Shown: positions 1 to 52,931 of the stretch, piece after piece
Layout of the letters: the number at the start of each line of letters is the position of its first letter
How positions within the stretch are numbered: the stretch's first letter is position 1
DNA from: a virus
Lineage: Duplodnaviria; Caudoviricetes
Length of the DNA: 52,931 bases
Virus record (IMG/VR): IMGVR_UViG_3300025849_000049
Coordinates: 1-52,931 of that record
Direction: 5' to 3' (one strand)
The notes under the pieces: model-generated
The model's input: the letters and a program-made list of their open reading frames with translations, nothing else
Databases searched by the model: none
What the model was told of the DNA's origin: nothing
Position numbers and translations under genes: made by a program

Positions 1-700
1 GTTTTTTATCAGGCCTATATAAGACACCATGAAAAAGACAAGCGGCAAGGGCTGGCAAGCTGGCAAGGCGTGGCGGGTGTATTGTGTAACAATATCAAGG
101 GGATAGGGGGTATTGTGAGTATTTGATAGGGCTGGGGATATGGCCTCAAATGATGCAAAGATAAGCCGCAAGCCCTTAGAATATGGGGATTTATGGGGAT
201 TCTGTGGATAAAATGCACTAAAGGGGTTTACATTCTGGAGAATCTCTGATATTCTGGCAGGTTTGGCTTTGACCCCCACCCAAAAAAATACACACACATC
301 TATATATATAATATGGTAGTGACATAAATTGAGAATTTTAAAAAGGTATATCATACTTGGCAGAATCTGGCAGGGGGCTTGTCTATTTAGACCCCCCACC
401 CTTTGTCTGGGAAAGACACACAGCAAAACACTCCAGATAAAATTTATAATTTTTACCAGGTTGTTCATAATATTAATTTTGGGGCGGGGCCTCCGAGGTG
501 GTATGTAAATACAAGTTGTGTATAAAGTATGTCCAAGGTATAATACATAGAGTCGGAAGACATTAAAGCAGAGGCGGGGCCTGGGAGGTTATATATTGTA
601 CCTCCGAACTTTAAAGTAAAGATAGTTTAGCATGGAACTGCTACTGACACAATACCACTTAATGATATTAGCATATCACATATTGTTACAACTATGTAAC
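1..700. other. Non-coding terminal/intergenic region upstream of terL
   Basis: No credible ORF; G-runs and short degenerate direct repeats; lies at the outer end of the late arm. Confidence 0.7.
516..544 (+). promoter_or_regulatory. Sigma70-type promoter upstream of terL
   Basis: TTGTGT-N17-TATAAT. Confidence 0.55.
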
Positions 701-718
701 ATATCTAAAAGGATATAA

Positions 719-2260
719 ATGATTACTGAAGAAACTTTAAACTCAACAGAAACTCTCATGTCTTTTGAGGCCACCCTTGACAAGTATATTAAGTTAAAGT
801 CCAAGGAAGACCTGCTGACCTTTGTTAAGAAGACTGCACCTACACTGGTGACTGACTTCAAGATGGGCAGGCACATTGAGCTACTATGTGACAGGCTGCA
901 GAAGGTAGCCGATGGGGAGCTAAAGAGACTTATGGTCTTTCTACCGCCTCGTAGTTCCAAGAGTTTAATTACCAGTAAAATCTTCCCAGCATGGTATATG
1001 GGCAGAGAACCCAACCACGAGATTATGTCTGTGTCCCACAGTGACCAGCTTGCCAGTGATTTTGGACGTAGCGTGAGGGACATTGTAAATACAGAAGCCT
1101 TTCAGAAAACATTCAAGGGTGTCCAGCTTAGAGCAGATGCCAAGGCTGCAGGCAAGTGGAAGACAAACCAGAATGGTTCTTACTATGCAGCTGGTGTCCG
1201 TTCACAGATTGCTGGACGTGGTGCGCACTTAGCCCTGCTGGATGATGTGATGTCTGAAGAAGATTCTTTCTCAGAGGCAGGCCGTAGGTATATCAAGGAC
1301 TGGTGGCCATCGGGTCTACGTACACGTCTCATGCCGAATGGTGCCATTATTATTATCAACACGAGGTATCACTATGACGACCTGTGTGGTTGGCTATTAA
1401 AGCAAGAGTCAGACATCTCTGGTATCCCTTGGGAAGTAATTAGTATCCCTGCTTGGCTAGATGAAACATCAGCAGAGCTACTAGGGTTGCCTGAAGGTTC
1501 TTCATACTTCCCTGAGTGGAAGCCAGATGAGGTACTGCAGCTGGATGAGCGAGAGATTAGAGCAAGTAACGGGAGTAGATACTGGGATGCGCTATACATG
1601 CAGAACCCGTCACCAGACGAAGGCGGGATTATTAAAAAGAAATGGTTTCAGTGGTGGGAGTACGAAGACCCGCCGCACTGTGAGTTTGTTATCCAGACGT
1701 ATGACACAGCCTTCTCTACTAAGAAGACGGCTGACTACAGTGTCATCCAGACCTGGGGCATCTTTCACCAAGCAGAGCGTGACGAGTATGGCGGTGAGTA
1801 CACCATCGCAAACCTTATCCTTCTCGGAAATGTTAAGGAAAGGTTTGAATATCCCGACCTGCGCAGAACGGCACAATACTTATACCAGAAGCACCGCCCT
1901 GATGTTTGCATCATCGAGAAGAAAGCCTCTGGTCAGTCGCTGTTGCAGGACATGAGACTTGCTGGTCTGCCAGTGCTGGACTATCTGCCTGACAGGGACA
2001 AGGTGTCTCGTGTCTATGCTGCAACGCCTCTTATGGAATCGGGTCGTGTCTACATCCCGAAGGGTAAGGAGTGGGCGAAGGATTTATTTGACGAAGCACT
2101 AGCCTTTCCCAATGGCGCACACGATGACCAAGTCGATGCAATGACTATGGCCATCCACTACATGCGTGACTCTTGGCATGTGTCTCACGACGAAGACCCA
2201 AGCTGGGAAGACGATTATAATCCAAGAAGACAAAAGAGGGTTGGATACTGGCGTACTTAA
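719..2260 (+). CDS. terL: Terminase large subunit
   Basis: Walker A-like LPPRSSKS, Walker B LALLDD, nuclease motifs QTYDTAF and HDDQVDA; upstream of portal. Confidence 0.95.
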   Translation: MITEETLNSTETLMSFEATLDKYIKLKSKEDLLTFVKKTAPTLVTDFKMGRHIELLCDRLQKVADGELKRLMVFLPPRSSKSLITSKIFPAWYMGREPNHEIMSVSHSDQLASDFGRSVRDIVNTEAFQKTFKGVQLRADAKAAGKWKTNQNGSYYAAGVRSQIAGRGAHLALLDDVMSEEDSFSEAGRRYIKDWWPSGLRTRLMPNGAIIIINTRYHYDDLCGWLLKQESDISGIPWEVISIPAWLDETSAELLGLPEGSSYFPEWKPDEVLQLDEREIRASNGSRYWDALYMQNPSPDEGGIIKKKWFQWWEYEDPPHCEFVIQTYDTAFSTKKTADYSVIQTWGIFHQAERDEYGGEYTIANLILLGNVKERFEYPDLRRTAQYLYQKHRPDVCIIEKKASGQSLLQDMRLAGLPVLDYLPDRDKVSRVYAATPLMESGRVYIPKGKEWAKDLFDEALAFPNGAHDDQVDAMTMAIHYMRDSWHVSHDEDPSWEDDYNPRRQKRVGYWRT

Positions 2261-2269
2261 GTGTATAAT
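2241..2269 (+). promoter_or_regulatory. Sigma70-type promoter overlapping the terL 3' end
   Basis: TTGGAT-N17-TATAAT. Confidence 0.55.
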
Positions 2270-2323
2270 AGGCTCAACATGCTTATTAGCAAATTGTCAG
2301 GAATTAAATAAGGAGTAAATAAA

Positions 2324-2623
2324 ATGGTTAAGCCTACTAAACCTTCAAAAAAACCTCTTTCATCAAAAAAGACTAAGGGAAGAAAAAGAACTACGGGTGA
2401 AAAAGTAAGTGACTTTATTGCCGATTCAACTATTCCTTTAGCATATACTATTGCCGCAGGAATGGACGACCCTAAACAAAAAGTAATAGATGTATATAAA
2501 AGAGGTAAGGAAGTTGCTGCCGATAGAAGAAAAAAACTTGACAAAGAAAGAGGAACTGTTTCAAGAAAGACTGGCGGCAGTGTAGCTAAGAAAAAACAAT
2601 CAGGACACAACAGACTTTATTAA
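2324..2623 (+). CDS. Small basic protein ending in SGHNRLY
   Basis: AAGGAG SD; Lys/Arg-rich; C-terminus shared with 11100 and 11912 ORFs. Confidence 0.8.
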   Translation: MVKPTKPSKKPLSSKKTKGRKRTTGEKVSDFIADSTIPLAYTIAAGMDDPKQKVIDVYKRGKEVAADRRKKLDKERGTVSRKTGGSVAKKKQSGHNRLY

Positions 2624-2640
2624 ATAGGAAACAAAAGTAA

Positions 2641-5151
2641 ATGGCAACTGAACGTAATCCATACGACCTATCAGACAAATCAAAAGAATCGGGCATTGAT
2701 ATGAACATCGAAGACATTACGTCTGCCGATGCCATTATCTCTGTTGACCCTGAAACTGGAGAGATTGAGGTAGACCTTGAAGGCACAGCAGGTGAAGTAG
2801 AAATAGAACTTACCCTTGGTGACAACGAGGGTTTCTTTGAAAACCTTGTAGATTTAATTGACGAGGATACGCTATCTGAAATTGGAAACACAGTGATTGA
2901 TAAGTTCAATGCTGACAAAGACTCTCGCTCTGAGTGGGAATCAATGTTCGAGCGTGGCTTTGAACTTCTTGGTCTTAAGCTAGAAGATACAACGGAACCG
3001 TTTGAAGGTGCAGCCACTGCAGTACATCCACTGTTGATTGAGTCTGCTGTCAAGTTCCAAGCCAAAGCCTCTACCGAGTTGTTCCCCGCCAAAGGCCCAG
3101 TTAAGGCTCAGGTGTTAGGTGATGCAACCTTAGAGAAACAACAACAAGCAAACCGTGTACAAAACTTTATGAACTATCAGGTCACAACACAGATGCCTGA
3201 ATACTATGACGAGTTTGAGCGTATGCTTTTCCACTTACCACTTATTGGTTCTGCGTTTAAAAAGGTTTATTATGATGCAAGTCTTGACCGTCCTGTTAGC
3301 GAGTTTGTGCCTATTGACCAGTTTTATGTTTCTTACTATGCGACTGACCTTCGTAGAGCAGACCGTTACACTCATGTTATATATCGCAGTCCTGTGGACT
3401 TGGCTAGGCAGATAGATGCTGGAATGTATGCAGACATAGAGCTGCCTACAGCTGGTATTCCTACACTATCAGGCATGGCCGAAAAGATGGACAGTGTTCT
3501 TGGCTTGTCTCCTGCTTCAGACAATGACCCACAGTATGTATTGCTTGAACAACATTGCTACTTAGAGATTGAAGAAGACAAGATGCACTCAGGTAAAGTT
3601 GCCTGCCCTTACATTGTAACAGTAGAAGAAACCACTGGTGCTGTATTGTCTATCCGCCGCAACTGGGAAGAAGGAGACGATAAGTATGTCAAGAAAATGC
3701 ACTTCACGCACTACAGATATGTTCCTGGTTTTGGTTTTTACGGCTTGGGTCTTATTCACTTCCTTGGTAATCTTACTATGTCTGCTACTGCTGCAATGCG
3801 TAGCCTACTTGATGCTGGCCAGTTCGCTAACTTACCAGGGGGTTTCAAAGCTAAGGGCGTCCGTATGGTCGGAGATAACGACCCTATTGCGCCAGGGGAA
3901 TTTAAAGAAGTAGAAGCAACAGGCATGGACTTGTCTAAGTCTATTATCCCGCTTCCGTTTAAGGAACCATCGCAGACTCTGTTCAACATGCTTACCTTTG
4001 TAACGCAGACAGGTCAGAAGTTTGCTGACAGCACCGAACAAGTAATCGCAGACAGCGGAGGCTATGGTCCCGTTGGAACAACCTTGGCATTGTTAGAAGC
4101 TTCAAGTAAGTTCTTCTCTTCAATTCATAAGAGACTACACAAGGCACAGGGAGACGAGTTTAAAATCTTGGCTCGTATTGACTACGAGTATCTGCCGCCT
4201 GAATATCCTTATGACCTTCCTGGAGTTTCCGAAAAGATTCTTAAGAAAGACTTTGATGGCCGTGTAGATATTGTACCAGTGTCTGACCCTAACATTCCTT
4301 CGAATGCTCAGCGCATGATGCTTATTCAAATGGTACAGAATATTGCTCAACAATCAGAGCCAGGTATGTTTGACATGGAAGCTATTAACCGTATGCTTCT
4401 AACAACAGCTAATGTCCCCGACATTGATACACTGATGCCTCGCAAAGACGAGGCACAACCTCAAGACCCAATGACTGATATCTTGGCTGTGTCTCAGAAC
4501 AAACCAATTCAAGCCTTTATAGGTCAGAACCACGATGCACATATTTCGTTCAAGGGAGCTTTCTTACAAGACCCAGGCAATCAACAGAATCCATTCTTTA
4601 AGCAGATGGCTTCAGCCCTACAGGCTAACATTTCTGAGCATATGCTTCTGAAGTATAAAGGACAGATTGATGGCCTGTCTATGCAGGCGGCTCAGAATCC
4701 ACAGATAGCTGCTCAACTTTCTCAGATGCCTAATCCAGAAGAAATGGCAAACGCACAGGCTGCCCAGCAAATCATGCAGACAAACATGCAGATGGCTCAG
4801 GGAGGTGGCATGTCTCCTGAACAACAGATGCTTCAGATTGAAACACAGAAGCTACAAGTTGAACAACAAAAAAATCAAACCCAAGCCGCTAAGGCTCAGG
4901 TGGATGCTTCACTTAAGCAACGTGACCTTGACCTGAAAGAGCAAAAGATTGTTATTGATGCTCAAGAGGCAGGGATGCAGTCTAACATGAAAGCATATCA
5001 AAAGGAAGAAGACCGTAATTCTAAAAGAGCTTTAAAGGCTATGGACGTTCTGGCTGACTTAATTAAAACACAAGAAGCCAACGGCATTAAAGAAGTACAG
5101 CTTACTACTGATATGTTGAAGGCTATTATGAAGAGTGAGCAAGGTAACTAA
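2641..5151 (+). CDS. Portal protein with Gln-rich coiled-coil C-terminus
   Basis: 836 aa after terL; FYGLGLIH-type portal motif; long helical C-terminus like P22-type portal barrels. Confidence 0.9.
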   Translation: MATERNPYDLSDKSKESGIDMNIEDITSADAIISVDPETGEIEVDLEGTAGEVEIELTLGDNEGFFENLVDLIDEDTLSEIGNTVIDKFNADKDSRSEWESMFERGFELLGLKLEDTTEPFEGAATAVHPLLIESAVKFQAKASTELFPAKGPVKAQVLGDATLEKQQQANRVQNFMNYQVTTQMPEYYDEFERMLFHLPLIGSAFKKVYYDASLDRPVSEFVPIDQFYVSYYATDLRRADRYTHVIYRSPVDLARQIDAGMYADIELPTAGIPTLSGMAEKMDSVLGLSPASDNDPQYVLLEQHCYLEIEEDKMHSGKVACPYIVTVEETTGAVLSIRRNWEEGDDKYVKKMHFTHYRYVPGFGFYGLGLIHFLGNLTMSATAAMRSLLDAGQFANLPGGFKAKGVRMVGDNDPIAPGEFKEVEATGMDLSKSIIPLPFKEPSQTLFNMLTFVTQTGQKFADSTEQVIADSGGYGPVGTTLALLEASSKFFSSIHKRLHKAQGDEFKILARIDYEYLPPEYPYDLPGVSEKILKKDFDGRVDIVPVSDPNIPSNAQRMMLIQMVQNIAQQSEPGMFDMEAINRMLLTTANVPDIDTLMPRKDEAQPQDPMTDILAVSQNKPIQAFIGQNHDAHISFKGAFLQDPGNQQNPFFKQMASALQANISEHMLLKYKGQIDGLSMQAAQNPQIAAQLSQMPNPEEMANAQAAQQIMQTNMQMAQGGGMSPEQQMLQIETQKLQVEQQKNQTQAAKAQVDASLKQRDLDLKEQKIVIDAQEAGMQSNMKAYQKEEDRNSKRALKAMDVLADLIKTQEANGIKEVQLTTDMLKAIMKSEQGN

Positions 5152-5153
5152 TT

Positions 5154-5336
5154 TTGTTATACGAAGAATTAATTAAAGAACTTCAAAAAGAAATTGAAGG
5201 ATTGAAAAATTCGCTTGCATATGGGACAGCTTCAGACTATCCTATGTATAAGGAGGTGGTAGGTAATATTGCAGGGATTGAGAAATCAATTGGTATTATT
5301 AAAGACTATCTAACTAAATACATAGAAGAGGACTAG
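5154..5336 (+). CDS. Small hypothetical protein
   Basis: Fills the gap between portal and GroES; TTG start; helical. Confidence 0.7.
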   Translation: MLYEELIKELQKEIEGLKNSLAYGTASDYPMYKEVVGNIAGIEKSIGIIKDYLTKYIEED

Positions 5337-5340
5337 ACTA

Positions 5341-5748
5341 ATGCAAGCAGCATCTAATGCTATTAAAAATGACGAGTGGATTACAAATGACGATGTGCCT
5401 GACCCAACACCATTACCAGAAGTGCCAGGATACACTGTACTTGTCCGCCCTATCTCTGTTAAAGAGAAGACAAAGGGAGGTATTATTCTTCCTGACTCAA
5501 CCAAATCGGATATGGCTTATCTTACAACAGTTGGCCGTGTACTTAAGGTAGGAAGCGCCGCCTATCAAGACAGCAAGTTTGGCGACACTCCTTGGTGTAA
5601 AGAAGGAGACTACGTGTGTTATGGTAAACACGCTGGGAATAAATTTCTATACAAAGGTGTACAGCTGCTTCTTATTTTTGACGACGATGTCAAAATGGTA
5701 GTTGAAAGCCCAAAAGATTTAGACCCTACATTTAACCTATCAAATTAA
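5341..5748 (+). CDS. groES: GroES-like co-chaperonin
   Basis: VLVRP...EKTKGGIILPD mobile-loop motif, GRVLKVG, GDYV. Confidence 0.88.
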   Translation: MQAASNAIKNDEWITNDDVPDPTPLPEVPGYTVLVRPISVKEKTKGGIILPDSTKSDMAYLTTVGRVLKVGSAAYQDSKFGDTPWCKEGDYVCYGKHAGNKFLYKGVQLLLIFDDDVKMVVESPKDLDPTFNLSN

Positions 5749-5763
5749 TTTAGCGTGTTGCTA

Positions 5764-5792
5764 TTGTGACACGGTAGCTTATACTATATAAT
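5764..5792 (+). promoter_or_regulatory. Sigma70-type promoter for the scaffold-capsid operon
   Basis: TTGTGA-N17-TATAAT in an intergenic gap. Confidence 0.6.
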
Positions 5793-5851
5793 ATACTACA
5801 TCAGCGTTATTCGTCTAAGTTCGCTGAGGACGTTAAACAGGAGAAATACAA

Positions 5852-6865
5852 ATGGCAGAGACTGAATGGTCTACTATTACACCTGAACAAGGTGAATCCC
5901 CCGATAAAATTGAAATTGAAATTGAAGGCGCAGAAGAAGAAGTTGTATCTGCTGCACCAGAAGTAGAAGTTGAGAAGCAGGAAGAACCTGCTCCAACTGC
6001 AGAAGTAGAAGCTGAAGAAGCTACCGCCTCCGAAGAAGTGGAAGAGGAAGCACCAGCCAAAGAAGCAGAAACATCAGGCGCACAGAAGCGTATCCGTCAG
6101 CTGGTAAAACAGAAGAAGGAACGTGAAGCTCAGATTGAAGAACTGCTCCAAGCTCAGAAAGACATGCAGGTTAAACTGCAGCAGCGTGAAGAAGAATACG
6201 GTACTCTTCTAAACACAAACGTAGAATCTAATGAGCGTCAAGTTGCCGAAAGAATTGAACTTGCTAAGAGTGCCTATAAAGAAGCACTGGACAGCGGGGA
6301 ATCAGATAGAATTTTACAGGCGCAAGAATCACTTACTAATGCGCAGCAAGACAGCTACAATATTAAAACCTTTAAACAAGAGGCTGAATCTTTTAAGCCT
6401 GTTAACTTTGAGGAACAAGAGCAAGAGCTACCCGTTAATAAGGCTGCTGATAGAAAAGCACAGCATTGGGTAACAGAAAATGACTGGTTTAATAAAGACC
6501 GTGTCTTAACTGCTGCTGCTCTTGAGATTGATGCAGAGGTACAAAGTGAAGGCTTTGACCCTGCTGATGACGATTATTACGAGGAAATTAACCGCCGTAT
6601 GGCAGATACTTTCCCTAACAAATTCGGAACAACTACAGAAGAAGTAGCTGCCGATAAACCACGTACGAAGCCCACGTCAACGGCTTCTCAAGTAGTAGCT
6701 GGAGCCTCGCACACTTCAGCATCCCCGTCTAACAAGAAAGTTAAACTCTCTCAAGAAGACGTACGACTCGCACAAAAGTGGGGAATTACACTTGAACAGT
6801 ATGCCGCCGAAAAGCTGAAAGTAGAATCAGCTGGTGATGGTGAATATACAACAATTAACAGATAG
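5852..6865 (+). CDS. Probable capsid scaffolding protein
   Basis: Acidic N-terminus, coiled coil, C-terminal helix pair; upstream of MCP. Confidence 0.75.
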   Translation: MAETEWSTITPEQGESPDKIEIEIEGAEEEVVSAAPEVEVEKQEEPAPTAEVEAEEATASEEVEEEAPAKEAETSGAQKRIRQLVKQKKEREAQIEELLQAQKDMQVKLQQREEEYGTLLNTNVESNERQVAERIELAKSAYKEALDSGESDRILQAQESLTNAQQDSYNIKTFKQEAESFKPVNFEEQEQELPVNKAADRKAQHWVTENDWFNKDRVLTAAALEIDAEVQSEGFDPADDDYYEEINRRMADTFPNKFGTTTEEVAADKPRTKPTSTASQVVAGASHTSASPSNKKVKLSQEDVRLAQKWGITLEQYAAEKLKVESAGDGEYTTINR

Positions 6866-6887
6866 CTGCGAAAGGATACATATACTT

Positions 6888-7376
6888 ATGGCACGAAATA
6901 CCACACGTGAATCCCAGTCTCGTGAACTGGAAACAAGAGAAACAGAAGACTACGAATATGTCGAACCGAACCTTTTAGATATTCCACAGTTTGTTAACAA
7001 TAGATTTGACGAACAAGGAATGAAACTACGTTGGATACGCATCTCCCTTAAAGGTAAAGACGATTATACAAATGTTGGTAAGCGATTAGCTGAAGGCTGG
7101 GAGTTTGTTTCTCTCGACGAAGTACCTGAACTAGGCCACACCTCTATGGTTAGAGATGAAGGTCGTTACAGCGGTACTGTTTGCCGTGGGGACTTGGCTC
7201 TTGCCAAAATGCCCATCAAACGTGCAGAAGCACGGCAACGTCATTTTGAAGGGGCATCTGCCGAGATGGTGGACGCTGTTAACTCGCAACTTGAAAACGC
7301 AAGTGACAAAAAAATGCCTGTTCGAAACTCTAGTAAAACAAACGTAACCAGAGGACGTACACCCTCTTTTGATTAA
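6888..7376 (+). CDS. Hypothetical head-module protein
   Basis: Start moved to ATG 6888 (AAGGA SD); LRWIR...GWEFV motif. Confidence 0.75.
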   Translation: MARNTTRESQSRELETRETEDYEYVEPNLLDIPQFVNNRFDEQGMKLRWIRISLKGKDDYTNVGKRLAEGWEFVSLDEVPELGHTSMVRDEGRYSGTVCRGDLALAKMPIKRAEARQRHFEGASAEMVDAVNSQLENASDKKMPVRNSSKTNVTRGRTPSFD

Positions 7377-7431
7377 GAACAAGGTGCTACAGAGTCTGGC
7401 TACATGATTCACAACTTAGGAGATTAATAAA

Positions 7432-8022
7432 ATGACTACTAAACTAATTACTGGTATCACTCCTTCCCGTGTTCGTGGTAACTCGCCTCAGAGCAGTGGT
7501 GCAACTTCGTACCCAATCGCTTCTGGTGCTGGTGCAATGTATACAGGTACTCCTGTACGCTTGTCTGGCGGCTCACTAGTTCCACTCGTTACTTCGACTG
7601 AAATGCCTATTGGTACATTCCAAGGCTGCAGTTACGTAGCAGACGGGGAGCAATACTTTAAACCTTACTACTCTGGCGTATCGGCTTCCGATATTGTCGG
7701 TTTGGTAAACGACGACCCAAGTCAAACCTATATCATTAGCTCGGACACAACCGTTGCTGCTGGTATCGTTGGTAAAAACGTAGCAGCTTCGAACATTGCT
7801 GCTGGTTCTGCCTTTACTGGTCGTTCCACAATCACGGCTCTAACCACTGCAGGTAGTGTCGGAACTTCGGCTGCTGGCCTGTTCCGTGTTATCGGCGTTG
7901 TCGATGAGCCAGGTAACGCTGTTGGCGACCCATATACTCGTTTGGAAGTCCAAATGGGTGCTGTTAGCCAACAGAACTTCATTAACGTACTGGTAACAAC
8001 ACCAGTTACGGTAACCAACTAA
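7432..8022 (+). CDS. Probable capsid decoration/minor capsid protein
   Basis: Beta-type, Ser/Thr/Gly/Val-rich; directly upstream of MCP. Confidence 0.6.
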   Translation: MTTKLITGITPSRVRGNSPQSSGATSYPIASGAGAMYTGTPVRLSGGSLVPLVTSTEMPIGTFQGCSYVADGEQYFKPYYSGVSASDIVGLVNDDPSQTYIISSDTTVAAGIVGKNVAASNIAAGSAFTGRSTITALTTAGSVGTSAAGLFRVIGVVDEPGNAVGDPYTRLEVQMGAVSQQNFINVLVTTPVTVTN

Positions 8023-8037
8023 GGGAGATAATTAGAA

Positions 8038-8964
8038 ATGGCTATTAATAGAGGAAGTATTTCCAAAGAGCTGCTCCCAGGTCTGAACGCTGTATTTGGC
8101 GTTGAGTATGGAGAAGTATCCGATGAACACGCACCGTTGTTTGATGTTGAAAATTCAGACCGTGCATTTGAAGAAGAAGTTCTCTTCACAGGCTTCGGCT
8201 CGGCACCTGTAAAAGGTGAAGGCGCTGCTGTATCGTATGACGATGCCCAAGAAAGCTACACTGCTCGTTACACACACGAGACTGTTGCTCTTGGCTTTGC
8301 CATCACAGAAGAAGCAATGGAAGATAACTTGTATGATACGTTTGCTAAACTACGTGCCAAAGGTCTGGCCCGTGCAATGGCAAACACCAAACAAGTAAAA
8401 GCTGCTGATGTATTCAACAACGGCTTTAACGCTGCTTATGCAGGTGGTGACGGGGACGCATTGTTCTCGGCTTCGCACGCAACGATTGGCGATGGCGACC
8501 AAAGCAACTTGCTGGCCGCTGCTGACCTTTCGGAAGCATCGCTTGAGACTGCTTTGATTAGCATCTCGAAAATCAAAGATGACCGTGGTATCCTGATTGG
8601 TGCGCAAGCCGAAAGCCTGCACATTCCTTCGGACCTCGCATTCACTGCAGACCAGATTCTGAACTCTGCTTTGTCCACCACAATCGTTTCCGATTCGGGT
8701 GTAACAAATACGAATGACATCAACAGCATCCGTAACCAAGGACTTGTCCCTGGTGGGTTCTACGTGAACCGTCGCTTCACCGATACGAATGCTTTCTTCA
8801 TCAAGACTGATTGCCCGAATGGTGCGAAAATGTTCGTACGTTCGCCGCTTCAGACTAAGATGGAACCAGACTTCGACACTGGTAACCTTCGCTTTAAAGC
8901 TCGTGAGCGTTATAGCTTTGGTTGGTCAGACTGGAGAGGTTTCTTCGGTAACGCTGGTGCCTAG
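8038..8964 (+). CDS. Major capsid protein (HK97 fold)
   Basis: 308 aa; GFAITEEAMEDNLY and KARERYSFGWSDWRG motifs; followed by a terminator. Confidence 0.9.
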   Translation: MAINRGSISKELLPGLNAVFGVEYGEVSDEHAPLFDVENSDRAFEEEVLFTGFGSAPVKGEGAAVSYDDAQESYTARYTHETVALGFAITEEAMEDNLYDTFAKLRAKGLARAMANTKQVKAADVFNNGFNAAYAGGDGDALFSASHATIGDGDQSNLLAAADLSEASLETALISISKIKDDRGILIGAQAESLHIPSDLAFTADQILNSALSTTIVSDSGVTNTNDINSIRNQGLVPGGFYVNRRFTDTNAFFIKTDCPNGAKMFVRSPLQTKMEPDFDTGNLRFKARERYSFGWSDWRGFFGNAGA

Positions 8965-8994
8965 TCACTAGTCTACTGATAGACTAAAAAATAG

Positions 8995-9028
8995 AAGGGC
9001 GTGGGAGTTGTATCCTGCGCCCTTTTTT
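8995..9028 (+). terminator. Rho-independent terminator after MCP
   Basis: AAGGGCGTGGGA-gttgta-TCCTGCGCCCTT followed by a T run. Confidence 0.8.
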
Positions 9029-9036
9029 AGTATAAT
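9008..9036 (+). promoter_or_regulatory. Sigma70-type promoter overlapping the MCP terminator
   Basis: TTGTAT-N17-TATAAT. Confidence 0.6.
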
Positions 9037-9070
9037 AGGCACATCGAAGTTTATTATACAGGAGCAAATC

Positions 9071-9388
9071 ATGTCGGCAAATCTTAGGGTAGCATATGTT
9101 ACTTGTAATACTACACTGGTTAATACCGCTGTAGACACAGTTAGCGGTGTAGCGCTAAAAGGTACACGCATTAGAGGCGTCCATGCACAGGGTGTAGGTG
9201 AGTTTACTATCACTGGTACATCCGTAGATGCTTTTGGAAACTCAAATGGCGGTATTATTAAATTCACTAATACAACCAGTTCAGATGTAACAGAAGCTTA
9301 CCTTACAGACACAGGCGTCCGTATGGGTGGTACTGTTATTGTGCAATGTCCTACAGCAGGTTCAACGGTAACAATTTATTATGGCTAA
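9071..9388 (+). CDS. Hypothetical virion protein
   Basis: Start moved to ATG 9071 (AGGAG SD); Thr/Val-rich beta type. Confidence 0.7.
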   Translation: MSANLRVAYVTCNTTLVNTAVDTVSGVALKGTRIRGVHAQGVGEFTITGTSVDAFGNSNGGIIKFTNTTSSDVTEAYLTDTGVRMGGTVIVQCPTAGSTVTIYYG

Positions 9389-10037
9389 TTACACATACCT
9401 TGTAAACGATATTATTGAAGCGTCTGAGAATGATGGCACTGAATTTATTGCCTATATTCCTAAGATGGTTAATCGTGTCGAAGATAGAATGATAAAAGCT
9501 CTAGATGACTACGGGCTTGTAACTGTTACGTCAGTTGCCCTTTCTGCAGGTAAAAATACATTTGAACTACCTACAGGAGCAAAGGTTATTAAGAATATTC
9601 ACCTTAAAGACGCAGGCACTAAGATTGCTTTGCTTCAAAGAACAGACGAATTTATTAATGATTACTGGCCTGTAAGCGCCAGCACGGGAACGCCTAAGTA
9701 TTATGCCAGAAAAACCAACAGTAAGATTCTTTTTGCTCCTACTGCAAGCGCTACTTATGGCGGCTCTATTGTATACACAGTTAAGCCGCCTGCTTTAACC
9801 AGCGCTAATCAAAATAACTATTTCTCAGACGAATGCTATGATGCTTTATTTTATGGCTGCATGGTTGAGGCCACAAACTTTATGAAAAACTTTTCTGTTA
9901 CTCCTGTGTATCAAGAACAACATAAAAATGCAATGGACTTACTGAGAAACCAAGCTAGAAGAACACGCCGTGACGATATGGAAGATAACTCTTCCCCAGC
10001 AGGCGGCGACAACACATTAACTCCAGGAGGAAACTAA
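9381..10037 (+). CDS. Putative head-tail adaptor
   Basis: Position and size; GTPKYYA motif parallels GRPTQFA in the 12089 ORF. Confidence 0.55.
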   Translation: MANYTYLVNDIIEASENDGTEFIAYIPKMVNRVEDRMIKALDDYGLVTVTSVALSAGKNTFELPTGAKVIKNIHLKDAGTKIALLQRTDEFINDYWPVSASTGTPKYYARKTNSKILFAPTASATYGGSIVYTVKPPALTSANQNNYFSDECYDALFYGCMVEATNFMKNFSVTPVYQEQHKNAMDLLRNQARRTRRDDMEDNSSPAGGDNTLTPGGN

Positions 10038-10039
10038 AA

Positions 10040-10846
10040 ATGGCACCTACAGGTAATAAAATTAAAAAAATTGAGAAAAAACTAAAAGCTATTTATAAGG
10101 AGCTTAGTACTCCAGCTACAAAAGGACAGCGTCGAGGAACAACGCCAAGTAAAACACCTTTAAGTACTGCTTTTACAGGAAGCGGTAAGAACAGAAAGAA
10201 TCTTCAAGCTGAGTTTGATAAACTTTCTGCTCAACTTAAAAAAGAAAAAGCTTCTTTTGGTAAAGACGCTAAAGTACAAAAGGCTTCGGACTCAGTGGCT
10301 GTTCCTAAAAGACGTTCTCCTACTGATATTATGCGCCAGACAGGAAGGCGCAAAGAAGTTCTTGCTGGCCCTAAAGTAAAGCCTACTGCTAAAAAGCCTG
10401 CTGCTGCTAAAAAGCCTGCTGCTGCTAAGAAGCCATCAGGCAACGGTTTTGCACAAGCCTTTAAAGAAGCACGTGCTAAGTTTGATGCTGGCACAGGTAA
10501 CACTACCTTTAAATTTAATGGCTCTTCTTACTCCGTTGCTAAACCAGCAGAGCTTAAAAAAGCTGGCGGTACATATGGTAAAAAACTTAATGATATTCTT
10601 AAGTCTAAACAACGTAGAAGCGAGACAGATAAACAGGTAACTAACAAGCCAAAATCTAAATCTAAGTTTGCTGGAATGCCTAACGAAAAAATGCTTAACA
10701 GACTCGAAAGAGAAAAAACTGCCAAGAAGTCTTACGGTGGCGGCATGGATAAGAAAACTGTTAAGCGTGGCAAGGGCAGCAGTATAGCTGGTAAACCTAA
10801 AGGTGTAGGCTGTGCAACCCGTGGATATGGAAAGGCAATGAAGTAA
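10040..10846 (+). CDS. Very basic protein with histone-H1-like AKKPAA repeats
   Basis: Lys/Ala-rich 268 aa; ends GVGCATRGYGKAMK. Confidence 0.75.
   Translation: MAPTGNKIKKIEKKLKAIYKELSTPATKGQRRGTTPSKTPLSTAFTGSGKNRKNLQAEFDKLSAQLKKEKASFGKDAKVQKASDSVAVPKRRSPTDIMRQTGRRKEVLAGPKVKPTAKKPAAAKKPAAAKKPSGNGFAQAFKEARAKFDAGTGNTTFKFNGSSYSVAKPAELKKAGGTYGKKLNDILKSKQRRSETDKQVTNKPKSKSKFAGMPNEKMLNRLEREKTAKKSYGGGMDKKTVKRGKGSSIAGKPKGVGCATRGYGKAMK
10388..10434 (+). repeat. 18-bp tandem repeat, about 2.6 copies (AKKPAA)
   Basis: gctaaaaagcctgctgct twice, then gctaagaagcc. Confidence 0.9.
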
Positions 10847-11100
10847 TGAAAAAAGTACCAAAGAATAATAAGGGTCTTTCCAAGCTTCCTACTGCTGTTC
10901 GTAATAGTATGGGATACTTTCAAGATGGTGGGCCTGTAACGGAAACTATTGGTGCTAGTTCATCAGGAGGAACCCGTGGTACAAAAGAACAAGGTATGAG
11001 AGCTTACGACTACCAACAAGAAATTAAAAAAGAACACGAAGAGCGTATGAAATATATTGAAGAACAGCTTTCAGATAACCGTGGTGGTAAAAGAAAGTAA
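10846..11100 (+). CDS. Small hypothetical protein with YFQDGGPV motif
   Basis: TAATG overlaps with both neighbours. Confidence 0.75.
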   Translation: MKKVPKNNKGLSKLPTAVRNSMGYFQDGGPVTETIGASSSGGTRGTKEQGMRAYDYQQEIKKEHEERMKYIEEQLSDNRGGKRK

Positions 11101-11549
11101 TGTCTGATGCTAAGTACACAAAGCCAGAACTCCGCAAACGAATTGTTGCTCGCATTAAAGCGGGTAGCAAGGGCGGGGCAGCAGGTCAGTGGTCGGCACG
11201 TAAAGCTCAGTTAGCTGCAGCTGCTTATAAGAAAGCAGGTGGTGGCTACAAGGGCGGTAAAGGAAAGAAACAAAAGTCATTAAGCAAATGGACAAAAGAA
11301 GAGTGGGGCACCGAGAGTGGTAAGCCAAGTACGCAGGGGGCGAAGGCCACAGGTGAAAGGTACTTACCAAAAAAGGCGAGGGCTAAACTCACAAAAGCAG
11401 AGTATGCGAAGACTACGGCAGCTAAAAGAAAAGGACGAGCAGAAGGAAAACAGTTCGTTAAGCAGCCTAAAGCTATAGCTAAGAAAACAGCTAAAGTAAG
11501 AAACGCTGCAAAAGGTGGTTCCATCTCAGGACATAATAGGTTATACTAA
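11100..11549 (+). CDS. Basic protein ending in SGHNRLY
   Basis: YTKP...GQWSARKAQ and GERYLP motifs; Lys/Ala/Gly-rich. Confidence 0.8.
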   Translation: MSDAKYTKPELRKRIVARIKAGSKGGAAGQWSARKAQLAAAAYKKAGGGYKGGKGKKQKSLSKWTKEEWGTESGKPSTQGAKATGERYLPKKARAKLTKAEYAKTTAAKRKGRAEGKQFVKQPKAIAKKTAKVRNAAKGGSISGHNRLY

Positions 11550-11552
11550 GAC

Positions 11553-11909
11553 ATGGCATTAACAGATTCAGAAAAAAATAAATTAAAGAAACTTGGCCTC
11601 AAGGGTTTAAACAAACCTAAGATGACGCCAAGCCATCCAAGCAAAAAGGCTGTAGTAGCCGTAAGGGGAGACAATGGAAAACTTAAAACAATTCGTTTCG
11701 GCGCTCAAGGAATGGGCCACAACTACAGCAAAGAAGCTCGTTCAAACTTTAAAGCAAGGCATGGAAAGAACATTGCTAGAGGCAAGACTTCAGCTGCTTA
11801 CTGGGCTGACAAAGTCTTTTGGGGTGGTAAAGGTAAAAGTACTAAGCGTCCTCCTTCGAGTCAAAAACAGACTTTCGGTCTTGGTGGCAAGAACAGAAAG
11901 AAAACTTAA
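11553..11909 (+). CDS. Basic hypothetical protein
   Basis: IRFGAQG...FKARH...SAAYWA motif. Confidence 0.75.
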   Translation: MALTDSEKNKLKKLGLKGLNKPKMTPSHPSKKAVVAVRGDNGKLKTIRFGAQGMGHNYSKEARSNFKARHGKNIARGKTSAAYWADKVFWGGKGKSTKRPPSSQKQTFGLGGKNRKKT

Positions 11910-11911
11910 GG

Positions 11912-12076
11912 ATGGCGATAAGTAGGTCTGCGGTCAGCCAACAGGTAAGCAAGCCTGGAAGAAAGGTAGGTGGTCGCAAAAGAAACTCTACTGGTTCTGC
12001 TAGTCCAAGAGGCACAGACCAGACAGCTGGCTTAAAGGCTGACCGCAAACAATCTGGTCATAACAGACTATACTAA
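11912..12076 (+). CDS. Unannotated 54-aa basic protein ending in SGHNRLY
   Basis: Hand translation MAISRSAVSQQVSKPGRKVGGRKRNSTGSASPRGTDQTAGLKADRKQSGHNRLY; fills the gap exactly. Confidence 0.85.
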   Translation: MAISRSAVSQQVSKPGRKVGGRKRNSTGSASPRGTDQTAGLKADRKQSGHNRLY

Positions 12077-12088
12077 AGGAGAACATGA

Positions 12089-12754
12089 ATGGCAACGTCA
12101 GGTACATATACCTTTTCAATGGATATTGACGAAGTAATTGAAGAAGCACTGGAAATGATTGGAGGTGAGGCTACGCTTGGTAACGAGCCTAAGTCTGCTC
12201 GTCGTTCTATTAACCTGCTTCTACAAGACTGGCAGAACCGTGGCATTCAGTTGTGGACAATTGGAACCACTGCTGTTACGGTTACAACCAGTGTTACCTC
12301 CTATGTCTTGGGAGAAGAGAACATCGACGTTCTGGAAGCTGTGGTTAACCGTGACAACATCGACCTGCAGCTAGAACGCATCAGCATGGAAGAGTACCTT
12401 AAAGTCCCTCGTAAGGGGCAGACAGGGCGTCCTACACAGTTTGCTGTACGTAGAGAGCGGGACCAGTCTCGTGTCTTCCTATGGCCTGTACCAGAGAATA
12501 GCACAGATGCAATTAAGTTTGAAACTGTAAAGTATTTCCAAGATGTATCCAAGTCTTCTCAGACTGCTGACATCTCTCGTAGGTTCTATCCTTGCTTAAC
12601 TGCAGGCACTGCCTACTTCATGTCAATGAAACGTCCAGGTGTAGATGCAGGCCGCATCCAGATGATTAAGGGTGAATATGAAGACAGATTACTAAGAGCG
12701 CAGGAAGAGGATAAAGAGCGTGCCAGCATGTACATTCTCCCTCGTCTGAGGTAG
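12089..12754 (+). CDS. Putative head-tail adaptor/tail accessory protein
   Basis: MATSGT...EVIEEALEMIG...INLLLQDWQNRG pattern like P22 gp4-type adaptors. Confidence 0.65.
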   Translation: MATSGTYTFSMDIDEVIEEALEMIGGEATLGNEPKSARRSINLLLQDWQNRGIQLWTIGTTAVTVTTSVTSYVLGEENIDVLEAVVNRDNIDLQLERISMEEYLKVPRKGQTGRPTQFAVRRERDQSRVFLWPVPENSTDAIKFETVKYFQDVSKSSQTADISRRFYPCLTAGTAYFMSMKRPGVDAGRIQMIKGEYEDRLLRAQEEDKERASMYILPRLR

Positions 12755-12758
12755 TAAC

Positions 12759-13016
12759 ATGGGTGCAACTAAAGCATTAGGTCTTTGCGATATCTGCGGC
12801 TTCAGATACGAACTTAAGACCCTGCAAAAAAATAGTTATGGGATGATGGTTTGCACAGCTGATTACGAAGGTAGGTTCGACCAGAAGAATCATCCACAAA
12901 ATAGAATTGCTAGGGTAACGGAGGACTATGTTGTTAAAGACCCTAGACCACAGGTTCCGTCACTTGTTTCGGCAGTGCCTGTATCTTCTTGGCTTCCACC
13001 GTATCCAGGACCGTAA
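12759..13016 (+). CDS. Small Cys-motif protein, paralogue 1
   Basis: CDICGF...VC..D...NHPQN. Confidence 0.75.
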   Translation: MGATKALGLCDICGFRYELKTLQKNSYGMMVCTADYEGRFDQKNHPQNRIARVTEDYVVKDPRPQVPSLVSAVPVSSWLPPYPGP

Positions 13017-13019
13017 CAA

Positions 13020-13319
13020 ATGGCTAAAGGAAAACATGTACAAGCTGAGTGTGATATTTGTGGGTTTGCTTATCCACGTAGTAGGCTACGTAAGAACAGC
13101 TTTAATCTCTGGGTGTGTCCCTCTGACTGGGATGGAAGCTATGACAGAGTCAACCACGCACAGAACAAAGTCCCTGACATGCGAGACAGAAGTCAGTATG
13201 TAATGAATGCTAGGCCTGACCCTAATATTGACAGGGGGATTACTTGGGACAAAGCAACAGAGAGATATACCACAATATACCAGTGGGAGTTGGTAAACAT
13301 AAGTTGGAATAACGTATAA
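13020..13319 (+). CDS. Small Cys-motif protein, paralogue 2
   Basis: CDICGF...VC..D...NHAQN. Confidence 0.75.
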   Translation: MAKGKHVQAECDICGFAYPRSRLRKNSFNLWVCPSDWDGSYDRVNHAQNKVPDMRDRSQYVMNARPDPNIDRGITWDKATERYTTIYQWELVNISWNNV

Positions 13320-16300
13320 TGACTGATTTTACTGGTAAGCTAATTGCCAACACATATAAAGATATCCTTACAATTAACTCTAGCGCTACTAATGATGGGC
13401 TAGACAACACCCTTAGACGTGTGCAGGATGGGGAGGGTACTAACTCCTCACTAAAGCTTTCTGAAACATCTGCAGCATTTACAGGCAATGTAAGCGTTAA
13501 CGGGAACCTAACTATTAATGGAGCCTTTCAACCACAGAATATACAGACTAGCGCTGTAAGGGCCACAACGGTAAGTGCAACTAATATTACAACTGATGTA
13601 CTGACAGCTGGAACTCTTACCTTTCAAGATGTAAGCGTAAGTACATTACGTGCAGGCACAGTCAGCGCTACAACCATTAATGCAGGAAGCACTCTTACAG
13701 TAGATGGTGACAATGTTATTACTTCTGCAGTTGCTGTATCTACTGCTGCTATTCTTCGTGCGCAGATTGCAACAACTATTGCCAACACATCTGCAGCCCT
13801 TCAAGCTAATATTGATGTAGTATCTGTAGGATTATCCGCTACTAATACTCAAACACAAATTAACGCTACACAGATTAATACACTGTCAACATCCATTGCT
13901 GCAAATGCCTCAGCCATTACAGTTAATGAATCAGCTATTACATCTGTTAATACTAGAATTAATGCAGTATCTGTTCTTGCTGAGACTAAGGCTAGTGCAG
14001 CCACTTCTGCTACATTAGAAACAAGGATTGCAGGTGTAAGCTCTACAATGGCAACAAGCATTGGCAATCAAATGCCTAAAGCTGGTGGAACATTTACAGG
14101 TCCAGTAGTATTTGATGCCGATGGCTTTACAATTAATTCCAACGCATCAGCAGTGTTTAACGGACCAGCAACAATGAACTCCAATATTGCATTGGGTAAT
14201 AGTAGTACTGATTTAATAACTGGCTCTGGCCGTTGGGCAACTAATATTATTCCTAATAATAGCACTTCAAGAGATTTAGGTACTGACAGCCTTAGATGGG
14301 ACAATGCTTACATTAATACTTTTAGAGGCGGTATTAATGCTATAGCAACATCTGTTACAGACCTTATATATCCAAGTTCTTATGGTAATGCTCCAACAAA
14401 TGTAGATTATGTAGGTACTGCTATAGCTACAAAAGCAAGTGTTGGTACGTCAGCTACACTAGAAACTAGAATTGCTGCTGTAAGCTCTACGATGGCTACG
14501 AGCATTGGTAACAGCAACTCTGCTATCACAGCACTTAGTGCAACGATGGCTACGAGCATTGGTAACAGCAACTCTGCTATCACAGCACTTAGTGCAACGA
14601 TGGCTACGAGCATTGGTAACAGCAACTCTGCTATCACGGCACTTAGTGCAACGATGGCTACAAGCATTGCAACAAGACTTGCATTGGCTGGTGGGACAAT
14701 GACAGGAAACCTTATCCTTAATGCTGACCCCAGCGCAAACTTACAAGCTGCAAGTAAACAATATGTAGATAATCTCACAGCCTCAAGTATTCACGTTCAC
14801 GAAGCAGTAAGGGTAGAAACAAACACCACAAATTTAAATGCTACGTATAACAACGGGACTGCGGGTGTGGGGGCTACTCTTACTAATGCAGGAACTCAAG
14901 CAGCTTTGGTTGTAGACGGTGTAACAGTTAATACTAGTGACCGTGTTCTTGTTCTTGGCCAAACCAATCAAACACAAAATGGTGTTTATGTAGTTACCAA
15001 CACAGGCTCTGGTTCTACCAACTGGATACTAACACGCTCAGATGATGCCGATACTTCTGGTGACGGTTCTTCTGACACCTTAGATGAAGGTTCTTATTTC
15101 TTTGTTCAAGAAGGTACCGTCGGTGCTGCTCACGCTTTTGTTTGTAATACACAGGGAACAATTGTATTTGGCACAACTAATATTACCTTTGCACAGTTTA
15201 GCGATTCTGTTGAGTATACCGCAGGTACGGGTATTAATGTTAATGCCAGCCGTGTAATCTCGACCTCTGGAGTTCCTACTAACGCAGAGCTTGCAGCAGT
15301 GTCTGCTACTATGGCAACAAGCATTGCTAATAGCAACTCAGCTATTATTGCTTTAAGCGCCACGCTTGAGTCTCGTATTGCAGGAGTGTCGGCTATTGTT
15401 CCTACTTCTTTAACCGAGCTAGGCATTACCGATGGTTCAAACGGGCAAGTTCTACAAACAGATGGCAACAGTGTGTTTACTTTTGTATCTGTAGCTGGAG
15501 GTGGCTCAGGTACGGTAACAAACATTAAAGCTGGTTCTAATATCTCTATGACTGAGGCAGGAACTACAGTTACTGAAACAACCACAAGTGCCACAATTGC
15601 TGTGACAGCCAGTCCTACATTCTCTAGTGCAGTAATTACTGGTGATTTAACTGTTGACACCAATACTCTGTATGTTGACAGCACGAATAATCGTGTCGGC
15701 ATCGGCACGAGTTCGCCTGATGCGAGACTGTCCATAATAGACGGAACTTCTTCTGACCAATTACGGATGGGAAGCAGCACTTCTTATTATAAGATTGGGC
15801 GGAACACATCTACAGGTCTGTTGGAGTTTAACGGCATTCAAAGTGGGTTTAATGGCTATGTCTTTGGGGGTGCTAACGGAGAACGTATGCGCATTGACAG
15901 CGGCGGCAATGTGGGAATTGGCACGAATTCGCCAAGGGAAAGGTTAGATGTTGTCGGTGATGCAATTATTGAGGCAAGCTTTAACGGCACACAGTTTATA
16001 CGAAATGTAGATGTTGCAAGTGCTGGTCTGGCAGGACACTATCTTGGCATTGGTGCTAAATATAATGGTAATCCTGTTACACCTATTGTCATTGCAGGTA
16101 GCGTAGATTCAGACGGCACTGCTAATGCTTTTGCTGTTCGCTTAGATGATTCTGAAAAAATGCGCATCGATAGCATCGGGAATGTCGGCATTGGCACGAG
16201 TTCACCTAGCAAACGCCTTGAATCCGCATCAACCAGTCTCTCCACTGTGAAAATCAATGGTTACACTGCAAATAGTGGCCTTCCGATGTATTCCTACAAC

Positions 16301-16801
16301 GATAGTGGTGGGTGTGGGTGGGCTACTGGCGACGCCGATAGCGGAAGTCAAGGTTACGCAAACTTGATATATCTTAATGATATAGACAATTCATTTAATG
16401 TGTATTTGGGTCAGGCTGGGGCTTCAAATCAGAGAATGAAACTTGAGGCCGATGGCGACCTTCATGTCGATGGCAACGTAGTCGCATACTCCACCACTAT
16501 TTCAGATAAACGTCTTAAGAAAGACATTGCACCGATTGACAATGCTTTGTGGAGAGTGTCACAGTTAAACGGCTGTACCTTTACCTATCTTAAGGATGAC
16601 CGTAAGAGCGCAGGCTTAATTGCTCAAGACCTAGAAAAGGTATTGCCTTCAGCTGTCATTGAAGGCGGGGCTGTATTCCACGGAGAAGAAGGAGAAACTT
16701 ACAAGACTGTGCAGTATGACCAAGTTATTGGTTTGCTGGTGGAGGCAGTTAAGGAGTTAACTGCTAAAGTCGAGGAGTTAGAAAATGCCTCTACCAAGTA
16801 G
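13319..16801 (+). CDS. Long tail fibre with C-terminal intramolecular chaperone (peptidase S74)
   Basis: Ser/Thr/Ala-rich repeats, three (R/N)VGIGTxSP repeats, SDKRLKKDI...GLIAQDLEKVLP. Confidence 0.9.
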   Translation: MTDFTGKLIANTYKDILTINSSATNDGLDNTLRRVQDGEGTNSSLKLSETSAAFTGNVSVNGNLTINGAFQPQNIQTSAVRATTVSATNITTDVLTAGTLTFQDVSVSTLRAGTVSATTINAGSTLTVDGDNVITSAVAVSTAAILRAQIATTIANTSAALQANIDVVSVGLSATNTQTQINATQINTLSTSIAANASAITVNESAITSVNTRINAVSVLAETKASAATSATLETRIAGVSSTMATSIGNQMPKAGGTFTGPVVFDADGFTINSNASAVFNGPATMNSNIALGNSSTDLITGSGRWATNIIPNNSTSRDLGTDSLRWDNAYINTFRGGINAIATSVTDLIYPSSYGNAPTNVDYVGTAIATKASVGTSATLETRIAAVSSTMATSIGNSNSAITALSATMATSIGNSNSAITALSATMATSIGNSNSAITALSATMATSIATRLALAGGTMTGNLILNADPSANLQAASKQYVDNLTASSIHVHEAVRVETNTTNLNATYNNGTAGVGATLTNAGTQAALVVDGVTVNTSDRVLVLGQTNQTQNGVYVVTNTGSGSTNWILTRSDDADTSGDGSSDTLDEGSYFFVQEGTVGAAHAFVCNTQGTIVFGTTNITFAQFSDSVEYTAGTGINVNASRVISTSGVPTNAELAAVSATMATSIANSNSAIIALSATLESRIAGVSAIVPTSLTELGITDGSNGQVLQTDGNSVFTFVSVAGGGSGTVTNIKAGSNISMTEAGTTVTETTTSATIAVTASPTFSSAVITGDLTVDTNTLYVDSTNNRVGIGTSSPDARLSIIDGTSSDQLRMGSSTSYYKIGRNTSTGLLEFNGIQSGFNGYVFGGANGERMRIDSGGNVGIGTNSPRERLDVVGDAIIEASFNGTQFIRNVDVASAGLAGHYLGIGAKYNGNPVTPIVIAGSVDSDGTANAFAVRLDDSEKMRIDSIGNVGIGTSSPSKRLESASTSLSTVKINGYTANSGLPMYSYNDSGGCGWATGDADSGSQGYANLIYLNDIDNSFNVYLGQAGASNQRMKLEADGDLHVDGNVVAYSTTISDKRLKKDIAPIDNALWRVSQLNGCTFTYLKDDRKSAGLIAQDLEKVLPSAVIEGGAVFHGEEGETYKTVQYDQVIGLLVEAVKELTAKVEELENASTK
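14489..14669 (+). repeat. 54-bp tandem repeat, three full copies plus a partial
   Basis: Units start at 14489, 14543, 14597 and 14651; encode TMATSIGNSNSAITALSA. Confidence 0.95.
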
Positions 16802-17702
16802 TGGACAAATAACACTAGATGAGATGCACGTAGAGGCAGGCGGCAGTACTACTACTCAAGGTGCTGTTAATGATGCAGATATACGTGCTTTAATTGGCGC
16901 TGCTTCTGGCGGTCCTAACCTAGCCTTTACAGATTGGTATGGTGCATCCGCTCGTGTAACAATTAACATTACAATCTCTAGCAATACAAATAACTACAAC
17001 CTCTTTAACAGCAAGGGCGGTACGTACTCTGCTGGGAACACTACAATAAATGTAACGATTAACTCTGGTGTTACCGTAGGCTCTGTAACTACTTTTGGAT
17101 ACGCTTTTACCACTGGAACTGGATGGGCTACTGGCGATGTAATTAACATTATTAATAACGGTACAATTAAAGGCAAGGGTGGTAGCGGCGGCGCTGGAGC
17201 AGATATTACTTTTGGCGGGGCAAATAATAATACTCAAGGGGGTAACGGTGCTACAGGTGGTCCTGCGTTTAGAGGGCAGTTTGCCTGTACAGTTACCAAT
17301 AACGGCTCTGTCTATGGCGGCGGTGGTGGCGGAGGCGGCGGTGGTGGTTTCTGGCTTGGTGGGGATGGCAAAATTACTTTTAACTCAGCTAATGCAGGCT
17401 CAGGTGGCGGCGGCGGGGCTGGCGTTAACGGAGGTTCTGGAGGTACTGGAGGTACAGCCTCTGGTGCTGGCGCAGTACAGGGGACTAACGGCAGCGCAGG
17501 AAGTTCAACTGCAGGAGGTTCAGGGGGAACAGGCGGTTATAATGGCGGTAACGGAGGAGGCCTAGGAGCAAATGGAGCAATAGGACAAAGTGCTAGCAAT
17601 GCTGGTGGAACAGGCGGTACTCGTGGCGCCTATCAAGTAGGTGCAAGTCTTATTAATGGCGGTAGTGGCATAGGCGGAACTGTAGGCGGTAGAAGTTTAT
17701 AG
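16785..17702 (+). CDS. Glycine-rich fibre-tip adhesin-like protein
   Basis: Multiple polyglycine tracts; overlaps the fibre gene end. Confidence 0.65.
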   Translation: MPLPSSGQITLDEMHVEAGGSTTTQGAVNDADIRALIGAASGGPNLAFTDWYGASARVTINITISSNTNNYNLFNSKGGTYSAGNTTINVTINSGVTVGSVTTFGYAFTTGTGWATGDVINIINNGTIKGKGGSGGAGADITFGGANNNTQGGNGATGGPAFRGQFACTVTNNGSVYGGGGGGGGGGGFWLGGDGKITFNSANAGSGGGGGAGVNGGSGGTGGTASGAGAVQGTNGSAGSSTAGGSGGTGGYNGGNGGGLGANGAIGQSASNAGGTGGTRGAYQVGASLINGGSGIGGTVGGRSL

Positions 17703-17731
17703 TTGACAAACAAACAATAAAGGATTATAAT
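17703..17731 (+). promoter_or_regulatory. Consensus sigma70 promoter
   Basis: TTGACA-N17-TATAAT. Confidence 0.85.
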
Positions 17732-17737
17732 AGTAAA

Positions 17738-18085
17738 ATGGATTATAAACTATACGTATCAGGATACATAGAAGAAACACAGCAATTGCTTATTTCTTTT
17801 TCAAGCGACGAAACTGCTAGAGAGGCTATTGATTATCAGTCACTGGCTTTTGATGTGGTTCCTTATGGAGATGTAACAGCACAAGAAGTTATAGATGCTA
17901 TCTCTAAGGTAGCACCTACCGTTTGTGGTGATGTCGTAGTACAAGAAACATATACAGACGACAGTGAAAAGGCACAGGCGCTTAGAGACCTAGTAGGCCA
18001 AGAGTTTACCTATAAAGACTTTGAGATTGCAGGTGTTAGCGGACATCGTCAAGCATCTGAACAAGAAAGCTCGGAGTCTATTTAA
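17738..18085 (+). CDS. Acidic hypothetical protein
   Basis: ORF directly behind the consensus promoter. Confidence 0.7.
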   Translation: MDYKLYVSGYIEETQQLLISFSSDETAREAIDYQSLAFDVVPYGDVTAQEVIDAISKVAPTVCGDVVVQETYTDDSEKAQALRDLVGQEFTYKDFEIAGVSGHRQASEQESSESI

Positions 18086-18798
18086 TGTCAGTTCCTTACG
18101 ATTCAGATATAGAGTTTAGCACGTCTAAAGAATATGATGGAGTTTTTATATTCAACTCTGCATCTTTATCTTCTGGTGCGTATATGCAAAGAACTAGAAA
18201 GCTTGGTTTAGATGAGGCTGTCTATTCTAAATTAAAAGAACACAAGACTGCCAGGAATGTAAAAGAAGGTGCGGCCAACCACATGATTATGAAGGGGGCT
18301 GTAAAACAGATATATACTTGGGAAGACAGTGAAAACATTACACAGGACGACCTAACTACTTTTTGGAATCTAGCTAAATCAAAATCTATAGGTATTAATA
18401 TGCAGCTTGTAGAGTCTGATGCCGTTGCAAGGCGTCTGGTTATTTCTGCGTCTTTTGAAAATACAAGCAATAGTTGGTTAGACTATCCGCTACCTTATGT
18501 TCTTGATTGCTCCACCTCTCGTATGGAAATAACAGCAGATAACACTGATTTAATATGTTATGTGTTTTCTAACAACGACCCTGAGCTATGGACAAAACAG
18601 CATTGTAATATAGCAAACGGAGAAACACTGACTATTACAAAAGAAGGAGATGACTATTGTTATGTTATCTTTGGCGAACAGGTAACAAAAGGCTCTGAAA
18701 CACTAGAAGCACTAAAGCCTTATCGCTTAACCAGCAATAGTATTTCCGTTACAAATAATTCTAGAAACTCTTGTAAAGTATTTAGGGTATACAAATGA
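18085..18798 (+). CDS. Hypothetical protein
   Basis: 237-aa ORF with TAATG coupling. Confidence 0.7.
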   Translation: MSVPYDSDIEFSTSKEYDGVFIFNSASLSSGAYMQRTRKLGLDEAVYSKLKEHKTARNVKEGAANHMIMKGAVKQIYTWEDSENITQDDLTTFWNLAKSKSIGINMQLVESDAVARRLVISASFENTSNSWLDYPLPYVLDCSTSRMEITADNTDLICYVFSNNDPELWTKQHCNIANGETLTITKEGDDYCYVIFGEQVTKGSETLEALKPYRLTSNSISVTNNSRNSCKVFRVYK

Positions 18799-19256
18799 AC
18801 TACATTGTAGATTACGGTAAAACAAAACATTACTTTATGGAAGCTCCTACAAGTTCTTTAGAGGGGAATCAAAGCAATGGAAGCCTTTCTATTATACACA
18901 ATAATAATATACTAAGAGGCTCATATACAACTTGTGCTGATGATAAGGGGTATCTTGATTGGAAGTATAGCAGATTCGGCCCGTTGTTTAAAGCTGAAGG
19001 ACTGTCGTATGGGTTTATTAAAAGCAGAAAGCACTATGCTTTTACCACTACAACATACGGTATAAGGTTTTTTAATCGTGAGATACACTTTGGAAAGTCC
19101 TATAACTTTGCAAAAACAAAGACAGGGAAGCGGTCTTATGGCCTTATGGTTTTTACTCTTAAGCTTCGGCCTTCTTTTTTATCTATTAAGATACCCTCTG
19201 TTCAAAAAGAATTAAACCTAGATGAAGATATTGTTGTAGACCCTCACTTGAAATAG
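18795..19256 (+). CDS. Hypothetical basic/aromatic protein
   Basis: 153-aa ORF overlapping the previous stop; AT-rich. Confidence 0.6.
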   Translation: MNYIVDYGKTKHYFMEAPTSSLEGNQSNGSLSIIHNNNILRGSYTTCADDKGYLDWKYSRFGPLFKAEGLSYGFIKSRKHYAFTTTTYGIRFFNREIHFGKSYNFAKTKTGKRSYGLMVFTLKLRPSFLSIKIPSVQKELNLDEDIVVDPHLK

Positions 19257-19266
19257 GCCATATGTA

Positions 19267-19295
19267 TTGCCTATAAAAGACTTTTGATGTATAAT
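19267..19295 (+). promoter_or_regulatory. Sigma70-type promoter
   Basis: TTGCCT-N17-TATAAT. Confidence 0.65.
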
Positions 19296-19327
19296 AAACC
19301 AATTGTAGTTTTAATAAAGGAAATAAA

Positions 19328-19501
19328 ATGATGCAAGATGGGGACAAGGCTGCACTAGATATAGGTGCTTTAGGCGTAACAGCAGGAGCATTGTTTGAGG
19401 TACTTCCTAGTGTCACAGCCTTGGCCTCACTTATTTGGGTATGTATCAGAATCTACGAAACAGAAACGATACAGGGTTTATTAGGTAAACAGAAGGATTA
19501 A
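19328..19501 (+). CDS. Unannotated 57-aa membrane protein, holin-like
   Basis: MMQDGDKAALDIGALGVTAGALFEVLPSVTALASLIWVCIRIYETETIQGLLGKQKD; AAGGA SD. Confidence 0.7.
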   Translation: MMQDGDKAALDIGALGVTAGALFEVLPSVTALASLIWVCIRIYETETIQGLLGKQKD

Positions 19502-19504
19502 ATA

Positions 19505-20395
19505 ATGGCGTCTACATTTACAACTAGAACTAGATTAGAAAAACAAGGTGATGGCGAGAACGCTAATACCTGGGGGCTTAGGCTCAATCAAAATACAATT
19601 GACCTTGTAGATGATGCTGTAGCTGGATATGAAACAATCAGTGTTGACGCTGTAACATCTATTACCCTTACAGCTAATAACGGAACACCTGACCAAGCAC
19701 GTAACTTGGCATTAAGATTTACTGGTGCGTTAGCTGCTCCCTGTACTGTAGTTGCTCCTAACGCAGAAAAAGTTTATTTTTTAAATAATGAAACCACGGG
19801 CAATCAACCTATAATTTTAAAAGCAGGCAGTACCTCTGAAACTATTTATCCTAGTGCACCTACATTAATTGCTACTGATGGAACAAACTCAATGAAGCTT
19901 TCTGGGTTTGCCCCAGGAACAAGAATCCCTTTTGAAAATAATGCTGCTCCTGTAGGCTGGACTGTTGTTACAGACTCAGCGCACAACAACGCAGCCCTTA
20001 GAATTGTTAATGCTGCCGTAAGCGGCGCCCAGACAGGCGGCTCGAATACATTTAACTCTGTGTTTAATACAGCTATTGTTGTTTCTGTTCAGGGAAATAC
20101 AGGTCAAACCGCCTTATCAGGTGCTACTCAAAGTACAACTTTGTCAATTGGACAGATACCCGCACACAGTCACGATATTCCATCGCAGCCCCTGGGTGGC
20201 TCTATAAACGGCGTGACAACAAGGGGCGACACTGTGGGTAACGCAGGAATTTTAGATACAAGTAGTGTAGGCGGCAATCAAGGACACACTCATAGCCTTG
20301 CGGGAAGCTCCCCTCATGTGCATACAGTAAGCATTACAGATTCATTTAATTTAGATGTAAAATATGTTAACCTTATTGTATGCGAGAAAGATTAA
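19505..20395 (+). CDS. Short tail fibre/collar protein
   Basis: APVGWT collar motif; TLSIGQIPAHSH and GHTHS His motifs. Confidence 0.75.
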   Translation: MASTFTTRTRLEKQGDGENANTWGLRLNQNTIDLVDDAVAGYETISVDAVTSITLTANNGTPDQARNLALRFTGALAAPCTVVAPNAEKVYFLNNETTGNQPIILKAGSTSETIYPSAPTLIATDGTNSMKLSGFAPGTRIPFENNAAPVGWTVVTDSAHNNAALRIVNAAVSGAQTGGSNTFNSVFNTAIVVSVQGNTGQTALSGATQSTTLSIGQIPAHSHDIPSQPLGGSINGVTTRGDTVGNAGILDTSSVGGNQGHTHSLAGSSPHVHTVSITDSFNLDVKYVNLIVCEKD

Positions 20396-20398
20396 TTA

Positions 20399-20689
20399 AT
20401 GGAATTAAAAGTTAAGAACGGTTGCCCAATAAATAACTTTGAACCGTGTAAGCAACTAGACTGTGCCTGGTTTACAAAACTAGCAGGTAAAAACCCACAG
20501 GGTGCAAAAGAAGTAGAGGAGTGGGGGTGTGCTATTACAATGCTCCCTCTTCTTATGGTAGCTCAAACAAATGCTACCAGACATACAGCAGGGGCTGTTG
20601 AAAGTTTTAGAAATGTAGTGTCAACACAACAAGAGGAACTGTTGGGTTTAGCCAAGGCAGGAGAAGTTGAAACAAAACTTATTAAATAA
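20399..20689 (+). CDS. Cys-rich hypothetical protein, possibly fibre-associated
   Basis: CP...PCKQLDCAWF...WGCAI. Confidence 0.7.
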   Translation: MELKVKNGCPINNFEPCKQLDCAWFTKLAGKNPQGAKEVEEWGCAITMLPLLMVAQTNATRHTAGAVESFRNVVSTQQEELLGLAKAGEVETKLIK

Positions 20690-22545
20690 TGGCATCAACA
20701 GATACAGAATTATTTTTAATAGACTTTGTACCTGGCTTTCACAGAGAGTCAACCCGTTATGCTGAGCAGGGTAAATGGTTTGATGGTAACCGTGTACGCT
20801 TTCGTGATAAGAAACCAGAAAACATAAGAGGATATAATAAGTTTACAGACGATACTGTAAGTGGTTTTGCTCGTGATTTACTTACGTGGTCAGACAACGA
20901 TACTCGTAAGTATCAGGGCTATGGCACAAATACTCAACTATATGTTACAAAAAACGAAACTCAATACGATGTCACTCCAGCAACTACAGTTGTTTCTGTA
21001 GCCAATAACTTCTATACTACAAACGGGGAAACTGTTGTTAAAGTTAGCCTGACAAACAATAACGTAAGTGTTTCTGATAGGGTTGTTTTTACTGGTGTTA
21101 ATGCTTTTCAAAGTACCAGCGTAAACGGAACAAAAGCTGTTGTTAGTGTGTCAGGTGCAAATGTTTTTTATGTTTCTGCTAATGCTACGGCTGTAGGTAC
21201 GGCTTCAAATGTAGGCGGTACTGATGGTACCATTAGTATTTTATTAGCTAATCAAGAGTCTAATAACATTCAGGGGCTTGGTTATGGCGCTGGTGTTTAC
21301 AATGCTGCTGCTGTGACCTCAGTAGGAGCAAGAGCTTGGAATCAGCCCGCTGAAGAGTCTGATATTATTTTCTTAGGAGCTATGTGGACTCTGGACAACT
21401 GGGGTGAAGACATGCTTGCTCTTCGTCGTGGTGAGAAAGTCAATTATTTTGAAACAGATGCCTCTGTTGTTCCTGTTCGAGCTTCTGTTGTGGACACATG
21501 CCCACTAGGAAACTATGTGCTTGTGTCTCCAAACGATAGGCACACTATTTTGTACGGCTCACAAGAGTTTGGTACCTCTGCAGCTGCGCCTATTAACCCA
21601 ATGACAGTGCGCTGGGCTGACCAGAATAACTTCAGAGAGTGGACACCCTCTGCTGCTAATACATCTGGTGAGGTTTTGCTGACAGAAGGCTCCTCTCTTA
21701 TGGGTGCTATACGTTCTCGTAATGCTATTAACCTTTGGACAGACCAAGCAATGTATACACAAACATTTGTAGGGCCTCCATTTATTTTTAACTTTACTCA
21801 GGTTGGCTCTAACTGTGGTCTTATTGGCACACATGCCTGTGTAGATGTAGACGGTGTTTCTTATTGGATGGGTGACAATAACTTCTATATGTATGATGGT
21901 CGTGTAAGAACAATGGACTGCACTATTCGTAGGTACTTGTTTAACGATTTCAATATGACACAAAAAGAAAAGGTTTACGCTGGTATCAACTCAGAGTTTA
22001 AAGAAATTATTTGGTTGTATCCTATGACTAGCTCTGAAGAGCCTAATGGTTATGTTATTTACAACTACGAAGAGGATACATGGGTATATGGCAAACTATT
22101 TGAAGAAGGAATTGTAACTGTTTTTCAAGATAGAAATACGTTTGGCAATACAATTACAATTGGGCGTGTCTCTGCAACAGATAATATGTATGTATACAAC
22201 AACGAGCCTAATGGAATCTATACAGGCAACAACAAAAATCTTTCTTCTTTCTTAGAGTCTGCGCAATTTGAAATTAATAATGGTAATGAAATAATGTTTG
22301 TTGACAGAATTATTCCAGACTATACATTTACTAATGACGAAACCCTCCAGTTCTTTATAACAACTCGTGAGTATCCTAACTCTACAAAGAAAGAAAAAGG
22401 TCCCTATACTATAGGTGAGACGACTAATAAAATAAACTTGCGTGCCAGAGGCAGGGAGTCTTCTGTTAGGGTATCTGCTACAGGCAACGGTGGTTGGCGT
22501 TGGGGTTCTGTAAGGTTGTCTATGCAAACAGATGGTGACCGCTAA
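20689..22545 (+). CDS. Tail nozzle/DNA stabilisation protein (P22 gp10-like)
   Basis: 618 aa, beta-propeller-like, precedes the ejection proteins. Confidence 0.7.
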   Translation: MASTDTELFLIDFVPGFHRESTRYAEQGKWFDGNRVRFRDKKPENIRGYNKFTDDTVSGFARDLLTWSDNDTRKYQGYGTNTQLYVTKNETQYDVTPATTVVSVANNFYTTNGETVVKVSLTNNNVSVSDRVVFTGVNAFQSTSVNGTKAVVSVSGANVFYVSANATAVGTASNVGGTDGTISILLANQESNNIQGLGYGAGVYNAAAVTSVGARAWNQPAEESDIIFLGAMWTLDNWGEDMLALRRGEKVNYFETDASVVPVRASVVDTCPLGNYVLVSPNDRHTILYGSQEFGTSAAAPINPMTVRWADQNNFREWTPSAANTSGEVLLTEGSSLMGAIRSRNAINLWTDQAMYTQTFVGPPFIFNFTQVGSNCGLIGTHACVDVDGVSYWMGDNNFYMYDGRVRTMDCTIRRYLFNDFNMTQKEKVYAGINSEFKEIIWLYPMTSSEEPNGYVIYNYEEDTWVYGKLFEEGIVTVFQDRNTFGNTITIGRVSATDNMYVYNNEPNGIYTGNNKNLSSFLESAQFEINNGNEIMFVDRIIPDYTFTNDETLQFFITTREYPNSTKKEKGPYTIGETTNKINLRARGRESSVRVSATGNGGWRWGSVRLSMQTDGDR

Positions 22546-22808
22546 TGGCTAATTATCCTAGATTTACTCTTAATGCCCAAGCAGAGGTAGACGAGTTTAA
22601 ACGGACAATGATAGCGTGGGCTAACGAATTAACCCGTGAGTTAGACTCCGAAGATATTAAGTTGGCTGCTACACCCTCCACTAATATTTATACCGTGGTA
22701 TCCACATCAGAAATTGGCAGACCTGCTAATGGAAATGTTGCATATTCAATAAGCGCCTCTAAGTTTAGGGGATATGTTGAGGGAACTGGCTGGGTTGATT
22801 TTAATTAA
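22545..22808 (+). CDS. Hypothetical protein
   Basis: TAATG coupling to the nozzle gene. Confidence 0.7.
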   Translation: MANYPRFTLNAQAEVDEFKRTMIAWANELTRELDSEDIKLAATPSTNIYTVVSTSEIGRPANGNVAYSISASKFRGYVEGTGWVDFN

Positions 22809-22842
22809 TAGACTGGTATATAAGGGTACTTTATAGTATAAT
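22809..22842 (+). promoter_or_regulatory. Sigma70-type promoter(s) for ejection proteins
   Basis: TAGACT-N17-TATAGT and an overlapping TATAAT at 22837-22842. Confidence 0.5.
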
Positions 22843-23496
22843 ATGACAATGTACGAAGGACTTAGAAACTTATTGCAATTAAAAGGCCAGGGCATGGCAG
22901 AAGACATGTCTGGGTTTCAGCGTAAGTTTGACTTAAAGTCTTTGATTCCTATTATGGCACAGCAGGCAATGCCTCAACAACAAAGACAGGCTATGCAGCA
23001 ACAACAACAACCCATGCCTACACCTCCCATGCCTTCTGCTCCTTCTTTTCAGTATGGTGGCGAATTAAAGATGGAAGAGGGTGGTATGCTTACAGGCGGT
23101 GACTTTGTTATTGATGCACACACTGTAGCGGCTATTGGTAATGGTTCCTCTCAAGCAGGCGGTGAAGTCTTAGACAACATGATGCCTAATGTAGAGAATC
23201 CAGATGAAAGCTTTAGAGGTCTTGTATCTGCAGAGACTGGTGATGGCATGTCTGATAACGTGTCATATGAAGTTGAGGGTGACGAACAGATTAATCAGGC
23301 TTTAATAAGTAAGGACGAATACATTGTAGACCGTGACCAAGTTATTGCTTTGGGCAATGGAGATGAGGACGCAGGCACTGCTAGATTAGAAGCACTAAGA
23401 GAAAAAATTAGACAACTAAAGTTTGGCACTAAAAAACAGCCAGAGGAAATTAACTCAACAGAAGTTATACAAACAGTATTAGAAGGAACTGAGTAG
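22843..23496 (+). CDS. Putative internal virion protein with internal duplication
   Basis: DFVIDAHTVAAIGNG and EYIVDRDQVIALGNG; GG motifs. Confidence 0.65.
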   Translation: MTMYEGLRNLLQLKGQGMAEDMSGFQRKFDLKSLIPIMAQQAMPQQQRQAMQQQQQPMPTPPMPSAPSFQYGGELKMEEGGMLTGGDFVIDAHTVAAIGNGSSQAGGEVLDNMMPNVENPDESFRGLVSAETGDGMSDNVSYEVEGDEQINQALISKDEYIVDRDQVIALGNGDEDAGTARLEALREKIRQLKFGTKKQPEEINSTEVIQTVLEGTE

Positions 23497-23498
23497 CT

Positions 23499-25562
23499 AT
23501 GGGATTTTTTAGCGGTAAAACAAAACAGATTACTACTGGTGGTAATATAATTAGAGGGATTAAAGACGAGGGTACGGCTCTTCGTCCTCTTATTGACAGG
23601 GCAATTCAAGCTGGTGATGAACCTTATCAAGGTTTCGGTACTGACGCAAGAATCGCAGGCTTTACAGACCCACAGGTAGCAGGTCAAGAAGCGGCACTTG
23701 GTGTTGCTGGTCAAGGAATTGGTGGTCTACAGGGGATACAGCAGGGCATTGCAGGTTTACGCCAAACTGCAGCAGGAGCATATCAACCATTAACACAACA
23801 AGACATTGCTGCTCAACGCCAGTTGTTAGCTGGTTCTGAGGACGCTCAAAAGCTTGCCGCAGAACGTGCGTTTAAAGAAGGTCTTATGGATATAGGCGGA
23901 GCAGCTGCTGGAAGTGCTGGCGGTTATACTGGTACTCGTGCTGACCTACTAAGGGGAGATGCTCTTGGTACATATTCTATGGGTTTAGCTGGTATTGAAG
24001 GTGATTTGCAAAAACAGGCATATCAAGGAGCGCTAGACCAACGTGCCTTGGCTGCACAAGAAGCTAATCAGATGGCACAACTATATGGTCTGGAGGCAGG
24101 AGCAGAAGCTGATGTCTACGGCAGACAACTGGGACAAGCTCAGACTCAGATGGACGTTGGTGCTTTACAACAGGCACAAGAGCAAGCTCGTAGAGATTTT
24201 GATTATCAAGAGTTCCTTGAAGAACAAAACGACCCATTCCTTAAGGCTCAGAAAGCAACAGGTGCCGTTACAGATTTCTCAACTTTGTTTACACCACAAC
24301 AGACCACACTTCAGAAAAAGAAGAGTGGCTTTGATAGGGCATTGGGTGTGGGTATGATGGTTGCTGGTGCAACTATGGGCCTTCCTCCTGCTGCTACTGC
24401 GTCTTTAATGGGTGCTGGCGCTGGCCAAGCTTCGTCGGCATATGGCGGAAGACTAAGAAAGTATGCTGCAGGCTCTACCGTAGGGGGTTCTCCTATGACA
24501 GTTAATAGTATCTTGGCATCTAAAACAAGTCAAAGGCCTCAGCAAGATTTTTTTGGTGGAATGAGTGAGTCTGAGTTTGATGCAATTGATGCTGATATAA
24601 CACAGGCCGATGCAGATAATGCTGCAATGGATAGGGCAAACAAGTACAGTAATATAGCTAAGGCTTTTGGAGAAACTAAAGTAGCACCAGAGGGTTCTGG
24701 TTTGGGTCAACCAATGGGAGGTCCTACGACATCTCAGCAACAAGGTGCTGGTGATAGGCGTATTGAATATCGAAGAGGTATTGCTCGTGCTAATGGTGGC
24801 TCTATTGCTCTTGAAGAGGGTGGTATATTAAGCCGTGTGTTTGGAGGAGCAAAGAATATTGCTTCTAGTATTGGCAGTGGTATTGCTACTGGCGCATCTA
24901 ATGCCTACCAAAACTTTCAGAATATGTCACCTGAAGATAAAATGAGATATGGCTTAGCTATTCTAGCAGAAGAAGATAAGGTGGGAGACTCTGGTGGTCA
25001 GGCTCTTGCTCGTGCTGTCTCTGGTGTTAAAGAAGAAAAACGTGCTGAAGACCTAGAAAAAGAAAAGTTAGAAGCTGCTAGAGCTAAAACTGCTGCCTCA
25101 GAACGTCTTTTAAGAGGAGGCACCACATCTGATTCTGTGCTTGAGAATGCTTTTAAAGATAAATTTACCTCTGCTCAGATTGCTTCTCCAGGATACGGAA
25201 TTATACTGCAAAAAGCTAAACAATATGCAAGGGATAAAAGCATTGAAGCGGCGCAAAAAGGGCTAATTGCTAGAACAGCCGTTGAAAGAGACAACCTTGC
25301 ACAGAATTTAATGATTGAATTTGCAGATAGGGCTTTGGCAGACCCTGCTTATATGAATATGCTAGTGGCAGGCGCCGCTGGTCAAAAATCTGGTGGCGTT
25401 AGTGGTCCTTCTTTGCCACCTTTCCCTCAAGGTCTTGTTGCTACTACAGCACCTATAGCATCTAGTCCTTTGGCGCCACCACCACCACCACCGTCATCGC
25501 CAATTGTAGTAAGCAACACTATGCAACAGGTAAAAGGCGCTAAAGTTAAAGCCTTACCTTAG
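23499..25562 (+). CDS. Putative DNA ejection protein
   Basis: Ala/Gly/Gln-rich helical protein, hydrophobic Gly-rich segment, Pro-rich end. Confidence 0.65.
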   Translation: MGFFSGKTKQITTGGNIIRGIKDEGTALRPLIDRAIQAGDEPYQGFGTDARIAGFTDPQVAGQEAALGVAGQGIGGLQGIQQGIAGLRQTAAGAYQPLTQQDIAAQRQLLAGSEDAQKLAAERAFKEGLMDIGGAAAGSAGGYTGTRADLLRGDALGTYSMGLAGIEGDLQKQAYQGALDQRALAAQEANQMAQLYGLEAGAEADVYGRQLGQAQTQMDVGALQQAQEQARRDFDYQEFLEEQNDPFLKAQKATGAVTDFSTLFTPQQTTLQKKKSGFDRALGVGMMVAGATMGLPPAATASLMGAGAGQASSAYGGRLRKYAAGSTVGGSPMTVNSILASKTSQRPQQDFFGGMSESEFDAIDADITQADADNAAMDRANKYSNIAKAFGETKVAPEGSGLGQPMGGPTTSQQQGAGDRRIEYRRGIARANGGSIALEEGGILSRVFGGAKNIASSIGSGIATGASNAYQNFQNMSPEDKMRYGLAILAEEDKVGDSGGQALARAVSGVKEEKRAEDLEKEKLEAARAKTAASERLLRGGTTSDSVLENAFKDKFTSAQIASPGYGIILQKAKQYARDKSIEAAQKGLIARTAVERDNLAQNLMIEFADRALADPAYMNMLVAGAAGQKSGGVSGPSLPPFPQGLVATTAPIASSPLAPPPPPPSSPIVVSNTMQQVKGAKVKALP

Positions 25563-25598
25563 ACAGCACAGTATAACCCGTAGTAGTAAAGGCATAAC

Positions 25599-28500
25599 AT
25601 GGTATTAAGTATACGTTCAAAAACTTTTCAAGATGCTATTACAGATGTTGAAAGCAAAATTGACTCAGGGGAAATCACAACTCAACAAGACTTGCGTGGC
25701 TATTTAGAAACCAAAGAAATTGATTACGATGATTTTGTCGGGACAAATGAAGAGTTCGTATCTGCACAGCAAGCTGGTGAAGATGATTTTGTAGCTAGGA
25801 CAAGTGTTCCTGGTCGTGTTGTGGGCCGTGCTTTGGGTGATACTTACGAGGGTTTAAAAGTTGCAGGTGAAATGATTGCCCCTGAGTTTATTGAAGATGC
25901 TTTTGGTAAGGCTGCTGAAGCTGTAGGAGAATACATTCCTGAAGATATTAAAGTAGCAGCAAGTGAAATGTTTGACCCGTATCACGGGGAAGGAACTGGT
26001 GCTGGTATTGAAGAAGTTGTTGGAACAATTGGCTCTTATATTGTCCCTGGAATGGCTGGAGTTAAAATTCTCAATGCTGCTGGCAAAGGAGCAAAAGCAG
26101 TAAGAGCGGCTTCTCCTGGAGCAAGGGCAGTCACAAATAAAATAGCTAAAAAAGTTGGACAAGAGGGACGCAAGAGAGCAAAGAAAGTTGTTGGTGTTGT
26201 TACTCCTGCTGTTGGTTTTGCTGGTGGGGCTACCGTTGTAGAGAAGCCAGAAGAAAATTTAGTTAACACAATGATTGAACAGTTTCCTGAGTCGGAGCAA
26301 TACCTAAGCCGTTTAGCCATTGACCCTAATGATTCAGAAGCTAAACAGTATACTCAAGCTTTTATTAATAACTTAGGTCTGGAGGCAATCGCTACCCCTA
26401 TAGCTCTAGGAGCTTTTGTAGCTGCTAAGGCTGCTGCTAAAGGTACAGGTAAAGTTATAGGTAAAGCTGTTCCTCAAAGTATAAAACAAAACTTTACAGC
26501 TAATCTAGGAACTGATGACATTACTGGTGGTCTTCTTGTTGAAAGAGGTCAGGCAACAGAAGCAGCAATGGTAAGAGCAACTGCCTTAGCAGACGAGCTA
26601 GAAAATGCCGTATCAAAAGAATATAAAAATAAAGCAACCAGCCCTGAATTAATTTCAAAAATGAATAAGGCTCTTGAGGGAGATGAAAAATCTTTTGCTG
26701 GTTTAAAGCCCAAGACACAAACGCTTTTAAAAGAAATGCGCACCAGTCTTGATGAGGTAGGTGCAGATGTTCTTAAGGGAGCTAAGGGTAAATTTTTTGG
26801 TAGTGTTAAAGCTAATTTACCAGGAGAAGAAAAAAAGCTAGGTACTTATGTTACAAAATCATATGACTTTTTTGATGACCCCCGCTACAAAAAAGATGTA
26901 TTAAAAAAATACAGCGAGTTTCGACAGGGAAGGTCTTCTGCAGAAGATGCTCCTTTTGGAGATGCTATTGATGCGTTAAAAAAACAATATGATATTGATG
27001 ATATAGAAGCAACTGATTACTTAGACAAACTGCTTGGGCATGGTGTATATGCAAAAGAAGGTGCTGATGAGGGGCTGCTTAGAGACATGGTTGGTAGCTT
27101 AGTTAACCGCAGTCAAGGCTCTTCAACAGCTAAAGTTGGTAAAGGTCGAACAGATGTTCCTGACGAAGTGAAAAACTTGCTGGGTGAAGTAAGCGACCCA
27201 TTTAGAAACTACGTTAAAACCTTTACTAACCTTGCAAAGATTAATGCAGAGTCTAAGTTTATGGATGAAATAGCTGACCACCTTGTTAAAAACGGAATAG
27301 CTAAAACAGAAAAACCTGTTGATGGTCTTAACTACTATGGTTTAAAAGATTTAGCAAAGGACCGTCTTTCTGGTATAGTAGGTCAAGGTACTGCTAGAGA
27401 AGGAATCACTAACCCCTTAGAAAATCTTTATGTAACAAAAGAATATAGAGACGCACTGCAACAAGGCTATGATGCTGTAGATATTTCAAGTCCAGCTATG
27501 AAAACTTGGATGAAAGCCAAGGGTTTGTCTCAATCTGCTAAAACAGTCTATAGTCCTGTAACTCATGGACGCAACGTAATGGGTAACTTCTTTTTTCTAG
27601 GCGCCAACGGTATGCTAGGCCCTAAAGGAAGCTTAAAGGCTCTTAAAAGTATTACCTCTAATTTAAGGGGACTAAAAAATAAAGAGCTTAGGGATAAATA
27701 TGCTAGATACGTAGAGCTAGGCATTGCTAATAGTGGTGTTAACTTAGGTGTTATGCGCAACAACTTACGTGCTTTTGATAAGGCTCCTGATAAGTGGCTT
27801 GCTAAATCTGGTAGAAGCGCTAAAGAGTTTACAAAAGATTCAGCTAAGGGCCTTGACAGAACCCTTAAAGATTTGTATCAAGCTGAAGATGATTTATTTA
27901 AAATCATGCACTTTGAAAAATCATTAGACCTTGTAAAAAAATCTAAGAAATATAGAGACCTTCCTATTGAGCAGCAAGAACGCATAGCAGCGCAGCGCAC
28001 ACGTGATTTAATGCCTAACTATAACCTTGTTCCAAAAGCTATTAAAGGTTTGCGTGGTTCTGTGGTTAGTGACTTTGTGTCCTTCCCTGCTGAGCTTATT
28101 CGTGTGTCTAAAAACCTTGCTAAATATTCAATGGATGACCTAGCTACTGGTGATGCAGCCTTTATGGGGTCAGCCGCCAAACGCTTAGGGGGTATGACTG
28201 CAATTGGTCTTGCTGGTGACATGGCTTCTGACTTCACTAAAAATATTCATGGCATTACAGCAGAGCAAGAATTTGAAATGGATAATGTCGATGCTCCTTG
28301 GCAGGCACGTACAGATAAACTATATCTAAGTGGTATTGAAAAAGATAAGAATGGTAAGTATGGAGTAGATGTTTTTAATCTAGGATATATTGACCCGTTT
28401 AGTTATGTTAAAACTTTTGCTAAAGCAGCGCATCAAGGTATTGCAAAAAACGAAGAGCTAACAGAAACCGAACTACAGAAGCTTGCCTTTGGTGCATTAA

Positions 28501-29240
28501 CACAAGCTGTAAGCCCTTTTATTGCTCCTTCAATGTTAACAGAAGGCTTGATAAAGGGCTATGGTGTTGCTACTTCATCTGGTGATACGGCGCTAGATAA
28601 AACATTAGACGCTACTAAAGCTGTTGTAGGTGTGTTTACTCCTGGTTTTGGTGATTTTATTTACAAAAACAGGCAGTATGAAAAGAGTAAAGAAAAGTGG
28701 GATGAAGTTGGTGAGCTACCTAGAAAGAAAAGCGGGGCCACTTGGGCTGGTGGTGAAGTAGACATGCCTGCATTCTTTGGATTAAAGCGCTCACGTCAAG
28801 ATTTGTCTAGTGGTCAATCATGGGCATTAAAGGATGGTCTTAAAAACGCAGCACAAGCTGGTAATGATTTAACTAGAGAGCTTAATACTAACTTTAATCT
28901 TACAGATGATGACAAACAAGACGTCTTAGATAAGTTTGTCAAAGCTCAAGATAAAAAAGTTGGTGCTTACAAAGAACTACACTCATTGGTTGATTCCTAT
29001 AAAACTCTTTACGGCGATAATTTTGTAGATGCTTTTTATAGTGAAGTTAAAAATCTAAAGGGTGTAGATAAAAAGAATATTGATAATGTTATTAATAATG
29101 TTTACGAACCTTTTGTATTTAAACCAAGTAATAAGGTGTTGCAAGAGACCAGACCTGGTATTCCATATGCAGAATTTGTAGAGGTTAATAGGGCTTTACA
29201 AGGAAACTTAATTGAAGACCCTAAGAAAAAGGATGACTAA
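25599..29240 (+). CDS. Large internal virion/ejection protein
   Basis: 1213 aa, helical, last of the ejection set. Confidence 0.65.
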   Translation: MVLSIRSKTFQDAITDVESKIDSGEITTQQDLRGYLETKEIDYDDFVGTNEEFVSAQQAGEDDFVARTSVPGRVVGRALGDTYEGLKVAGEMIAPEFIEDAFGKAAEAVGEYIPEDIKVAASEMFDPYHGEGTGAGIEEVVGTIGSYIVPGMAGVKILNAAGKGAKAVRAASPGARAVTNKIAKKVGQEGRKRAKKVVGVVTPAVGFAGGATVVEKPEENLVNTMIEQFPESEQYLSRLAIDPNDSEAKQYTQAFINNLGLEAIATPIALGAFVAAKAAAKGTGKVIGKAVPQSIKQNFTANLGTDDITGGLLVERGQATEAAMVRATALADELENAVSKEYKNKATSPELISKMNKALEGDEKSFAGLKPKTQTLLKEMRTSLDEVGADVLKGAKGKFFGSVKANLPGEEKKLGTYVTKSYDFFDDPRYKKDVLKKYSEFRQGRSSAEDAPFGDAIDALKKQYDIDDIEATDYLDKLLGHGVYAKEGADEGLLRDMVGSLVNRSQGSSTAKVGKGRTDVPDEVKNLLGEVSDPFRNYVKTFTNLAKINAESKFMDEIADHLVKNGIAKTEKPVDGLNYYGLKDLAKDRLSGIVGQGTAREGITNPLENLYVTKEYRDALQQGYDAVDISSPAMKTWMKAKGLSQSAKTVYSPVTHGRNVMGNFFFLGANGMLGPKGSLKALKSITSNLRGLKNKELRDKYARYVELGIANSGVNLGVMRNNLRAFDKAPDKWLAKSGRSAKEFTKDSAKGLDRTLKDLYQAEDDLFKIMHFEKSLDLVKKSKKYRDLPIEQQERIAAQRTRDLMPNYNLVPKAIKGLRGSVVSDFVSFPAELIRVSKNLAKYSMDDLATGDAAFMGSAAKRLGGMTAIGLAGDMASDFTKNIHGITAEQEFEMDNVDAPWQARTDKLYLSGIEKDKNGKYGVDVFNLGYIDPFSYVKTFAKAAHQGIAKNEELTETELQKLAFGALTQAVSPFIAPSMLTEGLIKGYGVATSSGDTALDKTLDATKAVVGVFTPGFGDFIYKNRQYEKSKEKWDEVGELPRKKSGATWAGGEVDMPAFFGLKRSRQDLSSGQSWALKDGLKNAAQAGNDLTRELNTNFNLTDDDKQDVLDKFVKAQDKKVGAYKELHSLVDSYKTLYGDNFVDAFYSEVKNLKGVDKKNIDNVINNVYEPFVFKPSNKVLQETRPGIPYAEFVEVNRALQGNLIEDPKKKDD

Positions 29241-29686
29241 TGAAACTAAGTAGAAACTTTTCACTAGGTGAGTTGACCAAGAGTCAAACAGCTTTGCGTA
29301 TGGGTATTGATAATAATCCTACGCCAGAGGACTTGTATAACCTACACCTGTTGTGCGATAATATACTACAGCCAGTGCGTGAGCATTTTGGTAGAGCCGT
29401 AACCATCAGTAGTGGATACAGGTCAGAAGATTTATGTGTTGCCATTGGCAGCAGCAGGAAGAGTCAACATGCCAAGGGACAGGCAGCTGACTTTGAGATT
29501 TTTGGCGTGGACAATAAAGAGGTAGCCGAATGGATTCGGGATGTCTTGGACTTTGACCAGCTGATACTAGAGTTTTACAACGAGAACGACCCGTCTTCAG
29601 GTTGGGTGCATTGTAGTTATGCAGAAGATAACCGTGGGTCTGTCCTTAGATACGACGGCACAAACTATATAGAAGGATTAGAATAA
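29240..29686 (+). CDS. Endolysin, peptidase M15A family
   Basis: SGYRS...SQHAKGQAAD...WVHCS zinc-peptidase motifs. Confidence 0.9.
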   Translation: MKLSRNFSLGELTKSQTALRMGIDNNPTPEDLYNLHLLCDNILQPVREHFGRAVTISSGYRSEDLCVAIGSSRKSQHAKGQAADFEIFGVDNKEVAEWIRDVLDFDQLILEFYNENDPSSGWVHCSYAEDNRGSVLRYDGTNYIEGLE

Positions 29687-30426
29687 TGGGCGAGTATTCA
29701 AGTATAACAAGAACAGGTAAACATGAACCATTTGAGCTACACGTACAACGTGGTTATGTGCAGGAACATAAGAGTGTTTCTAAGTTTGGTTATGCTACAT
29801 CGGTAAGCGGAACAGAGGTTGCTGTGTTTAATGGAGGCATTGAGTATGTCTACGCTACTAGCGCAGCGCCCATGAACGTATACGCTGGCTCTGGTACAAA
29901 CACAACATCTAAGATTACAATCGAAGGCTTGGATGCAGACTACAACGAACTGTCTAACACCGTTACACTAAACGCCACAACTACTGTGGCCACCAGCGGC
30001 TCGTTTATTAGAGTTAATCGTATGTTTACAAGCAACGATGTGGAAGCTGCAGAGGATGTCTTTGTAAATAACTCTGCGGGAGAGGTTAATAGTCACATGT
30101 TGGCCAATGAGAACCAGTCTCTACAAGCTGTATATACTATACCTGCTGGCTACACTGGTTACCTTGACCAAGTTGCAGCTAACACCGCCACAGAAGTTGC
30201 AAATAAGTTTGTGCGAGTGCGCCTTAAAATAAGAGAGCCAGGTGGTGTCTTTAGAACACGAGCTAAGTTTACTATTGCTGGTGGTAGCTACGAAGAAATA
30301 TTTAAGTATCCAATTGAGATTCCAGAGAAGTCGGACATTGAGATGACCGCTCAGTCTAGCTCTGGTGTTAACGAGGTAGCCGCTATCTTTAATCTATTGT
30401 TAATTGCAAACGAGTACACAGTATAA
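29686..30426 (+). CDS. Hypothetical, probably virion, protein
   Basis: Beta-rich 246-aa ORF coupled on both sides. Confidence 0.65.
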   Translation: MGEYSSITRTGKHEPFELHVQRGYVQEHKSVSKFGYATSVSGTEVAVFNGGIEYVYATSAAPMNVYAGSGTNTTSKITIEGLDADYNELSNTVTLNATTTVATSGSFIRVNRMFTSNDVEAAEDVFVNNSAGEVNSHMLANENQSLQAVYTIPAGYTGYLDQVAANTATEVANKFVRVRLKIREPGGVFRTRAKFTIAGGSYEEIFKYPIEIPEKSDIEMTAQSSSGVNEVAAIFNLLLIANEYTV

Positions 30427-30791
30427 TGTTAAATTTTTTAGGACCAATTACAAATCTTGCCAGTAAGTGGATGGAAGGCAAGCAAAAGAAATCAGAACTT
30501 AAAGGTAAGCTTGAAGAAGCTAAGATTAAGGGGCAGATTAAACGTGCCTCCAGTGATGCAGCGTGGGAGTCCAAGGCTATGGATGCTTCTTCTGATAGCT
30601 GGAAGGACGAGCTATGGACTTTGTTCTTTGTTGGCTTGTTGTGTGCTTGTTTCTACCCACCCGCACAACCATACATTGCAGACGGGTTTAGGTTCTTAAA
30701 GGAAGACTGCCCTGAGTGGTTATCTTGGGGCATCTTGGTAAGTATTGGCGCAAGCTTTGGTGTTAAATCTATTGGAGCCTTAAGGAAATGA
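30426..30791 (+). CDS. Holin-like membrane protein
   Basis: SWKDELW followed by two hydrophobic segments and a basic end. Confidence 0.6.
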   Translation: MLNFLGPITNLASKWMEGKQKKSELKGKLEEAKIKGQIKRASSDAAWESKAMDASSDSWKDELWTLFFVGLLCACFYPPAQPYIADGFRFLKEDCPEWLSWGILVSIGASFGVKSIGALRK

Positions 30792-30792
30792 T

Positions 30793-31440
30793 ATGTGGAA
30801 GGCATCACAAAAAAGTTTAGTATTTTTTACGTTGGTCATTTGGCCGACTTTTTTGTTTGCGCAAAATACACAAGAGGGTGACTTTAATACAAGCACTGTA
30901 AACTCAGACAGTACTGTTAGCAGTAACAACCCCAGCACCACAAATAATTATAACGGAGCGGGAGCAGCTTCAGATGTAACACCGCCCCCATCGGCCATTG
31001 CTCCAACGTATATGTCTAACGGACAAGACACTTGTTTGGCTGGCCGTAGTGCAGCAGTACAAGTAAACGTATTAGGTTTAGCTTTAGGTGGGTATAAGCA
31101 AGATATTGAATGCAATAGAAGACGTGATGCTAAGATATTAAAAGACCTTGGTATGAACATCGCAGCGGTGGCTTTAATGTGTCAAAAGAAAACCATTTGG
31201 ATTTCTATGTTTGATTCAGGTACACCCTGTCCTCTTACTGTTAACGGCAAGCTTATTGTAGGCAGGTCAGCTTTCATGACAATGAAAAGAAACCCTGCTA
31301 AATTTATACCTGATTACGAAAAAAGAAAGAAGCATTACGATAGTGTTCTTAACATTGGAGGGGAAGAAACAGATGAGGAAAATACTGATAGCACTTTGTC
31401 TATTAGCGAGCGTTTCAGGACCAGCATTAGCAGAGACTGA
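30793..31440 (+). CDS. Exported Cys-containing protein
   Basis: N-terminal signal-like segment; PPPSAIAP; four Cys. Confidence 0.65.
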   Translation: MWKASQKSLVFFTLVIWPTFLFAQNTQEGDFNTSTVNSDSTVSSNNPSTTNNYNGAGAASDVTPPPSAIAPTYMSNGQDTCLAGRSAAVQVNVLGLALGGYKQDIECNRRRDAKILKDLGMNIAAVALMCQKKTIWISMFDSGTPCPLTVNGKLIVGRSAFMTMKRNPAKFIPDYEKRKKHYDSVLNIGGEETDEENTDSTLSISERFRTSISRD

Positions 31441-32152
31441 GATTGATAGGCTTGTAGCGGCTAGTCGTTCTATTGCTAACAAGCTTCAACAAGGTAGATA
31501 TGCAGTAGGAGGCTTAGCTTATTACGCCGTAAGGGGTAAGATAGCGCCCGATGGAACTACACTTCCTACTTTTATTACACCTGCAGATGTTGATGCGTAC
31601 AATAACTCTGTTAATGAAGTGTCTAATCGTATTTATTACAACACTCAAATGATGCTAGAAAATCAATACGAAGAAACAATGATTCAATTAGAAACAACAG
31701 TAGATACATTTGTCGAGGCTGCTGCTACGCTGGCTGTTGTTACAGAGGTAGCAGAAAAAGCGGAGGATACAGACCAATCAAACACAGTGCAACAAGAAGA
31801 GCTACAGGATTACATTGTAGCTAATGACGTTTCCCTTAATCAACAGGATGTAAATGAATATAACAATGCACTGTCTGATATTGAAACTTATTCACAAAAT
31901 GCGGCTGCTTTTCTAGCTGCCTCTAAGGATTTAACAATTACAGATTCAGTAGACAGTGGCGCACAAAGCTATAACTTAAACATGTCTAATGCCACTGCCA
32001 CATATAACAAGGCAAACCAAAGTCTTTCATTTTCTTGGACATCGTCAAATTATACTCACGGATTTTATGGGTTTTTTGCTAATGATATGATAAGCCAACA
32101 AGAAATTTTAGGAATGGGTCAAACAATATACGAAGACCAGGAGTACAACTAA
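31373..32152 (+). CDS. Exported acidic helical protein
   Basis: Start moved to 31373: MRKILIALCLLASVSGPALA signal peptide. Confidence 0.7.
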   Translation: MRKILIALCLLASVSGPALAETEIDRLVAASRSIANKLQQGRYAVGGLAYYAVRGKIAPDGTTLPTFITPADVDAYNNSVNEVSNRIYYNTQMMLENQYEETMIQLETTVDTFVEAAATLAVVTEVAEKAEDTDQSNTVQQEELQDYIVANDVSLNQQDVNEYNNALSDIETYSQNAAAFLAASKDLTITDSVDSGAQSYNLNMSNATATYNKANQSLSFSWTSSNYTHGFYGFFANDMISQQEILGMGQTIYEDQEYN

Positions 32153-32547
32153 TGTCATTAGAAGATACAGAGCTTAAAATTGGTGGTGTAAATCTAAAGG
32201 GAGTTTGGATTGCAATAGTAGTGTCTATTGCTACTACTATGGCTGGTGGCATCTGGGCTGTGGCTGAGTTCTATGGTCGTATCGAAGCTGTTGAAGAAGC
32301 AGTGTCTGGCAACGGTAAGGCTGCAGAAAAGCTAACAGTGTTGGGGGCAAACCTAGAAACAATTATGGAAAACCAAAAGCAATTACTTGACATGCGTGAC
32401 AGGGTTTCTGAAGTGGAAAAGACTATGGCTGAGTCAGTATTAAAAGTTAACCAAGCCGCTGAAAAGGCGGGACAAGTTAGTAAGGTTCAACGTGAAATAG
32501 ACGACCTGTGGCGTGGTATGGACGCCTTAGCTAATCCTCTTAACTAA
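32152..32547 (+). CDS. Single-TM coiled-coil protein (i-spanin-like topology)
   Basis: WIAIVVSIATTMAGGIWAV followed by coiled coil. Confidence 0.6.
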   Translation: MSLEDTELKIGGVNLKGVWIAIVVSIATTMAGGIWAVAEFYGRIEAVEEAVSGNGKAAEKLTVLGANLETIMENQKQLLDMRDRVSEVEKTMAESVLKVNQAAEKAGQVSKVQREIDDLWRGMDALANPLN

Positions 32548-33565
32548 GAGCTTCCTGCATCATCTCGTCAATCATTGTATCAAAGGTGTACTTAGGTTCC
32601 CATCCTAACACTTCACGTGCCTTGGTAGCATCGCCCAGTAGTAGCTCAACCTCTGCAGGCCGATAGAACTCTGGGTTAATCTTAACCACAGTGTTACCGT
32701 TCTCATCTACACCAATCTCGTCTGGGCCAGGTTCACCCTCCCAGCGTATACGCATGTCTACTGCACGGAAACACTTCTCTACAAGCTCTCTCACGGAGTG
32801 TAGCGCACCTGTAGCTAGTACATAGTCATCGCCCTGCGCCTGCTGGGTCATTAAATACATGCCATACACGTAATCTTTTGCATGTCCCCAGTCACGCTCT
32901 GCATCTAGGTTGCCTAGCTTAATGTGAGGCTGGTTACCCTTGGCAATATTAGCCACACCCTGTACAATCTTCTGCGTAACAAACTCTTTGCCCCGCCACG
33001 GAGACTCGTGGTTAAACAAGATGCCATTGGAAGCGTGTAATCCATAGCTCTCACGGTAGTTCTTAACCATCCAGTAAGCAAACTGCTTGGCTACCCCATA
33101 AGGAGAGCGTGGATAGAAGGGTGTGGTCTCTGATTGTGGTGTTTCTACGACCTTCCCATATAGCTCTGAGGTGGACGCTTGGTAGAATCTGGTATGACTT
33201 TCCATTCCTAGTGTACGAATGCACTCCAGCAGCCTTAATACCCCCATACCGTCTACATCAGACGTGTATTCTGGCATGTCAAAGGAGACACGCACGTGGG
33301 ACTGAGCAGCTAGGTTGTATACCTCGTCAAATATATTTGTATCAAACAGCCGCATGATGCTGCCTGTGTCTGACAGGTCTCCGTAATGTAGGTGTAGGTT
33401 CTTGTTATCCACCAGATGTGCAATGCGTTGTGATGGTTCAGAAGAAGACCGCCGCTGTAGTGCATGTACTTCATACCCTTTGTTAAGTAGTAGCTCTGCT
33501 AGGTAGCCACCATCTTGTCCTGTAATGCCTGTAATGAAGGCAGACTTCTGTCCAAACTTGCTCAT
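32540..33565 (-). CDS. gmd: GDP-mannose 4,6-dehydratase
   Basis: ITGITGQDG, NLAAQSHV, YQASTSELYG, PRSPYGVAK, GILFNHES, RDWGHA. Confidence 0.97.
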   Translation of the reverse strand: MSKFGQKSAFITGITGQDGGYLAELLLNKGYEVHALQRRSSSEPSQRIAHLVDNKNLHLHYGDLSDTGSIMRLFDTNIFDEVYNLAAQSHVRVSFDMPEYTSDVDGMGVLRLLECIRTLGMESHTRFYQASTSELYGKVVETPQSETTPFYPRSPYGVAKQFAYWMVKNYRESYGLHASNGILFNHESPWRGKEFVTQKIVQGVANIAKGNQPHIKLGNLDAERDWGHAKDYVYGMYLMTQQAQGDDYVLATGALHSVRELVEKCFRAVDMRIRWEGEPGPDEIGVDENGNTVVKINPEFYRPAEVELLLGDATKAREVLGWEPKYTFDTMIDEMMQEALS

Positions 33566-33642
33566 TTTCTTTCCTCTATTACGCCCAGTAAAATTGCAAC
33601 AACAATAATCAAGACTCCAATTGCGTAGTTAGTCAGTGACAT
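33562..33642 (-). CDS. Unannotated 26-aa single-TM peptide
   Basis: MSLTNYAIGVLIIVVAILLGVIEERK; ATGA overlap with the gmd start. Confidence 0.55.
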   Translation of the reverse strand: MSLTNYAIGVLIIVVAILLGVIEERK

Positions 33643-34111
33643 CTGTTTCTTCCTCTTCTTTTTCTTCGTACTCTTCTTCAGGCTCTTCTTGGTCTTCGTC
33701 GAAGTCTTCTGGAAAAGTAGCCATAAGAAGTTGATATACTTTTTCCTTACCGATGACTGTCATTGCTGAACAAATACGTGCCTCAAGACCTTCAAGGTCT
33801 TCTGGGTTATTCTCATCTGCGTTGTTACCACGAACACGTGACAATAGCTCCAGTGCTTTCAGAGCGGTAGCTCCGTTGCCATTAACTTTTGCAGCTTCGT
33901 ATTGTTTTTCTAGCTCTGAGATAACATCTACGTCTGTATTGTATTCCGTCTCCAGCTCTTCGAGTCTTTCTTGGATGTCTGCTCTTTTTAAAAGCTCATA
34001 GCCTTGGTTGTATGCAGACTTTTCACTATACCCTGCCTCTTTAGCAGCAGCAGTTGCATTTCTTCCTATGACATAAGAGGCGCAGAATTTCTCGTGCTTC
34101 TCCTTAAGCAT
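33629..34111 (-). CDS. terS: Terminase small subunit-like protein
   Basis: KHEKFCASYV...NATAAAKEAGYSEKSA...GYELL HTH; start moved to ATG 34111 (GAGGAG SD). Confidence 0.8.
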   Translation of the reverse strand: MLKEKHEKFCASYVIGRNATAAAKEAGYSEKSAYNQGYELLKRADIQERLEELETEYNTDVDVISELEKQYEAAKVNGNGATALKALELLSRVRGNNADENNPEDLEGLEARICSAMTVIGKEKVYQLLMATFPEDFDEDQEEPEEEYEEKEEEETDVTD

Positions 34112-36395
34112 TCGTGTACTCCTCAAAGGTTACTACGTTGTTATTGTAGTATCCGCCCTTCCACACAGCCGCTGCCAGTGTATCTTCTCCGTAGAATGAC
34201 AGGCTTAGTGTATAGTCTCTTCTCTCAAAGAGCTTCTCTAGGTCTTGGGCCAGTGCAAGAAGCTCGCCTGTAGTCCAGAACTTTTCTCCGCCAATCTCTA
34301 CATTCATATAGCGTGGGTTACCCATCTCGTCCTTGTCGTCTTTCTTTACATCGCCCTCTGGAACAGAACAATCAAAACCAAAGAGGTGAATGTTCCTATA
34401 TCCCAATAGCTCAAGCAGCCCTAGCGTGCGTGTGGCTGATGCTGTGCCACCACTTACCAAAGAAGAACCAGGTTTAATACCCAACTTAGGGTCCACAACA
34501 AACTTGTCTTCAATGCTTTCATCTCTTAGCGCATCTGTAAAGGCGTGAAAGCCCTTGACATTGTTCGTACGCTCTAGGATGTAATCAACTACGCCCTCAT
34601 CTGTCATGCTGGCAATATAAAAGGTTGTGTCCTTGTTCATATCCTTAAACAAGTCCTTACGCTTTACACCATGTGTGCTGATGCCGTCGATAGAACGTGG
34701 GTCAAGAATCATACAAGCATCAGGTGTAATCCCTTCTTCCAACAAGCGTGGATAGGAGTGCTTGACACACCAGATTTTTGCATTGTATTTCTTTTGTGTT
34801 TTCCTAACCTTATCAAAGTCAATCGTGCCGCCAGAGACAATCATAACGTGGTCATCTGTTGTCTTGTATTGCTTAACCCAATCCCAGTCATCTATCTTGG
34901 CAATGTTTTCGGTCACACTTTTCTTAATGTGTTCGCTTGGCATTGAGTCTTTAGGCTTAACAATAATAGGAACACGCAACAACTCTGGGGGTATTTTCTT
35001 GTAGCCTTCTTTAATACAAACAGCAAGGTGAACAATACCACCAAAAGCAGTACCGTCTTCAGAAGGCAAGATGTGTTTTGTTTTACTGTCAATAGCAGAA
35101 AAAGTTTTAATAATACCTGTGTGTTCTTCTGGTAATTTTTTGTCTTTTTGTGTTGAATAATAGTCGTCGAAGACAACAATAGGACAGTCCTTAACAAAGC
35201 TGTAATCACTAGCCACCGTATCTAAAGAGTGGCCGCCATCAATAAAAACAAAGTCCACATCGTCATAGCGCAGACCCTTCATTGTTTCTTTTGTATCTCC
35301 TGCATACAGTTTAAAGGTAAACGTCTTTCCCGCTGCGGCTGAACGCTCTTTAAATTGTTCTAGCCTTTCTGTTACAGCTGTCAACGCATTGTGTCCCTTT
35401 ACATTCAACTCAACTGCATCAGTCTCTTCAGTAGCCTGTTCAAACAAATCAAACCCACGATAGTGTACTGTGTCTACGCTTTCAAAGGCAGTCAACGCCA
35501 TCTCGATTGCACGACCACCATTCCATGTGCCAGTTTCCACAATGGTAAAGGTGTCAATGTCTTCTGAATAATGACGAACCAATGCTGCTAGTTTCTTATA
35601 TCGCTGAGGCCCTTGCTTGGAGTTTGCTGGCGTGTCCTTTGATAGCTCAGGATTAGCTGAGGCTTCAAACTTACGCTTGCCTTTGTTATGTGTAAAGTAA
35701 TCGTCAAGCATACACTGGTCAAACACAGAGAACCCACGCACACCCTCTGATAGGTTGCGTGCTTTCATTCCATGAGCCTCATAAATCTTAAGCAGGCGGG
35801 TGAATACAAAAGCATCTGTCCACTCACGATACGCAAACACTTCGTCTGTGTCATACGCACCACGCAGGTCAACCAGCAATGAGCAGGCATTGTGCATACT
35901 TAGATTAAAGCCAATGAAGCCTGTCTCGCTATAGTCAATATCAATACGACCAAGGTGTACAATGTCAACCTCTGGAATTAGAAGCTTAGCTGCATCTTCT
36001 GCCTTAAACATTTTCTTTGTAAGCGTATCGGCATCAAGCCATACCATCCAGTCTTTGCTGTCTGCATCAAGAAGCTCAAAGAACAGGTCACTCATTGCAT
36101 ACACCTTGTGACAGAAGCGAACAGCATCCATACGATAGTTATAAGGTGCTTCACCGAAGCGTCCGTTCTTATCGCTATTGCGTGTAATAAAATCAGTACG
36201 TGCCTGAATGTTCTCTAGGTGACGGTACTCAATAAAGTCTGCTTGTGGTAGGCCATCTGATTTACCATCATAGCCTTCAAGATAAACATGTAGCTTGAAG
36301 TCCGTTGGCTTCCATTTATTGGCAACAGAGTCAAGCATCTTAAGGCCATAGACCCCTTCGTGTTGTTTGTGAAAGCTCGTTACAAAATTATACAT
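34104..36395 (-). CDS. Three-domain protein: glycosyltransferase + SAM methyltransferase + Maf/DUF115-like domain
   Basis: WLDAD; VETGTWNGG, FIDGGH, VFDDY; GITPD...LDP and GGT...LGYRNIHLFGFD. Confidence 0.75.
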   Translation of the reverse strand: MYNFVTSFHKQHEGVYGLKMLDSVANKWKPTDFKLHVYLEGYDGKSDGLPQADFIEYRHLENIQARTDFITRNSDKNGRFGEAPYNYRMDAVRFCHKVYAMSDLFFELLDADSKDWMVWLDADTLTKKMFKAEDAAKLLIPEVDIVHLGRIDIDYSETGFIGFNLSMHNACSLLVDLRGAYDTDEVFAYREWTDAFVFTRLLKIYEAHGMKARNLSEGVRGFSVFDQCMLDDYFTHNKGKRKFEASANPELSKDTPANSKQGPQRYKKLAALVRHYSEDIDTFTIVETGTWNGGRAIEMALTAFESVDTVHYRGFDLFEQATEETDAVELNVKGHNALTAVTERLEQFKERSAAAGKTFTFKLYAGDTKETMKGLRYDDVDFVFIDGGHSLDTVASDYSFVKDCPIVVFDDYYSTQKDKKLPEEHTGIIKTFSAIDSKTKHILPSEDGTAFGGIVHLAVCIKEGYKKIPPELLRVPIIVKPKDSMPSEHIKKSVTENIAKIDDWDWVKQYKTTDDHVMIVSGGTIDFDKVRKTQKKYNAKIWCVKHSYPRLLEEGITPDACMILDPRSIDGISTHGVKRKDLFKDMNKDTTFYIASMTDEGVVDYILERTNNVKGFHAFTDALRDESIEDKFVVDPKLGIKPGSSLVSGGTASATRTLGLLELLGYRNIHLFGFDCSVPEGDVKKDDKDEMGNPRYMNVEIGGEKFWTTGELLALAQDLEKLFERRDYTLSLSFYGEDTLAAAVWKGGYYNNNVVTFEEYTNA

Positions 36396-37162
36396 TACAT
36401 GTTCTCCAGAATAAGTTGTGTTGTTATTTCTTGTTCAGCCTCTAGCCACTCCTCAACATAGACTTCTTCAACGGGGCGGCTAGGCTTCCACTTGTTAAAC
36501 CAAGGACCGCCTGTAGTAAAGTGTACGTTCTTAGCTTCAAGCTGCGGGTCGCTCTGCCCATCAAGCCAGTTCCATTCGGGGTGGATAGGCCCAATCTCGT
36601 CGTCGTCTAGCCAGCCAAACGAATGGAGCCACCCACCAGCTCTAAGGTTTACATCGTCTACTGTAAGCTTTAGATTTGATGGGTGACTGCAATCGAATAA
36701 CATAAAGCTAGACCAGTTCTTTCTGTAGTAGCTTGTCTGTGCTACGCCGTCCATCTTTACCTTGCTGTTTGGTTCATAAGGCTTGTGCTGTACGCACTGT
36801 ACTGCATACTGTGTGTTCTTCCCGTACACCTTAAAGATGCCTGCAATGTCTGCACGTACAAACATGTCGGCATCCATAAACAAGGCTAGACCATCGTACT
36901 GATTTAATGCAGGTACGAGGAAGCGGGTGAAGGTGAAGTCTGTGCTGAAGGGTCTACCATCGAAGGCGTCATAGCGTTGATGCGGTTCGTGCGGGTAGAC
37001 AACAGAAGCCCTGCGATACATACCATTGCGGCGTAGTGCAGGTTCCATCAAGGGAATGATGTCGTACTCTTTGTTATATTTTTTAATTGAATGTGCCAGA
37101 ACCTCTACGGCTCGATGGTCACGTCCATCATATCCAATGTAAATTACTGGTCGTTTGTTCAT
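36395..37162 (-). CDS. GT-A fold glycosyltransferase
   Basis: IYIGYD, STDFTFTRFLVP, FMDAD, NWSS, WNWL, HFT.GGPW; start moved to ATG 37162 (GGAGA SD). Confidence 0.85.
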   Translation of the reverse strand: MNKRPVIYIGYDGRDHRAVEVLAHSIKKYNKEYDIIPLMEPALRRNGMYRRASVVYPHEPHQRYDAFDGRPFSTDFTFTRFLVPALNQYDGLALFMDADMFVRADIAGIFKVYGKNTQYAVQCVQHKPYEPNSKVKMDGVAQTSYYRKNWSSFMLFDCSHPSNLKLTVDDVNLRAGGWLHSFGWLDDDEIGPIHPEWNWLDGQSDPQLEAKNVHFTTGGPWFNKWKPSRPVEEVYVEEWLEAEQEITTQLILENM

Positions 37163-37180
37163 TGTGTCTCCATATAAGTA

Positions 37181-37232
37181 ATGGTGGTGAGCCAAGGGAT
37201 TGAGAGAGAAAGGAGGTTCAGCCCACCACCAT
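37181..37232 (-). promoter_or_regulatory. Leader stem-loop with a pyrimidine-rich anti-SD loop
   Basis: ATGGTGGTGGGC pairs with GCTCACCACCAT; loop contains ACCTCCTTTCT. Confidence 0.7.
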
Positions 37233-37236
37233 GTAT

Positions 37237-37265
37237 ATTATAATAAATTACACAACAAATGTCAA
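37237..37265 (-). promoter_or_regulatory. Consensus sigma70 promoter for the glycan/terS operon
   Basis: TTGACA-N17-TATAAT on the minus strand. Confidence 0.85.
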
Positions 37266-37268
37266 GGA

Positions 37269-37460
37269 TTATTTATGCCACATACCCTTGAGTCTTTTCT
37301 TGGCTGCAAGGTTGGCTTGCTTCTTGTCTTCGTGGGACATGACCGACCAGTTCTCAATGTCACGTCCTGTTCTGCCGCAGTGTATGCAAGTGTCGTGTGT
37401 GTTAGACAACTCGCAGCTTTCTACTTTGGCTTCTGCGCTGGCCTTACAGGGGCTACTCAT
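37269..37460 (-). CDS. DUF1289-like Cys-rich protein
   Basis: SPC...C...CIHCGRT..DIENW. Confidence 0.7.
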   Translation of the reverse strand: MSSPCKASAEAKVESCELSNTHDTCIHCGRTGRDIENWSVMSHEDKKQANLAAKKRLKGMWHK

Positions 37461-37678
37461 AATATATAATGCTCCAACTGTGTGTAACCACCTATGTGCT
37501 TACCGTTAACTTTAATCTGCGGTACTGTTTTCTCGTCAGGGAACAGCTCTTTAAATTCTTTAGCCGTAACCTCTGTGCCGATGCCGTAGTAACCGTAGGG
37601 AATCTTTCGAACCCTACAGAATACTACGGCGTCTCTACAATACTTGCAGCCTTTCTGCCCGTATATCTCTACCCTCAT
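37457..37678 (-). CDS. grx: Glutaredoxin
   Basis: CKYC active site, TVPQI, IGGY. Confidence 0.9.
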   Translation of the reverse strand: MRVEIYGQKGCKYCRDAVVFCRVRKIPYGYYGIGTEVTAKEFKELFPDEKTVPQIKVNGKHIGGYTQLEHYIL

Positions 37679-39588
37679 GTCAGGTCAACAACCTCGCAAC
37701 CATCCGAACTACAGGCCAATGTTTGTGCGCCTGATGTGTTGTCTTCCATCTCGTACTCAGAGAGCTTAGCCCAATCAATCTTCTTGGGCATCTTAGCAGC
37801 AGCTTCCTTGTAGGTAGCCTTGTCACAGTCCTGATAGGGAGCTTGTGCATAGGTGTGGTCGCTGTGTGGCAGAAAGGATACACCAGAGCAGATGTCAAAG
37901 TTATCGAACACCCAAGCACCTACGTTCATCCACTCCTCGTCTCGCACCGTAATGGTAACGGATGGCTTATGCTCACACCACTCCAATGCGTAGGTCTTCC
38001 ATAGCTCCAGCTGCTCGATGGCAGTCATGTCGTTACGTGTTACCGCATTGTCAGGTGACTTGGTCGGGAAGCTAAACACCGTGGTGCTGTCAGGCTTCAT
38101 AACACAAGGCTCAGCTGGGATGCCTGCGTCTGTAAGGAACTGTGTTAGCGGGTCTTTGTTATCACCCCGTACAGTTCGGATATAATATTCGCTATGACGT
38201 GCATGAATGCCAGAAGCGCTATCAACAAGCTGCGACACAGTACCTGAAGGCTTAACACAAGTGATGGCCGCAGATGCACTAATTCCAAACTGCTCAGCAT
38301 AATCCCTGTTTGTTTGTACAGCAGTGTCACGAAGCTTGTTAAGTACTTTCTTAGATGGGTTGCTAGTAATTTCATTGTCCATAATACCTGTCAGGCTTAC
38401 ACCCAACAGCCTTTCTTCTTCTGTGTTCTTACGCCAGATAGGACGAAGATACGGCATATCTGTAAACGTAGATTGAATTGTTCCAAGTATAGAGGCAAGA
38501 CGTACTTTGTTTGCCAGTGTTTTCTCAGTGTCGGTTGGCCGCACCACAACCTCAGTCAGGTTGCAGAACTGATAAGGCCGCAGGATAATCTCACTGCACG
38601 GGTTAGTCCCCCACTCCTTGCCTGTTTCACGGCGACCATTGCGCTTGACGTGTTCGTCTGCAGCGATTCGGCTAAAGATACCACGCTCACCAGACTTGGA
38701 CTCGACCAAGGACAACCACTCACGCATGAATGTTTCCATATCAGGCTTGTCGGTGTAGGCTACAGAGTTATTAGCCAAGGCACGTTGCCCTTCGTTTTCC
38801 CACCATTGACCAGACTTAGCGTGACGCATACGGTCATCCGACAGGTTAGACAAACTAATCATAGCGGAGCGGCGTACACCACCTACTACAACTACCTCGC
38901 CAATCTTACACATGATGTCGTGGCACTCAACGCTGTTAAGCTTACGCCCTGCTGCGCCTTTGAACTTGGCTACAACAAAGTTGAACAGGTCGTTCAGGGG
39001 GTCAGGCCCAGAGGCACGGCCACCAAATGTCTTGAGGCGTTCACCTGCTGCACGAATCTTGGACAAGTCCCACTTAGGCACGTCCCCTGTGTACAGGCCG
39101 CTGACTACTTTGCGTAGTGCCTTAGCCCAGCCTTCCTTGCTGTCTTGCACAACGATAAGGTCTTCGCTATCTCTGATGTCTTCTGGTACTACAGGGAGCT
39201 TGCTGATGGCCTGACGCTCAACAGAGAAGCCTACACCTGTACCACACAGCAAGATAAACATGGCCTCGTCAAAGGCACGAGGGTGGTCAACAGGCAGGTA
39301 ACTACAGTTGTATACACATGTGTTGTCACGCTCAGCAGCTGGGCCTGCAGTCATCAAGGCTCGCATAGAAGGCATGACCTCTAGGTTAAGGATGGCATCC
39401 TCAAGCTCGTTAAGCGTCTTGCCCTCTAGGTCTGATGGACGTACGATGTTGTCAATGAAACGGCCTACGGTTTCACCCCAGGTTTCCCTGCGTCCCTCGT
39501 CATCTAGCCAACGGGCATATCGTGACGTTGCAATGAATGTCTGGTAGTCCGATGGTAGGTAATTAGTCAATGTATTTTGGTTCGTCAT
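37675..39588 (-). CDS. nrdJ: Class II (cobalamin-dependent) ribonucleotide reductase
   Basis: PSMRAL, GGVRRSA, TNPCSE, CNLTE, VKPSGT, C-terminal Cys pair; no beta subunit gene seen. Confidence 0.92.
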   Translation of the reverse strand: MTNQNTLTNYLPSDYQTFIATSRYARWLDDEGRRETWGETVGRFIDNIVRPSDLEGKTLNELEDAILNLEVMPSMRALMTAGPAAERDNTCVYNCSYLPVDHPRAFDEAMFILLCGTGVGFSVERQAISKLPVVPEDIRDSEDLIVVQDSKEGWAKALRKVVSGLYTGDVPKWDLSKIRAAGERLKTFGGRASGPDPLNDLFNFVVAKFKGAAGRKLNSVECHDIMCKIGEVVVVGGVRRSAMISLSNLSDDRMRHAKSGQWWENEGQRALANNSVAYTDKPDMETFMREWLSLVESKSGERGIFSRIAADEHVKRNGRRETGKEWGTNPCSEIILRPYQFCNLTEVVVRPTDTEKTLANKVRLASILGTIQSTFTDMPYLRPIWRKNTEEERLLGVSLTGIMDNEITSNPSKKVLNKLRDTAVQTNRDYAEQFGISASAAITCVKPSGTVSQLVDSASGIHARHSEYYIRTVRGDNKDPLTQFLTDAGIPAEPCVMKPDSTTVFSFPTKSPDNAVTRNDMTAIEQLELWKTYALEWCEHKPSVTITVRDEEWMNVGAWVFDNFDICSGVSFLPHSDHTYAQAPYQDCDKATYKEAAAKMPKKIDWAKLSEYEMEDNTSGAQTLACSSDGCEVVDLT

Positions 39589-40240
39589 TTGTGCGAAGCT
39601 CCTCTCCTGTTAGCTCTTTCCAGCTGTATTTAAAATCATATCGTGCAGCCTCTTGGCTTATTAAGTCTGCAATGTATCTCGTCTCTGCTTGCGATGTCTT
39701 GTCCAGCCTCTGGTTAACGACACGAGAGAAGGCGTACAGTGAGCCAGACCAGTACCATTCTGTGTACATGTTCTGTGGCAGCACCATACGTGCCATCTCT
39801 GGGGCAATGCCCACACTTAGCATACGTTCATACTCTGCAATGGCAGAGCGTGTGTATGAGCCAATGTGATAGTCTATAGTTTCATCTGAGCTACCCTGCT
39901 TCACGTTGTCTGCCTTAGTCCGCCACGCCTTTGGTGTGAAGAACTTGGGTGTAGCGTCCACATAGCGGCGGCTGACTTCATTCCAAGCCAAGCCCACTTG
40001 GTGTTTCACTAGCTGTCGTGCGACAAAGAGGGGAGCCTCAATACGAAACTGTAAGAAGCAGTGTGAGAACGGCGACCAGTGCTTGTGTTTAGCTAGGTAC
40101 TTGATAAGACGTTGGTCTTCTTGGGACAAGTCCTGATGGTTTCCGTTCTGTACTCGTTGTGATTCCTTGTTAAAAGAAACACGGGCAGCGTTGACAACTG
40201 TCAGGTCGCTACCCATATGGTCAATTAATTTTACTTGCAT
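39563..40240 (-). CDS. thyX: Flavin-dependent thymidylate synthase
   Basis: VNAARVS, HWSPF, RQLVKHQ...NEVSRRY, PEMARMVLP. Confidence 0.93.
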   Translation of the reverse strand: MQVKLIDHMGSDLTVVNAARVSFNKESQRVQNGNHQDLSQEDQRLIKYLAKHKHWSPFSHCFLQFRIEAPLFVARQLVKHQVGLAWNEVSRRYVDATPKFFTPKAWRTKADNVKQGSSDETIDYHIGSYTRSAIAEYERMLSVGIAPEMARMVLPQNMYTEWYWSGSLYAFSRVVNQRLDKTSQAETRYIADLISQEAARYDFKYSWKELTGEELRTNDEPKYID

Positions 40241-40260
40241 AGTCGAAGACTCCAATTATA

Positions 40261-40539
40261 CTACATAGTTTCTAGTGAGGCAATGAGCTTATTCAAATAC
40301 CATTGCGCTTTTTTCAAATCTTCCACAGGCTTGCCCTTGTAGTTGTAACGCCACATGTATTTCATTGCGTTACCCTTGCAGTAGCCTTGGAACTCCTCGT
40401 CAGACATGCTTGCCTCAATAGCGTCAATTGCTTCAACGCCCTTGCTGTTGTAGTGTGACGGGCTGTTTACTGGGTCGTCTGGTACCTGTGTGTAACCAAA
40501 CTTAGTGTCCAAGGATTGCGTTAATTCTTTTTCTGACAT
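40261..40539 (-). CDS. DUF3310 protein (T7 gp1.7-like)
   Basis: DPVNSPSHY...EAIDAI...GNAMKYMWR...EDLKKAQWYL. Confidence 0.85.
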   Translation of the reverse strand: MSEKELTQSLDTKFGYTQVPDDPVNSPSHYNSKGVEAIDAIEASMSDEEFQGYCKGNAMKYMWRYNYKGKPVEDLKKAQWYLNKLIASLETM

Positions 40540-40846
40540 AGTCAATCTCTCCTGTTTGCAAAACTTTGTAAGCAAAGTCTCTCATATAATCGGCGTCTAC
40601 TCCTGCATTGATACACACCTCTTCAAAGTCCTGTGCTGTTGTACCTACTGATGCGAAGAACCAAGCCGATGCTCTGTCCCTGTCTATTCTTGCAGTGGCT
40701 GGCTCACCTTCGTAAGCTGGCTTAGCTGCATCGAGTAACGCTTGAAGAATAACACACAAGAACAATGTACGTTCTGGTGAGGATTCGTCTGGGCGAAACT
40801 CGTCCAAGTGAATTGTTATCTTACTACCTTGCATCCTGTTTGTCAA
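40502..40846 (-). CDS. Hypothetical protein
   Basis: ERTLF..VILQALLDA...WFF...DFEEVC motif; fits the operon. Confidence 0.7.
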   Translation of the reverse strand: MTNRMQGSKITIHLDEFRPDESSPERTLFLCVILQALLDAAKPAYEGEPATARIDRDRASAWFFASVGTTAQDFEEVCINAGVDADYMRDFAYKVLQTGEIDYVRKRINAILGH

Positions 40847-41228
40847 GCCACGATTGCGGAATGCCCTCTTTTAATTTGCAGTACATGTAACCGTGCTTGT
40901 CACACCAATCTGCATAGGTCATCTTGCCGCCCTTGTATAACTTGCGGGTAGGATTATCAAAGACAAATCGGATGTCAAGGTCAGGGTGCTGCGACTTAAC
41001 GAACAGGTGTTTCTTCCTGTCCTCAATCATAAAGCGTCCCTTCACCTCAAGGATAACTCCGTTGGGCAAGAAGAAGTCTGGGATGTAGTTCTTATCCTCA
41101 CGCCATTCATAGGCCAGCTTCTCTTGCTCATACACAAACTTAATCTTTTGCTTGTGTAGCTGCTGTGCAGCCTCATACTCAGAGTTTGATTTGTATTCGT
41201 GGTCGTACTTCTTTCTTTTGAATCTCAT
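40824..41228 (-). CDS. T7 endonuclease I-like resolvase
   Basis: YIPDF.LPNG..LEVKGRF...DIRFVF...YADWC. Confidence 0.9.
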   Translation of the reverse strand: MRFKRKKYDHEYKSNSEYEAAQQLHKQKIKFVYEQEKLAYEWREDKNYIPDFFLPNGVILEVKGRFMIEDRKKHLFVKSQHPDLDIRFVFDNPTRKLYKGGKMTYADWCDKHGYMYCKLKEGIPQSWLDKQDAR

Positions 41229-42085
41229 TACACCTGTACTTCCTCAACGTCTGGGGTCTTTGCCACAGTTGCGAGGTAACGTACTCCGTTAGAATATTTG
41301 AATGCTCTCAGACCCTGGCCACCATTGGCATCAGCCCAGCATTTCTTTTTAAATGAGCAGAAGACACAGCCAATAGCAAGCTTACGATTGCCTGACTTGC
41401 CATCTGCTATGGTATCATAACAACGAGCAGGCGCTGCGTCCTTAGTCACCATGTCCTTCAGATAACTTACTCGTGAGGGTGCATCAATCATTTCCATGTC
41501 ATGTACTGGTAAGATGCAAAGCTCACTGCTGTTCTTGTCGATTGCAAAGAAGGCTGCTTCTTTACGATTGTTCTTCGTGGCATAGGCACTAATCTGTGCA
41601 ATGTAACCGAAGGGGTCGTCGTCTGTAAGCCGTGCCTCTTTAAACTTCTTGAATGCGAATGAGGAAGCAGACTTAATATCCACAAGCACATCGTCAATCA
41701 CGCAGTCTTGGTGGCCTAGTACGCCCTCTACCATTACCTCGTCCTGTGCTTCTGTTACTGTGTGGCCTGCTGCCTTGGTAAGACAAATCAGGAGAGCCTC
41801 AAGGACATGTCCCATAAGGAACTTAATCTTAGTCTGCCCATTGATTGACTCTCCCTCTTCGCCTTGTACTCCGTACCAAATCTGACGGTCTGGCTTACCG
41901 ATTGAAGACAAGCGTAGGTTTGATGCACCTTTACGCTGACCTTCACGGAGTATGGTTTCGACTGCCTCTCGCACAAGGCCGCCGACTTCTTCTAATGCCT
42001 CTGCAACGTGAGGCAGTGTGACATCGACACCCTGTTCGAGCGTCTCGTAGATGTCTGGAATCAGTGTGTCTAATGTCTTTGTCAT
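41228..42085 (-). CDS. PD-(D/E)xK (Cas4-like) exonuclease
   Basis: LRLSSIG, GHQD, VDIKS, YIAQISAY, CVFCSFKKKC. Confidence 0.8.
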   Translation of the reverse strand: MTKTLDTLIPDIYETLEQGVDVTLPHVAEALEEVGGLVREAVETILREGQRKGASNLRLSSIGKPDRQIWYGVQGEEGESINGQTKIKFLMGHVLEALLICLTKAAGHTVTEAQDEVMVEGVLGHQDCVIDDVLVDIKSASSFAFKKFKEARLTDDDPFGYIAQISAYATKNNRKEAAFFAIDKNSSELCILPVHDMEMIDAPSRVSYLKDMVTKDAAPARCYDTIADGKSGNRKLAIGCVFCSFKKKCWADANGGQGLRAFKYSNGVRYLATVAKTPDVEEVQV

Positions 42086-42088
42086 GTG

Positions 42089-42232
42089 TTACTCCTTAAG
42101 TTTTGTTAGTAGTTCGGCCTGTAGTTCCGCATACTTTCTAAATGAGCGCAGCTCGAAGTAGGTAAACGCAACAAAGACTGAGATTAATATAAAGTGTAGT
42201 GTGAGTAGTGTGTCTGTTAGTTCTTCAATCAT
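42089..42232 (-). CDS. Unannotated 47-aa single-TM protein
   Basis: MIEELTDTLLTLHFILISVFVAFTYFELRSFRKYAELQAELLTKLKE; AAGGA SD. Confidence 0.65.
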   Translation of the reverse strand: MIEELTDTLLTLHFILISVFVAFTYFELRSFRKYAELQAELLTKLKE

Positions 42233-42300
42233 TAACTATCCTTAAGTTATCTAGCGACGAGGGGATTCTTTTACATCGACCCCTCGATTCTAAAGCAATG

Positions 42301-42933
42301 TTAGCTTTGTTTTTTAATAACTCTACCTTTACGGTAGCCAGTTGGAATTGTATCATAGCGCATAATTCTTAAGCTGTCAACCCCATTTGTTATCCACATA
42401 GTGCCGTACATTGAGTTGCCGCTTCCTGCTTGGTGCTTAGAGTTGGCTTTTCCTATCAGCTTCTTAGAACACTCCTTGTGTTTTCTTCCCTTCCATATTC
42501 CGTCAGGAAATTTGTTTTTAATAGCTTCTTTTCCTTTCAGGGAAATCTTTACAAAGTGTTCTTTTGGAAAACTCTTTCCAACTTTACTGGCTGCTTTTGC
42601 TTGGCTGAGCTTAGATTTTTCAGGCCAGTCTTCGTATCTTGCCCTTAGACTGTTCTCGTTAATATAATCCCAACCGCCCAGTCCACCTTCATGTAAGTTG
42701 TATGGTGGGTTTAATTCTGCTATTAATTCTTTTTCCTTCTCAAACATTTCTTGGGGTGAGGGGAAGACAAAAAGAATATCTTTAATAAAGTTGTCTTCCC
42801 CATACTTTGTAACAGCACGTTTTATAACTGTACCAGACCCCATATAGTTATCCTGTGGGTTCTTTGTTTTGTGACAACCAATATAAAATTTACCGTTTTG
42901 TTTATTGGTTATTTTGTAGACAGTGTATAACAT
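42301..42933 (-). mobile_element. Free-standing GIY-YIG homing endonuclease (Seg-like)
   Basis: TVYKITN..NGKFYIG.H...YMGSG; NUMOD3-like GRKHKECSKKLI; AT-rich relative to flanks. Confidence 0.88.
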
Positions 42934-42950
42934 GTTGTTACCCCCTGATG

Positions 42951-43024
42951 CGAACGCAGCAGGATTTGAACCTGCGACCTACAGCTTAGAAGGCTGTTGC
43001 TCTATCCAGCTGAGCTATGCGTCC
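42951..43024 (-). tRNA. tRNA-Arg (anticodon UCU)
   Basis: GGACGCA/TGCGTTC acceptor, GCTC/GAGC D arm, ACAGC-CTTCTAA-GCTGT, GCAGG-TTCAAAT-CCTGC; CCA not encoded. Confidence 0.95.
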
Positions 43025-43221
43025 TACTTTTTCTTTGCTGCCTTACGAATACGTTGTACCTTGTGGGCAATATATTCTTCTTCGTCCGCAAAGAAGTTAT
43101 GCAGACCCTTGAAGAAGCGTAGCTGTACAGCCTTGAGGAAGCGTCCTCGTGGCATAGCCCAGCCAAGTACAAGCCCTGCAAGGCCAGCATATACGACAAC
43201 TAATAGTGGTGCAATTTCCAT
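43024..43221 (-). CDS. Small membrane protein
   Basis: Start moved to 43221 (AGGAG SD); N-terminal TM and basic tail. Confidence 0.65.
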   Translation of the reverse strand: MEIAPLLVVVYAGLAGLVLGWAMPRGRFLKAVQLRFFKGLHNFFADEEEYIAHKVQRIRKAAKKK

Positions 43222-43315
43222 AATAATCTCCTGATAAAGGTGATGGAGTCCCCGTCCCGTATCCATCTTCAGCTGCCAAATATCTGAGTGCAGCCCCCGT
43301 GCTTACTCCTTTTAC

Positions 43316-43777
43316 TTAGAAAGGAATCTCGTCGCTTGCCATGTCCTGAATAGGAGCAGCAGCAGTTTCGATTACGTCAAAGTCTTCAGCACCGCCACCA
43401 GCATATGCAACAAGGTTAACTACTTGAACCTTCTTGAGTAGTGGGGATACACCAGACTTGCCATTCATCTCCCAAGCAAACGGTGTATACATTACGTTAC
43501 ATACACTGCCGTTGCCTACAAGCTGTTCGAATGGTTGCTTCTGTGCATCCATAACTTCAGGTGCTTCGTTGGTTGAGCCATCACGGCGGGTTGTTTTCTG
43601 ACGAATGTGTACAAAGTCTCCACGCTCGTCGCCTTTATTCTTGATAGTAAGTCCATCTGCTTCGATGGCTTTGCGGTTGTTGTCATCCACAAGCAAGTCC
43701 AAACCCCACTCTGGTTCGTACGTTGTGTTCGGCTGTTGAATAGATGCCCAATAAACTTTACCTGATACTACTGTCAT
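43316..43777 (-). CDS. Single-stranded DNA-binding protein (T7 gp2.5-like)
   Basis: VGNGS.CNV, VQVVNL, acidic tail ending DEIPF. Confidence 0.85.
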   Translation of the reverse strand: MTVVSGKVYWASIQQPNTTYEPEWGLDLLVDDNNRKAIEADGLTIKNKGDERGDFVHIRQKTTRRDGSTNEAPEVMDAQKQPFEQLVGNGSVCNVMYTPFAWEMNGKSGVSPLLKKVQVVNLVAYAGGGAEDFDVIETAAAPIQDMASDEIPF

Positions 43778-43848
43778 AATTTAATTCTCCGTTTTGGATT
43801 CCGTTTGGCTTCCGTTTCGCTAAGCATTATTGCCGTTGCGATGATTGT

Positions 43849-43877
43849 ATAATGCCACACCCTGAATAGAATGTCAA
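43849..43877 (-). promoter_or_regulatory. Sigma70-type promoter for the SSB operon
   Basis: TTGACA-N17-CATTAT with a TG extension. Confidence 0.65.
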
Positions 43878-43891
43878 CATTTATTTTCACT

Positions 43892-45544
43892 TTAGTGGGT
43901 GTCAGACCAAGATAAGCCAGTCTTATACTCACAATCTAGGGGGCAATTAACCTTGAGGGATTCCTCTGTAAGCTTCATTGCCTCCTTAGTAATAGCACCG
44001 AAGGCTTCTTCCTGTCCCTTACGTACCTCGAATTGGTATTCGTCATGTACACTTGCAACAAGGTTGAAGTCCAGCTTTGCTTTAGTGGCTAGGATAATAA
44101 TAAACTTAAGCCATTCCTTACATACAATTGCACCAGCACCTTGCAATAGCAGGTTGAGTGCAGCATGTTTGTTTCGTATGGTAAGGACACGACCATCCAA
44201 GCCAATGAGATAACCTCTGCCAGACAACTTGTCTACCTTAGAGCGTAGTGCTTTCAAGGCAGGCATGTTGTTTAAGAAGTTATCAATCAGACGCTGACCA
44301 TCCTTGGCTGTGCCATTGACGACCTGTCCAATCTTACCAGCACCAGCACCATACAAGAAGGCATAGATAAATGTCTTTGCGTTGTCCCTTGTAGGTAGCC
44401 CTGCTGCTGTTTGGTTAGCGGTATGAACATCACCCTCTACAACTTCCTTGGTGTAGGCTTCGTCGTTCATGTAGTGTGCTAACATCCGTAGCTCAAGTCC
44501 TGATGCGTCAGTACCCAGCAGTGTGTAGTCGTCACTAGATACTTTCCACAATGCCCTGCACTCCTTACCATAGGGTGAGTAGACAGCAGGAACCTGTGCC
44601 ATGTTGGGTGACGAGTGAGACATACGACCAGTGATTGTACCCAGCGTCATAACCCTGCCGTGTACCCTGTCGTTCTCGTCTGCTACAGCAATCCAAGATT
44701 TAATCTGGGACACACGCTTCTCAAGCGTAAGGTATGTAGCAATCAACTGAGCTTGGGGGATGTCGATTTTCTCAAGAATCTCTTCACCGACAATCGGCTG
44801 TCCCTTCTCAGTAAACTTCTTAGGCTTCCAACCCAAGTTCATAAGGCGTTGTGCAATCTGTTGGCGTGAGCCTGGGTTGAACACAGTAACCTTATCCTTT
44901 AATCTTTTACCTGTCTTCTCAGATACTCTAATCTCTGTAATAGGTTTAAAGACTTCGTGAAGTTCTTCTCTAAGTTTGTGAGACTTATCTGATAGCTTTG
45001 CAACTAGCAGGCTTGCCTCCTTCACGTCAAGTGTGAAGCCGTTCTGTTCTTGCTTGTCAACCACTGCACGAATCTGATGCTCAAGCTTAATGCTACGAGC
45101 AGAGAAGCCCTTGAGTGTAGGGACAAGAGCCTTATACACCTTAGCTGTTAGGTCTACATCCCTGATGCAATACTTAAGCATCTCGTCTGTGTAACCTGAG
45201 AAGTCGTGGAAGTCTATCTTCCCGAAGCCAAGTGTCTTACCCCAAGCGTCAAGTGAATGACCACCGTCTCGCACTGGGCTGGCAAGCTGCGACATGATAA
45301 GTGTGTCACGTATCTTAGCCAGTGGTATCTCCACACCAAGCAATCTCTTGAGGACAGGGGCATCAAAGGACACTCCGTTGTGCATGATAACAATGTCTGC
45401 ACTCTCAATAAGATTCTTGGCGTGGTGAACATGGTCTGGTTTGTAAGTGTAGATGCGGTCTTCGTCGATGTCCTTAGCTACAATACAATAAATAGTAGTA
45501 GCATCTAGGCTGTCTGTTTCAATGTCTACTACTAATCTTTTCAT
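43892..45544 (-). CDS. polA: Family A DNA polymerase with 3'-5' exonuclease
   Basis: DIET, HNGVSFD, DASGLELR, RDNAKTFIYAFLYG, VHDE. Confidence 0.96.
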   Translation of the reverse strand: MKRLVVDIETDSLDATTIYCIVAKDIDEDRIYTYKPDHVHHAKNLIESADIVIMHNGVSFDAPVLKRLLGVEIPLAKIRDTLIMSQLASPVRDGGHSLDAWGKTLGFGKIDFHDFSGYTDEMLKYCIRDVDLTAKVYKALVPTLKGFSARSIKLEHQIRAVVDKQEQNGFTLDVKEASLLVAKLSDKSHKLREELHEVFKPITEIRVSEKTGKRLKDKVTVFNPGSRQQIAQRLMNLGWKPKKFTEKGQPIVGEEILEKIDIPQAQLIATYLTLEKRVSQIKSWIAVADENDRVHGRVMTLGTITGRMSHSSPNMAQVPAVYSPYGKECRALWKVSSDDYTLLGTDASGLELRMLAHYMNDEAYTKEVVEGDVHTANQTAAGLPTRDNAKTFIYAFLYGAGAGKIGQVVNGTAKDGQRLIDNFLNNMPALKALRSKVDKLSGRGYLIGLDGRVLTIRNKHAALNLLLQGAGAIVCKEWLKFIIILATKAKLDFNLVASVHDEYQFEVRKGQEEAFGAITKEAMKLTEESLKVNCPLDCEYKTGLSWSDTH

Positions 45545-46005
45545 ACTTCAATTAACTCCGCTTCTTGATAAGGTACGTGGAAGAACTGTTCACCCTGTAG
45601 GATGCGTCCACCTTGTGCTTCTTTAACTACTGACTTAGATGCTGTGTCACCACTGATACGCCACGCTGCTTTCATGTCAGGTCGTATGATGTAGAAGTGT
45701 AAGACACCCTTGTCTGCTACTGCATTAATAAGTTTATGTTTGCGGTAAGGTATTCGTATCTCTTTCCAATTAGGATTCCAATCACCTTTCCATCCATACT
45801 TTATCTCCGCCTCGTTGAAGAACTTATTATAATCCAACTCGCTTTTGATGTCAACAGAAAAATCTTCTGTCGTGTCTAAAATTGTATGGCCTTGTGTGGA
45901 TAAGTAATCAACCACCCATTGCTTGGCCTTGTTGTCTGAGCGTTCATATCTCTCTCGTGAGAAGGGAATGTTTACGCTGCCTACGATTGGTTTAAGTTGT
46001 TCCAT
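45541..46005 (-). CDS. Hypothetical protein, possibly PD-(D/E)xK fold
   Basis: VD...EAEIK pattern; IRIPYRK. Confidence 0.6.
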   Translation of the reverse strand: MEQLKPIVGSVNIPFSRERYERSDNKAKQWVVDYLSTQGHTILDTTEDFSVDIKSELDYNKFFNEAEIKYGWKGDWNPNWKEIRIPYRKHKLINAVADKGVLHFYIIRPDMKAAWRISGDTASKSVVKEAQGGRILQGEQFFHVPYQEAELIEV

Positions 46006-46426
46006 TTTCTATTTCCTCCAGATACTTAAGTGCTTTTGAAAGGCTTTCTTTGGTGTCTCCAAGCGCCCCCAATCCTGTGTTACATGTGGTACACAATATA
46101 CCTCGAACATCACCTGAGTCATGGCAGTGGTCAACACATGCTTTCTTTACAACCTCAGAGTGTTTATCGCTAGGTAGCTTTAGCTTTACCTCACATATCT
46201 TACACCTTTCTTTCTGCCTCTTGAACATAGTGAGGATGGTGTAGTAGCTAACTCCATATGTTTTTTGGTAGTACTTATCAAGTTTAATTTTCCTAGTACA
46301 GTCACCACACATCGGCCACCCTCGCTTTGTGAGGTTCCATGTTTCTTTAGTGCATCTACTACATTTCCTCATTTTTATATACCTAACTAAATGTCTGTGT
46401 AACTCTTGAAGCTGCCTGTAATACAT
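45992..46426 (-). CDS. Endonuclease VII-family (His-Me) nuclease, possibly homing
   Basis: CKIC...VDHCHDSGDVRGILCTTCNTGLG. Confidence 0.85.
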   Translation of the reverse strand: MYYRQLQELHRHLVRYIKMRKCSRCTKETWNLTKRGWPMCGDCTRKIKLDKYYQKTYGVSYYTILTMFKRQKERCKICEVKLKLPSDKHSEVVKKACVDHCHDSGDVRGILCTTCNTGLGALGDTKESLSKALKYLEEIENGTT

Positions 46427-46427
46427 A

Positions 46428-48083
46428 TCACAGGTAATCCCCCACGTCTACTGTGCCAAAGTCTTCCTTGTTAGGGTCGTCAATCTCTGTCATGCGGCCA
46501 GTGTCACGGTCATACAACAGGTAGGCACCGACGCCAGTCTCACCAGCATAGCGGTTCTTAAGGACACGCACTGTGGTTGTGTTGGCCACGATGGGGTCGG
46601 TAGCCTGCTGGTCACGCTCCATTGCAATCACAGCGTCACTGATTTGTGCAATACTGTGTGAGCCACGGAGCATAGACAGGCTAATCTCCTTGCCCTCTTC
46701 CTGACCCTTGTCACCAGAGGCACGGCGTAAGTGGGAGACAAGCAGGACACAGCACTGCGTCTCTTCTACAAGAGAGCGTAGGTTGGTCATCATCTTGTCA
46801 ATGTTGCGCCGCTCGTCGTCACCCTCAAGACCTGACACCAAGATGGATAGGTGGTCAAGGATAATAAACTTACAGTCAAGAGCCTTAATCATGTAACGAA
46901 TACGAGCAAGTATCTCGTCCGTCTGGATGGAACCGAAGTGGTCGAATGCAAACACACGGCCTGTGCCTACAGTGGCTTCCTCGTATGCTTTTAGTTTCTC
47001 ATGTGGCACAGTCTCACGAACCTCTTGAATGTATAGACGCTTGCTTGCCTCTACCGACATAAGGTGGAAGATAGTCTGCTTGACGTTCTCCTCAAGGCTG
47101 ACGATGCCGATGTTGTGCTTGGAGTTGTTGAGCAGGTGATGCTCTAGCTCTCGCATGATGCTTGACTTACCAGCACCAGTGCCAGCAGTGAAGGTGATAA
47201 GCTCACCAGTCCGCATCCCATACAGCATCTCGTTCAAGCCTTCGTAAGGGTAAGGCACACTCTCCTTGTCATCTGTTTCATACAGCCCCTCAAAGTTCTT
47301 GAGGCTTACGATACCTGCTGGAGTGTGTGGCTGTGCATCCCACCAACGCTGCATGAACTCTTCGGTCTTGCCGTGCTTGAGATACTCATTGGCATCCTTA
47401 GCCCGTAGCTTGACAATCTTACACTTGTTAGGCTCGAACAACTGAGCCACTGAAGCAGCCGCTTTTGCGCCGTGTTCGTCGTTGTCAAAGCATAGCACGA
47501 TGTTCTCGAACTTGTTGAGCCACTCGAACTGTGCCTTGCAATCCTTGAGTGCAGACTGTGCGCCGTTACGAACAGACACGGCAGGCCACTTGCTACCCAT
47601 CATCTGATAGGCAGACAAGGCATCAAGCTCACCCTCACAGATGGTAATGAACTTACCAGCCCGACCAAACAACTGCTGGCCGAACAAGGTGGCATGGGGC
47701 ATGACGCCCTCCGCATTGAATTGCTTGTTAGCAACGTGCCGCACCTTGTTGGCAACGTGATTGCCGTTGATGTCGTAGTATGGGTAGATGTGCTTGCCGT
47801 CTGTTTGTGTAACGCCGTAGGTCTTTGCAGCTTCTAGGCTGATGCTGCGGTCAGGGATGGCAGAGAACTGACCCTGGGACAGGGTAGCAGTGGCCTGTGC
47901 TGTGGGTAGGTTTACAACTGTGTTTTGCATTGGTGTGTGTCCTTCTTGGTTGGGTGATGGTGTAAACTTCTCGCAGACAAAGCAGTAGGCGTGGCCATCG
48001 TCGTAGTGGACGTTGCCATCGGATGAGCCACAAGACCCACACTCACCTCTGCTTGTTGCCTGTGCCTCATTTGTTGGCGGCAT
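46428..48083 (-). CDS. T7 gp4-like primase-helicase
   Basis: Zn ribbon CGSC...CFVC, TOPRIM EGELDA/FDND, AGTGAGKS, LDH, LRGS; start moved to 48083. Confidence 0.95.
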   Translation of the reverse strand: MPPTNEAQATSRGECGSCGSSDGNVHYDDGHAYCFVCEKFTPSPNQEGHTPMQNTVVNLPTAQATATLSQGQFSAIPDRSISLEAAKTYGVTQTDGKHIYPYYDINGNHVANKVRHVANKQFNAEGVMPHATLFGQQLFGRAGKFITICEGELDALSAYQMMGSKWPAVSVRNGAQSALKDCKAQFEWLNKFENIVLCFDNDEHGAKAAASVAQLFEPNKCKIVKLRAKDANEYLKHGKTEEFMQRWWDAQPHTPAGIVSLKNFEGLYETDDKESVPYPYEGLNEMLYGMRTGELITFTAGTGAGKSSIMRELEHHLLNNSKHNIGIVSLEENVKQTIFHLMSVEASKRLYIQEVRETVPHEKLKAYEEATVGTGRVFAFDHFGSIQTDEILARIRYMIKALDCKFIILDHLSILVSGLEGDDERRNIDKMMTNLRSLVEETQCCVLLVSHLRRASGDKGQEEGKEISLSMLRGSHSIAQISDAVIAMERDQQATDPIVANTTTVRVLKNRYAGETGVGAYLLYDRDTGRMTEIDDPNKEDFGTVDVGDYL

Positions 48084-48261
48084 AATATACTCCGAACTCC
48101 TTGCCCTCGTCATAGATGAAGAGCTTGTTGTTTACTGTCTCAGTCGTGAAGCCCATGCCCTTAGCCAATAAGGCACGAAAGCGGAGGAACTCGTCCCTGT
48201 CTTGGACGTTCTCCATGAACGCAGCGCCACACCCTTGTGTTTTATACATCATTCGATACAT
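48067..48261 (-). CDS. Hypothetical protein
   Basis: ORF tiles with neighbours; GAGG SD. Confidence 0.6.
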   Translation of the reverse strand: MYRMMYKTQGCGAAFMENVQDRDEFLRFRALLAKGMGFTTETVNNKLFIYDEGKEFGVYYAANK

Positions 48262-48373
48262 TTGAAACCTCTTTGATTGCTTCTGTGATTGTTATCTTGC
48301 GGTCAGAATTATTCTGCATTGTGATTGCCTTGCGGCGGATTGCTTTTTTCTTTTGCTTGTCTGTCTTAGTCAT
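48242..48373 (-). CDS. Unannotated 43-aa basic protein
   Basis: MTKTDKQKKKAIRRKAITMQNNSDRKITITEAIKEVSNVSNDV; GAGG SD. Confidence 0.55.
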   Translation of the reverse strand: MTKTDKQKKKAIRRKAITMQNNSDRKITITEAIKEVSNVSNDV

Positions 48374-48587
48374 TATAAACCTCGTCTGTTTCTTTATCTA
48401 GTTTCGTTCCATCGCCATCGTAATACCACGACCTGTCGGCAGGGTCAAGCTCTATGCCTACATGAAACCTACCCAGTGCCTTCTTAAGCGTGGCAGCTTT
48501 CTTTGTATACCACTCTGGTGTTCGGCGTTTCTCTTGCTTCATACGGCGGACATTATCTCTGTGCCGTTTAATGCGCTTGTCGTCCAT
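48366..48587 (-). CDS. Hypothetical protein
   Basis: AAGGAG SD; tiles with neighbours. Confidence 0.6.
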   Translation of the reverse strand: MDDKRIKRHRDNVRRMKQEKRRTPEWYTKKAATLKKALGRFHVGIELDPADRSWYYDGDGTKLDKETDEVYND

Positions 48588-48593
48588 TGTATA

Positions 48594-48785
48594 TCACTCC
48601 TTGTGTAGGAAGGCAAGTATTAAAGTTGAACCGCCTTCGTTTTGTTTACGCTTGTCATAGACATAGTCGTAACCCATCTTCATTTTCATACGCTCAAGCC
48701 ATTGCTCTGCGTCCTCGTCGTAGACAAACAGCCTACCAAAGAACCCGTCCATCTTCTTGAGCTTACGAAGAGACATCTGTTTCAT
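48594..48785 (-). CDS. Hypothetical protein
   Basis: AGGAG SD; ATGA overlap. Confidence 0.6.
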   Translation of the reverse strand: MKQMSLRKLKKMDGFFGRLFVYDEDAEQWLERMKMKMGYDYVYDKRKQNEGGSTLILAFLHKE

Positions 48786-48961
48786 TCGTCATGCTCCTGC
48801 TCAGAAAGACCAAAGGCAAAGCTCACGCTGTCTGAGTGCAGGTCGTTTGCCTCTTCTCGTGCCATCTTCTTTGCTTCCTTCTGACTGTATCCTTCGTCAA
48901 GATACTGGTGATACAAGTCTCTAAAGAGTTGCTTCTTATCTTGTTCCCATAGGTTGCTCAT
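48782..48961 (-). CDS. Unannotated 59-aa protein
   Basis: MSNLWEQDKKQLFRDLYHQYLDEGYSQKEAKKMAREEA...; fills the gap. Confidence 0.7.
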   Translation of the reverse strand: MSNLWEQDKKQLFRDLYHQYLDEGYSQKEAKKMAREEANDLHSDSVSFAFGLSEQEHDE

Positions 48962-48969
48962 ATCATGTC

Positions 48970-49044
48970 CTAACTATATAGAAGCACTAATAATGCTACA
49001 AGTGCTATAATAAAATATGTAAGTCGCTTCTCTTGTTTGTTCAT
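48970..49044 (-). CDS. Unannotated 24-aa TM peptide
   Basis: MNKQEKRLTYFIIALVALLVLLYS. Confidence 0.45.
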   Translation of the reverse strand: MNKQEKRLTYFIIALVALLVLLYS

Positions 49045-49045
49045 C

Positions 49046-49465
49046 TTAATCCCACCTATAAAAAATGTGGTTGTCAATCGTTGCTACCTTGGTAAAGGTA
49101 TGCGCCCAGCTTGGCATCACGTAGTCTGCATGATAGTGTGTTGCTCCGTCAGCGAATGAATGTGTCCATCCGTTGAGAACCATTGCGGCAATCTCTTGTG
49201 AGCGGATGAACGCTTTTTCATTGCGTGGTTCGTCAGAGATGCCATCACAATACCAACTGAACTGGCACCTGTTCTTGGCTGGCTTGCTCTCCCAGTGTAT
49301 GCCCTGTGTAATCACAGCACACACATCGTCAGGGAAGCGGTCATCTTCTACACGATTAAGCACAACCTGTGCCACAGCAAGTTGCCCCATTGTGCTTTCG
49401 TTTCGTGCTTCGTGATAGACATTCATTGCCATACACATAAGCGGTGTTGCTAATAGCTCAATCAT
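49046..49465 (-). CDS. SleB-like cell wall hydrolase (Hydrolase_2)
   Basis: NVYHEARNE...AVAQVVLNRV...CQFSW...GATHYHA...HIFY. Confidence 0.9.
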   Translation of the reverse strand: MIELLATPLMCMAMNVYHEARNESTMGQLAVAQVVLNRVEDDRFPDDVCAVITQGIHWESKPAKNRCQFSWYCDGISDEPRNEKAFIRSQEIAAMVLNGWTHSFADGATHYHADYVMPSWAHTFTKVATIDNHIFYRWD

Positions 49466-49467
49466 TT

Positions 49468-49653
49468 CTAATACCCGTCGTTCCAGATTTGCTCACGTTC
49501 CCACTCCTTGCCAAGGCGGTCATAGTCCTTGGCTCGAATGTGCTTTGCCTTGCTCGACTCCTTGAAGCCACGGCTATTTGTCTTTGTTTCCCAGATACTT
49601 AGGGCGTTATCCTCATACCAAGGCTTGAACATTTTCGTGTGTTTATTCGGCAT
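49468..49653 (-). CDS. Hypothetical protein
   Basis: Tiles with neighbours. Confidence 0.55.
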   Translation of the reverse strand: MPNKHTKMFKPWYEDNALSIWETKTNSRGFKESSKAKHIRAKDYDRLGKEWEREQIWNDGY

Positions 49654-49804
49654 CTTCTGCGTTTCCTTTTCTTGTGTAGCTTCCCTTGCCCTTCTTGGGC
49701 TGGATTATTTGTGGTTGAAACTGCCCTGCTTCCAGAGCCTTTGCGTTACTGTTGCGGCGGCGCTTCGTCTGGTTCGCCCTCGTCCTCTTGCTTGCTCTGG
49801 TCAT
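49643..49804 (-). CDS. Unannotated 53-aa ArfA-like protein
   Basis: ...NSNAKALEAGQFQPQIIQPKKGKGSYTRKG...; matches the ArfA KKGKGSYxRK signature. Confidence 0.65.
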   Translation of the reverse strand: MTRASKRTRANQTKRRRNSNAKALEAGQFQPQIIQPKKGKGSYTRKGNAEDAE

Positions 49805-50051
49805 TGTTCACCACTAATTGCAGGTTGGGTTGGTGGATAACAGCTTCCTTTTGGGTCATGTCAACCACGTTGATTGTGTAAGGGTCGAACTCTACGTCAA
49901 GGACATACTCGTCCTCTGTTAAGTCTCGCACCATCACATACTCAAGCCAGTCAAGTGGCATTGCTTCTTCGCCAATCAAAGGCCACCAAGGTTGTGTGCC
50001 TACGTCTTCTAGGTCTGTGTCAATTACAAATGTTACTTCATAGCGAGCCAT
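49746..50051 (-). CDS. Acidic hypothetical protein
   Basis: AAGGAG SD. Confidence 0.65.
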   Translation of the reverse strand: MARYEVTFVIDTDLEDVGTQPWWPLIGEEAMPLDWLEYVMVRDLTEDEYVLDVEFDPYTINVVDMTQKEAVIHQPNLQLVVNNDQSKQEDEGEPDEAPPQQ

Positions 50052-50053
50052 CT

Positions 50054-50212
50054 CTAGCTCCTTTCGTTAAATGCTTTAATAAAATATTCTTTCAGCCAAT
50101 TCTTAAACTCAGGCCGCTTGTCAAGGAAGTCAATGGTCTGTCGGTGGGACAACTGATTGCCCATTAGCCAACGTCTCAGTGCTTCGTGTTTCTTTTCCTT
50201 GTCATCCGTCAT
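50054..50212 (-). CDS. Unannotated 52-aa protein
   Basis: MTDDKEKKHEALRRWLMGNQLSHRQTIDFLDKRPEFKNWLKEYFIKAFNERS. Confidence 0.55.
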   Translation of the reverse strand: MTDDKEKKHEALRRWLMGNQLSHRQTIDFLDKRPEFKNWLKEYFIKAFNERS

Positions 50213-50315
50213 GCCGTGCTTTCATAAAGTTATAGACATTGATGGTTGTGTTTAGCCAGACACCTATCAGGATGCCCACCTCAATATACGATATTGTTAC
50301 AGGGATGTCAAACAT
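50202..50315 (-). CDS. Unannotated 37-aa hydrophobic peptide
   Basis: MFDIPVTISYIEVGILIGVWLNTTINVYNFMKARHDG; TAATG coupling. Confidence 0.5.
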   Translation of the reverse strand: MFDIPVTISYIEVGILIGVWLNTTINVYNFMKARHDG

Positions 50316-50779
50316 TATTTAACCCCCAGTGCATATAGAAGTTCTTCGTCAGTCAGGGTGTCAGTGTCGTCAGACATGAATGCTTCCATCATATCGTAAT
50401 CGGTCAAGGGCATTGCGAAGAACCCAGCTTCGGGTGCTGGCAGCGAGGCGTCTCTCCAAGTTACCATGTCCTTTATCTGCTCAAGGCTAGACATGCAGTC
50501 GATGCTTTCGCCCTCTATAACTGACACAACTATGTCGTCAGTGCCAAGGATAAGGCCACGCCCTGCCAATGGCTGAGAGCAACCCTTGATGTTGAAGAAC
50601 ACTTGGTTCTCCACATACAATCCTTCGTCATCTACATACAAGGTGTCTTGACCTACGCCTTCAAGGTATACTGAGGTGAACAATTCACATCCAAGTAGTG
50701 TGTAGATGTCCTTGTAGTCTCCTGAATAGTCAACGATTTCAATGGTTTGTTTTGGTGTATCAATTAGTATGGCTTTCAT
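50315..50779 (-). CDS. DUF3846-like early protein
   Basis: LYVDDEGL...LAGRGLILG. Confidence 0.65.
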   Translation of the reverse strand: MKAILIDTPKQTIEIVDYSGDYKDIYTLLGCELFTSVYLEGVGQDTLYVDDEGLYVENQVFFNIKGCSQPLAGRGLILGTDDIVVSVIEGESIDCMSSLEQIKDMVTWRDASLPAPEAGFFAMPLTDYDMMEAFMSDDTDTLTDEELLYALGVK

Positions 50780-50788
50780 GTCATGTTC

Positions 50789-51022
50789 CTATATGGTTGC
50801 TGTTAGTCGGTCAATGTTATTCACTGCATCTTCTGCGAGCCATTCAATCATGTCCCACACAACTTCGGGCAGGTCATTCTCGTATTGTTCGCAGACATGG
50901 AATGCTATATACTCTAGCACTTGCTTGTCGTTCATGTTGATGTAATCCATAGGCAACTCGTTGGTCAGGAAGTGACCGCTTGCCCATCGGACGGCGTTAG
51001 TGGTAGGTAATAGTCGTGTCAT
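50789..51022 (-). CDS. Hypothetical early protein
   Basis: GGAG SD; tiles with neighbours. Confidence 0.6.
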   Translation of the reverse strand: MTRLLPTTNAVRWASGHFLTNELPMDYINMNDKQVLEYIAFHVCEQYENDLPEVVWDMIEWLAEDAVNNIDRLTATI

Positions 51023-51206
51023 CTGTAGTCTCCATTACTTCGTAAATCTTAAAGTCACCGCTTGCAGGTTCTTCTTGCCACTCACCAGTGTGAGCCAGGA
51101 ACTCAGCAAAGCTATGCTCGTCCATGTCTAGCGGTATATCTACCTCGTCGAACTCTACAAACATGTCAATAGACATCGTGGCTATGCCTCTATACTTTTT
51201 AGCCAT
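50997..51206 (-). CDS. Hypothetical early protein
   Basis: AAGGAG SD; acidic. Confidence 0.6.
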   Translation of the reverse strand: MAKKYRGIATMSIDMFVEFDEVDIPLDMDEHSFAEFLAHTGEWQEEPASGDFKIYEVMETTDDTTITYH

Positions 51207-51732
51207 TGGCTAACTCCTTCAATTCTTCTTGGTCATTTTCCTGCTGGTATTCTTCCCAGTCAGGCACAACATATGGGAAGGCATCAAGCACATTCTCTGG
51301 GATGTATTCCTCTGGGTGTTGGTCTGTTAGAGTTTCCCAAGTGTTGTCAATGGATGCCTCGCCATCACCTACGGCGTGACCAATGAAGCAAGCCCCGCCT
51401 TCTTCGTAATACAGGTCAAAGGTGAAGCCGTGCTTTCGCATAGCTGTTTCCAGTGCCGCTACTGGCGGTGACCAAGCTGTCGTAAATGAGACAGTCAGGG
51501 TGTCGCCATCAAGCGAGGCATGGTATACATCAAAGATGTCCCACTTGGTTCCCCAGTTTTGGACGCACCAGTCATAATCCCACTGGTAGTTTGTTTCTTC
51601 TGGGAAAGGCACGAGCATAGACAAGAAGTCTACCTCGTAGCTATCGGCCTGTTTCAATTCGTTCATCAGGCTTTGCAATAGTCCTGCGCTGTCTGATTTG
51701 ATAGTCAATTCGTTGTTACAATAGTTAGGCAT
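51199..51732 (-). CDS. DUF1281/Api92-like protein
   Basis: MPNYCNN, YDWCVQNWGTKWD, FTTAWSPP. Confidence 0.8.
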   Translation of the reverse strand: MPNYCNNELTIKSDSAGLLQSLMNELKQADSYEVDFLSMLVPFPEETNYQWDYDWCVQNWGTKWDIFDVYHASLDGDTLTVSFTTAWSPPVAALETAMRKHGFTFDLYYEEGGACFIGHAVGDGEASIDNTWETLTDQHPEEYIPENVLDAFPYVVPDWEEYQQENDQEELKELANG

Positions 51733-51753
51733 TGGTGTTCTCCTTTGCTGCCT

Positions 51754-51915
51754 TCAAAATATAATTGCCAGTATAACTGACATAACTATTATTGTCAATA
51801 GCGTGGCGGGGTTTAACATCAGGAGCATCAAGCCTTGCATGATTGCTTCCCACATAGTCATGGCGAGAAACACAAGAAACAAGATGCCCAGAATGGTGGC
51901 GATGATTGTAAACAT
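51754..51915 (-). CDS. Small two-TM membrane protein
   Basis: Almost entirely hydrophobic; TAATG coupling; start moved to 51915. Confidence 0.55.
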   Translation of the reverse strand: MFTIIATILGILFLVFLAMTMWEAIMQGLMLLMLNPATLLTIIVMSVILAIIF

Positions 51916-52103
51916 TAGTCTTCGTCTCCTTGTCCCCACCAGCCACAGGCATAGAGGGCGTTTCGTGCTTCGTTTTGTGCCGCCATAATGTCTTGGCCAG
52001 TGGTGGGGTATTTCTTATAATCGTAGTCATAAGCTGCAAGGTGCAGGTCACACAGCGTCTCTGCTGAGACAAGCACCATCTGTTTTTCATTCGTCTTTGT
52101 CAT
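51915..52103 (-). CDS. Hypothetical early protein
   Basis: GAGG SD; tiles with neighbours. Confidence 0.55.
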   Translation of the reverse strand: MTKTNEKQMVLVSAETLCDLHLAAYDYDYKKYPTTGQDIMAAQNEARNALYACGWWGQGDED

Positions 52104-52404
52104 CTTCTACCTCTTCTACTTCTGCTTCAACTTCTATTGAGTGTATCATAGGCGGCTCGCTACTGTCAATAGAAACATCATCGCCGCTATTGAAGGAAAT
52201 ACTATCCAAAGCACGTTCGATGTAGTCACTTGCCCCGTTCTCAAGGGTTTCTTGCATATCGTCGAGAAAGTTTTCTTCGTCGTCCGCCTCGCCTTCCAAG
52301 ACACCTTGCCCAGCTAAATCATACATAGGTATTTCGTATGAAATCTCTACAGTTGCTGTGGCATAGCCACGAACAACACCATCTACTATTTCAAACTTAG
52401 TCAC
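52087..52404 (-). CDS. Highly acidic early protein
   Basis: Likely GTG start at 52404 behind AAGGAG; Asp/Glu-rich. Confidence 0.65.
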   Translation of the reverse strand: MTKFEIVDGVVRGYATATVEISYEIPMYDLAGQGVLEGEADDEENFLDDMQETLENGASDYIERALDSISFNSGDDVSIDSSEPPMIHSIEVEAEVEEVEDDKDE

Positions 52405-52717
52405 GGGCAAACTCCTTCCACATTCCATTAATTTTAGACCGCCAAGAGCCTTGGACATACTGCGACTCGCATAAGTCTAGGGCAATGTCCCTAACCTTCC
52501 AGACTGGTAAGCCTGTGGCGGCATGTATCTTCTCATACATTAGGTCGGTCATCTTTAGCTCGTAGTCGTCGCCATAGTAAACCTCCATGCCCTTCTGGCA
52601 GAAGCCATCATAGTCTGTAAGCACGACCATGGCATTAAAGACTTGGGTTTTATTTTCGGCTATGGCTTCTTCTTCAGCAAAGCTGGGTTCATATTCGATT
52701 GTATCTGGGTAACTCAT
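52397..52717 (-). CDS. Hypothetical early protein
   Basis: AAGGA SD; TAATG coupling. Confidence 0.65.
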   Translation of the reverse strand: MSYPDTIEYEPSFAEEEAIAENKTQVFNAMVVLTDYDGFCQKGMEVYYGDDYELKMTDLMYEKIHAATGLPVWKVRDIALDLCESQYVQGSWRSKINGMWKEFARD

Positions 52718-52920
52718 TATCGATTGTCCTTCGTGTAGATATATTCTTTGGCAAGCAATAGCAAATCTGCTACCTCATGTCCATTCAAAAGGCGGATGAC
52801 ATCGTCATCATAGTCCTCGCCCACCCAGCTTGTTGCCCAATACATACAAGGGACAAATCCCTTTGGGACACCATCCCGTCTGTAGACAAGTGCCACTTCT
52901 ACAAGGTGGCGAGGTGCCAT
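52717..52920 (-). CDS. Hypothetical early protein, start may lie beyond the window
   Basis: ORF at the window edge. Confidence 0.5.
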   Translation of the reverse strand: MAPRHLVEVALVYRRDGVPKGFVPCMYWATSWVGEDYDDDVIRLLNGHEVADLLLLAKEYIYTKDNR

Positions 52921-52931
52921 CTCTTGTGAGA

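What the first reader, a model, noticed from the sequence alone, without database searches (positions are those of the whole stretch)
2324..12076. Identical C-terminal peptide SGHNRLY on three unrelated basic proteins: candidate capsid cargo-loading tag
Seen: ORFs 2324-2623, 11100-11549 and the unannotated 11912-12076 all end in SGHNRLY-stop (two in KQSGHNRLY) and share no other evident similarity. The codons differ (tca gga cac aac aga ctt tat; tca gga cat aat agg tta tac; tct ggt cat aac aga cta tac), so the constraint is on the peptide, not a DNA repeat. One copy is about 9 kb from the others. Known analogues are the T4 internal-protein capsid targeting sequence and encapsulin cargo-loading peptides. 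Inference: a portable C-terminal address that docks basic proteins on the scaffold, portal or capsid interior. I know of no description of this motif.
Basis: partly seen in the sequence, partly recalled or inferred. Interest (0 to 1): 0.9.

Follow-up and report, generated by a model that had tools for sequence, protein, structure and literature searches.

The report
Shared C-terminal tag on phage polycations
A group of uncultured marine short-tailed phages ends many unrelated small, very basic late proteins in the same peptide (…His-Asn-Arg-Leu-Tyr), which behaves like a swappable address label whose reader is still unknown.

Summary
Three + strand ORFs (2324-2623, 11100-11549, 11912-12076) end in SGHNRLY-TAA. 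These are the only GHNRLY in six frames, and the codons differ.

It is not chance and not paralogy.
- A degenerate scan of IMG/VR found 97 loci holding 136 tagged ORFs in 8 body families. Profile comparison aligns these families only at the tail.
- 96 of the 97 loci belong to the window's own phage lineage, with MCP at least 81% identical where present.
- All 6 near-complete genomes of the lineage carry 1-4 NR[LI]Y-stop proteins. 0 of 5 sister genomes do.
- The same bodies occur with and without the tail.
- The invariant core is HNR[LI]Y-COOH, usually preceded by GG-x-[VIL] and a basic spacer.

Tagged genes sit in three late slots: terL|portal, between two adaptor genes, and after the endolysin. 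I read this as a portable docking tag for polycationic, probably DNA-binding, proteins, most plausibly for virion loading. No receptor was found, and capsid docking is untested.

This scan has noted similar shared tails on basic phage proteins in other DNA (e.g. e1-5927146, e1-6126108), but not this peptide. I found no paper holding the string GHNRLY.

The parts
2324..2623 (+). Tagged protein 1 (99 aa, 28% K+R), in the terL|portal slot. GGSV at 2573-2584; SGHNRLY at 2600-2620; TAA at 2621-2623.
   Evidence: Its body family is small: P0004, an 82-aa protein 80% identical over the queried residues 60-99, and one identical copy in L045.
11100..11549 (+). Tagged protein 2 (149 aa). It is a fusion of two modules, phrog_17747 (N half) and phrog_14910 (C half), with a weak DUF5872 match. 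The appended tail is AAKGGSI-SGHNRLY: GGSI at 11514-11525, tag at 11526-11546.
   Evidence: In the model the body is helical and residues 136-149 have pLDDT under 50. Untagged homologues end at ...KKTAKYRK.
11912..12076 (+). Tagged protein 3 (54 aa); tag at 12053-12073. Its N-terminus, MAISRSAVSQQVS, resembles the N-terminus of the major capsid protein.
   Evidence: It has 42 tagged homologues in IMG/VR. Two homologues (L019, L085) end in a different tail.
10040..11100 (+). Two untagged members of the same block of small basic proteins (10040-10846 and 10846-11100). The first ends in KGVGCATRGYGKAMK, a version of the second, more widespread C-terminal tail.
11553..11909 (+). An untagged basic protein lying between tagged proteins 2 and 3. 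It matches phrog_7595, and its core domain is also found inside a 1393-aa portal-like protein of phage CL131. It is present in 5 of 5 other tag-bearing genomes and 0 of 5 sister genomes.
9381..10037 (+). First SU10-adaptor-like gene; upstream border of the basic block.
   Evidence: PF24175, E 6.8e-21.
12089..12754 (+). Second SU10-adaptor-like gene; downstream border of the basic block.
   Evidence: PF24175, E 9.5e-9. Its homologues are annotated as adaptor in DSL-LC04 and CRP-901.
8038..8964 (+). Major capsid protein (HK97-fold family). Its identity defines the tag-bearing lineage.
5852..6865 (+). Probable scaffold: very acidic N-terminal third, with a C-terminal ...LAQKWGITLEQYA... motif. 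A candidate partner that I did not test.
   Evidence: phrog_28737. The scaffold role is inferred from gene position and composition.
2641..5151 (+). Portal protein (836 aa). A candidate partner that I did not test.
   Evidence: The homologue is annotated as portal in DSL-LC04 and as head-to-tail connecting protein in CRP-901.

Best explanation
SGHNRLY is the visible end of a portable, strongly selected C-terminal tag. The tag has three pieces: GG-x-[V/I/L], then a basic spacer of 0 to about 12 residues, then [S/G/A][G/T/P]-H-N-R-[L/I]-Y-COOH. One lineage of uncultured marine short-tailed phages attaches it to a changing set of small, disordered or helical, polycationic late proteins. Some of these carry DNA-binding-type motifs. 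Because the peptide occurs only at the free C-terminus and its core is invariant on unrelated bodies, it is most likely read by one common protein partner with a C-terminal-peptide pocket. Because the genes sit in the late arm, next to the portal, adaptor and ejection-protein genes, the most likely job is to bring these polycations to the assembling particle (prohead interior or neck), so that they end up with the packaged DNA. Shown: identity, portability, peptide-level selection, C-terminal exclusivity, lineage restriction and gene positions. Inferred: that there is a single reader, that it is a virion component, and that the proteins are packaged. My odds are about 0.8 for a selected portable recognition peptide with one common reader, and about 0.4 for a reader that is a prohead or virion component with loading as the function.
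For: - Three identical C-terminal heptapeptides with different codons.
- IMG/VR scan: 97 loci and 136 tagged ORFs, falling into 8 real body families plus one 9-aa chance ORF.
- hhalign of bodies without tails: best probability 8.7%. With tails, probabilities are 36-96% and the aligned columns lie at the C-terminal end of every family pair; 3 pairs also span earlier, gapped columns of family 2.
- Coding strings: 45 distinct 30-nt strings. Tag pS is 0.53 and 0.32 with pN 0 in two families and 0 in a third; this sample was chosen by pattern, so pN 0 is partly circular.
- Body-based, pattern-free retrieval shows only these tail variants: S/G-G/T-HNRLY, APHNR[LI]Y, [TR]PNRLY and KNRLY.
- Same body with or without the tag. 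P0002 C-half: 46 tagged against 31 untagged ORFs. P0003 body: 41 against 16 (alignments).
- C-terminal exclusivity: NR[LI]Y followed by a stop occurs 11 times in five tag-bearing genomes and 0 times in five sister genomes. Internal NR[LI]Y in any frame occurs 11 and 9 times.
- Lineage restriction:
  - 95 of 97 loci have tblastn hits to window late proteins, and a 96th shares the gene order.
  - In an MCP-retrieved sample, 12 of 22 loci with MCP at least 80% identical have an NRLY-stop ORF, against 0 of 58 loci with MCP at most 78%.
  - 6 of 6 near-complete lineage genomes have 1-4 tagged genes, against 0 of 5 sister genomes.
- Cellular genomes: 18 pattern hits, of which 7 read SGHNRLY-stop. 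Six of those are ORFs of at most 21 aa. One is a P0003-family gene on a 1.9-kb contig.
- Positions: terL|portal, between the two SU10-adaptor-like genes, and after the large ejection-type protein and endolysin.
- The tail of P0002 is predicted to be disordered.
- Context pointing to the head:
  - The core domain of neighbour g11553 lies inside a 1393-aa portal-like protein of phage CL131 and matches phrog_220, 'minor head protein and DNA pilot'.
  - LysM domains occur on block proteins of relatives.
  - One tagged protein has a sub-threshold HeH/SAP motif (26.2 bits against a cut-off of 28.9).
Against: - No receptor was identified, and there are no proteomic data for any member; none is cultured as far as my searches show.
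- In 9 loci the tagged gene lies directly after a holin and a lysozyme, which is a lysis context rather than a head context.
- The DUF5872-like body of P0002 occurs in HTVC010P-type and HMO-2011-type phages away from head genes. Its Atlas look-alikes are clusters of Preplasmiviricota and Nucleocytoviricota. The bodies are therefore not capsid-lineage-specific cargo.
- Sister phages with MCP 71-77% identical lack the tag entirely and use another tail, so a conserved capsid pocket is not required by the data.
- Gene-content comparison found no accessory gene that could serve as a dedicated reader, other than the small basic g11553.
- No protease, PDZ, TPR or similar peptide-binding family was found by Pfam in the 53 window ORFs scanned.
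Confidence: 0.4

Rival explanations
1. Host-factor handle. The basic-hydrophobic C-terminus (…H-N-R-L-Y-COOH) is read by a host machine, for example as a ClpX-type C-terminal degron that keeps toxic DNA-binding polycations short-lived, or as a chaperone handle.
For: The tag is strictly C-terminal. Its restriction to one lineage could reflect one host. The bodies are not tied to a capsid type. No phage-encoded reader emerged from the gene-content comparison. The resemblance to ClpX C-motif 2 (the MuA end) is recalled from memory, not tested.
Against: No cellular protein ending in SGHNRLY was found in 185,579 species genomes, although the pattern was limited to TCN Ser codons and the TAA stop. 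The host is unknown. Degrons tolerate variation, yet here 5 residues are invariant on at least 8 families.
Confidence: 0.15
2. Address-and-release signal. HNRLY docks the protein, and the upstream GG-x-[VIL] is a cleavage site, as with adenovirus-type xGG|x processing of basic core proteins. The tail would be clipped after loading or act as a free peptide.
For: GG-x-[VIL] lies 0-12 residues before the tag in 13 of the 15 tagged proteins of six genomes and in most of the IMG/VR families. The same scan noted a recurring GG motif in this genome (e1-6286224) and GG-plus-basic-tail tags in other viruses (e1-5312969). These are leads only.
Against: No protease family was found by Pfam in the 53 window ORFs scanned. 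The P0003 family lacks a GG near the tag. The model of the conserved unknown g6888 matches no protease: best Foldseek E-value 0.49, best VIA Z 4.1 with rmsd 3.5 over 53 aligned residues.
Confidence: 0.1
3. Nucleic-acid anchor. The tail is itself part of a DNA- or RNA-binding surface (basic spacer plus a stacking Tyr), and no protein reader exists.
For: All carriers are polycationic, 21-34% K+R. One carries a sub-threshold HeH/SAP motif. The tail is predicted to be disordered.
Against: Backbone binding does not explain an invariant H-N-R-L-Y, nor the absolute need for the free C-terminus. It also does not explain why sister phages with the same kinds of polycation use a quite different tail.
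Confidence: 0.1
4. Envelope or lysis function. The tagged polycations act at the cell envelope, like cationic membrane-disrupting lysis peptides or ejected wall-binding proteins, and the tag targets an envelope component.
For: The slot after holin and lysozyme occurs in 9 loci. LysM domains occur on neighbouring block proteins of relatives. In HTVC023P and HTVC034P the related basic proteins follow the M15 endolysin gene.
Against: Most tagged genes (about 126 of 136) lie in the terL|portal or adaptor slots. No signal peptides or transmembrane segments are evident in the three window proteins (read).
Confidence: 0.07
5. No function of its own. The tail is a remnant spread by recombination among neighbouring genes, or the proteins are ordinary paralogues.
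For: The genes are clustered, so illegitimate recombination is easy. The bodies are low-complexity.
Against: The bodies are unrelated by profile comparison. Synonymous sites are saturated while the peptide is invariant. The copy at 2324 lies 9 kb from the others. Every near-complete lineage genome keeps at least one copy.
Confidence: 0.03

Closest known systems
Encapsulin cargo-loading peptides (C-terminal targeting peptides of cargo enzymes of HK97-fold nanocompartments)
   Same: A short conserved peptide sits at the extreme C-terminus of otherwise unrelated proteins, behind a flexible linker, and the genes lie next to an HK97-fold shell gene. Heterologous proteins fused to a CLP are encapsulated (abstracts seen in the listing: PMC11866011, PMC8346489).
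   Different: The sequence is unrelated: basic and aromatic HNRLY against the Gly/Ser/Leu/Ile-rich CLP consensus, which I recall from memory. The carriers are polycations rather than enzymes. The shell here is a DNA-filled phage head with a separate scaffold. Binding to the shell is not shown.
Phage T4 capsid targeting sequence (CTS) of internal proteins IPI-III and Alt
   Same: A diverse, fast-evolving set of small basic internal proteins shares only a short conserved targeting sequence, which loads them into the scaffolding core, and it works on foreign proteins (passages read in PMC3012670).
   Different: From memory, the T4 CTS is N-terminal and is removed by the prohead protease gp21. Here the tag is C-terminal, and no protease was found by Pfam.
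C-terminal capsid-docking tails of the HK97 prohead protease, P22 scaffolding protein, and 80alpha scaffold with SaPI CpmB (all recalled, no call)
   Same: The C-terminal end of an internal assembly protein binds the inner face or N-arm of the HK97-fold coat protein.
   Different: Those are single dedicated assembly proteins with helical or strand motifs. They are not a heptapeptide shared by many swappable polycations.
The second tail of the same phage group: GG-x-[VI]…[KR]G.G.A.[RK]G[FY]G[KN]A.K-COOH (window 10040-10846; HTVC023P gp32 and gp51; sister-clade contigs)
   Same: It sits on the same kinds of carriers in the same gene slots, with the same upstream GG-x-[VI], and it coexists with the NRLY tag in the window and in L105. 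This scan noted such tails in other genomes (e1-5927146, e1-6236876, e1-6263959).
   Different: The terminal sequence is different and the distribution is much wider. The NRLY tag is a derived addition restricted to one sub-lineage.
Adenovirus core-protein precursors and pVIc (recalled)
   Same: Basic DNA-condensing proteins with xGG|x sites, and a short basic C-terminal peptide ending in a hydrophobic or aromatic residue that is read by a viral protein.
   Different: That system needs a clan CE protease, and none was detected here. It belongs to a different virus realm.

Membership tests
Encapsulin-type C-terminal cargo-loading peptide | A short conserved peptide at the extreme C-terminus of otherwise unrelated proteins | tested here: met
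   8 body families, unrelated by hhalign, share the tail. The motif occurs only before stops.
Encapsulin-type C-terminal cargo-loading peptide | A flexible linker before the peptide | tested here: met
   P0002 residues 136-149 have pLDDT under 50. The spacers are Gly/Lys-rich and vary from 0 to about 12 residues.
Encapsulin-type C-terminal cargo-loading peptide | Cargo genes adjacent to the HK97-fold shell gene | tested here: inconclusive
   Most tagged genes lie 2-4 kb downstream of the MCP gene or between terL and portal, but 9 loci place one after the endolysin.
Encapsulin-type C-terminal cargo-loading peptide | The peptide binds a pocket on the inner face of the shell protein | not testable with these tools
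   No usable result was obtained (see Tried and rejected). It needs pull-down, co-expression or cryo-EM.
T4-type capsid targeting sequence | An N-terminal leader | tested here: not met
   The shared peptide is at the C-terminus. The N-termini of the three proteins differ.
T4-type capsid targeting sequence | Removal by a phage prohead protease | tested here: inconclusive
   No protease family was found by Pfam in the 53 window ORFs scanned. A protease of unknown fold is not excluded.
T4-type capsid targeting sequence | The carriers are present in the mature head | not testable with these tools
   There is no cultured member and no proteome. Searches found no related cultured phage carrying the tag.
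Adenovirus-like GG|x processing with a C-terminal cofactor peptide | A clan CE cysteine protease encoded by the virus | tested here: inconclusive
   Pfam gave no hit in any scanned ORF. The large unknown proteins were not folded.
Adenovirus-like GG|x processing with a C-terminal cofactor peptide | A GG motif immediately upstream of the basic tail | tested here: met
   GG-x-[VIL] lies 0-12 residues before the tag in 13 of the 15 tagged proteins of six genomes. The P0003-like family is the exception.
Ordinary full-length paralogues | Detectable similarity along the bodies | tested here: not met
   BLASTP clustering at E below 1e-4 separates the bodies. hhalign of bodies gives at most 8.7% probability.
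DNA repeat or recombination box | Conservation at the nucleotide level | tested here: not met
   The three copies are 15-16 of 21 bases alike. There are 45 distinct coding strings, and all synonymous classes are used.

The most novel reading that the evidence does not exclude
These abundant marine podophages run an encapsulin-like, programmable loading code in a DNA-filled tailed-phage head. A five-residue free C-terminus (HNR[L/I]Y-COOH) behind a GG-x-[VIL] hinge or cleavage site would be sufficient to recruit any protein into the prohead or neck. Sub-lineages keep at least two orthogonal codes, HNRLY and RG.G.A.RGFGKA.K. The codes are shuffled among a fast-evolving arsenal of polycationic, DNA-binding proteins that travel with, or ahead of, the genome into the host.
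Probability: 0.25. Interest if true: 0.8.

Novelty: new variant of a known kind. Interest (0 to 1): 0.62.

Why it matters
If the tag is a loading signal, it would be a minimal, C-terminal and apparently protease-independent way to put chosen proteins into a tailed-phage particle. It would resemble encapsulin cargo peptides but act in an infectious, DNA-filled head. That would explain how a very abundant group of marine phages, relatives of the pelagiphage HTVC023P and roseophage CRP-901 types, keeps and exchanges a variable set of small polycations. Those proteins currently make up much of the unannotated 'dark' late gene content. It would also give a simple handle for packaging foreign proteins. 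In either case the invariant free C-terminus makes the question directly testable with a synthetic peptide.

Tried and rejected
- **Cultured phages.** Megablast of 2324-12076 against 50,697 phage records gave no match. tblastn of P0003 against the same records gave no match at E up to 10.
- **Literature.** 'GHNRLY' (any position in a word) occurs in 0 papers. 'DUF5872' occurs in 1 paper (listing only, on an algal virus). I did not search for the wider concept beyond.
- **Word-index protein search.** A search with residues 60-99 of P0001 gave only 2 candidates, so it could not be used as a census of the tag.
- **Complex prediction.** MCP alignment A2 with P0003 alignment A3 gave 'no answer' (score 0.00 and 0.00; the controls were not run). 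This is neither for nor against binding. Portal, scaffold, adaptors, g6888 and oligomeric MCP were not tried because the cap is one job.
The model has pLDDT 75. Foldseek against PDB gave nothing at E of 0.001 or better. VIA wide gave a best Z of 4.1 (rmsd 3.5, 53 aligned residues), i.e. no informative match.
- **P0002 model.** No PDB fold match; the best E-value was 6.3.
- **PDB sequence searches.** MCP and g6888 gave nothing. g7432 gave only weak hits (best E 0.04, fucoxanthin chlorophyll a/c protein 5). The last 29 residues of P0003 gave nothing.
- **Mimicry of a host protein end.** The cellular-genome scan gave chance-level hits only. My idea of a bS21-like '...RLY' end (recalled for E. coli) was not followed. 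PF01165 has no match in the phage, and I did not fetch any host bS21.
- **GroES mobile-loop likeness of GG-x-[VI].** The phage GroES loop reads KGGIILP. I rejected the idea because the tags carry K, S or R where the loop needs a hydrophobic residue (read).
- **Gene-content contrast.** Comparing 5 tag-bearing with 5 sister genomes gave no dedicated reader. Only g11553, the minus-strand ORF 11246-11524 (a shadow lying inside P0002), and a probable shadow ORF at 37469-37813 are 5/5 against 0/5.
- **Pag-Yong1.** The region was fetched and its feature table viewed, but the sequence was not analysed.

Full report
**What is in the window**

The window is a 52,931-bp IMG/VR virus record, estimated 93% complete, with 44% G+C. 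Late genes run on the + strand from 719 to about 32.5 kb:
- large terminase, 719-2260
- portal, 2641-5151
- a Cpn10/GroES homologue, 5341-5748
- an acidic scaffold-like protein, 5852-6865
- two conserved unknowns, 6888-7376 and 7432-8022
- the major capsid protein (MCP), 8038-8964
- two SU10-adaptor-like genes, 9381-10037 and 12089-12754
- a 1160-aa fibre with a Peptidase_S74 end
- large unknown proteins of 618, 687 and 1213 aa
- an M15 endolysin, 29240-29686

The minus arm holds replication and nucleotide-metabolism genes and a glycosylation cluster. The closest cultured relatives by MCP are 47-56% identical: phage DSL-LC04, pelagiphages HTVC023P and HTVC027P, roseophages CRP-901 and CRP-902, and Planktothrix phage Pag-Yong1. 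There is no nucleotide-level relative among 50,697 phage records.

ORFs 2324-2623 (99 aa), 11100-11549 (149 aa) and 11912-12076 (54 aa) end in SGHNRLY-TAA. These are the only GHNRLY in any frame. The three coding strings are 15-16 of 21 bases alike and differ at synonymous positions. No other C-terminal 5-mer or longer is shared among 380 ORFs of at least 50 aa.

**It is not chance, not a DNA repeat and not paralogy**

I scanned IMG/VR with TCN GGN CAY AAY MGN YTN TAY TAA. My own arithmetic from the pattern's degeneracy, with a rough guess at collection size, gives a chance expectation of only a handful of hits. The scan returned 97 loci.

These loci hold 136 ORFs ending in SGHNRLY. Once the last nine residues are removed, the ORFs cluster into eight real families plus one 9-aa chance ORF.

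Profile-profile comparison of the bodies gives at most 8.7% probability for any pair of families. With the tails included, every pair aligns at 36-96% probability and the aligned columns lie at the C-terminal end; in 3 pairs the span also takes in earlier, gapped columns of family 2.

The tag is written in 45 distinct 30-nt strings that use every synonymous codon class. Within two families the seven tag codons have pS of 0.53 and 0.32 with pN of 0 (a third family has tag pS 0), while the bodies have pN/pS of 0.09-0.42. The zero pN is partly built in, because that sample was selected by pattern.

The pattern-free samples below give the fair picture. Retrieval by body or by MCP finds only these variants: [S/G][G/T]HNRLY, APHNR[L/I]Y, [T/R]PNRLY and KNRLY. 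The invariant core is therefore N-R-[L/I]-Y, nearly always H-N-R-[L/I]-Y, at the free C-terminus.

**The tag is portable**

The alignment of the P0002 family shows one common body ending ...KQPKxIAKKTAKYRK. Some members continue with AAKGG[K/S/L]I, then 0-7 residues, then [S/G/A][G/T/P]HNR[L/I]Y. Others stop there.

Over all loci held, 46 ORFs with this body are tagged and 31 are not. For the P0003 body the numbers are 41 and 16. Cultured phages have the same body untagged and split into two genes, for example HTVC034P gp22 and gp21. Two P0003 homologues, in L019 and L085, carry a different end.

In near-complete genomes, further body families carry the tag. One of them has a sub-threshold HeH/SAP-type motif, at 26.2 bits against a cut-off of 28.9.

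**The tag is strictly C-terminal and restricted to one lineage**

*C-terminal exclusivity.* In five other near-complete genomes of the lineage, NR[LI]Y followed by a stop occurs 11 times. In five sister genomes it occurs 0 times. NR[LI]Y inside any reading frame occurs 11 and 9 times respectively.

*Per genome.* The window has 3 tagged proteins, and G001-G005 have 2, 1, 3, 2 and 4. The sister genomes G006, G007, G008, G010 and G011 (MCP 71-77% identical) have none.

*IMG/VR loci.* Of the 97 loci, 95 have tblastn hits to window late proteins, with MCP 81-100% identical where it is on the locus. A 96th locus shares the gene order of the endolysin slot.

*MCP-retrieved sample.* In 80 loci retrieved by MCP alone, an NRLY-stop ORF occurs in 12 of 22 loci with MCP at least 80% identical, and in 0 of 58 with MCP at most 78%.

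*Cellular genomes.* One genome for each of 185,579 species gave 18 pattern hits. Seven read SGHNRLY-stop. Six of these are ORFs of at most 21 aa. One is a P0003-family gene on a 1.9-kb contig binned into a MAG.

**Anatomy and neighbourhood**

In 13 of the 15 tagged proteins of six genomes, the tag follows GG-x-[V/I/L] at a distance of 0-12 mostly basic residues. The P0003-like family is the exception. The AlphaFold model of P0002 has a helical body (block pLDDT 67-89 apart from the linker between its two modules) and a tail, residues 136-149, below 50.

Tagged genes occupy three slots:
- between terL and portal
- in the block of small basic genes between the two adaptor-like genes
- in 9 loci, directly after a holin and a lysozyme and downstream of the 1250-aa ejection-type protein

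The block also holds untagged polycations. g10040 ends in KGVGCATRGYGKAMK. This is a version of a second tail, [KR]G.G.A.[RK]G[FY]G[KN]A.K, which is the common end of the analogous proteins in the sister clade and in HTVC023P gp32 and gp51. It is sometimes found on LysM-domain proteins. The phage group therefore uses at least two C-terminal tails, and the NRLY tail is a derived addition of one sub-lineage.

**What it most likely does**

Three features fit recognition by one protein partner with a pocket for a C-terminal peptide:
- an invariant five-residue free C-terminus
- unrelated, disordered or helical polycations as carriers
- one phage lineage

The late, structural-arm positions point to the assembling particle, and so do two further observations. 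The core domain of the neighbouring g11553 lies inside a 1393-aa portal-like protein of phage CL131 and matches phrog_220, 'minor head protein and DNA pilot'. Relatives have LysM domains in the block.

I therefore favour a docking or loading tag for proteins that end up with the packaged DNA. The steps from 'selected portable peptide' to 'one reader', then 'virion component', then 'packaged' are all inference.

Several things count against a simple capsid reading:
- the endolysin slot
- DUF5872-like bodies in other phage types, with Atlas look-alike clusters among eukaryotic viruses
- the complete absence of the tag from sister phages with a 71-77% identical MCP
- my failure to find any reader: the gene-content contrast singles out only g11553, and Pfam finds no protease or peptide-binding domain in the 53 ORFs scanned

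The rivals are a host-factor handle or degron, an address-and-release signal cleaved at GG, a nucleic-acid anchor, and an envelope or lysis role. A functionless remnant is close to excluded.

**Comparison with what is known**

*Works like.* Encapsulin cargo-loading peptides are short C-terminal peptides that suffice to load foreign proteins into an HK97-fold shell (abstracts in the listing). The T4 capsid targeting sequence is the only conserved part of a diverse set of internal proteins and can load GFP or nuclease (two passages of PMC3012670).

*Not a member of either.* The sequence is unrelated to the encapsulin consensus, which I recall from memory. From memory, the T4 signal is N-terminal and protease-removed.

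*Literature.* I found no paper with the string GHNRLY. The one passage I read of the study of 80 HTVC023P-type genomes lists a 13-gene core that includes GroES, and does not mention tails (PMC9599517; its supplements were closed).

*Earlier notes of this scan.* They describe similar shared tails on basic phage proteins in other genomes (e1-5927146, e1-6126108, e1-6236876, e1-6263959) and GG-plus-basic-tail tags in giant viruses (e1-5312969). I used them as leads only.

**Verdict**

This is a real, selected, portable C-terminal tag on at least eight unrelated polycation families, private to one abundant marine phage lineage. The capsid-cargo reading is plausible but unproven. It is a new variant of the known kind 'short terminal address peptide on swappable viral cargo'.

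Noticed in passing
window 10040-10846 (C-terminus); L002 (HTVC023P gp32, gp51); L105, L107, L137, L150, L155, L178: A second C-terminal tail, roughly GG-x-[VI]…[KR]G.G.A.[RK]G[FY]G[KN]A.K-stop, ends many small basic proteins of the wider phage group. It coexists with the NRLY tag in the window and in L105.
   Followed up: partly
window 11912-11950 versus 8038-8076: The first 13 residues of the 54-aa tagged protein (MAISRSAVSQQVS) resemble the N-terminus of the major capsid protein (MAINRGSISKELL). hhalign gives probability 30% and pairwise E 5e-4. Untagged relatives, including HTVC023P gp50, keep this start. It may mimic the capsid N-arm.
   Followed up: partly
window 9381-10037 and 12089-12754: Two paralogous SU10-adaptor-like genes flank the block of small basic genes. 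Relatives annotate only the second one as adaptor.
   Followed up: partly
window 11553-11909; L233 (Aphanizomenon phage CL131 gp012): The core of this untagged basic protein (residues 22-90) is a widespread marine-phage domain. It also sits inside a 1393-aa portal-like protein. It is the only real gene found in 5 of 5 other tag-bearing genomes and 0 of 5 sister genomes.
   Followed up: partly
window 11100-11549: The 149-aa protein is a fusion of two modules that are separate adjacent genes in many relatives. Its ESM Atlas look-alikes are DUF5872 clusters of Preplasmiviricota, Nucleocytoviricota and Uroviricota.
   Followed up: partly
window 6888-7376: This core gene, conserved between the scaffold and capsid genes (90 homologues in the loci held), has a moderately confident model (pLDDT 75). 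It has no informative match in PDB (best Foldseek E-value 0.49, best VIA Z 4.1).
   Followed up: yes
L030, L034, L058, L083 versus window 29240-29686: Relatives carry holin, a T4-type lysozyme, a tagged 104-106-aa protein and (except L083) a 248-265-aa protein in the place where the window has an M15 peptidase. This is an endolysin swap with a tagged gene in the cassette.
   Followed up: partly
L105:10600-11508, L107:9297-9821: LysM domains (E 1e-15 to 1e-16) occur on block proteins that end in the second tail.
   Followed up: partly
L012:247-787, L214:3178-3627: Tagged proteins built from 4-7 tandem units of KAGGKMKSKGY. The unit looks like a degenerate internal copy of the GG-x-[VIM] part of the tag.
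   Followed up: no
L184 (1.9-kb contig of a Dehalococcoidia MAG): This contig carries a P0003-family tagged gene. It is probably a phage contig binned into a MAG rather than a host clue.
   Followed up: no
L104 (DSL-LC04, two genes after the portal): An 83-aa and a 114-aa basic protein end in GG[SL]V…KKKTKIY and …KKTRIC. HTVC023P gp30 (terL|portal slot) ends in …GGGMARMKPTKMY. These are looser 'GG…basic-hydrophobic-Tyr/Cys' ends in distant relatives.
   Followed up: no
window 49046-49465 (-): A second cell-wall hydrolase (Hydrolase_2, E 5e-26) lies among the early genes of the minus arm, besides the late M15 endolysin.
   Followed up: no

What the first reader, a model, noticed from the sequence alone, without database searches (positions are those of the whole stretch)
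37162..37236. Leader stem-loop displaying a mimic of the 16S rRNA 3' end
Seen on the minus strand right at the expected TSS: a stem of at least 12 bp enclosing ACCUCCUUUCUCUCUCAAUCCC. The stretch GGCUGAACCUCCUUUCU resembles the 16S tail GGCUGGAUCACCUCCUUUCU. The loop is complementary to SD sequences, including the GGAGA just downstream. Alphaproteobacterial sRNAs with CCUCC loops are known to block SDs. Inference: a cis switch delaying translation of the glycan/terS operon, or a trans-acting anti-SD RNA.
Basis: partly seen in the sequence, partly recalled or inferred. Interest (0 to 1): 0.7.

Follow-up and report, generated by a model that had tools for sequence, protein, structure and literature searches.

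The report
Phage mRNA leader hairpin, ribosome-tail loop
An uncultured marine phage and its relatives begin one operon with a conserved RNA hairpin whose open loop carries the same letters as the ribosome's mRNA-docking tail, which probably tunes the stability and translation of that message, though nothing has been measured.

Summary
On the minus strand, a perfect TTGACA-N17-TATAAT promoter (37265-37237) is followed after 4 nt by a 15-bp helix (37232-37218 / 37195-37181, three G·U pairs). It encloses a 22-nt G-free loop beginning ACCUCCUUUCU. Then come 9 nt, GGAGA, and the ATG (37162) of a GT8-like gene heading a glycan/terS/gmd operon.

It is not chance. 40 of 80 related phage loci carry promoter plus hairpin at the same place. 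There are six sequence clades with different stems: 10 of 15 pairs show compensatory changes, and 94% of cells are paired. (A/G)CCUCCUU sits at the 5' edge of the loop in five of the six clades; the sixth keeps only a UCCUUUCUCUCUC tract. There is no Rfam match, and one copy per genome.

My best reading (0.45) is a 5'-terminal leader hairpin that protects the mRNA 5' end, with an anti-SD-like loop that transiently pairs with the operon's own SD. The rivals are a 5'UTR-derived trans-acting anti-SD small RNA, an S1/standby platform, and a plain stabiliser.

No start site, RNA species or effect was observed. This scan has noted similar anti-SD-loop hairpins in other phages (31 unchecked notes).

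The parts
37260..37265 (-). -35 hexamer TTGACA
   Evidence: Kept as TTGACA or TTGACT in all hairpin-bearing relatives.
37237..37242 (-). -10 hexamer TATAAT, with a 17-nt spacer from the -35
   Evidence: 12 of 12 consensus. Invariant in relatives.
37218..37232 (-). 5' arm of the helix (AUGGUGGUGGGCUGA). The expected +1 (5-9 nt after the -10, from general promoter knowledge) falls on its first bases.
   Evidence: Fold; covariation.
37196..37217 (-). 22-nt loop with no G and 86% pyrimidine. Its first 11 nt, ACCUCCUUUCU, equal the 16S rRNA tail; a (CU)n tract follows.
   Evidence: Motif conservation. 16S tail.
37181..37195 (-). 3' arm of the helix (UUGGCUCACCACCAU)
37172..37180 (-). A/U-rich 9-nt linker (UACUUAUAU). 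It varies among relatives.
37167..37171 (-). Shine-Dalgarno GGAGA of the first cistron
   Evidence: GGAG is invariant in relatives.
36395..37162 (-). First cistron: a 255-aa GT8-like glycosyltransferase (phrog_28018). It is followed by the 763-aa methyltransferase/MptE-like gene (34104-36395), terS (33629-34126) and gmd (32540-33565).

Best explanation
The element is a conserved cis-encoded RNA that forms the very 5' end of the mRNA of the phage's glycosylation/terS operon. Host sigma-70 RNA polymerase starts at a consensus promoter, and the first 50-56 nt fold at once into a 10-15-bp helix with 0-3 unpaired 5' nucleotides.

Inferred step 1: the base-paired 5' end shields the transcript from 5'-end-dependent decay (RppH and RNase E type), as known 5'-terminal stem-loops do.

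Inferred step 2: the 22-30-nt pyrimidine loop exposes (A/G)CCUCCUU(U)C, the same letters as the 16S tail. It pairs reversibly with the strong GGAG Shine-Dalgarno 3-13 nt downstream of the helix. The 30S subunit must then compete with an internal look-alike of its own tail. This sets (damps or times) translation of the first cistron from a very strong promoter.

Shown here: the structure, its position relative to the promoter, its conservation, and the conservation of the loop motif.

Not shown: the start site, any effect on stability, any loop-SD contact.
For: - Helix: 15 bp, -22 kcal/mol, z = -2.75.
- Promoter: perfect consensus ending 4 nt before the helix.
- Spread: 40 of the 80 loci found through the downstream GT protein carry promoter plus hairpin. 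38 are covariance-model hits on the sense strand and 2 more were seen by eye.
- Position: in all six clades the helix begins 1-10 nt after the -10.
- Covariation: stems differ between clades but stay paired. On a MAFFT alignment of 13 sequences, 96.9% of cells pair, 6 of 16 pairs change on both sides, and 0 of 500 shuffles reach this. On a model-fitted alignment of 12 sequences from 5 clades, 94.2% pair, 10 of 15 pairs change on both sides (28 cells), 0 of 500 shuffles reach the covariation score, and slid controls reach at most 61%.
- Arm swapping: cognate arms give the best energy in every row and column.
- Strand: G·U pairs, and 100 versus about 14-24 bits for sense versus antisense model hits, put the structure on the sense RNA.
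- Not coding: loop length differs by 1-2 nt among close relatives.
- Loop motif: (A/G)CCUCCUU sits at the 5' edge of the loop in clades A, B, B', D, E and F.
- Within-clade variation falls in the promoter spacer, the initial transcribed bases, the linker and the 3' end of the loop. The arms, the loop motif and GGAG are invariant or nearly so.
- The first gene after the hairpin differs: GT in some loci, one of two unrelated small ORFs in others. The upstream gene differs too. The hairpin therefore belongs to the promoter/operon start, not to one gene.
- A strong SD follows in every clade.
- Known background: 5'-terminal stem-loops stabilise mRNA, and the B. subtilis RppH needs at least two unpaired 5' nucleotides (review PMC3997798, passages and reference list).
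Against: - No transcript 5' end was seen. The four RNA-library runs are kept as contigs only and cannot show starts. Two contigs bridge promoter and hairpin (37049-37680 and 37165-37457), so read-through from upstream, or DNA in the library, is equally possible.
- Loop-SD pairing in the window is only 4-5 bp (-6.4 kcal/mol). That is weaker than the pairing the same 11-mer could make with several other RBSs of the phage, down to -12.7.
- Clade E has 3 nt between helix and SD, too short for a classical H-type pseudoknot across a 14-bp helix (the geometry is my inference).
- Clade C has no CCUCC, only GUCCUUUCUCUCUC.
- Any SD pairs with this motif by definition, so loop-SD covariation cannot be tested.
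- A plain stabiliser would not need a conserved loop, and a pyrimidine loop could equally be a protein site.
- 39 of the 80 loci lack the element. 11 of these carry a different 5' hairpin with an A-rich loop. This argues that the helix is the general part and the loop motif an add-on of unknown role.
Confidence: 0.45

Rival explanations
1. Trans-acting, 5'UTR-derived anti-SD small RNA. Termination or RNase E cutting just after the helix releases an abundant RNA of about 50-60 nt. Its loop masks Shine-Dalgarno sites of other host or phage-early mRNAs. Read-through transcripts still express the operon.
For: - A consensus promoter directly followed by a stable hairpin is the layout of phage 5'UTR premature-termination RNAs. 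In six Pseudomonas phages, 42 terminators lie in 5'UTRs; at phiKZ T102 more than 90% of transcripts end as an RNA of about 71 nt (PMC10914365, passages).
- Clade F has a U-rich tract right after the helix (6 unique sequences).
- The A/U-rich linker after a helix resembles an RNase E site (inference).
- Sequence-specific conservation of the loop is what a seed region shows.
- C-rich anti-SD loops are an established sRNA design in Alphaproteobacteria (PMC4615179).
- The 11-mer pairs better with other RBSs of the phage, for example the RNR gene at -12.7 and the ORF at 50051 at -12.1 kcal/mol, than with its own.
Against: - The window has no U tract, and the terminator scan does not flag the site. 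Clade E has none either.
- A loop of 22-30 nt is far longer than terminator loops.
- RNA-library contigs bridge the hairpin in 2 of 4 runs.
- No extended target was found in the window beyond generic SD-like purine runs.
- The phage itself relies on SDs: 32 of 47 ATG ORFs, against 8.6% background. A general SD blocker would hit its own genes and would have to outcompete ribosomes.
Confidence: 0.2
2. Protein or ribosome landing pad. The unstructured pyrimidine loop, held 14-24 nt upstream of the start codon, binds ribosomal protein S1 or another pyrimidine-binding protein. It acts as a standby site or translational enhancer. On this reading the likeness to the 16S tail reflects a shared protein preference rather than RNA-RNA pairing.
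For: - All six clades keep a G-poor, 80-90% pyrimidine loop of 22-30 nt, even clade C, which lacks CCUCC.
- The helix ends 13-23 nt before the AUG. By general knowledge of 30S footprints, that lies within the upstream part of the footprint near the platform and S1 (inference).
- The (CU)n length drifts by slippage, which tolerates a composition-based site.
- That S1 prefers pyrimidine-rich single strands and was reported to bind the 16S 3' end is recalled, not checked in any call.
Against: - The exact heptamer CCUCCUU at a fixed loop position in five clades is more than a composition requirement.
- Known S1 enhancers are mostly A/U-rich (recalled).
- No binding data exist.
Confidence: 0.15
3. 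Plain 5' stabiliser or insulator hairpin. Only the helix matters. The loop is conserved through shared descent and mutational bias of a CT microsatellite, and its likeness to the 16S tail is coincidental.
For: - The exact 11-mer alone is only marginally unexpected: 1 match against 0.06 expected, with 6 of 100 shuffles matching.
- CCTCCTT occurs 5 times in the window against 5.5 expected.
- In a C/U-only loop, CCUCC arises easily.
- A different A-rich-loop 5' hairpin does the same job in 11 more distant loci.
- Clade C lacks CCUCC.
Against: Stems have turned over almost completely between clades, while the motif stays at the same loop position. Within clades the loop's 5' half is as invariant as the arms and the SD, whereas the spacer, linker and loop 3' end vary.
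Confidence: 0.12
4. Terminator or attenuator that ends the upstream RNR-glutaredoxin-DUF1289 transcripts, placed after the next promoter to save space.
For: - No other terminator-like site lies between the DUF1289 stop (37269) and the hairpin.
- The stem is GC-rich.
- Clade F has a U tract.
Against: - There is no U tract in the window or in clade E, and the loop is long.
- RNA-library contigs cross it in 2 of 4 runs.
- The element travels with the promoter and the downstream operon, while the upstream gene varies.
Confidence: 0.05

Closest known systems
5'-terminal stabilising stem-loops of bacterial and phage mRNAs (ompA 5' UTR hairpin and papA: Emory, Bouvet and Belasco 1992, as listed in review PMC3997798; the T7 gene 10 leader is recalled)
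   Same: A helix at or within a few nucleotides of +1 of a strongly expressed mRNA, followed by a single-stranded leader and a strong SD. The position relative to the promoter is conserved in six clades.
   Different: Those loops carry no conserved motif. Here a 22-30-nt pyrimidine loop with (A/G)CCUCCUU is conserved. No half-life data exist for this element.
Cuckoo / alpha-r14 / CcsR (RSs0680a-d) sRNAs of Rhizobiales and Rhodobacterales (PMC4615179, passages)
   Same: Hairpins of 24-50 nt whose loops display an anti-SD-like C-rich motif while the stems vary freely. They occur in the bacterial groups that phages with this kind of RNR gene infect.
   Different: Cuckoo RNAs have 2-4 adjacent modules and the motif CCUCCUCCC. 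They are stand-alone or co-transcribed sRNAs of bacteria. Here there is one hairpin, the motif is CCUCCUU(U)CU, it forms an mRNA leader, and it is phage-encoded. No Rfam hit appears even at E up to 10.
5'UTR-derived short RNAs of virulent Pseudomonas phages made by premature termination (for example phiKZ T102 upstream of PHIKZ221; PMC10914365, passages)
   Same: Promoter, then a hairpin within the 5'UTR, then genes. Two outcomes are possible, a short RNA or read-through. The elements are conserved within a phage genus.
   Different: Those are mapped transcripts with bona fide terminators, and no anti-SD loop is reported in the passages read. Table S7 of that paper could not be opened. Here no transcript is mapped, and a U tract exists only in clade F.
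SD-sequestering pseudoknots of translational riboswitches and autoregulated leaders (preQ1-II, SAM-II, rpsO); recalled, no call
   Same: A hairpin loop pairs with the downstream SD to gate initiation.
   Different: Those have short tuned loops and linkers and bind a ligand or protein. Here the helix is 10-15 bp, the linker is 3-13 nt, and no ligand pocket is evident.
The 3' tail of 16S rRNA itself (helix 45 end, then GAUCACCUCCUUUCU; PMC6943124, PMC6288834)
   Same: 11 of 11 letters (ACCUCCUUUCU) in the window. As in 16S, the motif is single-stranded and follows directly after a helix strand ending in GGCU (clades A, B, D, F).
   Different: The GAUC of the tail is missing (GGCUGA-ACC against GGCUGGAUCACC). 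The motif is closed into a loop rather than being a free 3' end. The host and its 16S are unknown.

Membership tests
Cuckoo / alpha-r14 sRNA family | 2 to 4 adjacent hairpin modules (PMC4615179) | tested here: not met
   There is one hairpin between the promoter and the SD. The model finds one site per genome.
Cuckoo / alpha-r14 sRNA family | Loop motif CCUCCUCCC in every module | tested here: not met
   The loops read ACCUCCUUUCU, ACCUCCUUCUCU, GCCUCCUUUCC or GUCCUUUCU.
Cuckoo / alpha-r14 sRNA family | Hairpin of 24-50 nt with a loop of 9-27 nt and variable stems | tested here: inconclusive
   The hairpins are 47-56 nt and the loops 22-30 nt, with co-varying stems. They lie at or just beyond the upper limits.
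Any Rfam 15 family | Covariance-model match at the gathering score | tested here: not met
   The whole window yields only a tRNA. At 37100-37300 with E up to 10 there are only three chance-level hits of 13-14 bits.
5'-terminal mRNA-stabilising stem-loop (functional class) | The helix begins within a few nucleotides of the transcript's 5' end | tested here: inconclusive
   Met by prediction only. The helix begins 5 nt after a 12-of-12 -10 hexamer in the window and 1-10 nt after it in the relatives. No 5' end was mapped.
5'-terminal mRNA-stabilising stem-loop (functional class) | Removing the helix shortens mRNA half-life | not testable with these tools
   This needs reporter or infection experiments.
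Intrinsic terminator / 5'UTR attenuator | GC-rich stem, short loop (3-8 nt), then a U tract | tested here: not met
   The stem criterion is met. The loop is 22 nt. The tail AUUACUUAUAU is not flagged by the terminator scan. A U tract is present only in clade F.
Mimic of the 16S rRNA 3' tail | Sequence identity with the tail CACCUCCUUUCU, presented single-stranded | tested here: met
   11 of 11 letters match, and they are unpaired in both the MFE and the centroid fold. The host's own 16S is unknown.
Mimic of the 16S rRNA 3' tail | The motif is conserved in relatives | tested here: met
   CCUCCUU is kept in five of six clades, but not in clade C.

The most novel reading that the evidence does not exclude
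The hairpin is a phage-made decoy of the ribosome's 16S 3' tail: a helix end followed by single-stranded ACCUCCUUUCU. It is transcribed in bulk from a consensus promoter and released from the leader. It would then compete with 30S subunits for strong Shine-Dalgarno sites, so that translation is re-allocated during infection. That would be an RNA counterpart of T4 RegA/RegB early-mRNA shut-off. Alternatively, it would titrate a host factor or defence nuclease that recognises the 16S tail. In slow-growing marine hosts with few ribosomes such a decoy could be stoichiometrically meaningful.
Probability: 0.12. Interest if true: 0.85.

Novelty: new variant of a known kind. Interest (0 to 1): 0.5.

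Why it matters
If the loop acts through SD pairing, this would be a compact natural module: a consensus promoter, a 5' protective helix, and a built-in anti-SD. It would set the output of a phage operon after transcription.

It would also add phage mRNA leaders to the places where the C-rich-loop anti-SD design is used. That design is known so far from bacterial sRNAs.

The element is a new covariation-supported RNA family from an abundant, uncultured marine phage lineage. The window's DNA is held almost completely by runs of at least nine studies. It is small enough to test directly with reporters.

Similar unchecked notes from other phages in this scan suggest the design may be recurrent. 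A single experimental case would therefore be informative for many others.

Tried and rejected
- **Rfam.** The gathering scan of the whole window and an E-value scan up to 10 of 37100-37300 match no family.
- **Exact 48-nt hairpin in viral contigs.** 0 stretches. The window's own record may be left out of that scan.
- **Extended trans target inside the phage.** The 18-mer complement with up to 3 mismatches finds only the site itself. An RNAduplex scan of both strands shows only generic purine-rich sites of about -18 to -22 kcal/mol in coding regions. This was rejected as evidence of a specific target.
- **RNA libraries.** All four runs are contigs, so no starts, ends, strand or level can be read. 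X15 has a contig ending inside the loop (37050-37210) and no cover over 37211-37379. I draw nothing from that.
- **MAFFT alignments A1 and A4.** They put the 3' arms of clades C, E and F out of register. I replaced them with A5 (clades A-D only, 13 of the 17 unique hairpins then in hand) and with the model-fitted A7 (12 sequences; 9 further unique variants were left out to keep antisense hits from entering). A7 is fitted to the structure and leans towards it.
- **Covariation within clades A, B and B' alone.** Not significant: 98% paired, but 102 of 500 shuffles reach the score.
- **Pattern scan for new clades.** 18 belong to the clades already known. 60 are unrelated, mostly terminator stems containing CCUCC or the antisense of an RBS. 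No new clade was found.
- **Model R1 on whole related records.** It finds one site in 3 of 5 records. It misses the two clade-C records G001 and G002, where the hairpin is visible by eye. That is a limit of sensitivity, not an absence.
- **Cultured relatives.** No cultured phage has the GT gene above 39% identity (19 records), so no laboratory system is at hand. terL is only about 40% identical to Pelagibacter phages HTVC023P and HTVC027P. The RNR DNA is 72-73% identical to Roseobacter CRP phages. The host stays unknown, so the host's own 16S tail could not be compared.
- **Small ORFs behind the hairpin in clades D, E and F.** No Pfam or PHROG family.
- **Literature.** I found no paper describing a phage mRNA leader hairpin that displays the 16S tail. 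In one search, 202 papers hold at least 4 of 5 terms; 15 were listed and none is relevant by title or abstract. In one search, 20 papers hold the terms and 12 were listed. In one search, 232 papers hold the terms and 15 were listed. This is a limited search of open-access text. The supplements were closed, among them Table S7 of PMC10914365 with its 29 phage ncRNA candidates.
- **Considered and rejected without a test.** A lambda nut/boxB or HK022 put-like antitermination site: there is no short GNRA-like loop and no paired hairpins. A Rho-loading site: a 22-30-nt C-rich loop is much shorter than known rut sites. A DNA-level cruciform or origin: the G·U pairs would become A·C mismatches on the other strand, and antisense model scores are far lower.
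Full report
**What is there.** The window is an IMG/VR virus record of 52.9 kb, 93% complete by CheckV and 44% G+C. Its minus-strand arm carries nucleotide-metabolism genes: ThyX, a class II RNR, glutaredoxin and a DUF1289 protein. These are followed by a GT8-like glycosyltransferase (phrog_28018), a 763-aa methyltransferase/MptE-like fusion, a small terminase subunit and GDP-mannose 4,6-dehydratase.

Between the DUF1289 stop (37269) and the GT start (37162) the minus strand reads as follows:
- TTGACA, 17 nt, TATAAT, ending at 37237
- AUAC
- a 15-nt arm (37232-37218)
- the 22-nt loop ACCUCCUUUCUCUCUCAAUCCC (37217-37196)
- the complementary arm (37195-37181)
- UACUUAUAU
- GGAGA (37171-37167), CACA, AUG

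RNAfold gives the 15-bp helix, with 3 G·U pairs, at -22 kcal/mol and z = -2.75; 1 of 200 shuffles folds as well. The promoter is a 12-of-12 consensus. It is one of three perfect sites in the window against 0.04 expected. The other two perfect promoters have no such hairpin. A scan for helices of at least 9 bp closing a 12-35-nt loop that is at least 80% pyrimidine finds only this site plus one weak 9-bp case.

**Is the likeness to the 16S tail real?** The quoted tail is printed for Sinorhizobium meliloti as the start of a 39-mer RNA oligo (GGCUGGAUCACCUCCUUUCU..., PMC6943124, oligonucleotide table). RNA-seq-defined tails GAUCACCUCCUUUCU are listed for several bacteria (PMC6288834). The loop's first 11 letters are identical to it. 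In the window alone, the exact 11-mer occurs once against 0.06 expected, with a match in 6 of 100 shuffles. The 7-mer CCTCCTT is not enriched, at 5 matches against 5.5 expected. On the window alone the match would be only suggestive.

**Relatives.** I searched IMG/VR with the GT protein and obtained 80 loci at 52-98% identity.
- A covariance model built from 11 unique close leaders (R1) hits the sense strand of 38 loci. Two more clade-C loci show the element by eye. That makes 40 of 80.
- One locus holds no upstream DNA, and 39 lack the element.
- The carriers fall into six sequence clades: A (the window's clade), B, B', C, D, E and F.
- In every clade, a TTGACA or TTGACT, 17 nt, TATAAT promoter directly follows the stop of a variable upstream gene.
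- The helix begins 1-10 nt after the -10, and a strong SD (GGAG, AGGAG, AAGGAG or AGGAGG) follows 3-13 nt after the helix.
- In clades D and F and in one B-like locus, a conserved 55-62-aa ORF of no known family sits between the hairpin and the GT gene. In clade E an unrelated 61-aa ORF sits there.

The hairpin therefore belongs to the promoter and operon start, not to one gene. A promoter-plus-CCTCCTT pattern scan of IMG/VR returned 78 unique leaders. Of these, 18 belong to the same clades and 60 are unrelated. The family appears confined to this phage lineage. R1 finds one site in the window and one in each of three related records.

**Structure is under selection.** The stems differ between clades, for example GGUGGUGGGCUGA/UUGGCUCACCACC, GUGGUAGUAGGC/GCCUACUACCAU, UGACGGUGGGGAGU/ACUCCCUGCCGUCA, GUGGUAGCUGGCU/GGUCAGCUACCAC and GCGGUGGGCA/UGUCCACCGC.
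- On a MAFFT alignment that is in register for clades A-D (13 sequences), 96.9% of cells pair. 6 of 16 pairs change on both sides, and 0 of 500 shuffles reach the covariation score.
- On a model-fitted alignment of 12 sequences from five clades, 94.2% pair. 10 of 15 pairs change on both sides (28 cells). 0 of 500 shuffles reach the score, and slid controls give at most 61%. This alignment leans towards the structure by construction, and the clades are few, so these are not probabilities.
- Swapping arms between clades costs 1-19 kcal/mol, and the cognate pair is best in every row and column.
- G·U pairs and much lower antisense model scores place the structure on the sense RNA.
- Loop lengths differ by 1-2 nt among close relatives, which excludes a coding role.
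- Within clades A, B and B' alone, covariation is not significant.

**The loop is conserved too.** The letters directly after the 5' arm are:

| Clade | Letters after the 5' arm |
|---|---|
| A, B | (G/A)A-ACCUCCUUUCU |
| B' | GA-ACCUCCUUCUCU |
| D | UUGU-ACCUCCUUUCU |
| E | ACCUCCUUCUCU |
| F | GU-GCCUCCUUUCC |
| C | GAGUUCUUCAGUCCUUUCUCUCUC, without CCUCC |

All loops are 22-30 nt, contain 0-3 G and are 80-90% pyrimidine, with a (CU)n run whose length drifts. Within clades, variable positions lie in the promoter spacer, the first transcribed bases, the linker, the post-SD spacer and the 3' end of the loop.

**What it most likely does.** The helix sits where +1 is expected (5-9 nt after the -10, from general promoter knowledge). 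The RNA would therefore begin base-paired, with 0-3 free nucleotides. That is the geometry of 5'-terminal stabilising stem-loops. RppH-type enzymes need unpaired 5' nucleotides (review PMC3997798, passages and reference list to Emory, Bouvet and Belasco 1992).

More distant relatives support the helix as the general part. Eleven of the 80 loci carry a different 5' hairpin with an A-rich loop after their own promoter, kept by a compensatory one-pair indel.

The conserved loop motif calls for a sequence-specific partner. The nearest candidate is the operon's own SD, so I favour a cis anti-SD that competes with the 30S subunit. Against this:
- Pairing in the window is only 4-5 bp, at -6.4 kcal/mol.
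- Clade E has a 3-nt linker.
- Clade C lacks CCUCC.
- SD-loop covariation is untestable, because every SD pairs with this motif.

**Rivals.**
- *A released small RNA acting in trans.* This is plausible. Phage 5'UTR terminators that yield abundant short RNAs with read-through are documented (PMC10914365). Clade F has a U tract after the helix. The 11-mer pairs better with other RBSs of the phage than with its own. However, the window has no U tract and the loop is long. RNA-library contigs cross the hairpin in 2 of 4 runs. The phage depends on SDs itself: 32 of 47 ORFs against 8.6% background.
- *An S1/standby platform.* This fits the composition and the position but not the exact motif.
- *A plain stabiliser with an incidentally conserved loop.* This fits clade C and the marginal single-window statistics but not the pattern of within-clade variation.
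- *A terminator for the upstream operon.* This is the least likely.

**Comparison with the known.** The element is not in Rfam. It fails two defining features of the cuckoo/alpha-r14 family, namely the number of modules and the CCUCCUCCC motif. It shares that family's logic of variable stems presenting an anti-SD-like loop. It resembles 5'-terminal stabilisers in position and phage 5'UTR-derived RNAs in layout.

I found no paper describing a phage leader that displays the 16S tail (searches; open-access text only, supplements closed). This scan's own earlier, unchecked notes list 31 findings of anti-SD-loop hairpins in other phages. Among them are promoter-proximal leader hairpins kept by compensatory changes. 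The design was thus seen before by this scan on other DNA. Those notes are leads, not evidence.

**Verdict.** This is a real, conserved, covariation-supported RNA element. I class it as a new variant of known kinds. Its mechanism is inferred and not shown. No transcript start, short RNA species, half-life or translation effect was observed. The host is unknown: the RNR is nearest to Roseobacter/HMO-2011-type phages and terL to Pelagibacter phages. I score interest at 0.5.

Noticed in passing
window 17703-17740 (+): A second perfect TTGACA-N17-TATAAT promoter has an ATG only 7 nt after the -10. The first gene of that three-gene cassette is therefore probably leaderless. No hairpin follows it.
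   Followed up: partly
window 45826-45854 (-): A third perfect consensus promoter lies inside the 154-aa ORF 45541-46005. It is followed by GAGGCGGAGAUAAAGUAUG and could be an internal promoter for the 550-aa gene downstream. It has no 5' hairpin.
   Followed up: no
L036:2192-2377, L037:2591-2758, L035:2838-3002, L010 from 2838: A conserved 55-62-aa ORF (shared pattern FTF..E.N.I...LGE.PAK) is the first gene behind the hairpin in clades D and F and in one B-like locus. It has no Pfam or PHROG family. The window lacks it at this position.
   Followed up: partly
L059-L063, L065-L068, L070, L071 (about 45 nt upstream of the GT start): More distant relatives (53-54% GT identity) have their own promoter followed by a different 5' hairpin (GGAAAUA...UAUUUCC or GGAAUA...UAUUCC). 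Its loop is A-rich and there is no obvious SD. The two forms differ by a compensatory one-pair indel.
   Followed up: partly
promoter-upstream bases in L005-L012, L013-L029, L031-L035: An A tract, AAAAAA(C/G)TT(C/G/T), directly precedes the -35 in clades B, B', C, D and E. It looks like an UP element. The window's clade has TAAATAATCC instead.
   Followed up: no
window 719-2260 (+) and 37675-39588 (-): The genome looks mosaic. The large terminase is only about 40% identical to Pelagibacter phages HTVC023P and HTVC027P. The RNR DNA is 72-73% identical to Roseobacter CRP phages of the HMO-2011 type.
   Followed up: partly
window 42950-43024 (-): A single tRNA-Arg(UCU). It is the only Rfam gathering-level hit in the window.
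   Followed up: no
L039:2809-2830 and other clade F loci: The U run after the helix varies in length among clade F variants (6 to 10 U). This looks like homopolymer slippage in a terminator-like tract.
   Followed up: no

Follow-up and report, generated by a model that had tools for sequence, protein, structure and literature searches.

The window, 52931 bases long, is an IMG/VR virus record in full, and its minus strand carries, at 49643..49804, a real phage gene for an ArfA-family protein of 53 residues. On balance, this protein is probably a working RF2-dependent ribosome-rescue factor. The sequence-only reading had proposed a 53-aa ORF at 49643-49804 with an ArfA-like role. The ORF agrees exactly, and all the motif pieces quoted for it occur in its translation, which in the ORF listing is MTRASKRTRANQTKRRRNSNAKALEAGQFQPQIIQPKKGKGSYTRKGNAEDAE, then TAA. 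Likewise, the stretch of E. coli ArfA given in that reading agrees with the ArfA chains in the PDB. As for the interpretation as a rescue factor, the real conserved ORF, the family and the stop-ended form stand. The gene is not of a new kind: homologues are already annotated in phages, and SAR11 chromosomes have the short stop-ended form too.

The protein has a basic N-terminus, followed by N18, A21-K22-A23-L24, F29 and I33-I34. Its C-terminal half consists of K38-G-K-G-S-Y43-T-R45-K46-G47 and then an acidic end, NAEDAE. The net charge is about +10 (14 Lys/Arg vs 4 Asp/Glu). The start at 49804 is the only plausible one, because no other in-frame ATG, GTG or TTG lies upstream of the conserved motifs. 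It is preceded by a Shine-Dalgarno-like GGTGA, presumably complementary to the 3' end of the 16S rRNA. Neither the GGTGA nor the ATG varies between the window and any of the 10 related loci, one of which has only 8 bases upstream. Both neighbouring genes share bases with the ORF. The acidic tail of the 101-aa upstream ORF covers its first 59 bases in a different frame, and this neighbour measures 100-101 aa in the 8 related loci containing all of it. On the other side, the 61-aa downstream ORF, found in 10/10 related loci, has its ATG 8 bases ahead of the ArfA-like stop. The resulting overlap of 11 bases suggests coupled translation. The coordinates are collected in Table 1.

Table 1. Positions of the ArfA-family ORF, its surroundings in the window and the ArfA-family ORFs located in other records.
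Feature	Position	Strand	Remarks
Large terminase	719-2260	plus	
Portal	2641-5151	plus	
Ribonucleotide reductase	37675-39588	minus	
tRNA-Arg (anticodon TCT), single	42950-43024		among replication genes
DNA polymerase	43892-45544	minus	
Primase/helicase	46428-48113	minus	
Cell-wall hydrolase gene	49046-49465		PF07486
61-aa ORF, downstream neighbour	49468..49653	minus	no family over threshold (Pfam, NCBIfam, PHROGs)
ArfA-family ORF, 53 codons	49643..49804	minus	ATG 49804-49802, TAA 49645-49643
101-aa ORF, upstream neighbour	49746..50051	minus	no family in Pfam/PHROGs
GGTGA, Shine-Dalgarno-like	49808..49812	minus	3 bases 5' of the ATG
Nearest upstream sigma-70-like promoter match	50283..50311	minus	TTGACA, 17-base spacer, TATATT; 11/12
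Further sigma-70-like match heading the small-gene block	51770-51798	minus	consensus, 11/12
Further sigma-70-like match heading the small-gene block	52140-52169	minus	consensus, 10/12
SAR11 ArfA-family ORF	L042 3998-4126		between Trans_reg_C regulator gene and convergent PfkB and HhH-GPD genes
SAR11 ArfA-family ORF	L054 3995-4111		between Trans_reg_C regulator gene and convergent PfkB and HhH-GPD genes
Caulobacter phage Cr30, unannotated 50-aa ArfA-family ORF	L002 1495-1647 (KF301602.1)		PF03889, 27.2 bits

The homology to ArfA is well supported by sequence comparison and extends past the basic motif. The protein matches Pfam PF03889 with 27.0 bits (E 3e-6, residues 29-48), where the curated cut-off is 25.5. 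For a single sequence this margin is small (1.5 bits). A six-frame PF03889 search of the whole 52931-base record gave one candidate only, this ORF (E 4.1e-7, 26 bits, over the cut-off). NCBIfam had no match for the protein, and PHROGs gave a weak match to an unnamed family. In a PDB sequence search at E<=10, all 6 matches were ArfA, with weak single-sequence E values (0.026-0.061).

A word-index homologue search found no candidate with three shared 5-residue words, whereas searching 1.84 billion representative proteins exhaustively gave 10 relatives at E<=0.001. They are 40-97 aa long, 42-52% identical in the alignment, and all present the same motif set. Together with the window protein they make up profile A1 (11 members). 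Against the PDB ArfA chains, A1 reached E values of 4.6e-9 to 8.8e-9, ungapped over about 40 residues. PF03889 was matched by 11/11 members at E<=0.01, and K38, G39, K40, Y43, R45 and K46 are invariant across the profile. We also compared A1 with 11 beta/gamma ArfA genes (Neisseria, Alishewanella, Rheinheimera, Arsukibacterium, Salinicola) using hhalign. The probability was 98.8%, with E 7e-17 over 40 columns. The HMM check named in the sequence-only reading is thus borne out by PF03889 over its cut-off, and A1 and hhalign agree with it.

The mechanism of E. coli ArfA offers a frame for these residues. According to a review (PMC8012679), the ArfA C-terminus lies in the mRNA entry channel via redundant basic residues, residues 15-24 form a short helix, and RF2 is recruited by F25 and the strand Q27-E30. 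On the ribosome, 46-48 ArfA residues are ordered, and a 40-residue form has no activity. The phage protein and E. coli ArfA (YhdL; PF03889; ribosome-RF2 complexes 5MDV, 5MGP, 5U4I, 5H5U, 7OJ0) are both small basic peptides. They align ungapped over about 40 residues, and they have in common the K-K-G-K-G-S-Y-x-R-K-G motif and an Asn 20 residues ahead of it. With an offset of +4, F25 falls on F29, V29-E30 on I33-I34, K34-Y39 on K38-Y43, and R41-K42-G43 on R45-K46-G47. The channel motif K-G-K-G-S-Y-x-R-K-G is therefore aligned to ArfA residue by residue. By sequence, the RF2-recruiting positions given in that review also match: an aromatic residue, F29, at F25, and hydrophobic residues, I33-I34, on the RF2-pairing strand Q27-E30. 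The aromatic position is F/Y in 37/39 distinct viral cores, and I/V dominate both strand positions. With the same offset, the 53 residues span the equivalent of E. coli residues 1-49. This length corresponds to the ribosome-ordered part of ArfA as the review describes it.

Other positions differ from E. coli ArfA. At the Ala18 position the phage protein has Lys22, in pairwise and profile alignments, instead of a small residue, and an invariant Ala stands one residue earlier. The K-H motif, through which ArfA and BrfA bind a pocket that lies within the mRNA entry channel (PMC8012679), is absent, with N48-A49 at the aligned place. This motif is also absent from the 11 aligned beta/gamma ArfA sequences, so it does not define the family. 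The phage protein differs further in being phage-encoded and in its acidic C-terminal end.

We considered whether the ORF could be a chance open frame within the overlap of two real genes, untranslated. It is short, it overlaps both neighbours, and its score is near the Pfam threshold. Nevertheless, this explanation is extremely improbable. The ORF is intact (53 codons, identical start and stop) in 10/10 related IMG/VR contigs, with a protein identity of 87-100%. Taken alone, this conservation would be weak evidence, because the related contigs are similar throughout. Among the 11 nucleotide sequences (8 distinct), 26/162 columns are variable. For the codon differences, each of the 8 distinct sequences was compared with every other, and these pairs are non-independent events. 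Synonymous change is commonest in the ArfA frame of all frames. In the unshared part, the synonymous:nonsynonymous counts are 61:99 in the ArfA frame vs 6:174 to 54:126 in the other five. In the 59-base overlap, they are 79:31 in the ArfA frame vs 15:83 in the frame of the upstream ORF. The invariant start and GGTGA also speak against a chance frame.

Divergent homologues are a stronger argument for a gene than the codon counts of close relatives. At 42-52% identity they retain the motif set. A profile-seeded IMG/VR scan found at least 193 viral contigs encoding a relative (80 of them kept), and relatives occur in cultured phages too. Contigs from RNA libraries of two studies span the whole ORF (X15 record 4 at 49540-50400; X16 records 9 and 10 at 49397-49855). 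These libraries may contain DNA and give no strand, and the contigs show presence in the library, not transcription. In the contigs from RNA runs X17 and X18 most of the ORF is uncovered, and they cannot demonstrate absence.

In E. coli, arfA encodes 72 aa and is made from a stem-loop-truncated non-stop mRNA, which leaves it gated by trans-translation (PMC8012679). This tmRNA-gated non-stop design is missing in the phage ORF, which terminates at a TAA of its own and lacks a hydrophobic tail, a hairpin and a terminator. The TAA comes 6 residues past R-K-G, and instead of hydrophobic residues the protein has six acidic-end residues (NAEDAE) there. Folding of the 231-base region was no better than that of shuffles (z -0.6). 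No terminator-like site was found in the ORF, and a search in and after it gave no inverted repeat of 8 or more. The sampled beta/gamma arfA genes carry variable hydrophobic tails. The earlier claim that the phage protein is naturally short and not tmRNA-gated fits the sequence.

The nearest upstream promoter match is a candidate transcript start for the gene, as a consensus match only. Two further matches head the small-gene block, and the region 48000-52931 contains 13 promoter-like sites vs 6.7 +/- 3.0 in shuffles. Early expression is plausible from the gene position, these promoter-like sites and the transcription of a homologue, gp30 of pelagiphage HTVC027P. PMC12753301 reports high gp30 transcription both early and late, at 3 h and at 12-15 h after infection.

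ArfA of this phage kind was previously known, being annotated in GenBank and named in two papers. A tblastn search against 50,697 phage records returned 11 records at E<=10. Four of them (Citromicrobium phage RXM; Brevundimonas phages Kikimora, Papperlapapp and Domovoi) name a ribosome-rescue factor, alternative or putative, in their annotation. Two belong to Caulobacter phage Cr30. A match in roseophage CRP-212 (E 5) was treated as chance, because it falls within a large structural gene. The recorded hosts of the phage ArfA carriers are Caulobacter, Brevundimonas, Erythrobacter, Citromicrobium and Pelagibacter, all of which we take to be Alphaproteobacteria. In the two papers, g10 of RXM (PMC8953757) and gp30 of HTVC027P (PMC12753301) are named ArfA. 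PF03889 scores 27.2-37.3 bits on four of five phage homologues, and 20.2 bits, below the cut-off, on gp30. Like the window gene, the phage ArfA genes (gp30, RXM g10, Kikimora, Papperlapapp, Domovoi, Cr30) are stand-alone ORFs, here of 36-60 aa, with the same motif set. On the other hand, their identity to the window protein is only 41-54%. Their backbones are unrelated and larger (104-357 kb vs 53 kb here), with only HTVC027P distantly related. Like the window ORF, the Cr30 ORF overlaps the end of its upstream annotated gene, and an annotated RNA ligase comes two genes after it. In our literature search, no phage or SAR11 ArfA turned up with a functional test.

The short stop-ended ArfA is not a phage invention, because this form is chromosomal in SAR11. 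With the pattern K-G-K-G-S-Y-[TSN]-R-K and one genome per species we obtained 103 relatives, of which 80 were kept; the pattern itself restricts what could be found. Pelagibacteraceae are the majority, and the remainder are mainly gamma- and betaproteobacteria. The SAR11 (Pelagibacteraceae) ORFs are mostly 38-42 aa long, with their own stop a few residues past the motif. Two of them reach 28.3 and 30.2 bits on PF03889, over the cut-off. In SAR11 the gene has a conserved housekeeping locus as its setting. In Pelagibacteraceae, 111/151 sampled genomes have a PF03889 match at E<=0.001, and 75/151 are over the cut-off; this tally takes in one unpublished genome, G548. In an even sample of the class to which SAR11 belongs, only 10/401 genomes match, 8 of them over the cut-off. 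Table 1 of PMC11633108 gives arfA in 0/2,376 Alphaproteobacteria.

An hhalign comparison of phage and SAR11 ArfA gave a probability of 98.8%. Both have N-x-x-A-K/R-x-L, the aromatic residue, I/V-V, K-G-K-G-S-Y and their own stop. They differ in the N-terminus, shorter in SAR11, and in the tail, basic in SAR11 and acidic in the window protein. SAR11 ArfA also differs in its conserved chromosomal locus, and its identity over the 30-residue core is 50-57% among the matches listed.

We described the subtype with signature counts on distinct 30-residue cores anchored on K-G-K-G-S-Y. This discrete count was preferred to a phylogeny, as 30-40 alignable columns are too few sites. Asn at -20 and Ala at -17 are present in 39/39 viral and 39/39 Pelagibacteraceae cores. 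Position -16, which is the Ala18 position, is Lys/Arg in 35/39 viral and 38/39 Pelagibacteraceae cores, and position -14 is Leu in 37/39 and 39/39, respectively. In the beta/gamma bacterial cores (n=11), Asn occupies -20, Ala is found at both -19 and -16 in 11/11, and Lys at -17 in 10/11. By these signatures, the window protein belongs to a subtype common to many viral contigs, to marine and alphaproteobacterial phages and to SAR11 chromosomes. A shifted helix register, or an adaptation to a different RF2, might explain how Lys/Arg is accommodated at the Ala18 position, beside the RF2 switch loop.

Taking E. coli ArfA as the model, when a ribosome has stalled at the 3' end of a broken message, the basic K-K-G-K-G-S-Y-x-R-K-G part would enter its empty mRNA entry channel. 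Ahead of this part, the hydrophobic stretch (F29, I33-I34) would pair with the host RF2. RF2 would then cut the peptide from the tRNA, and the ribosome would be recycled. Given the ordinary stop codon and the lack of an internal hairpin, transcription of the operon should be enough for the protein to be made, with no need for trans-translation to fail. The infected cell would gain an extra, untagged rescue capacity. From ArfA and the gene position, we infer the ribosome binding, the RF2 dependence, the timing and the benefit to the phage. A role against host mRNA decay or RNase-based defence, as the sequence-only reading had imagined, would be a further step. The tail of SmpB is a functional parallel: according to PMC8012679, the basic residues of its C-terminus, acting with tmRNA, probe the empty mRNA entry channel, and the substrate is likewise non-stop ribosomes. 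Unlike the proposed factor, tmRNA works without a release factor and marks the peptide for degradation. A predicted complex of the protein with Caulobacter RF2 (A1 alignment, no controls) scored 0.05 where the mark is 0.32, a value that speaks neither for nor against the pairing; ArfA meets RF2 on the ribosome.

The Lys at the Ala18 position, next to an intact channel-binding motif, raises the question of a blocker. Such a protein would bind the empty channel of stalled ribosomes without activating RF2, and would exclude tmRNA-SmpB and its tag, or the host rescue factors. PMC8012679 gives two precedents. E. coli ArfA with A18T binds and recruits RF2, yet the activation of RF2 is abolished by steric hindrance, and ArfA and SmpB occupy overlapping channel positions. 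However, the chromosomal gene of SAR11 has Ala-Lys/Arg-x-Leu as well, and it occupies a housekeeping locus and occurs in 111/151 genomes, where a blocker would be odd. The RF2-recruiting positions F29 and I33-I34 are conserved too. We regard the blocker as quite unlikely.

The high positive charge and the module fused into longer proteins would also agree with a general basic ribosome- or RNA-binding module in a non-rescue role, for example translation tuning or a structural or packaged protein. In IMG/VR, proteins of 117-163 aa hold the module between phrog_2423 and phrog_17747, with a long C-terminal extension. This role is unlikely for the window protein. Its similarity to ArfA is ungapped over about 40 columns and includes N18, L24, F29 and I33-I34, beyond the basic motif, and the window gene stands alone, with the length of the ribosome-ordered ArfA part given in the review (PMC8012679).

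A wider proposal than RF2-dependent rescue is that the phage/SAR11 form is a distinct ArfA subtype (N-x-x-A-K/R-x-L helix, ungated) that engages the RF switch loop differently from E. coli ArfA. Phages infecting Alphaproteobacteria of marine and fresh waters would use it as a constitutive bypass of trans-translation, to counter defences or to take over the host. They would thereby keep ribosomes free and nascent phage proteins untagged. It would be useful while host messages are destroyed or RNA-cutting defences are active, and would be more than a back-up. We hold this as a speculative idea, and doubtful in its full extent.

If the protein is active as a rescue factor, the phage supplies its own ungated form of it, and translation quality control joins the host processes that marine phages supplement. 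Relatives in so many viral contigs and in tractable cultured systems (Caulobacter phage Cr30, pelagiphage HTVC027P) make the viral need for rescue testable. The Lys/Arg at the Ala18 position is a natural variant for studying RF2 activation by ArfA. As a single finding the gene is modest, considering that its class is annotated in several phages and that the short stop-ended form exists in SAR11 too.

The record is classed linear, with a CheckV completeness estimate of 93%. Structural genes occupy the plus strand to about 32 kb, and replication and nucleotide genes the minus strand from 32 to 53 kb. After the replication genes comes a block of small ORFs with mostly unassigned functions. No tmRNA was found in the window, and the Rfam search gave no family except one tRNA. 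The nearest cultured phages are distant pelagiphages: the DNA polymerase is 48% identical to that of HTVC103P/104P, and the large terminase about 40% identical to that of HTVC023P/027P. A megablast of 48500-51500 against the phage collection gave no match, and in a distant blastn only the cell-wall hydrolase gene of two roseophages matched, at about 69% identity. The G+C content is 38-50% per 2-kb window, presumably above that of SAR11 phages. For this reason, a SAR11 host does not follow from the similarity to pelagiphages.

Some minor observations were made along the way. In many marine IMG/VR contigs, the ArfA-like module is fused inside the 117-163-aa proteins (L104 1387-1800; L107 1438-1800; L128 1480-1905; L164 1486-1962). 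These have the conserved C-terminal module phrog_17747, some also the N-terminal phrog_2423, both modules without assigned function, and Pfam finds only PF03889 in them. Such a long extension past the channel motif is unexpected for ArfA. Near the window gene, seven of the small neighbour ORFs scanned had no Pfam family; the others encode a DUF3846 protein (50315-50779) and a ferredoxin-like DUF1281_C (Api92-like) protein (51199-51732). In the cell-wall hydrolase gene, about 35-45 bases at 49229-49277 recur in many unrelated RNA-library contigs with unlike flanks. They are a conserved hydrolase motif or a repeat common to phages. Finally, X15 record 3, from an RNA library, skips 88 bases at 48961-49050, with 3 other letters between. 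This takes out the greater part of a hydrophobic ORF of 35 aa (48970-49077) and is probably a strain-level deletion variant.
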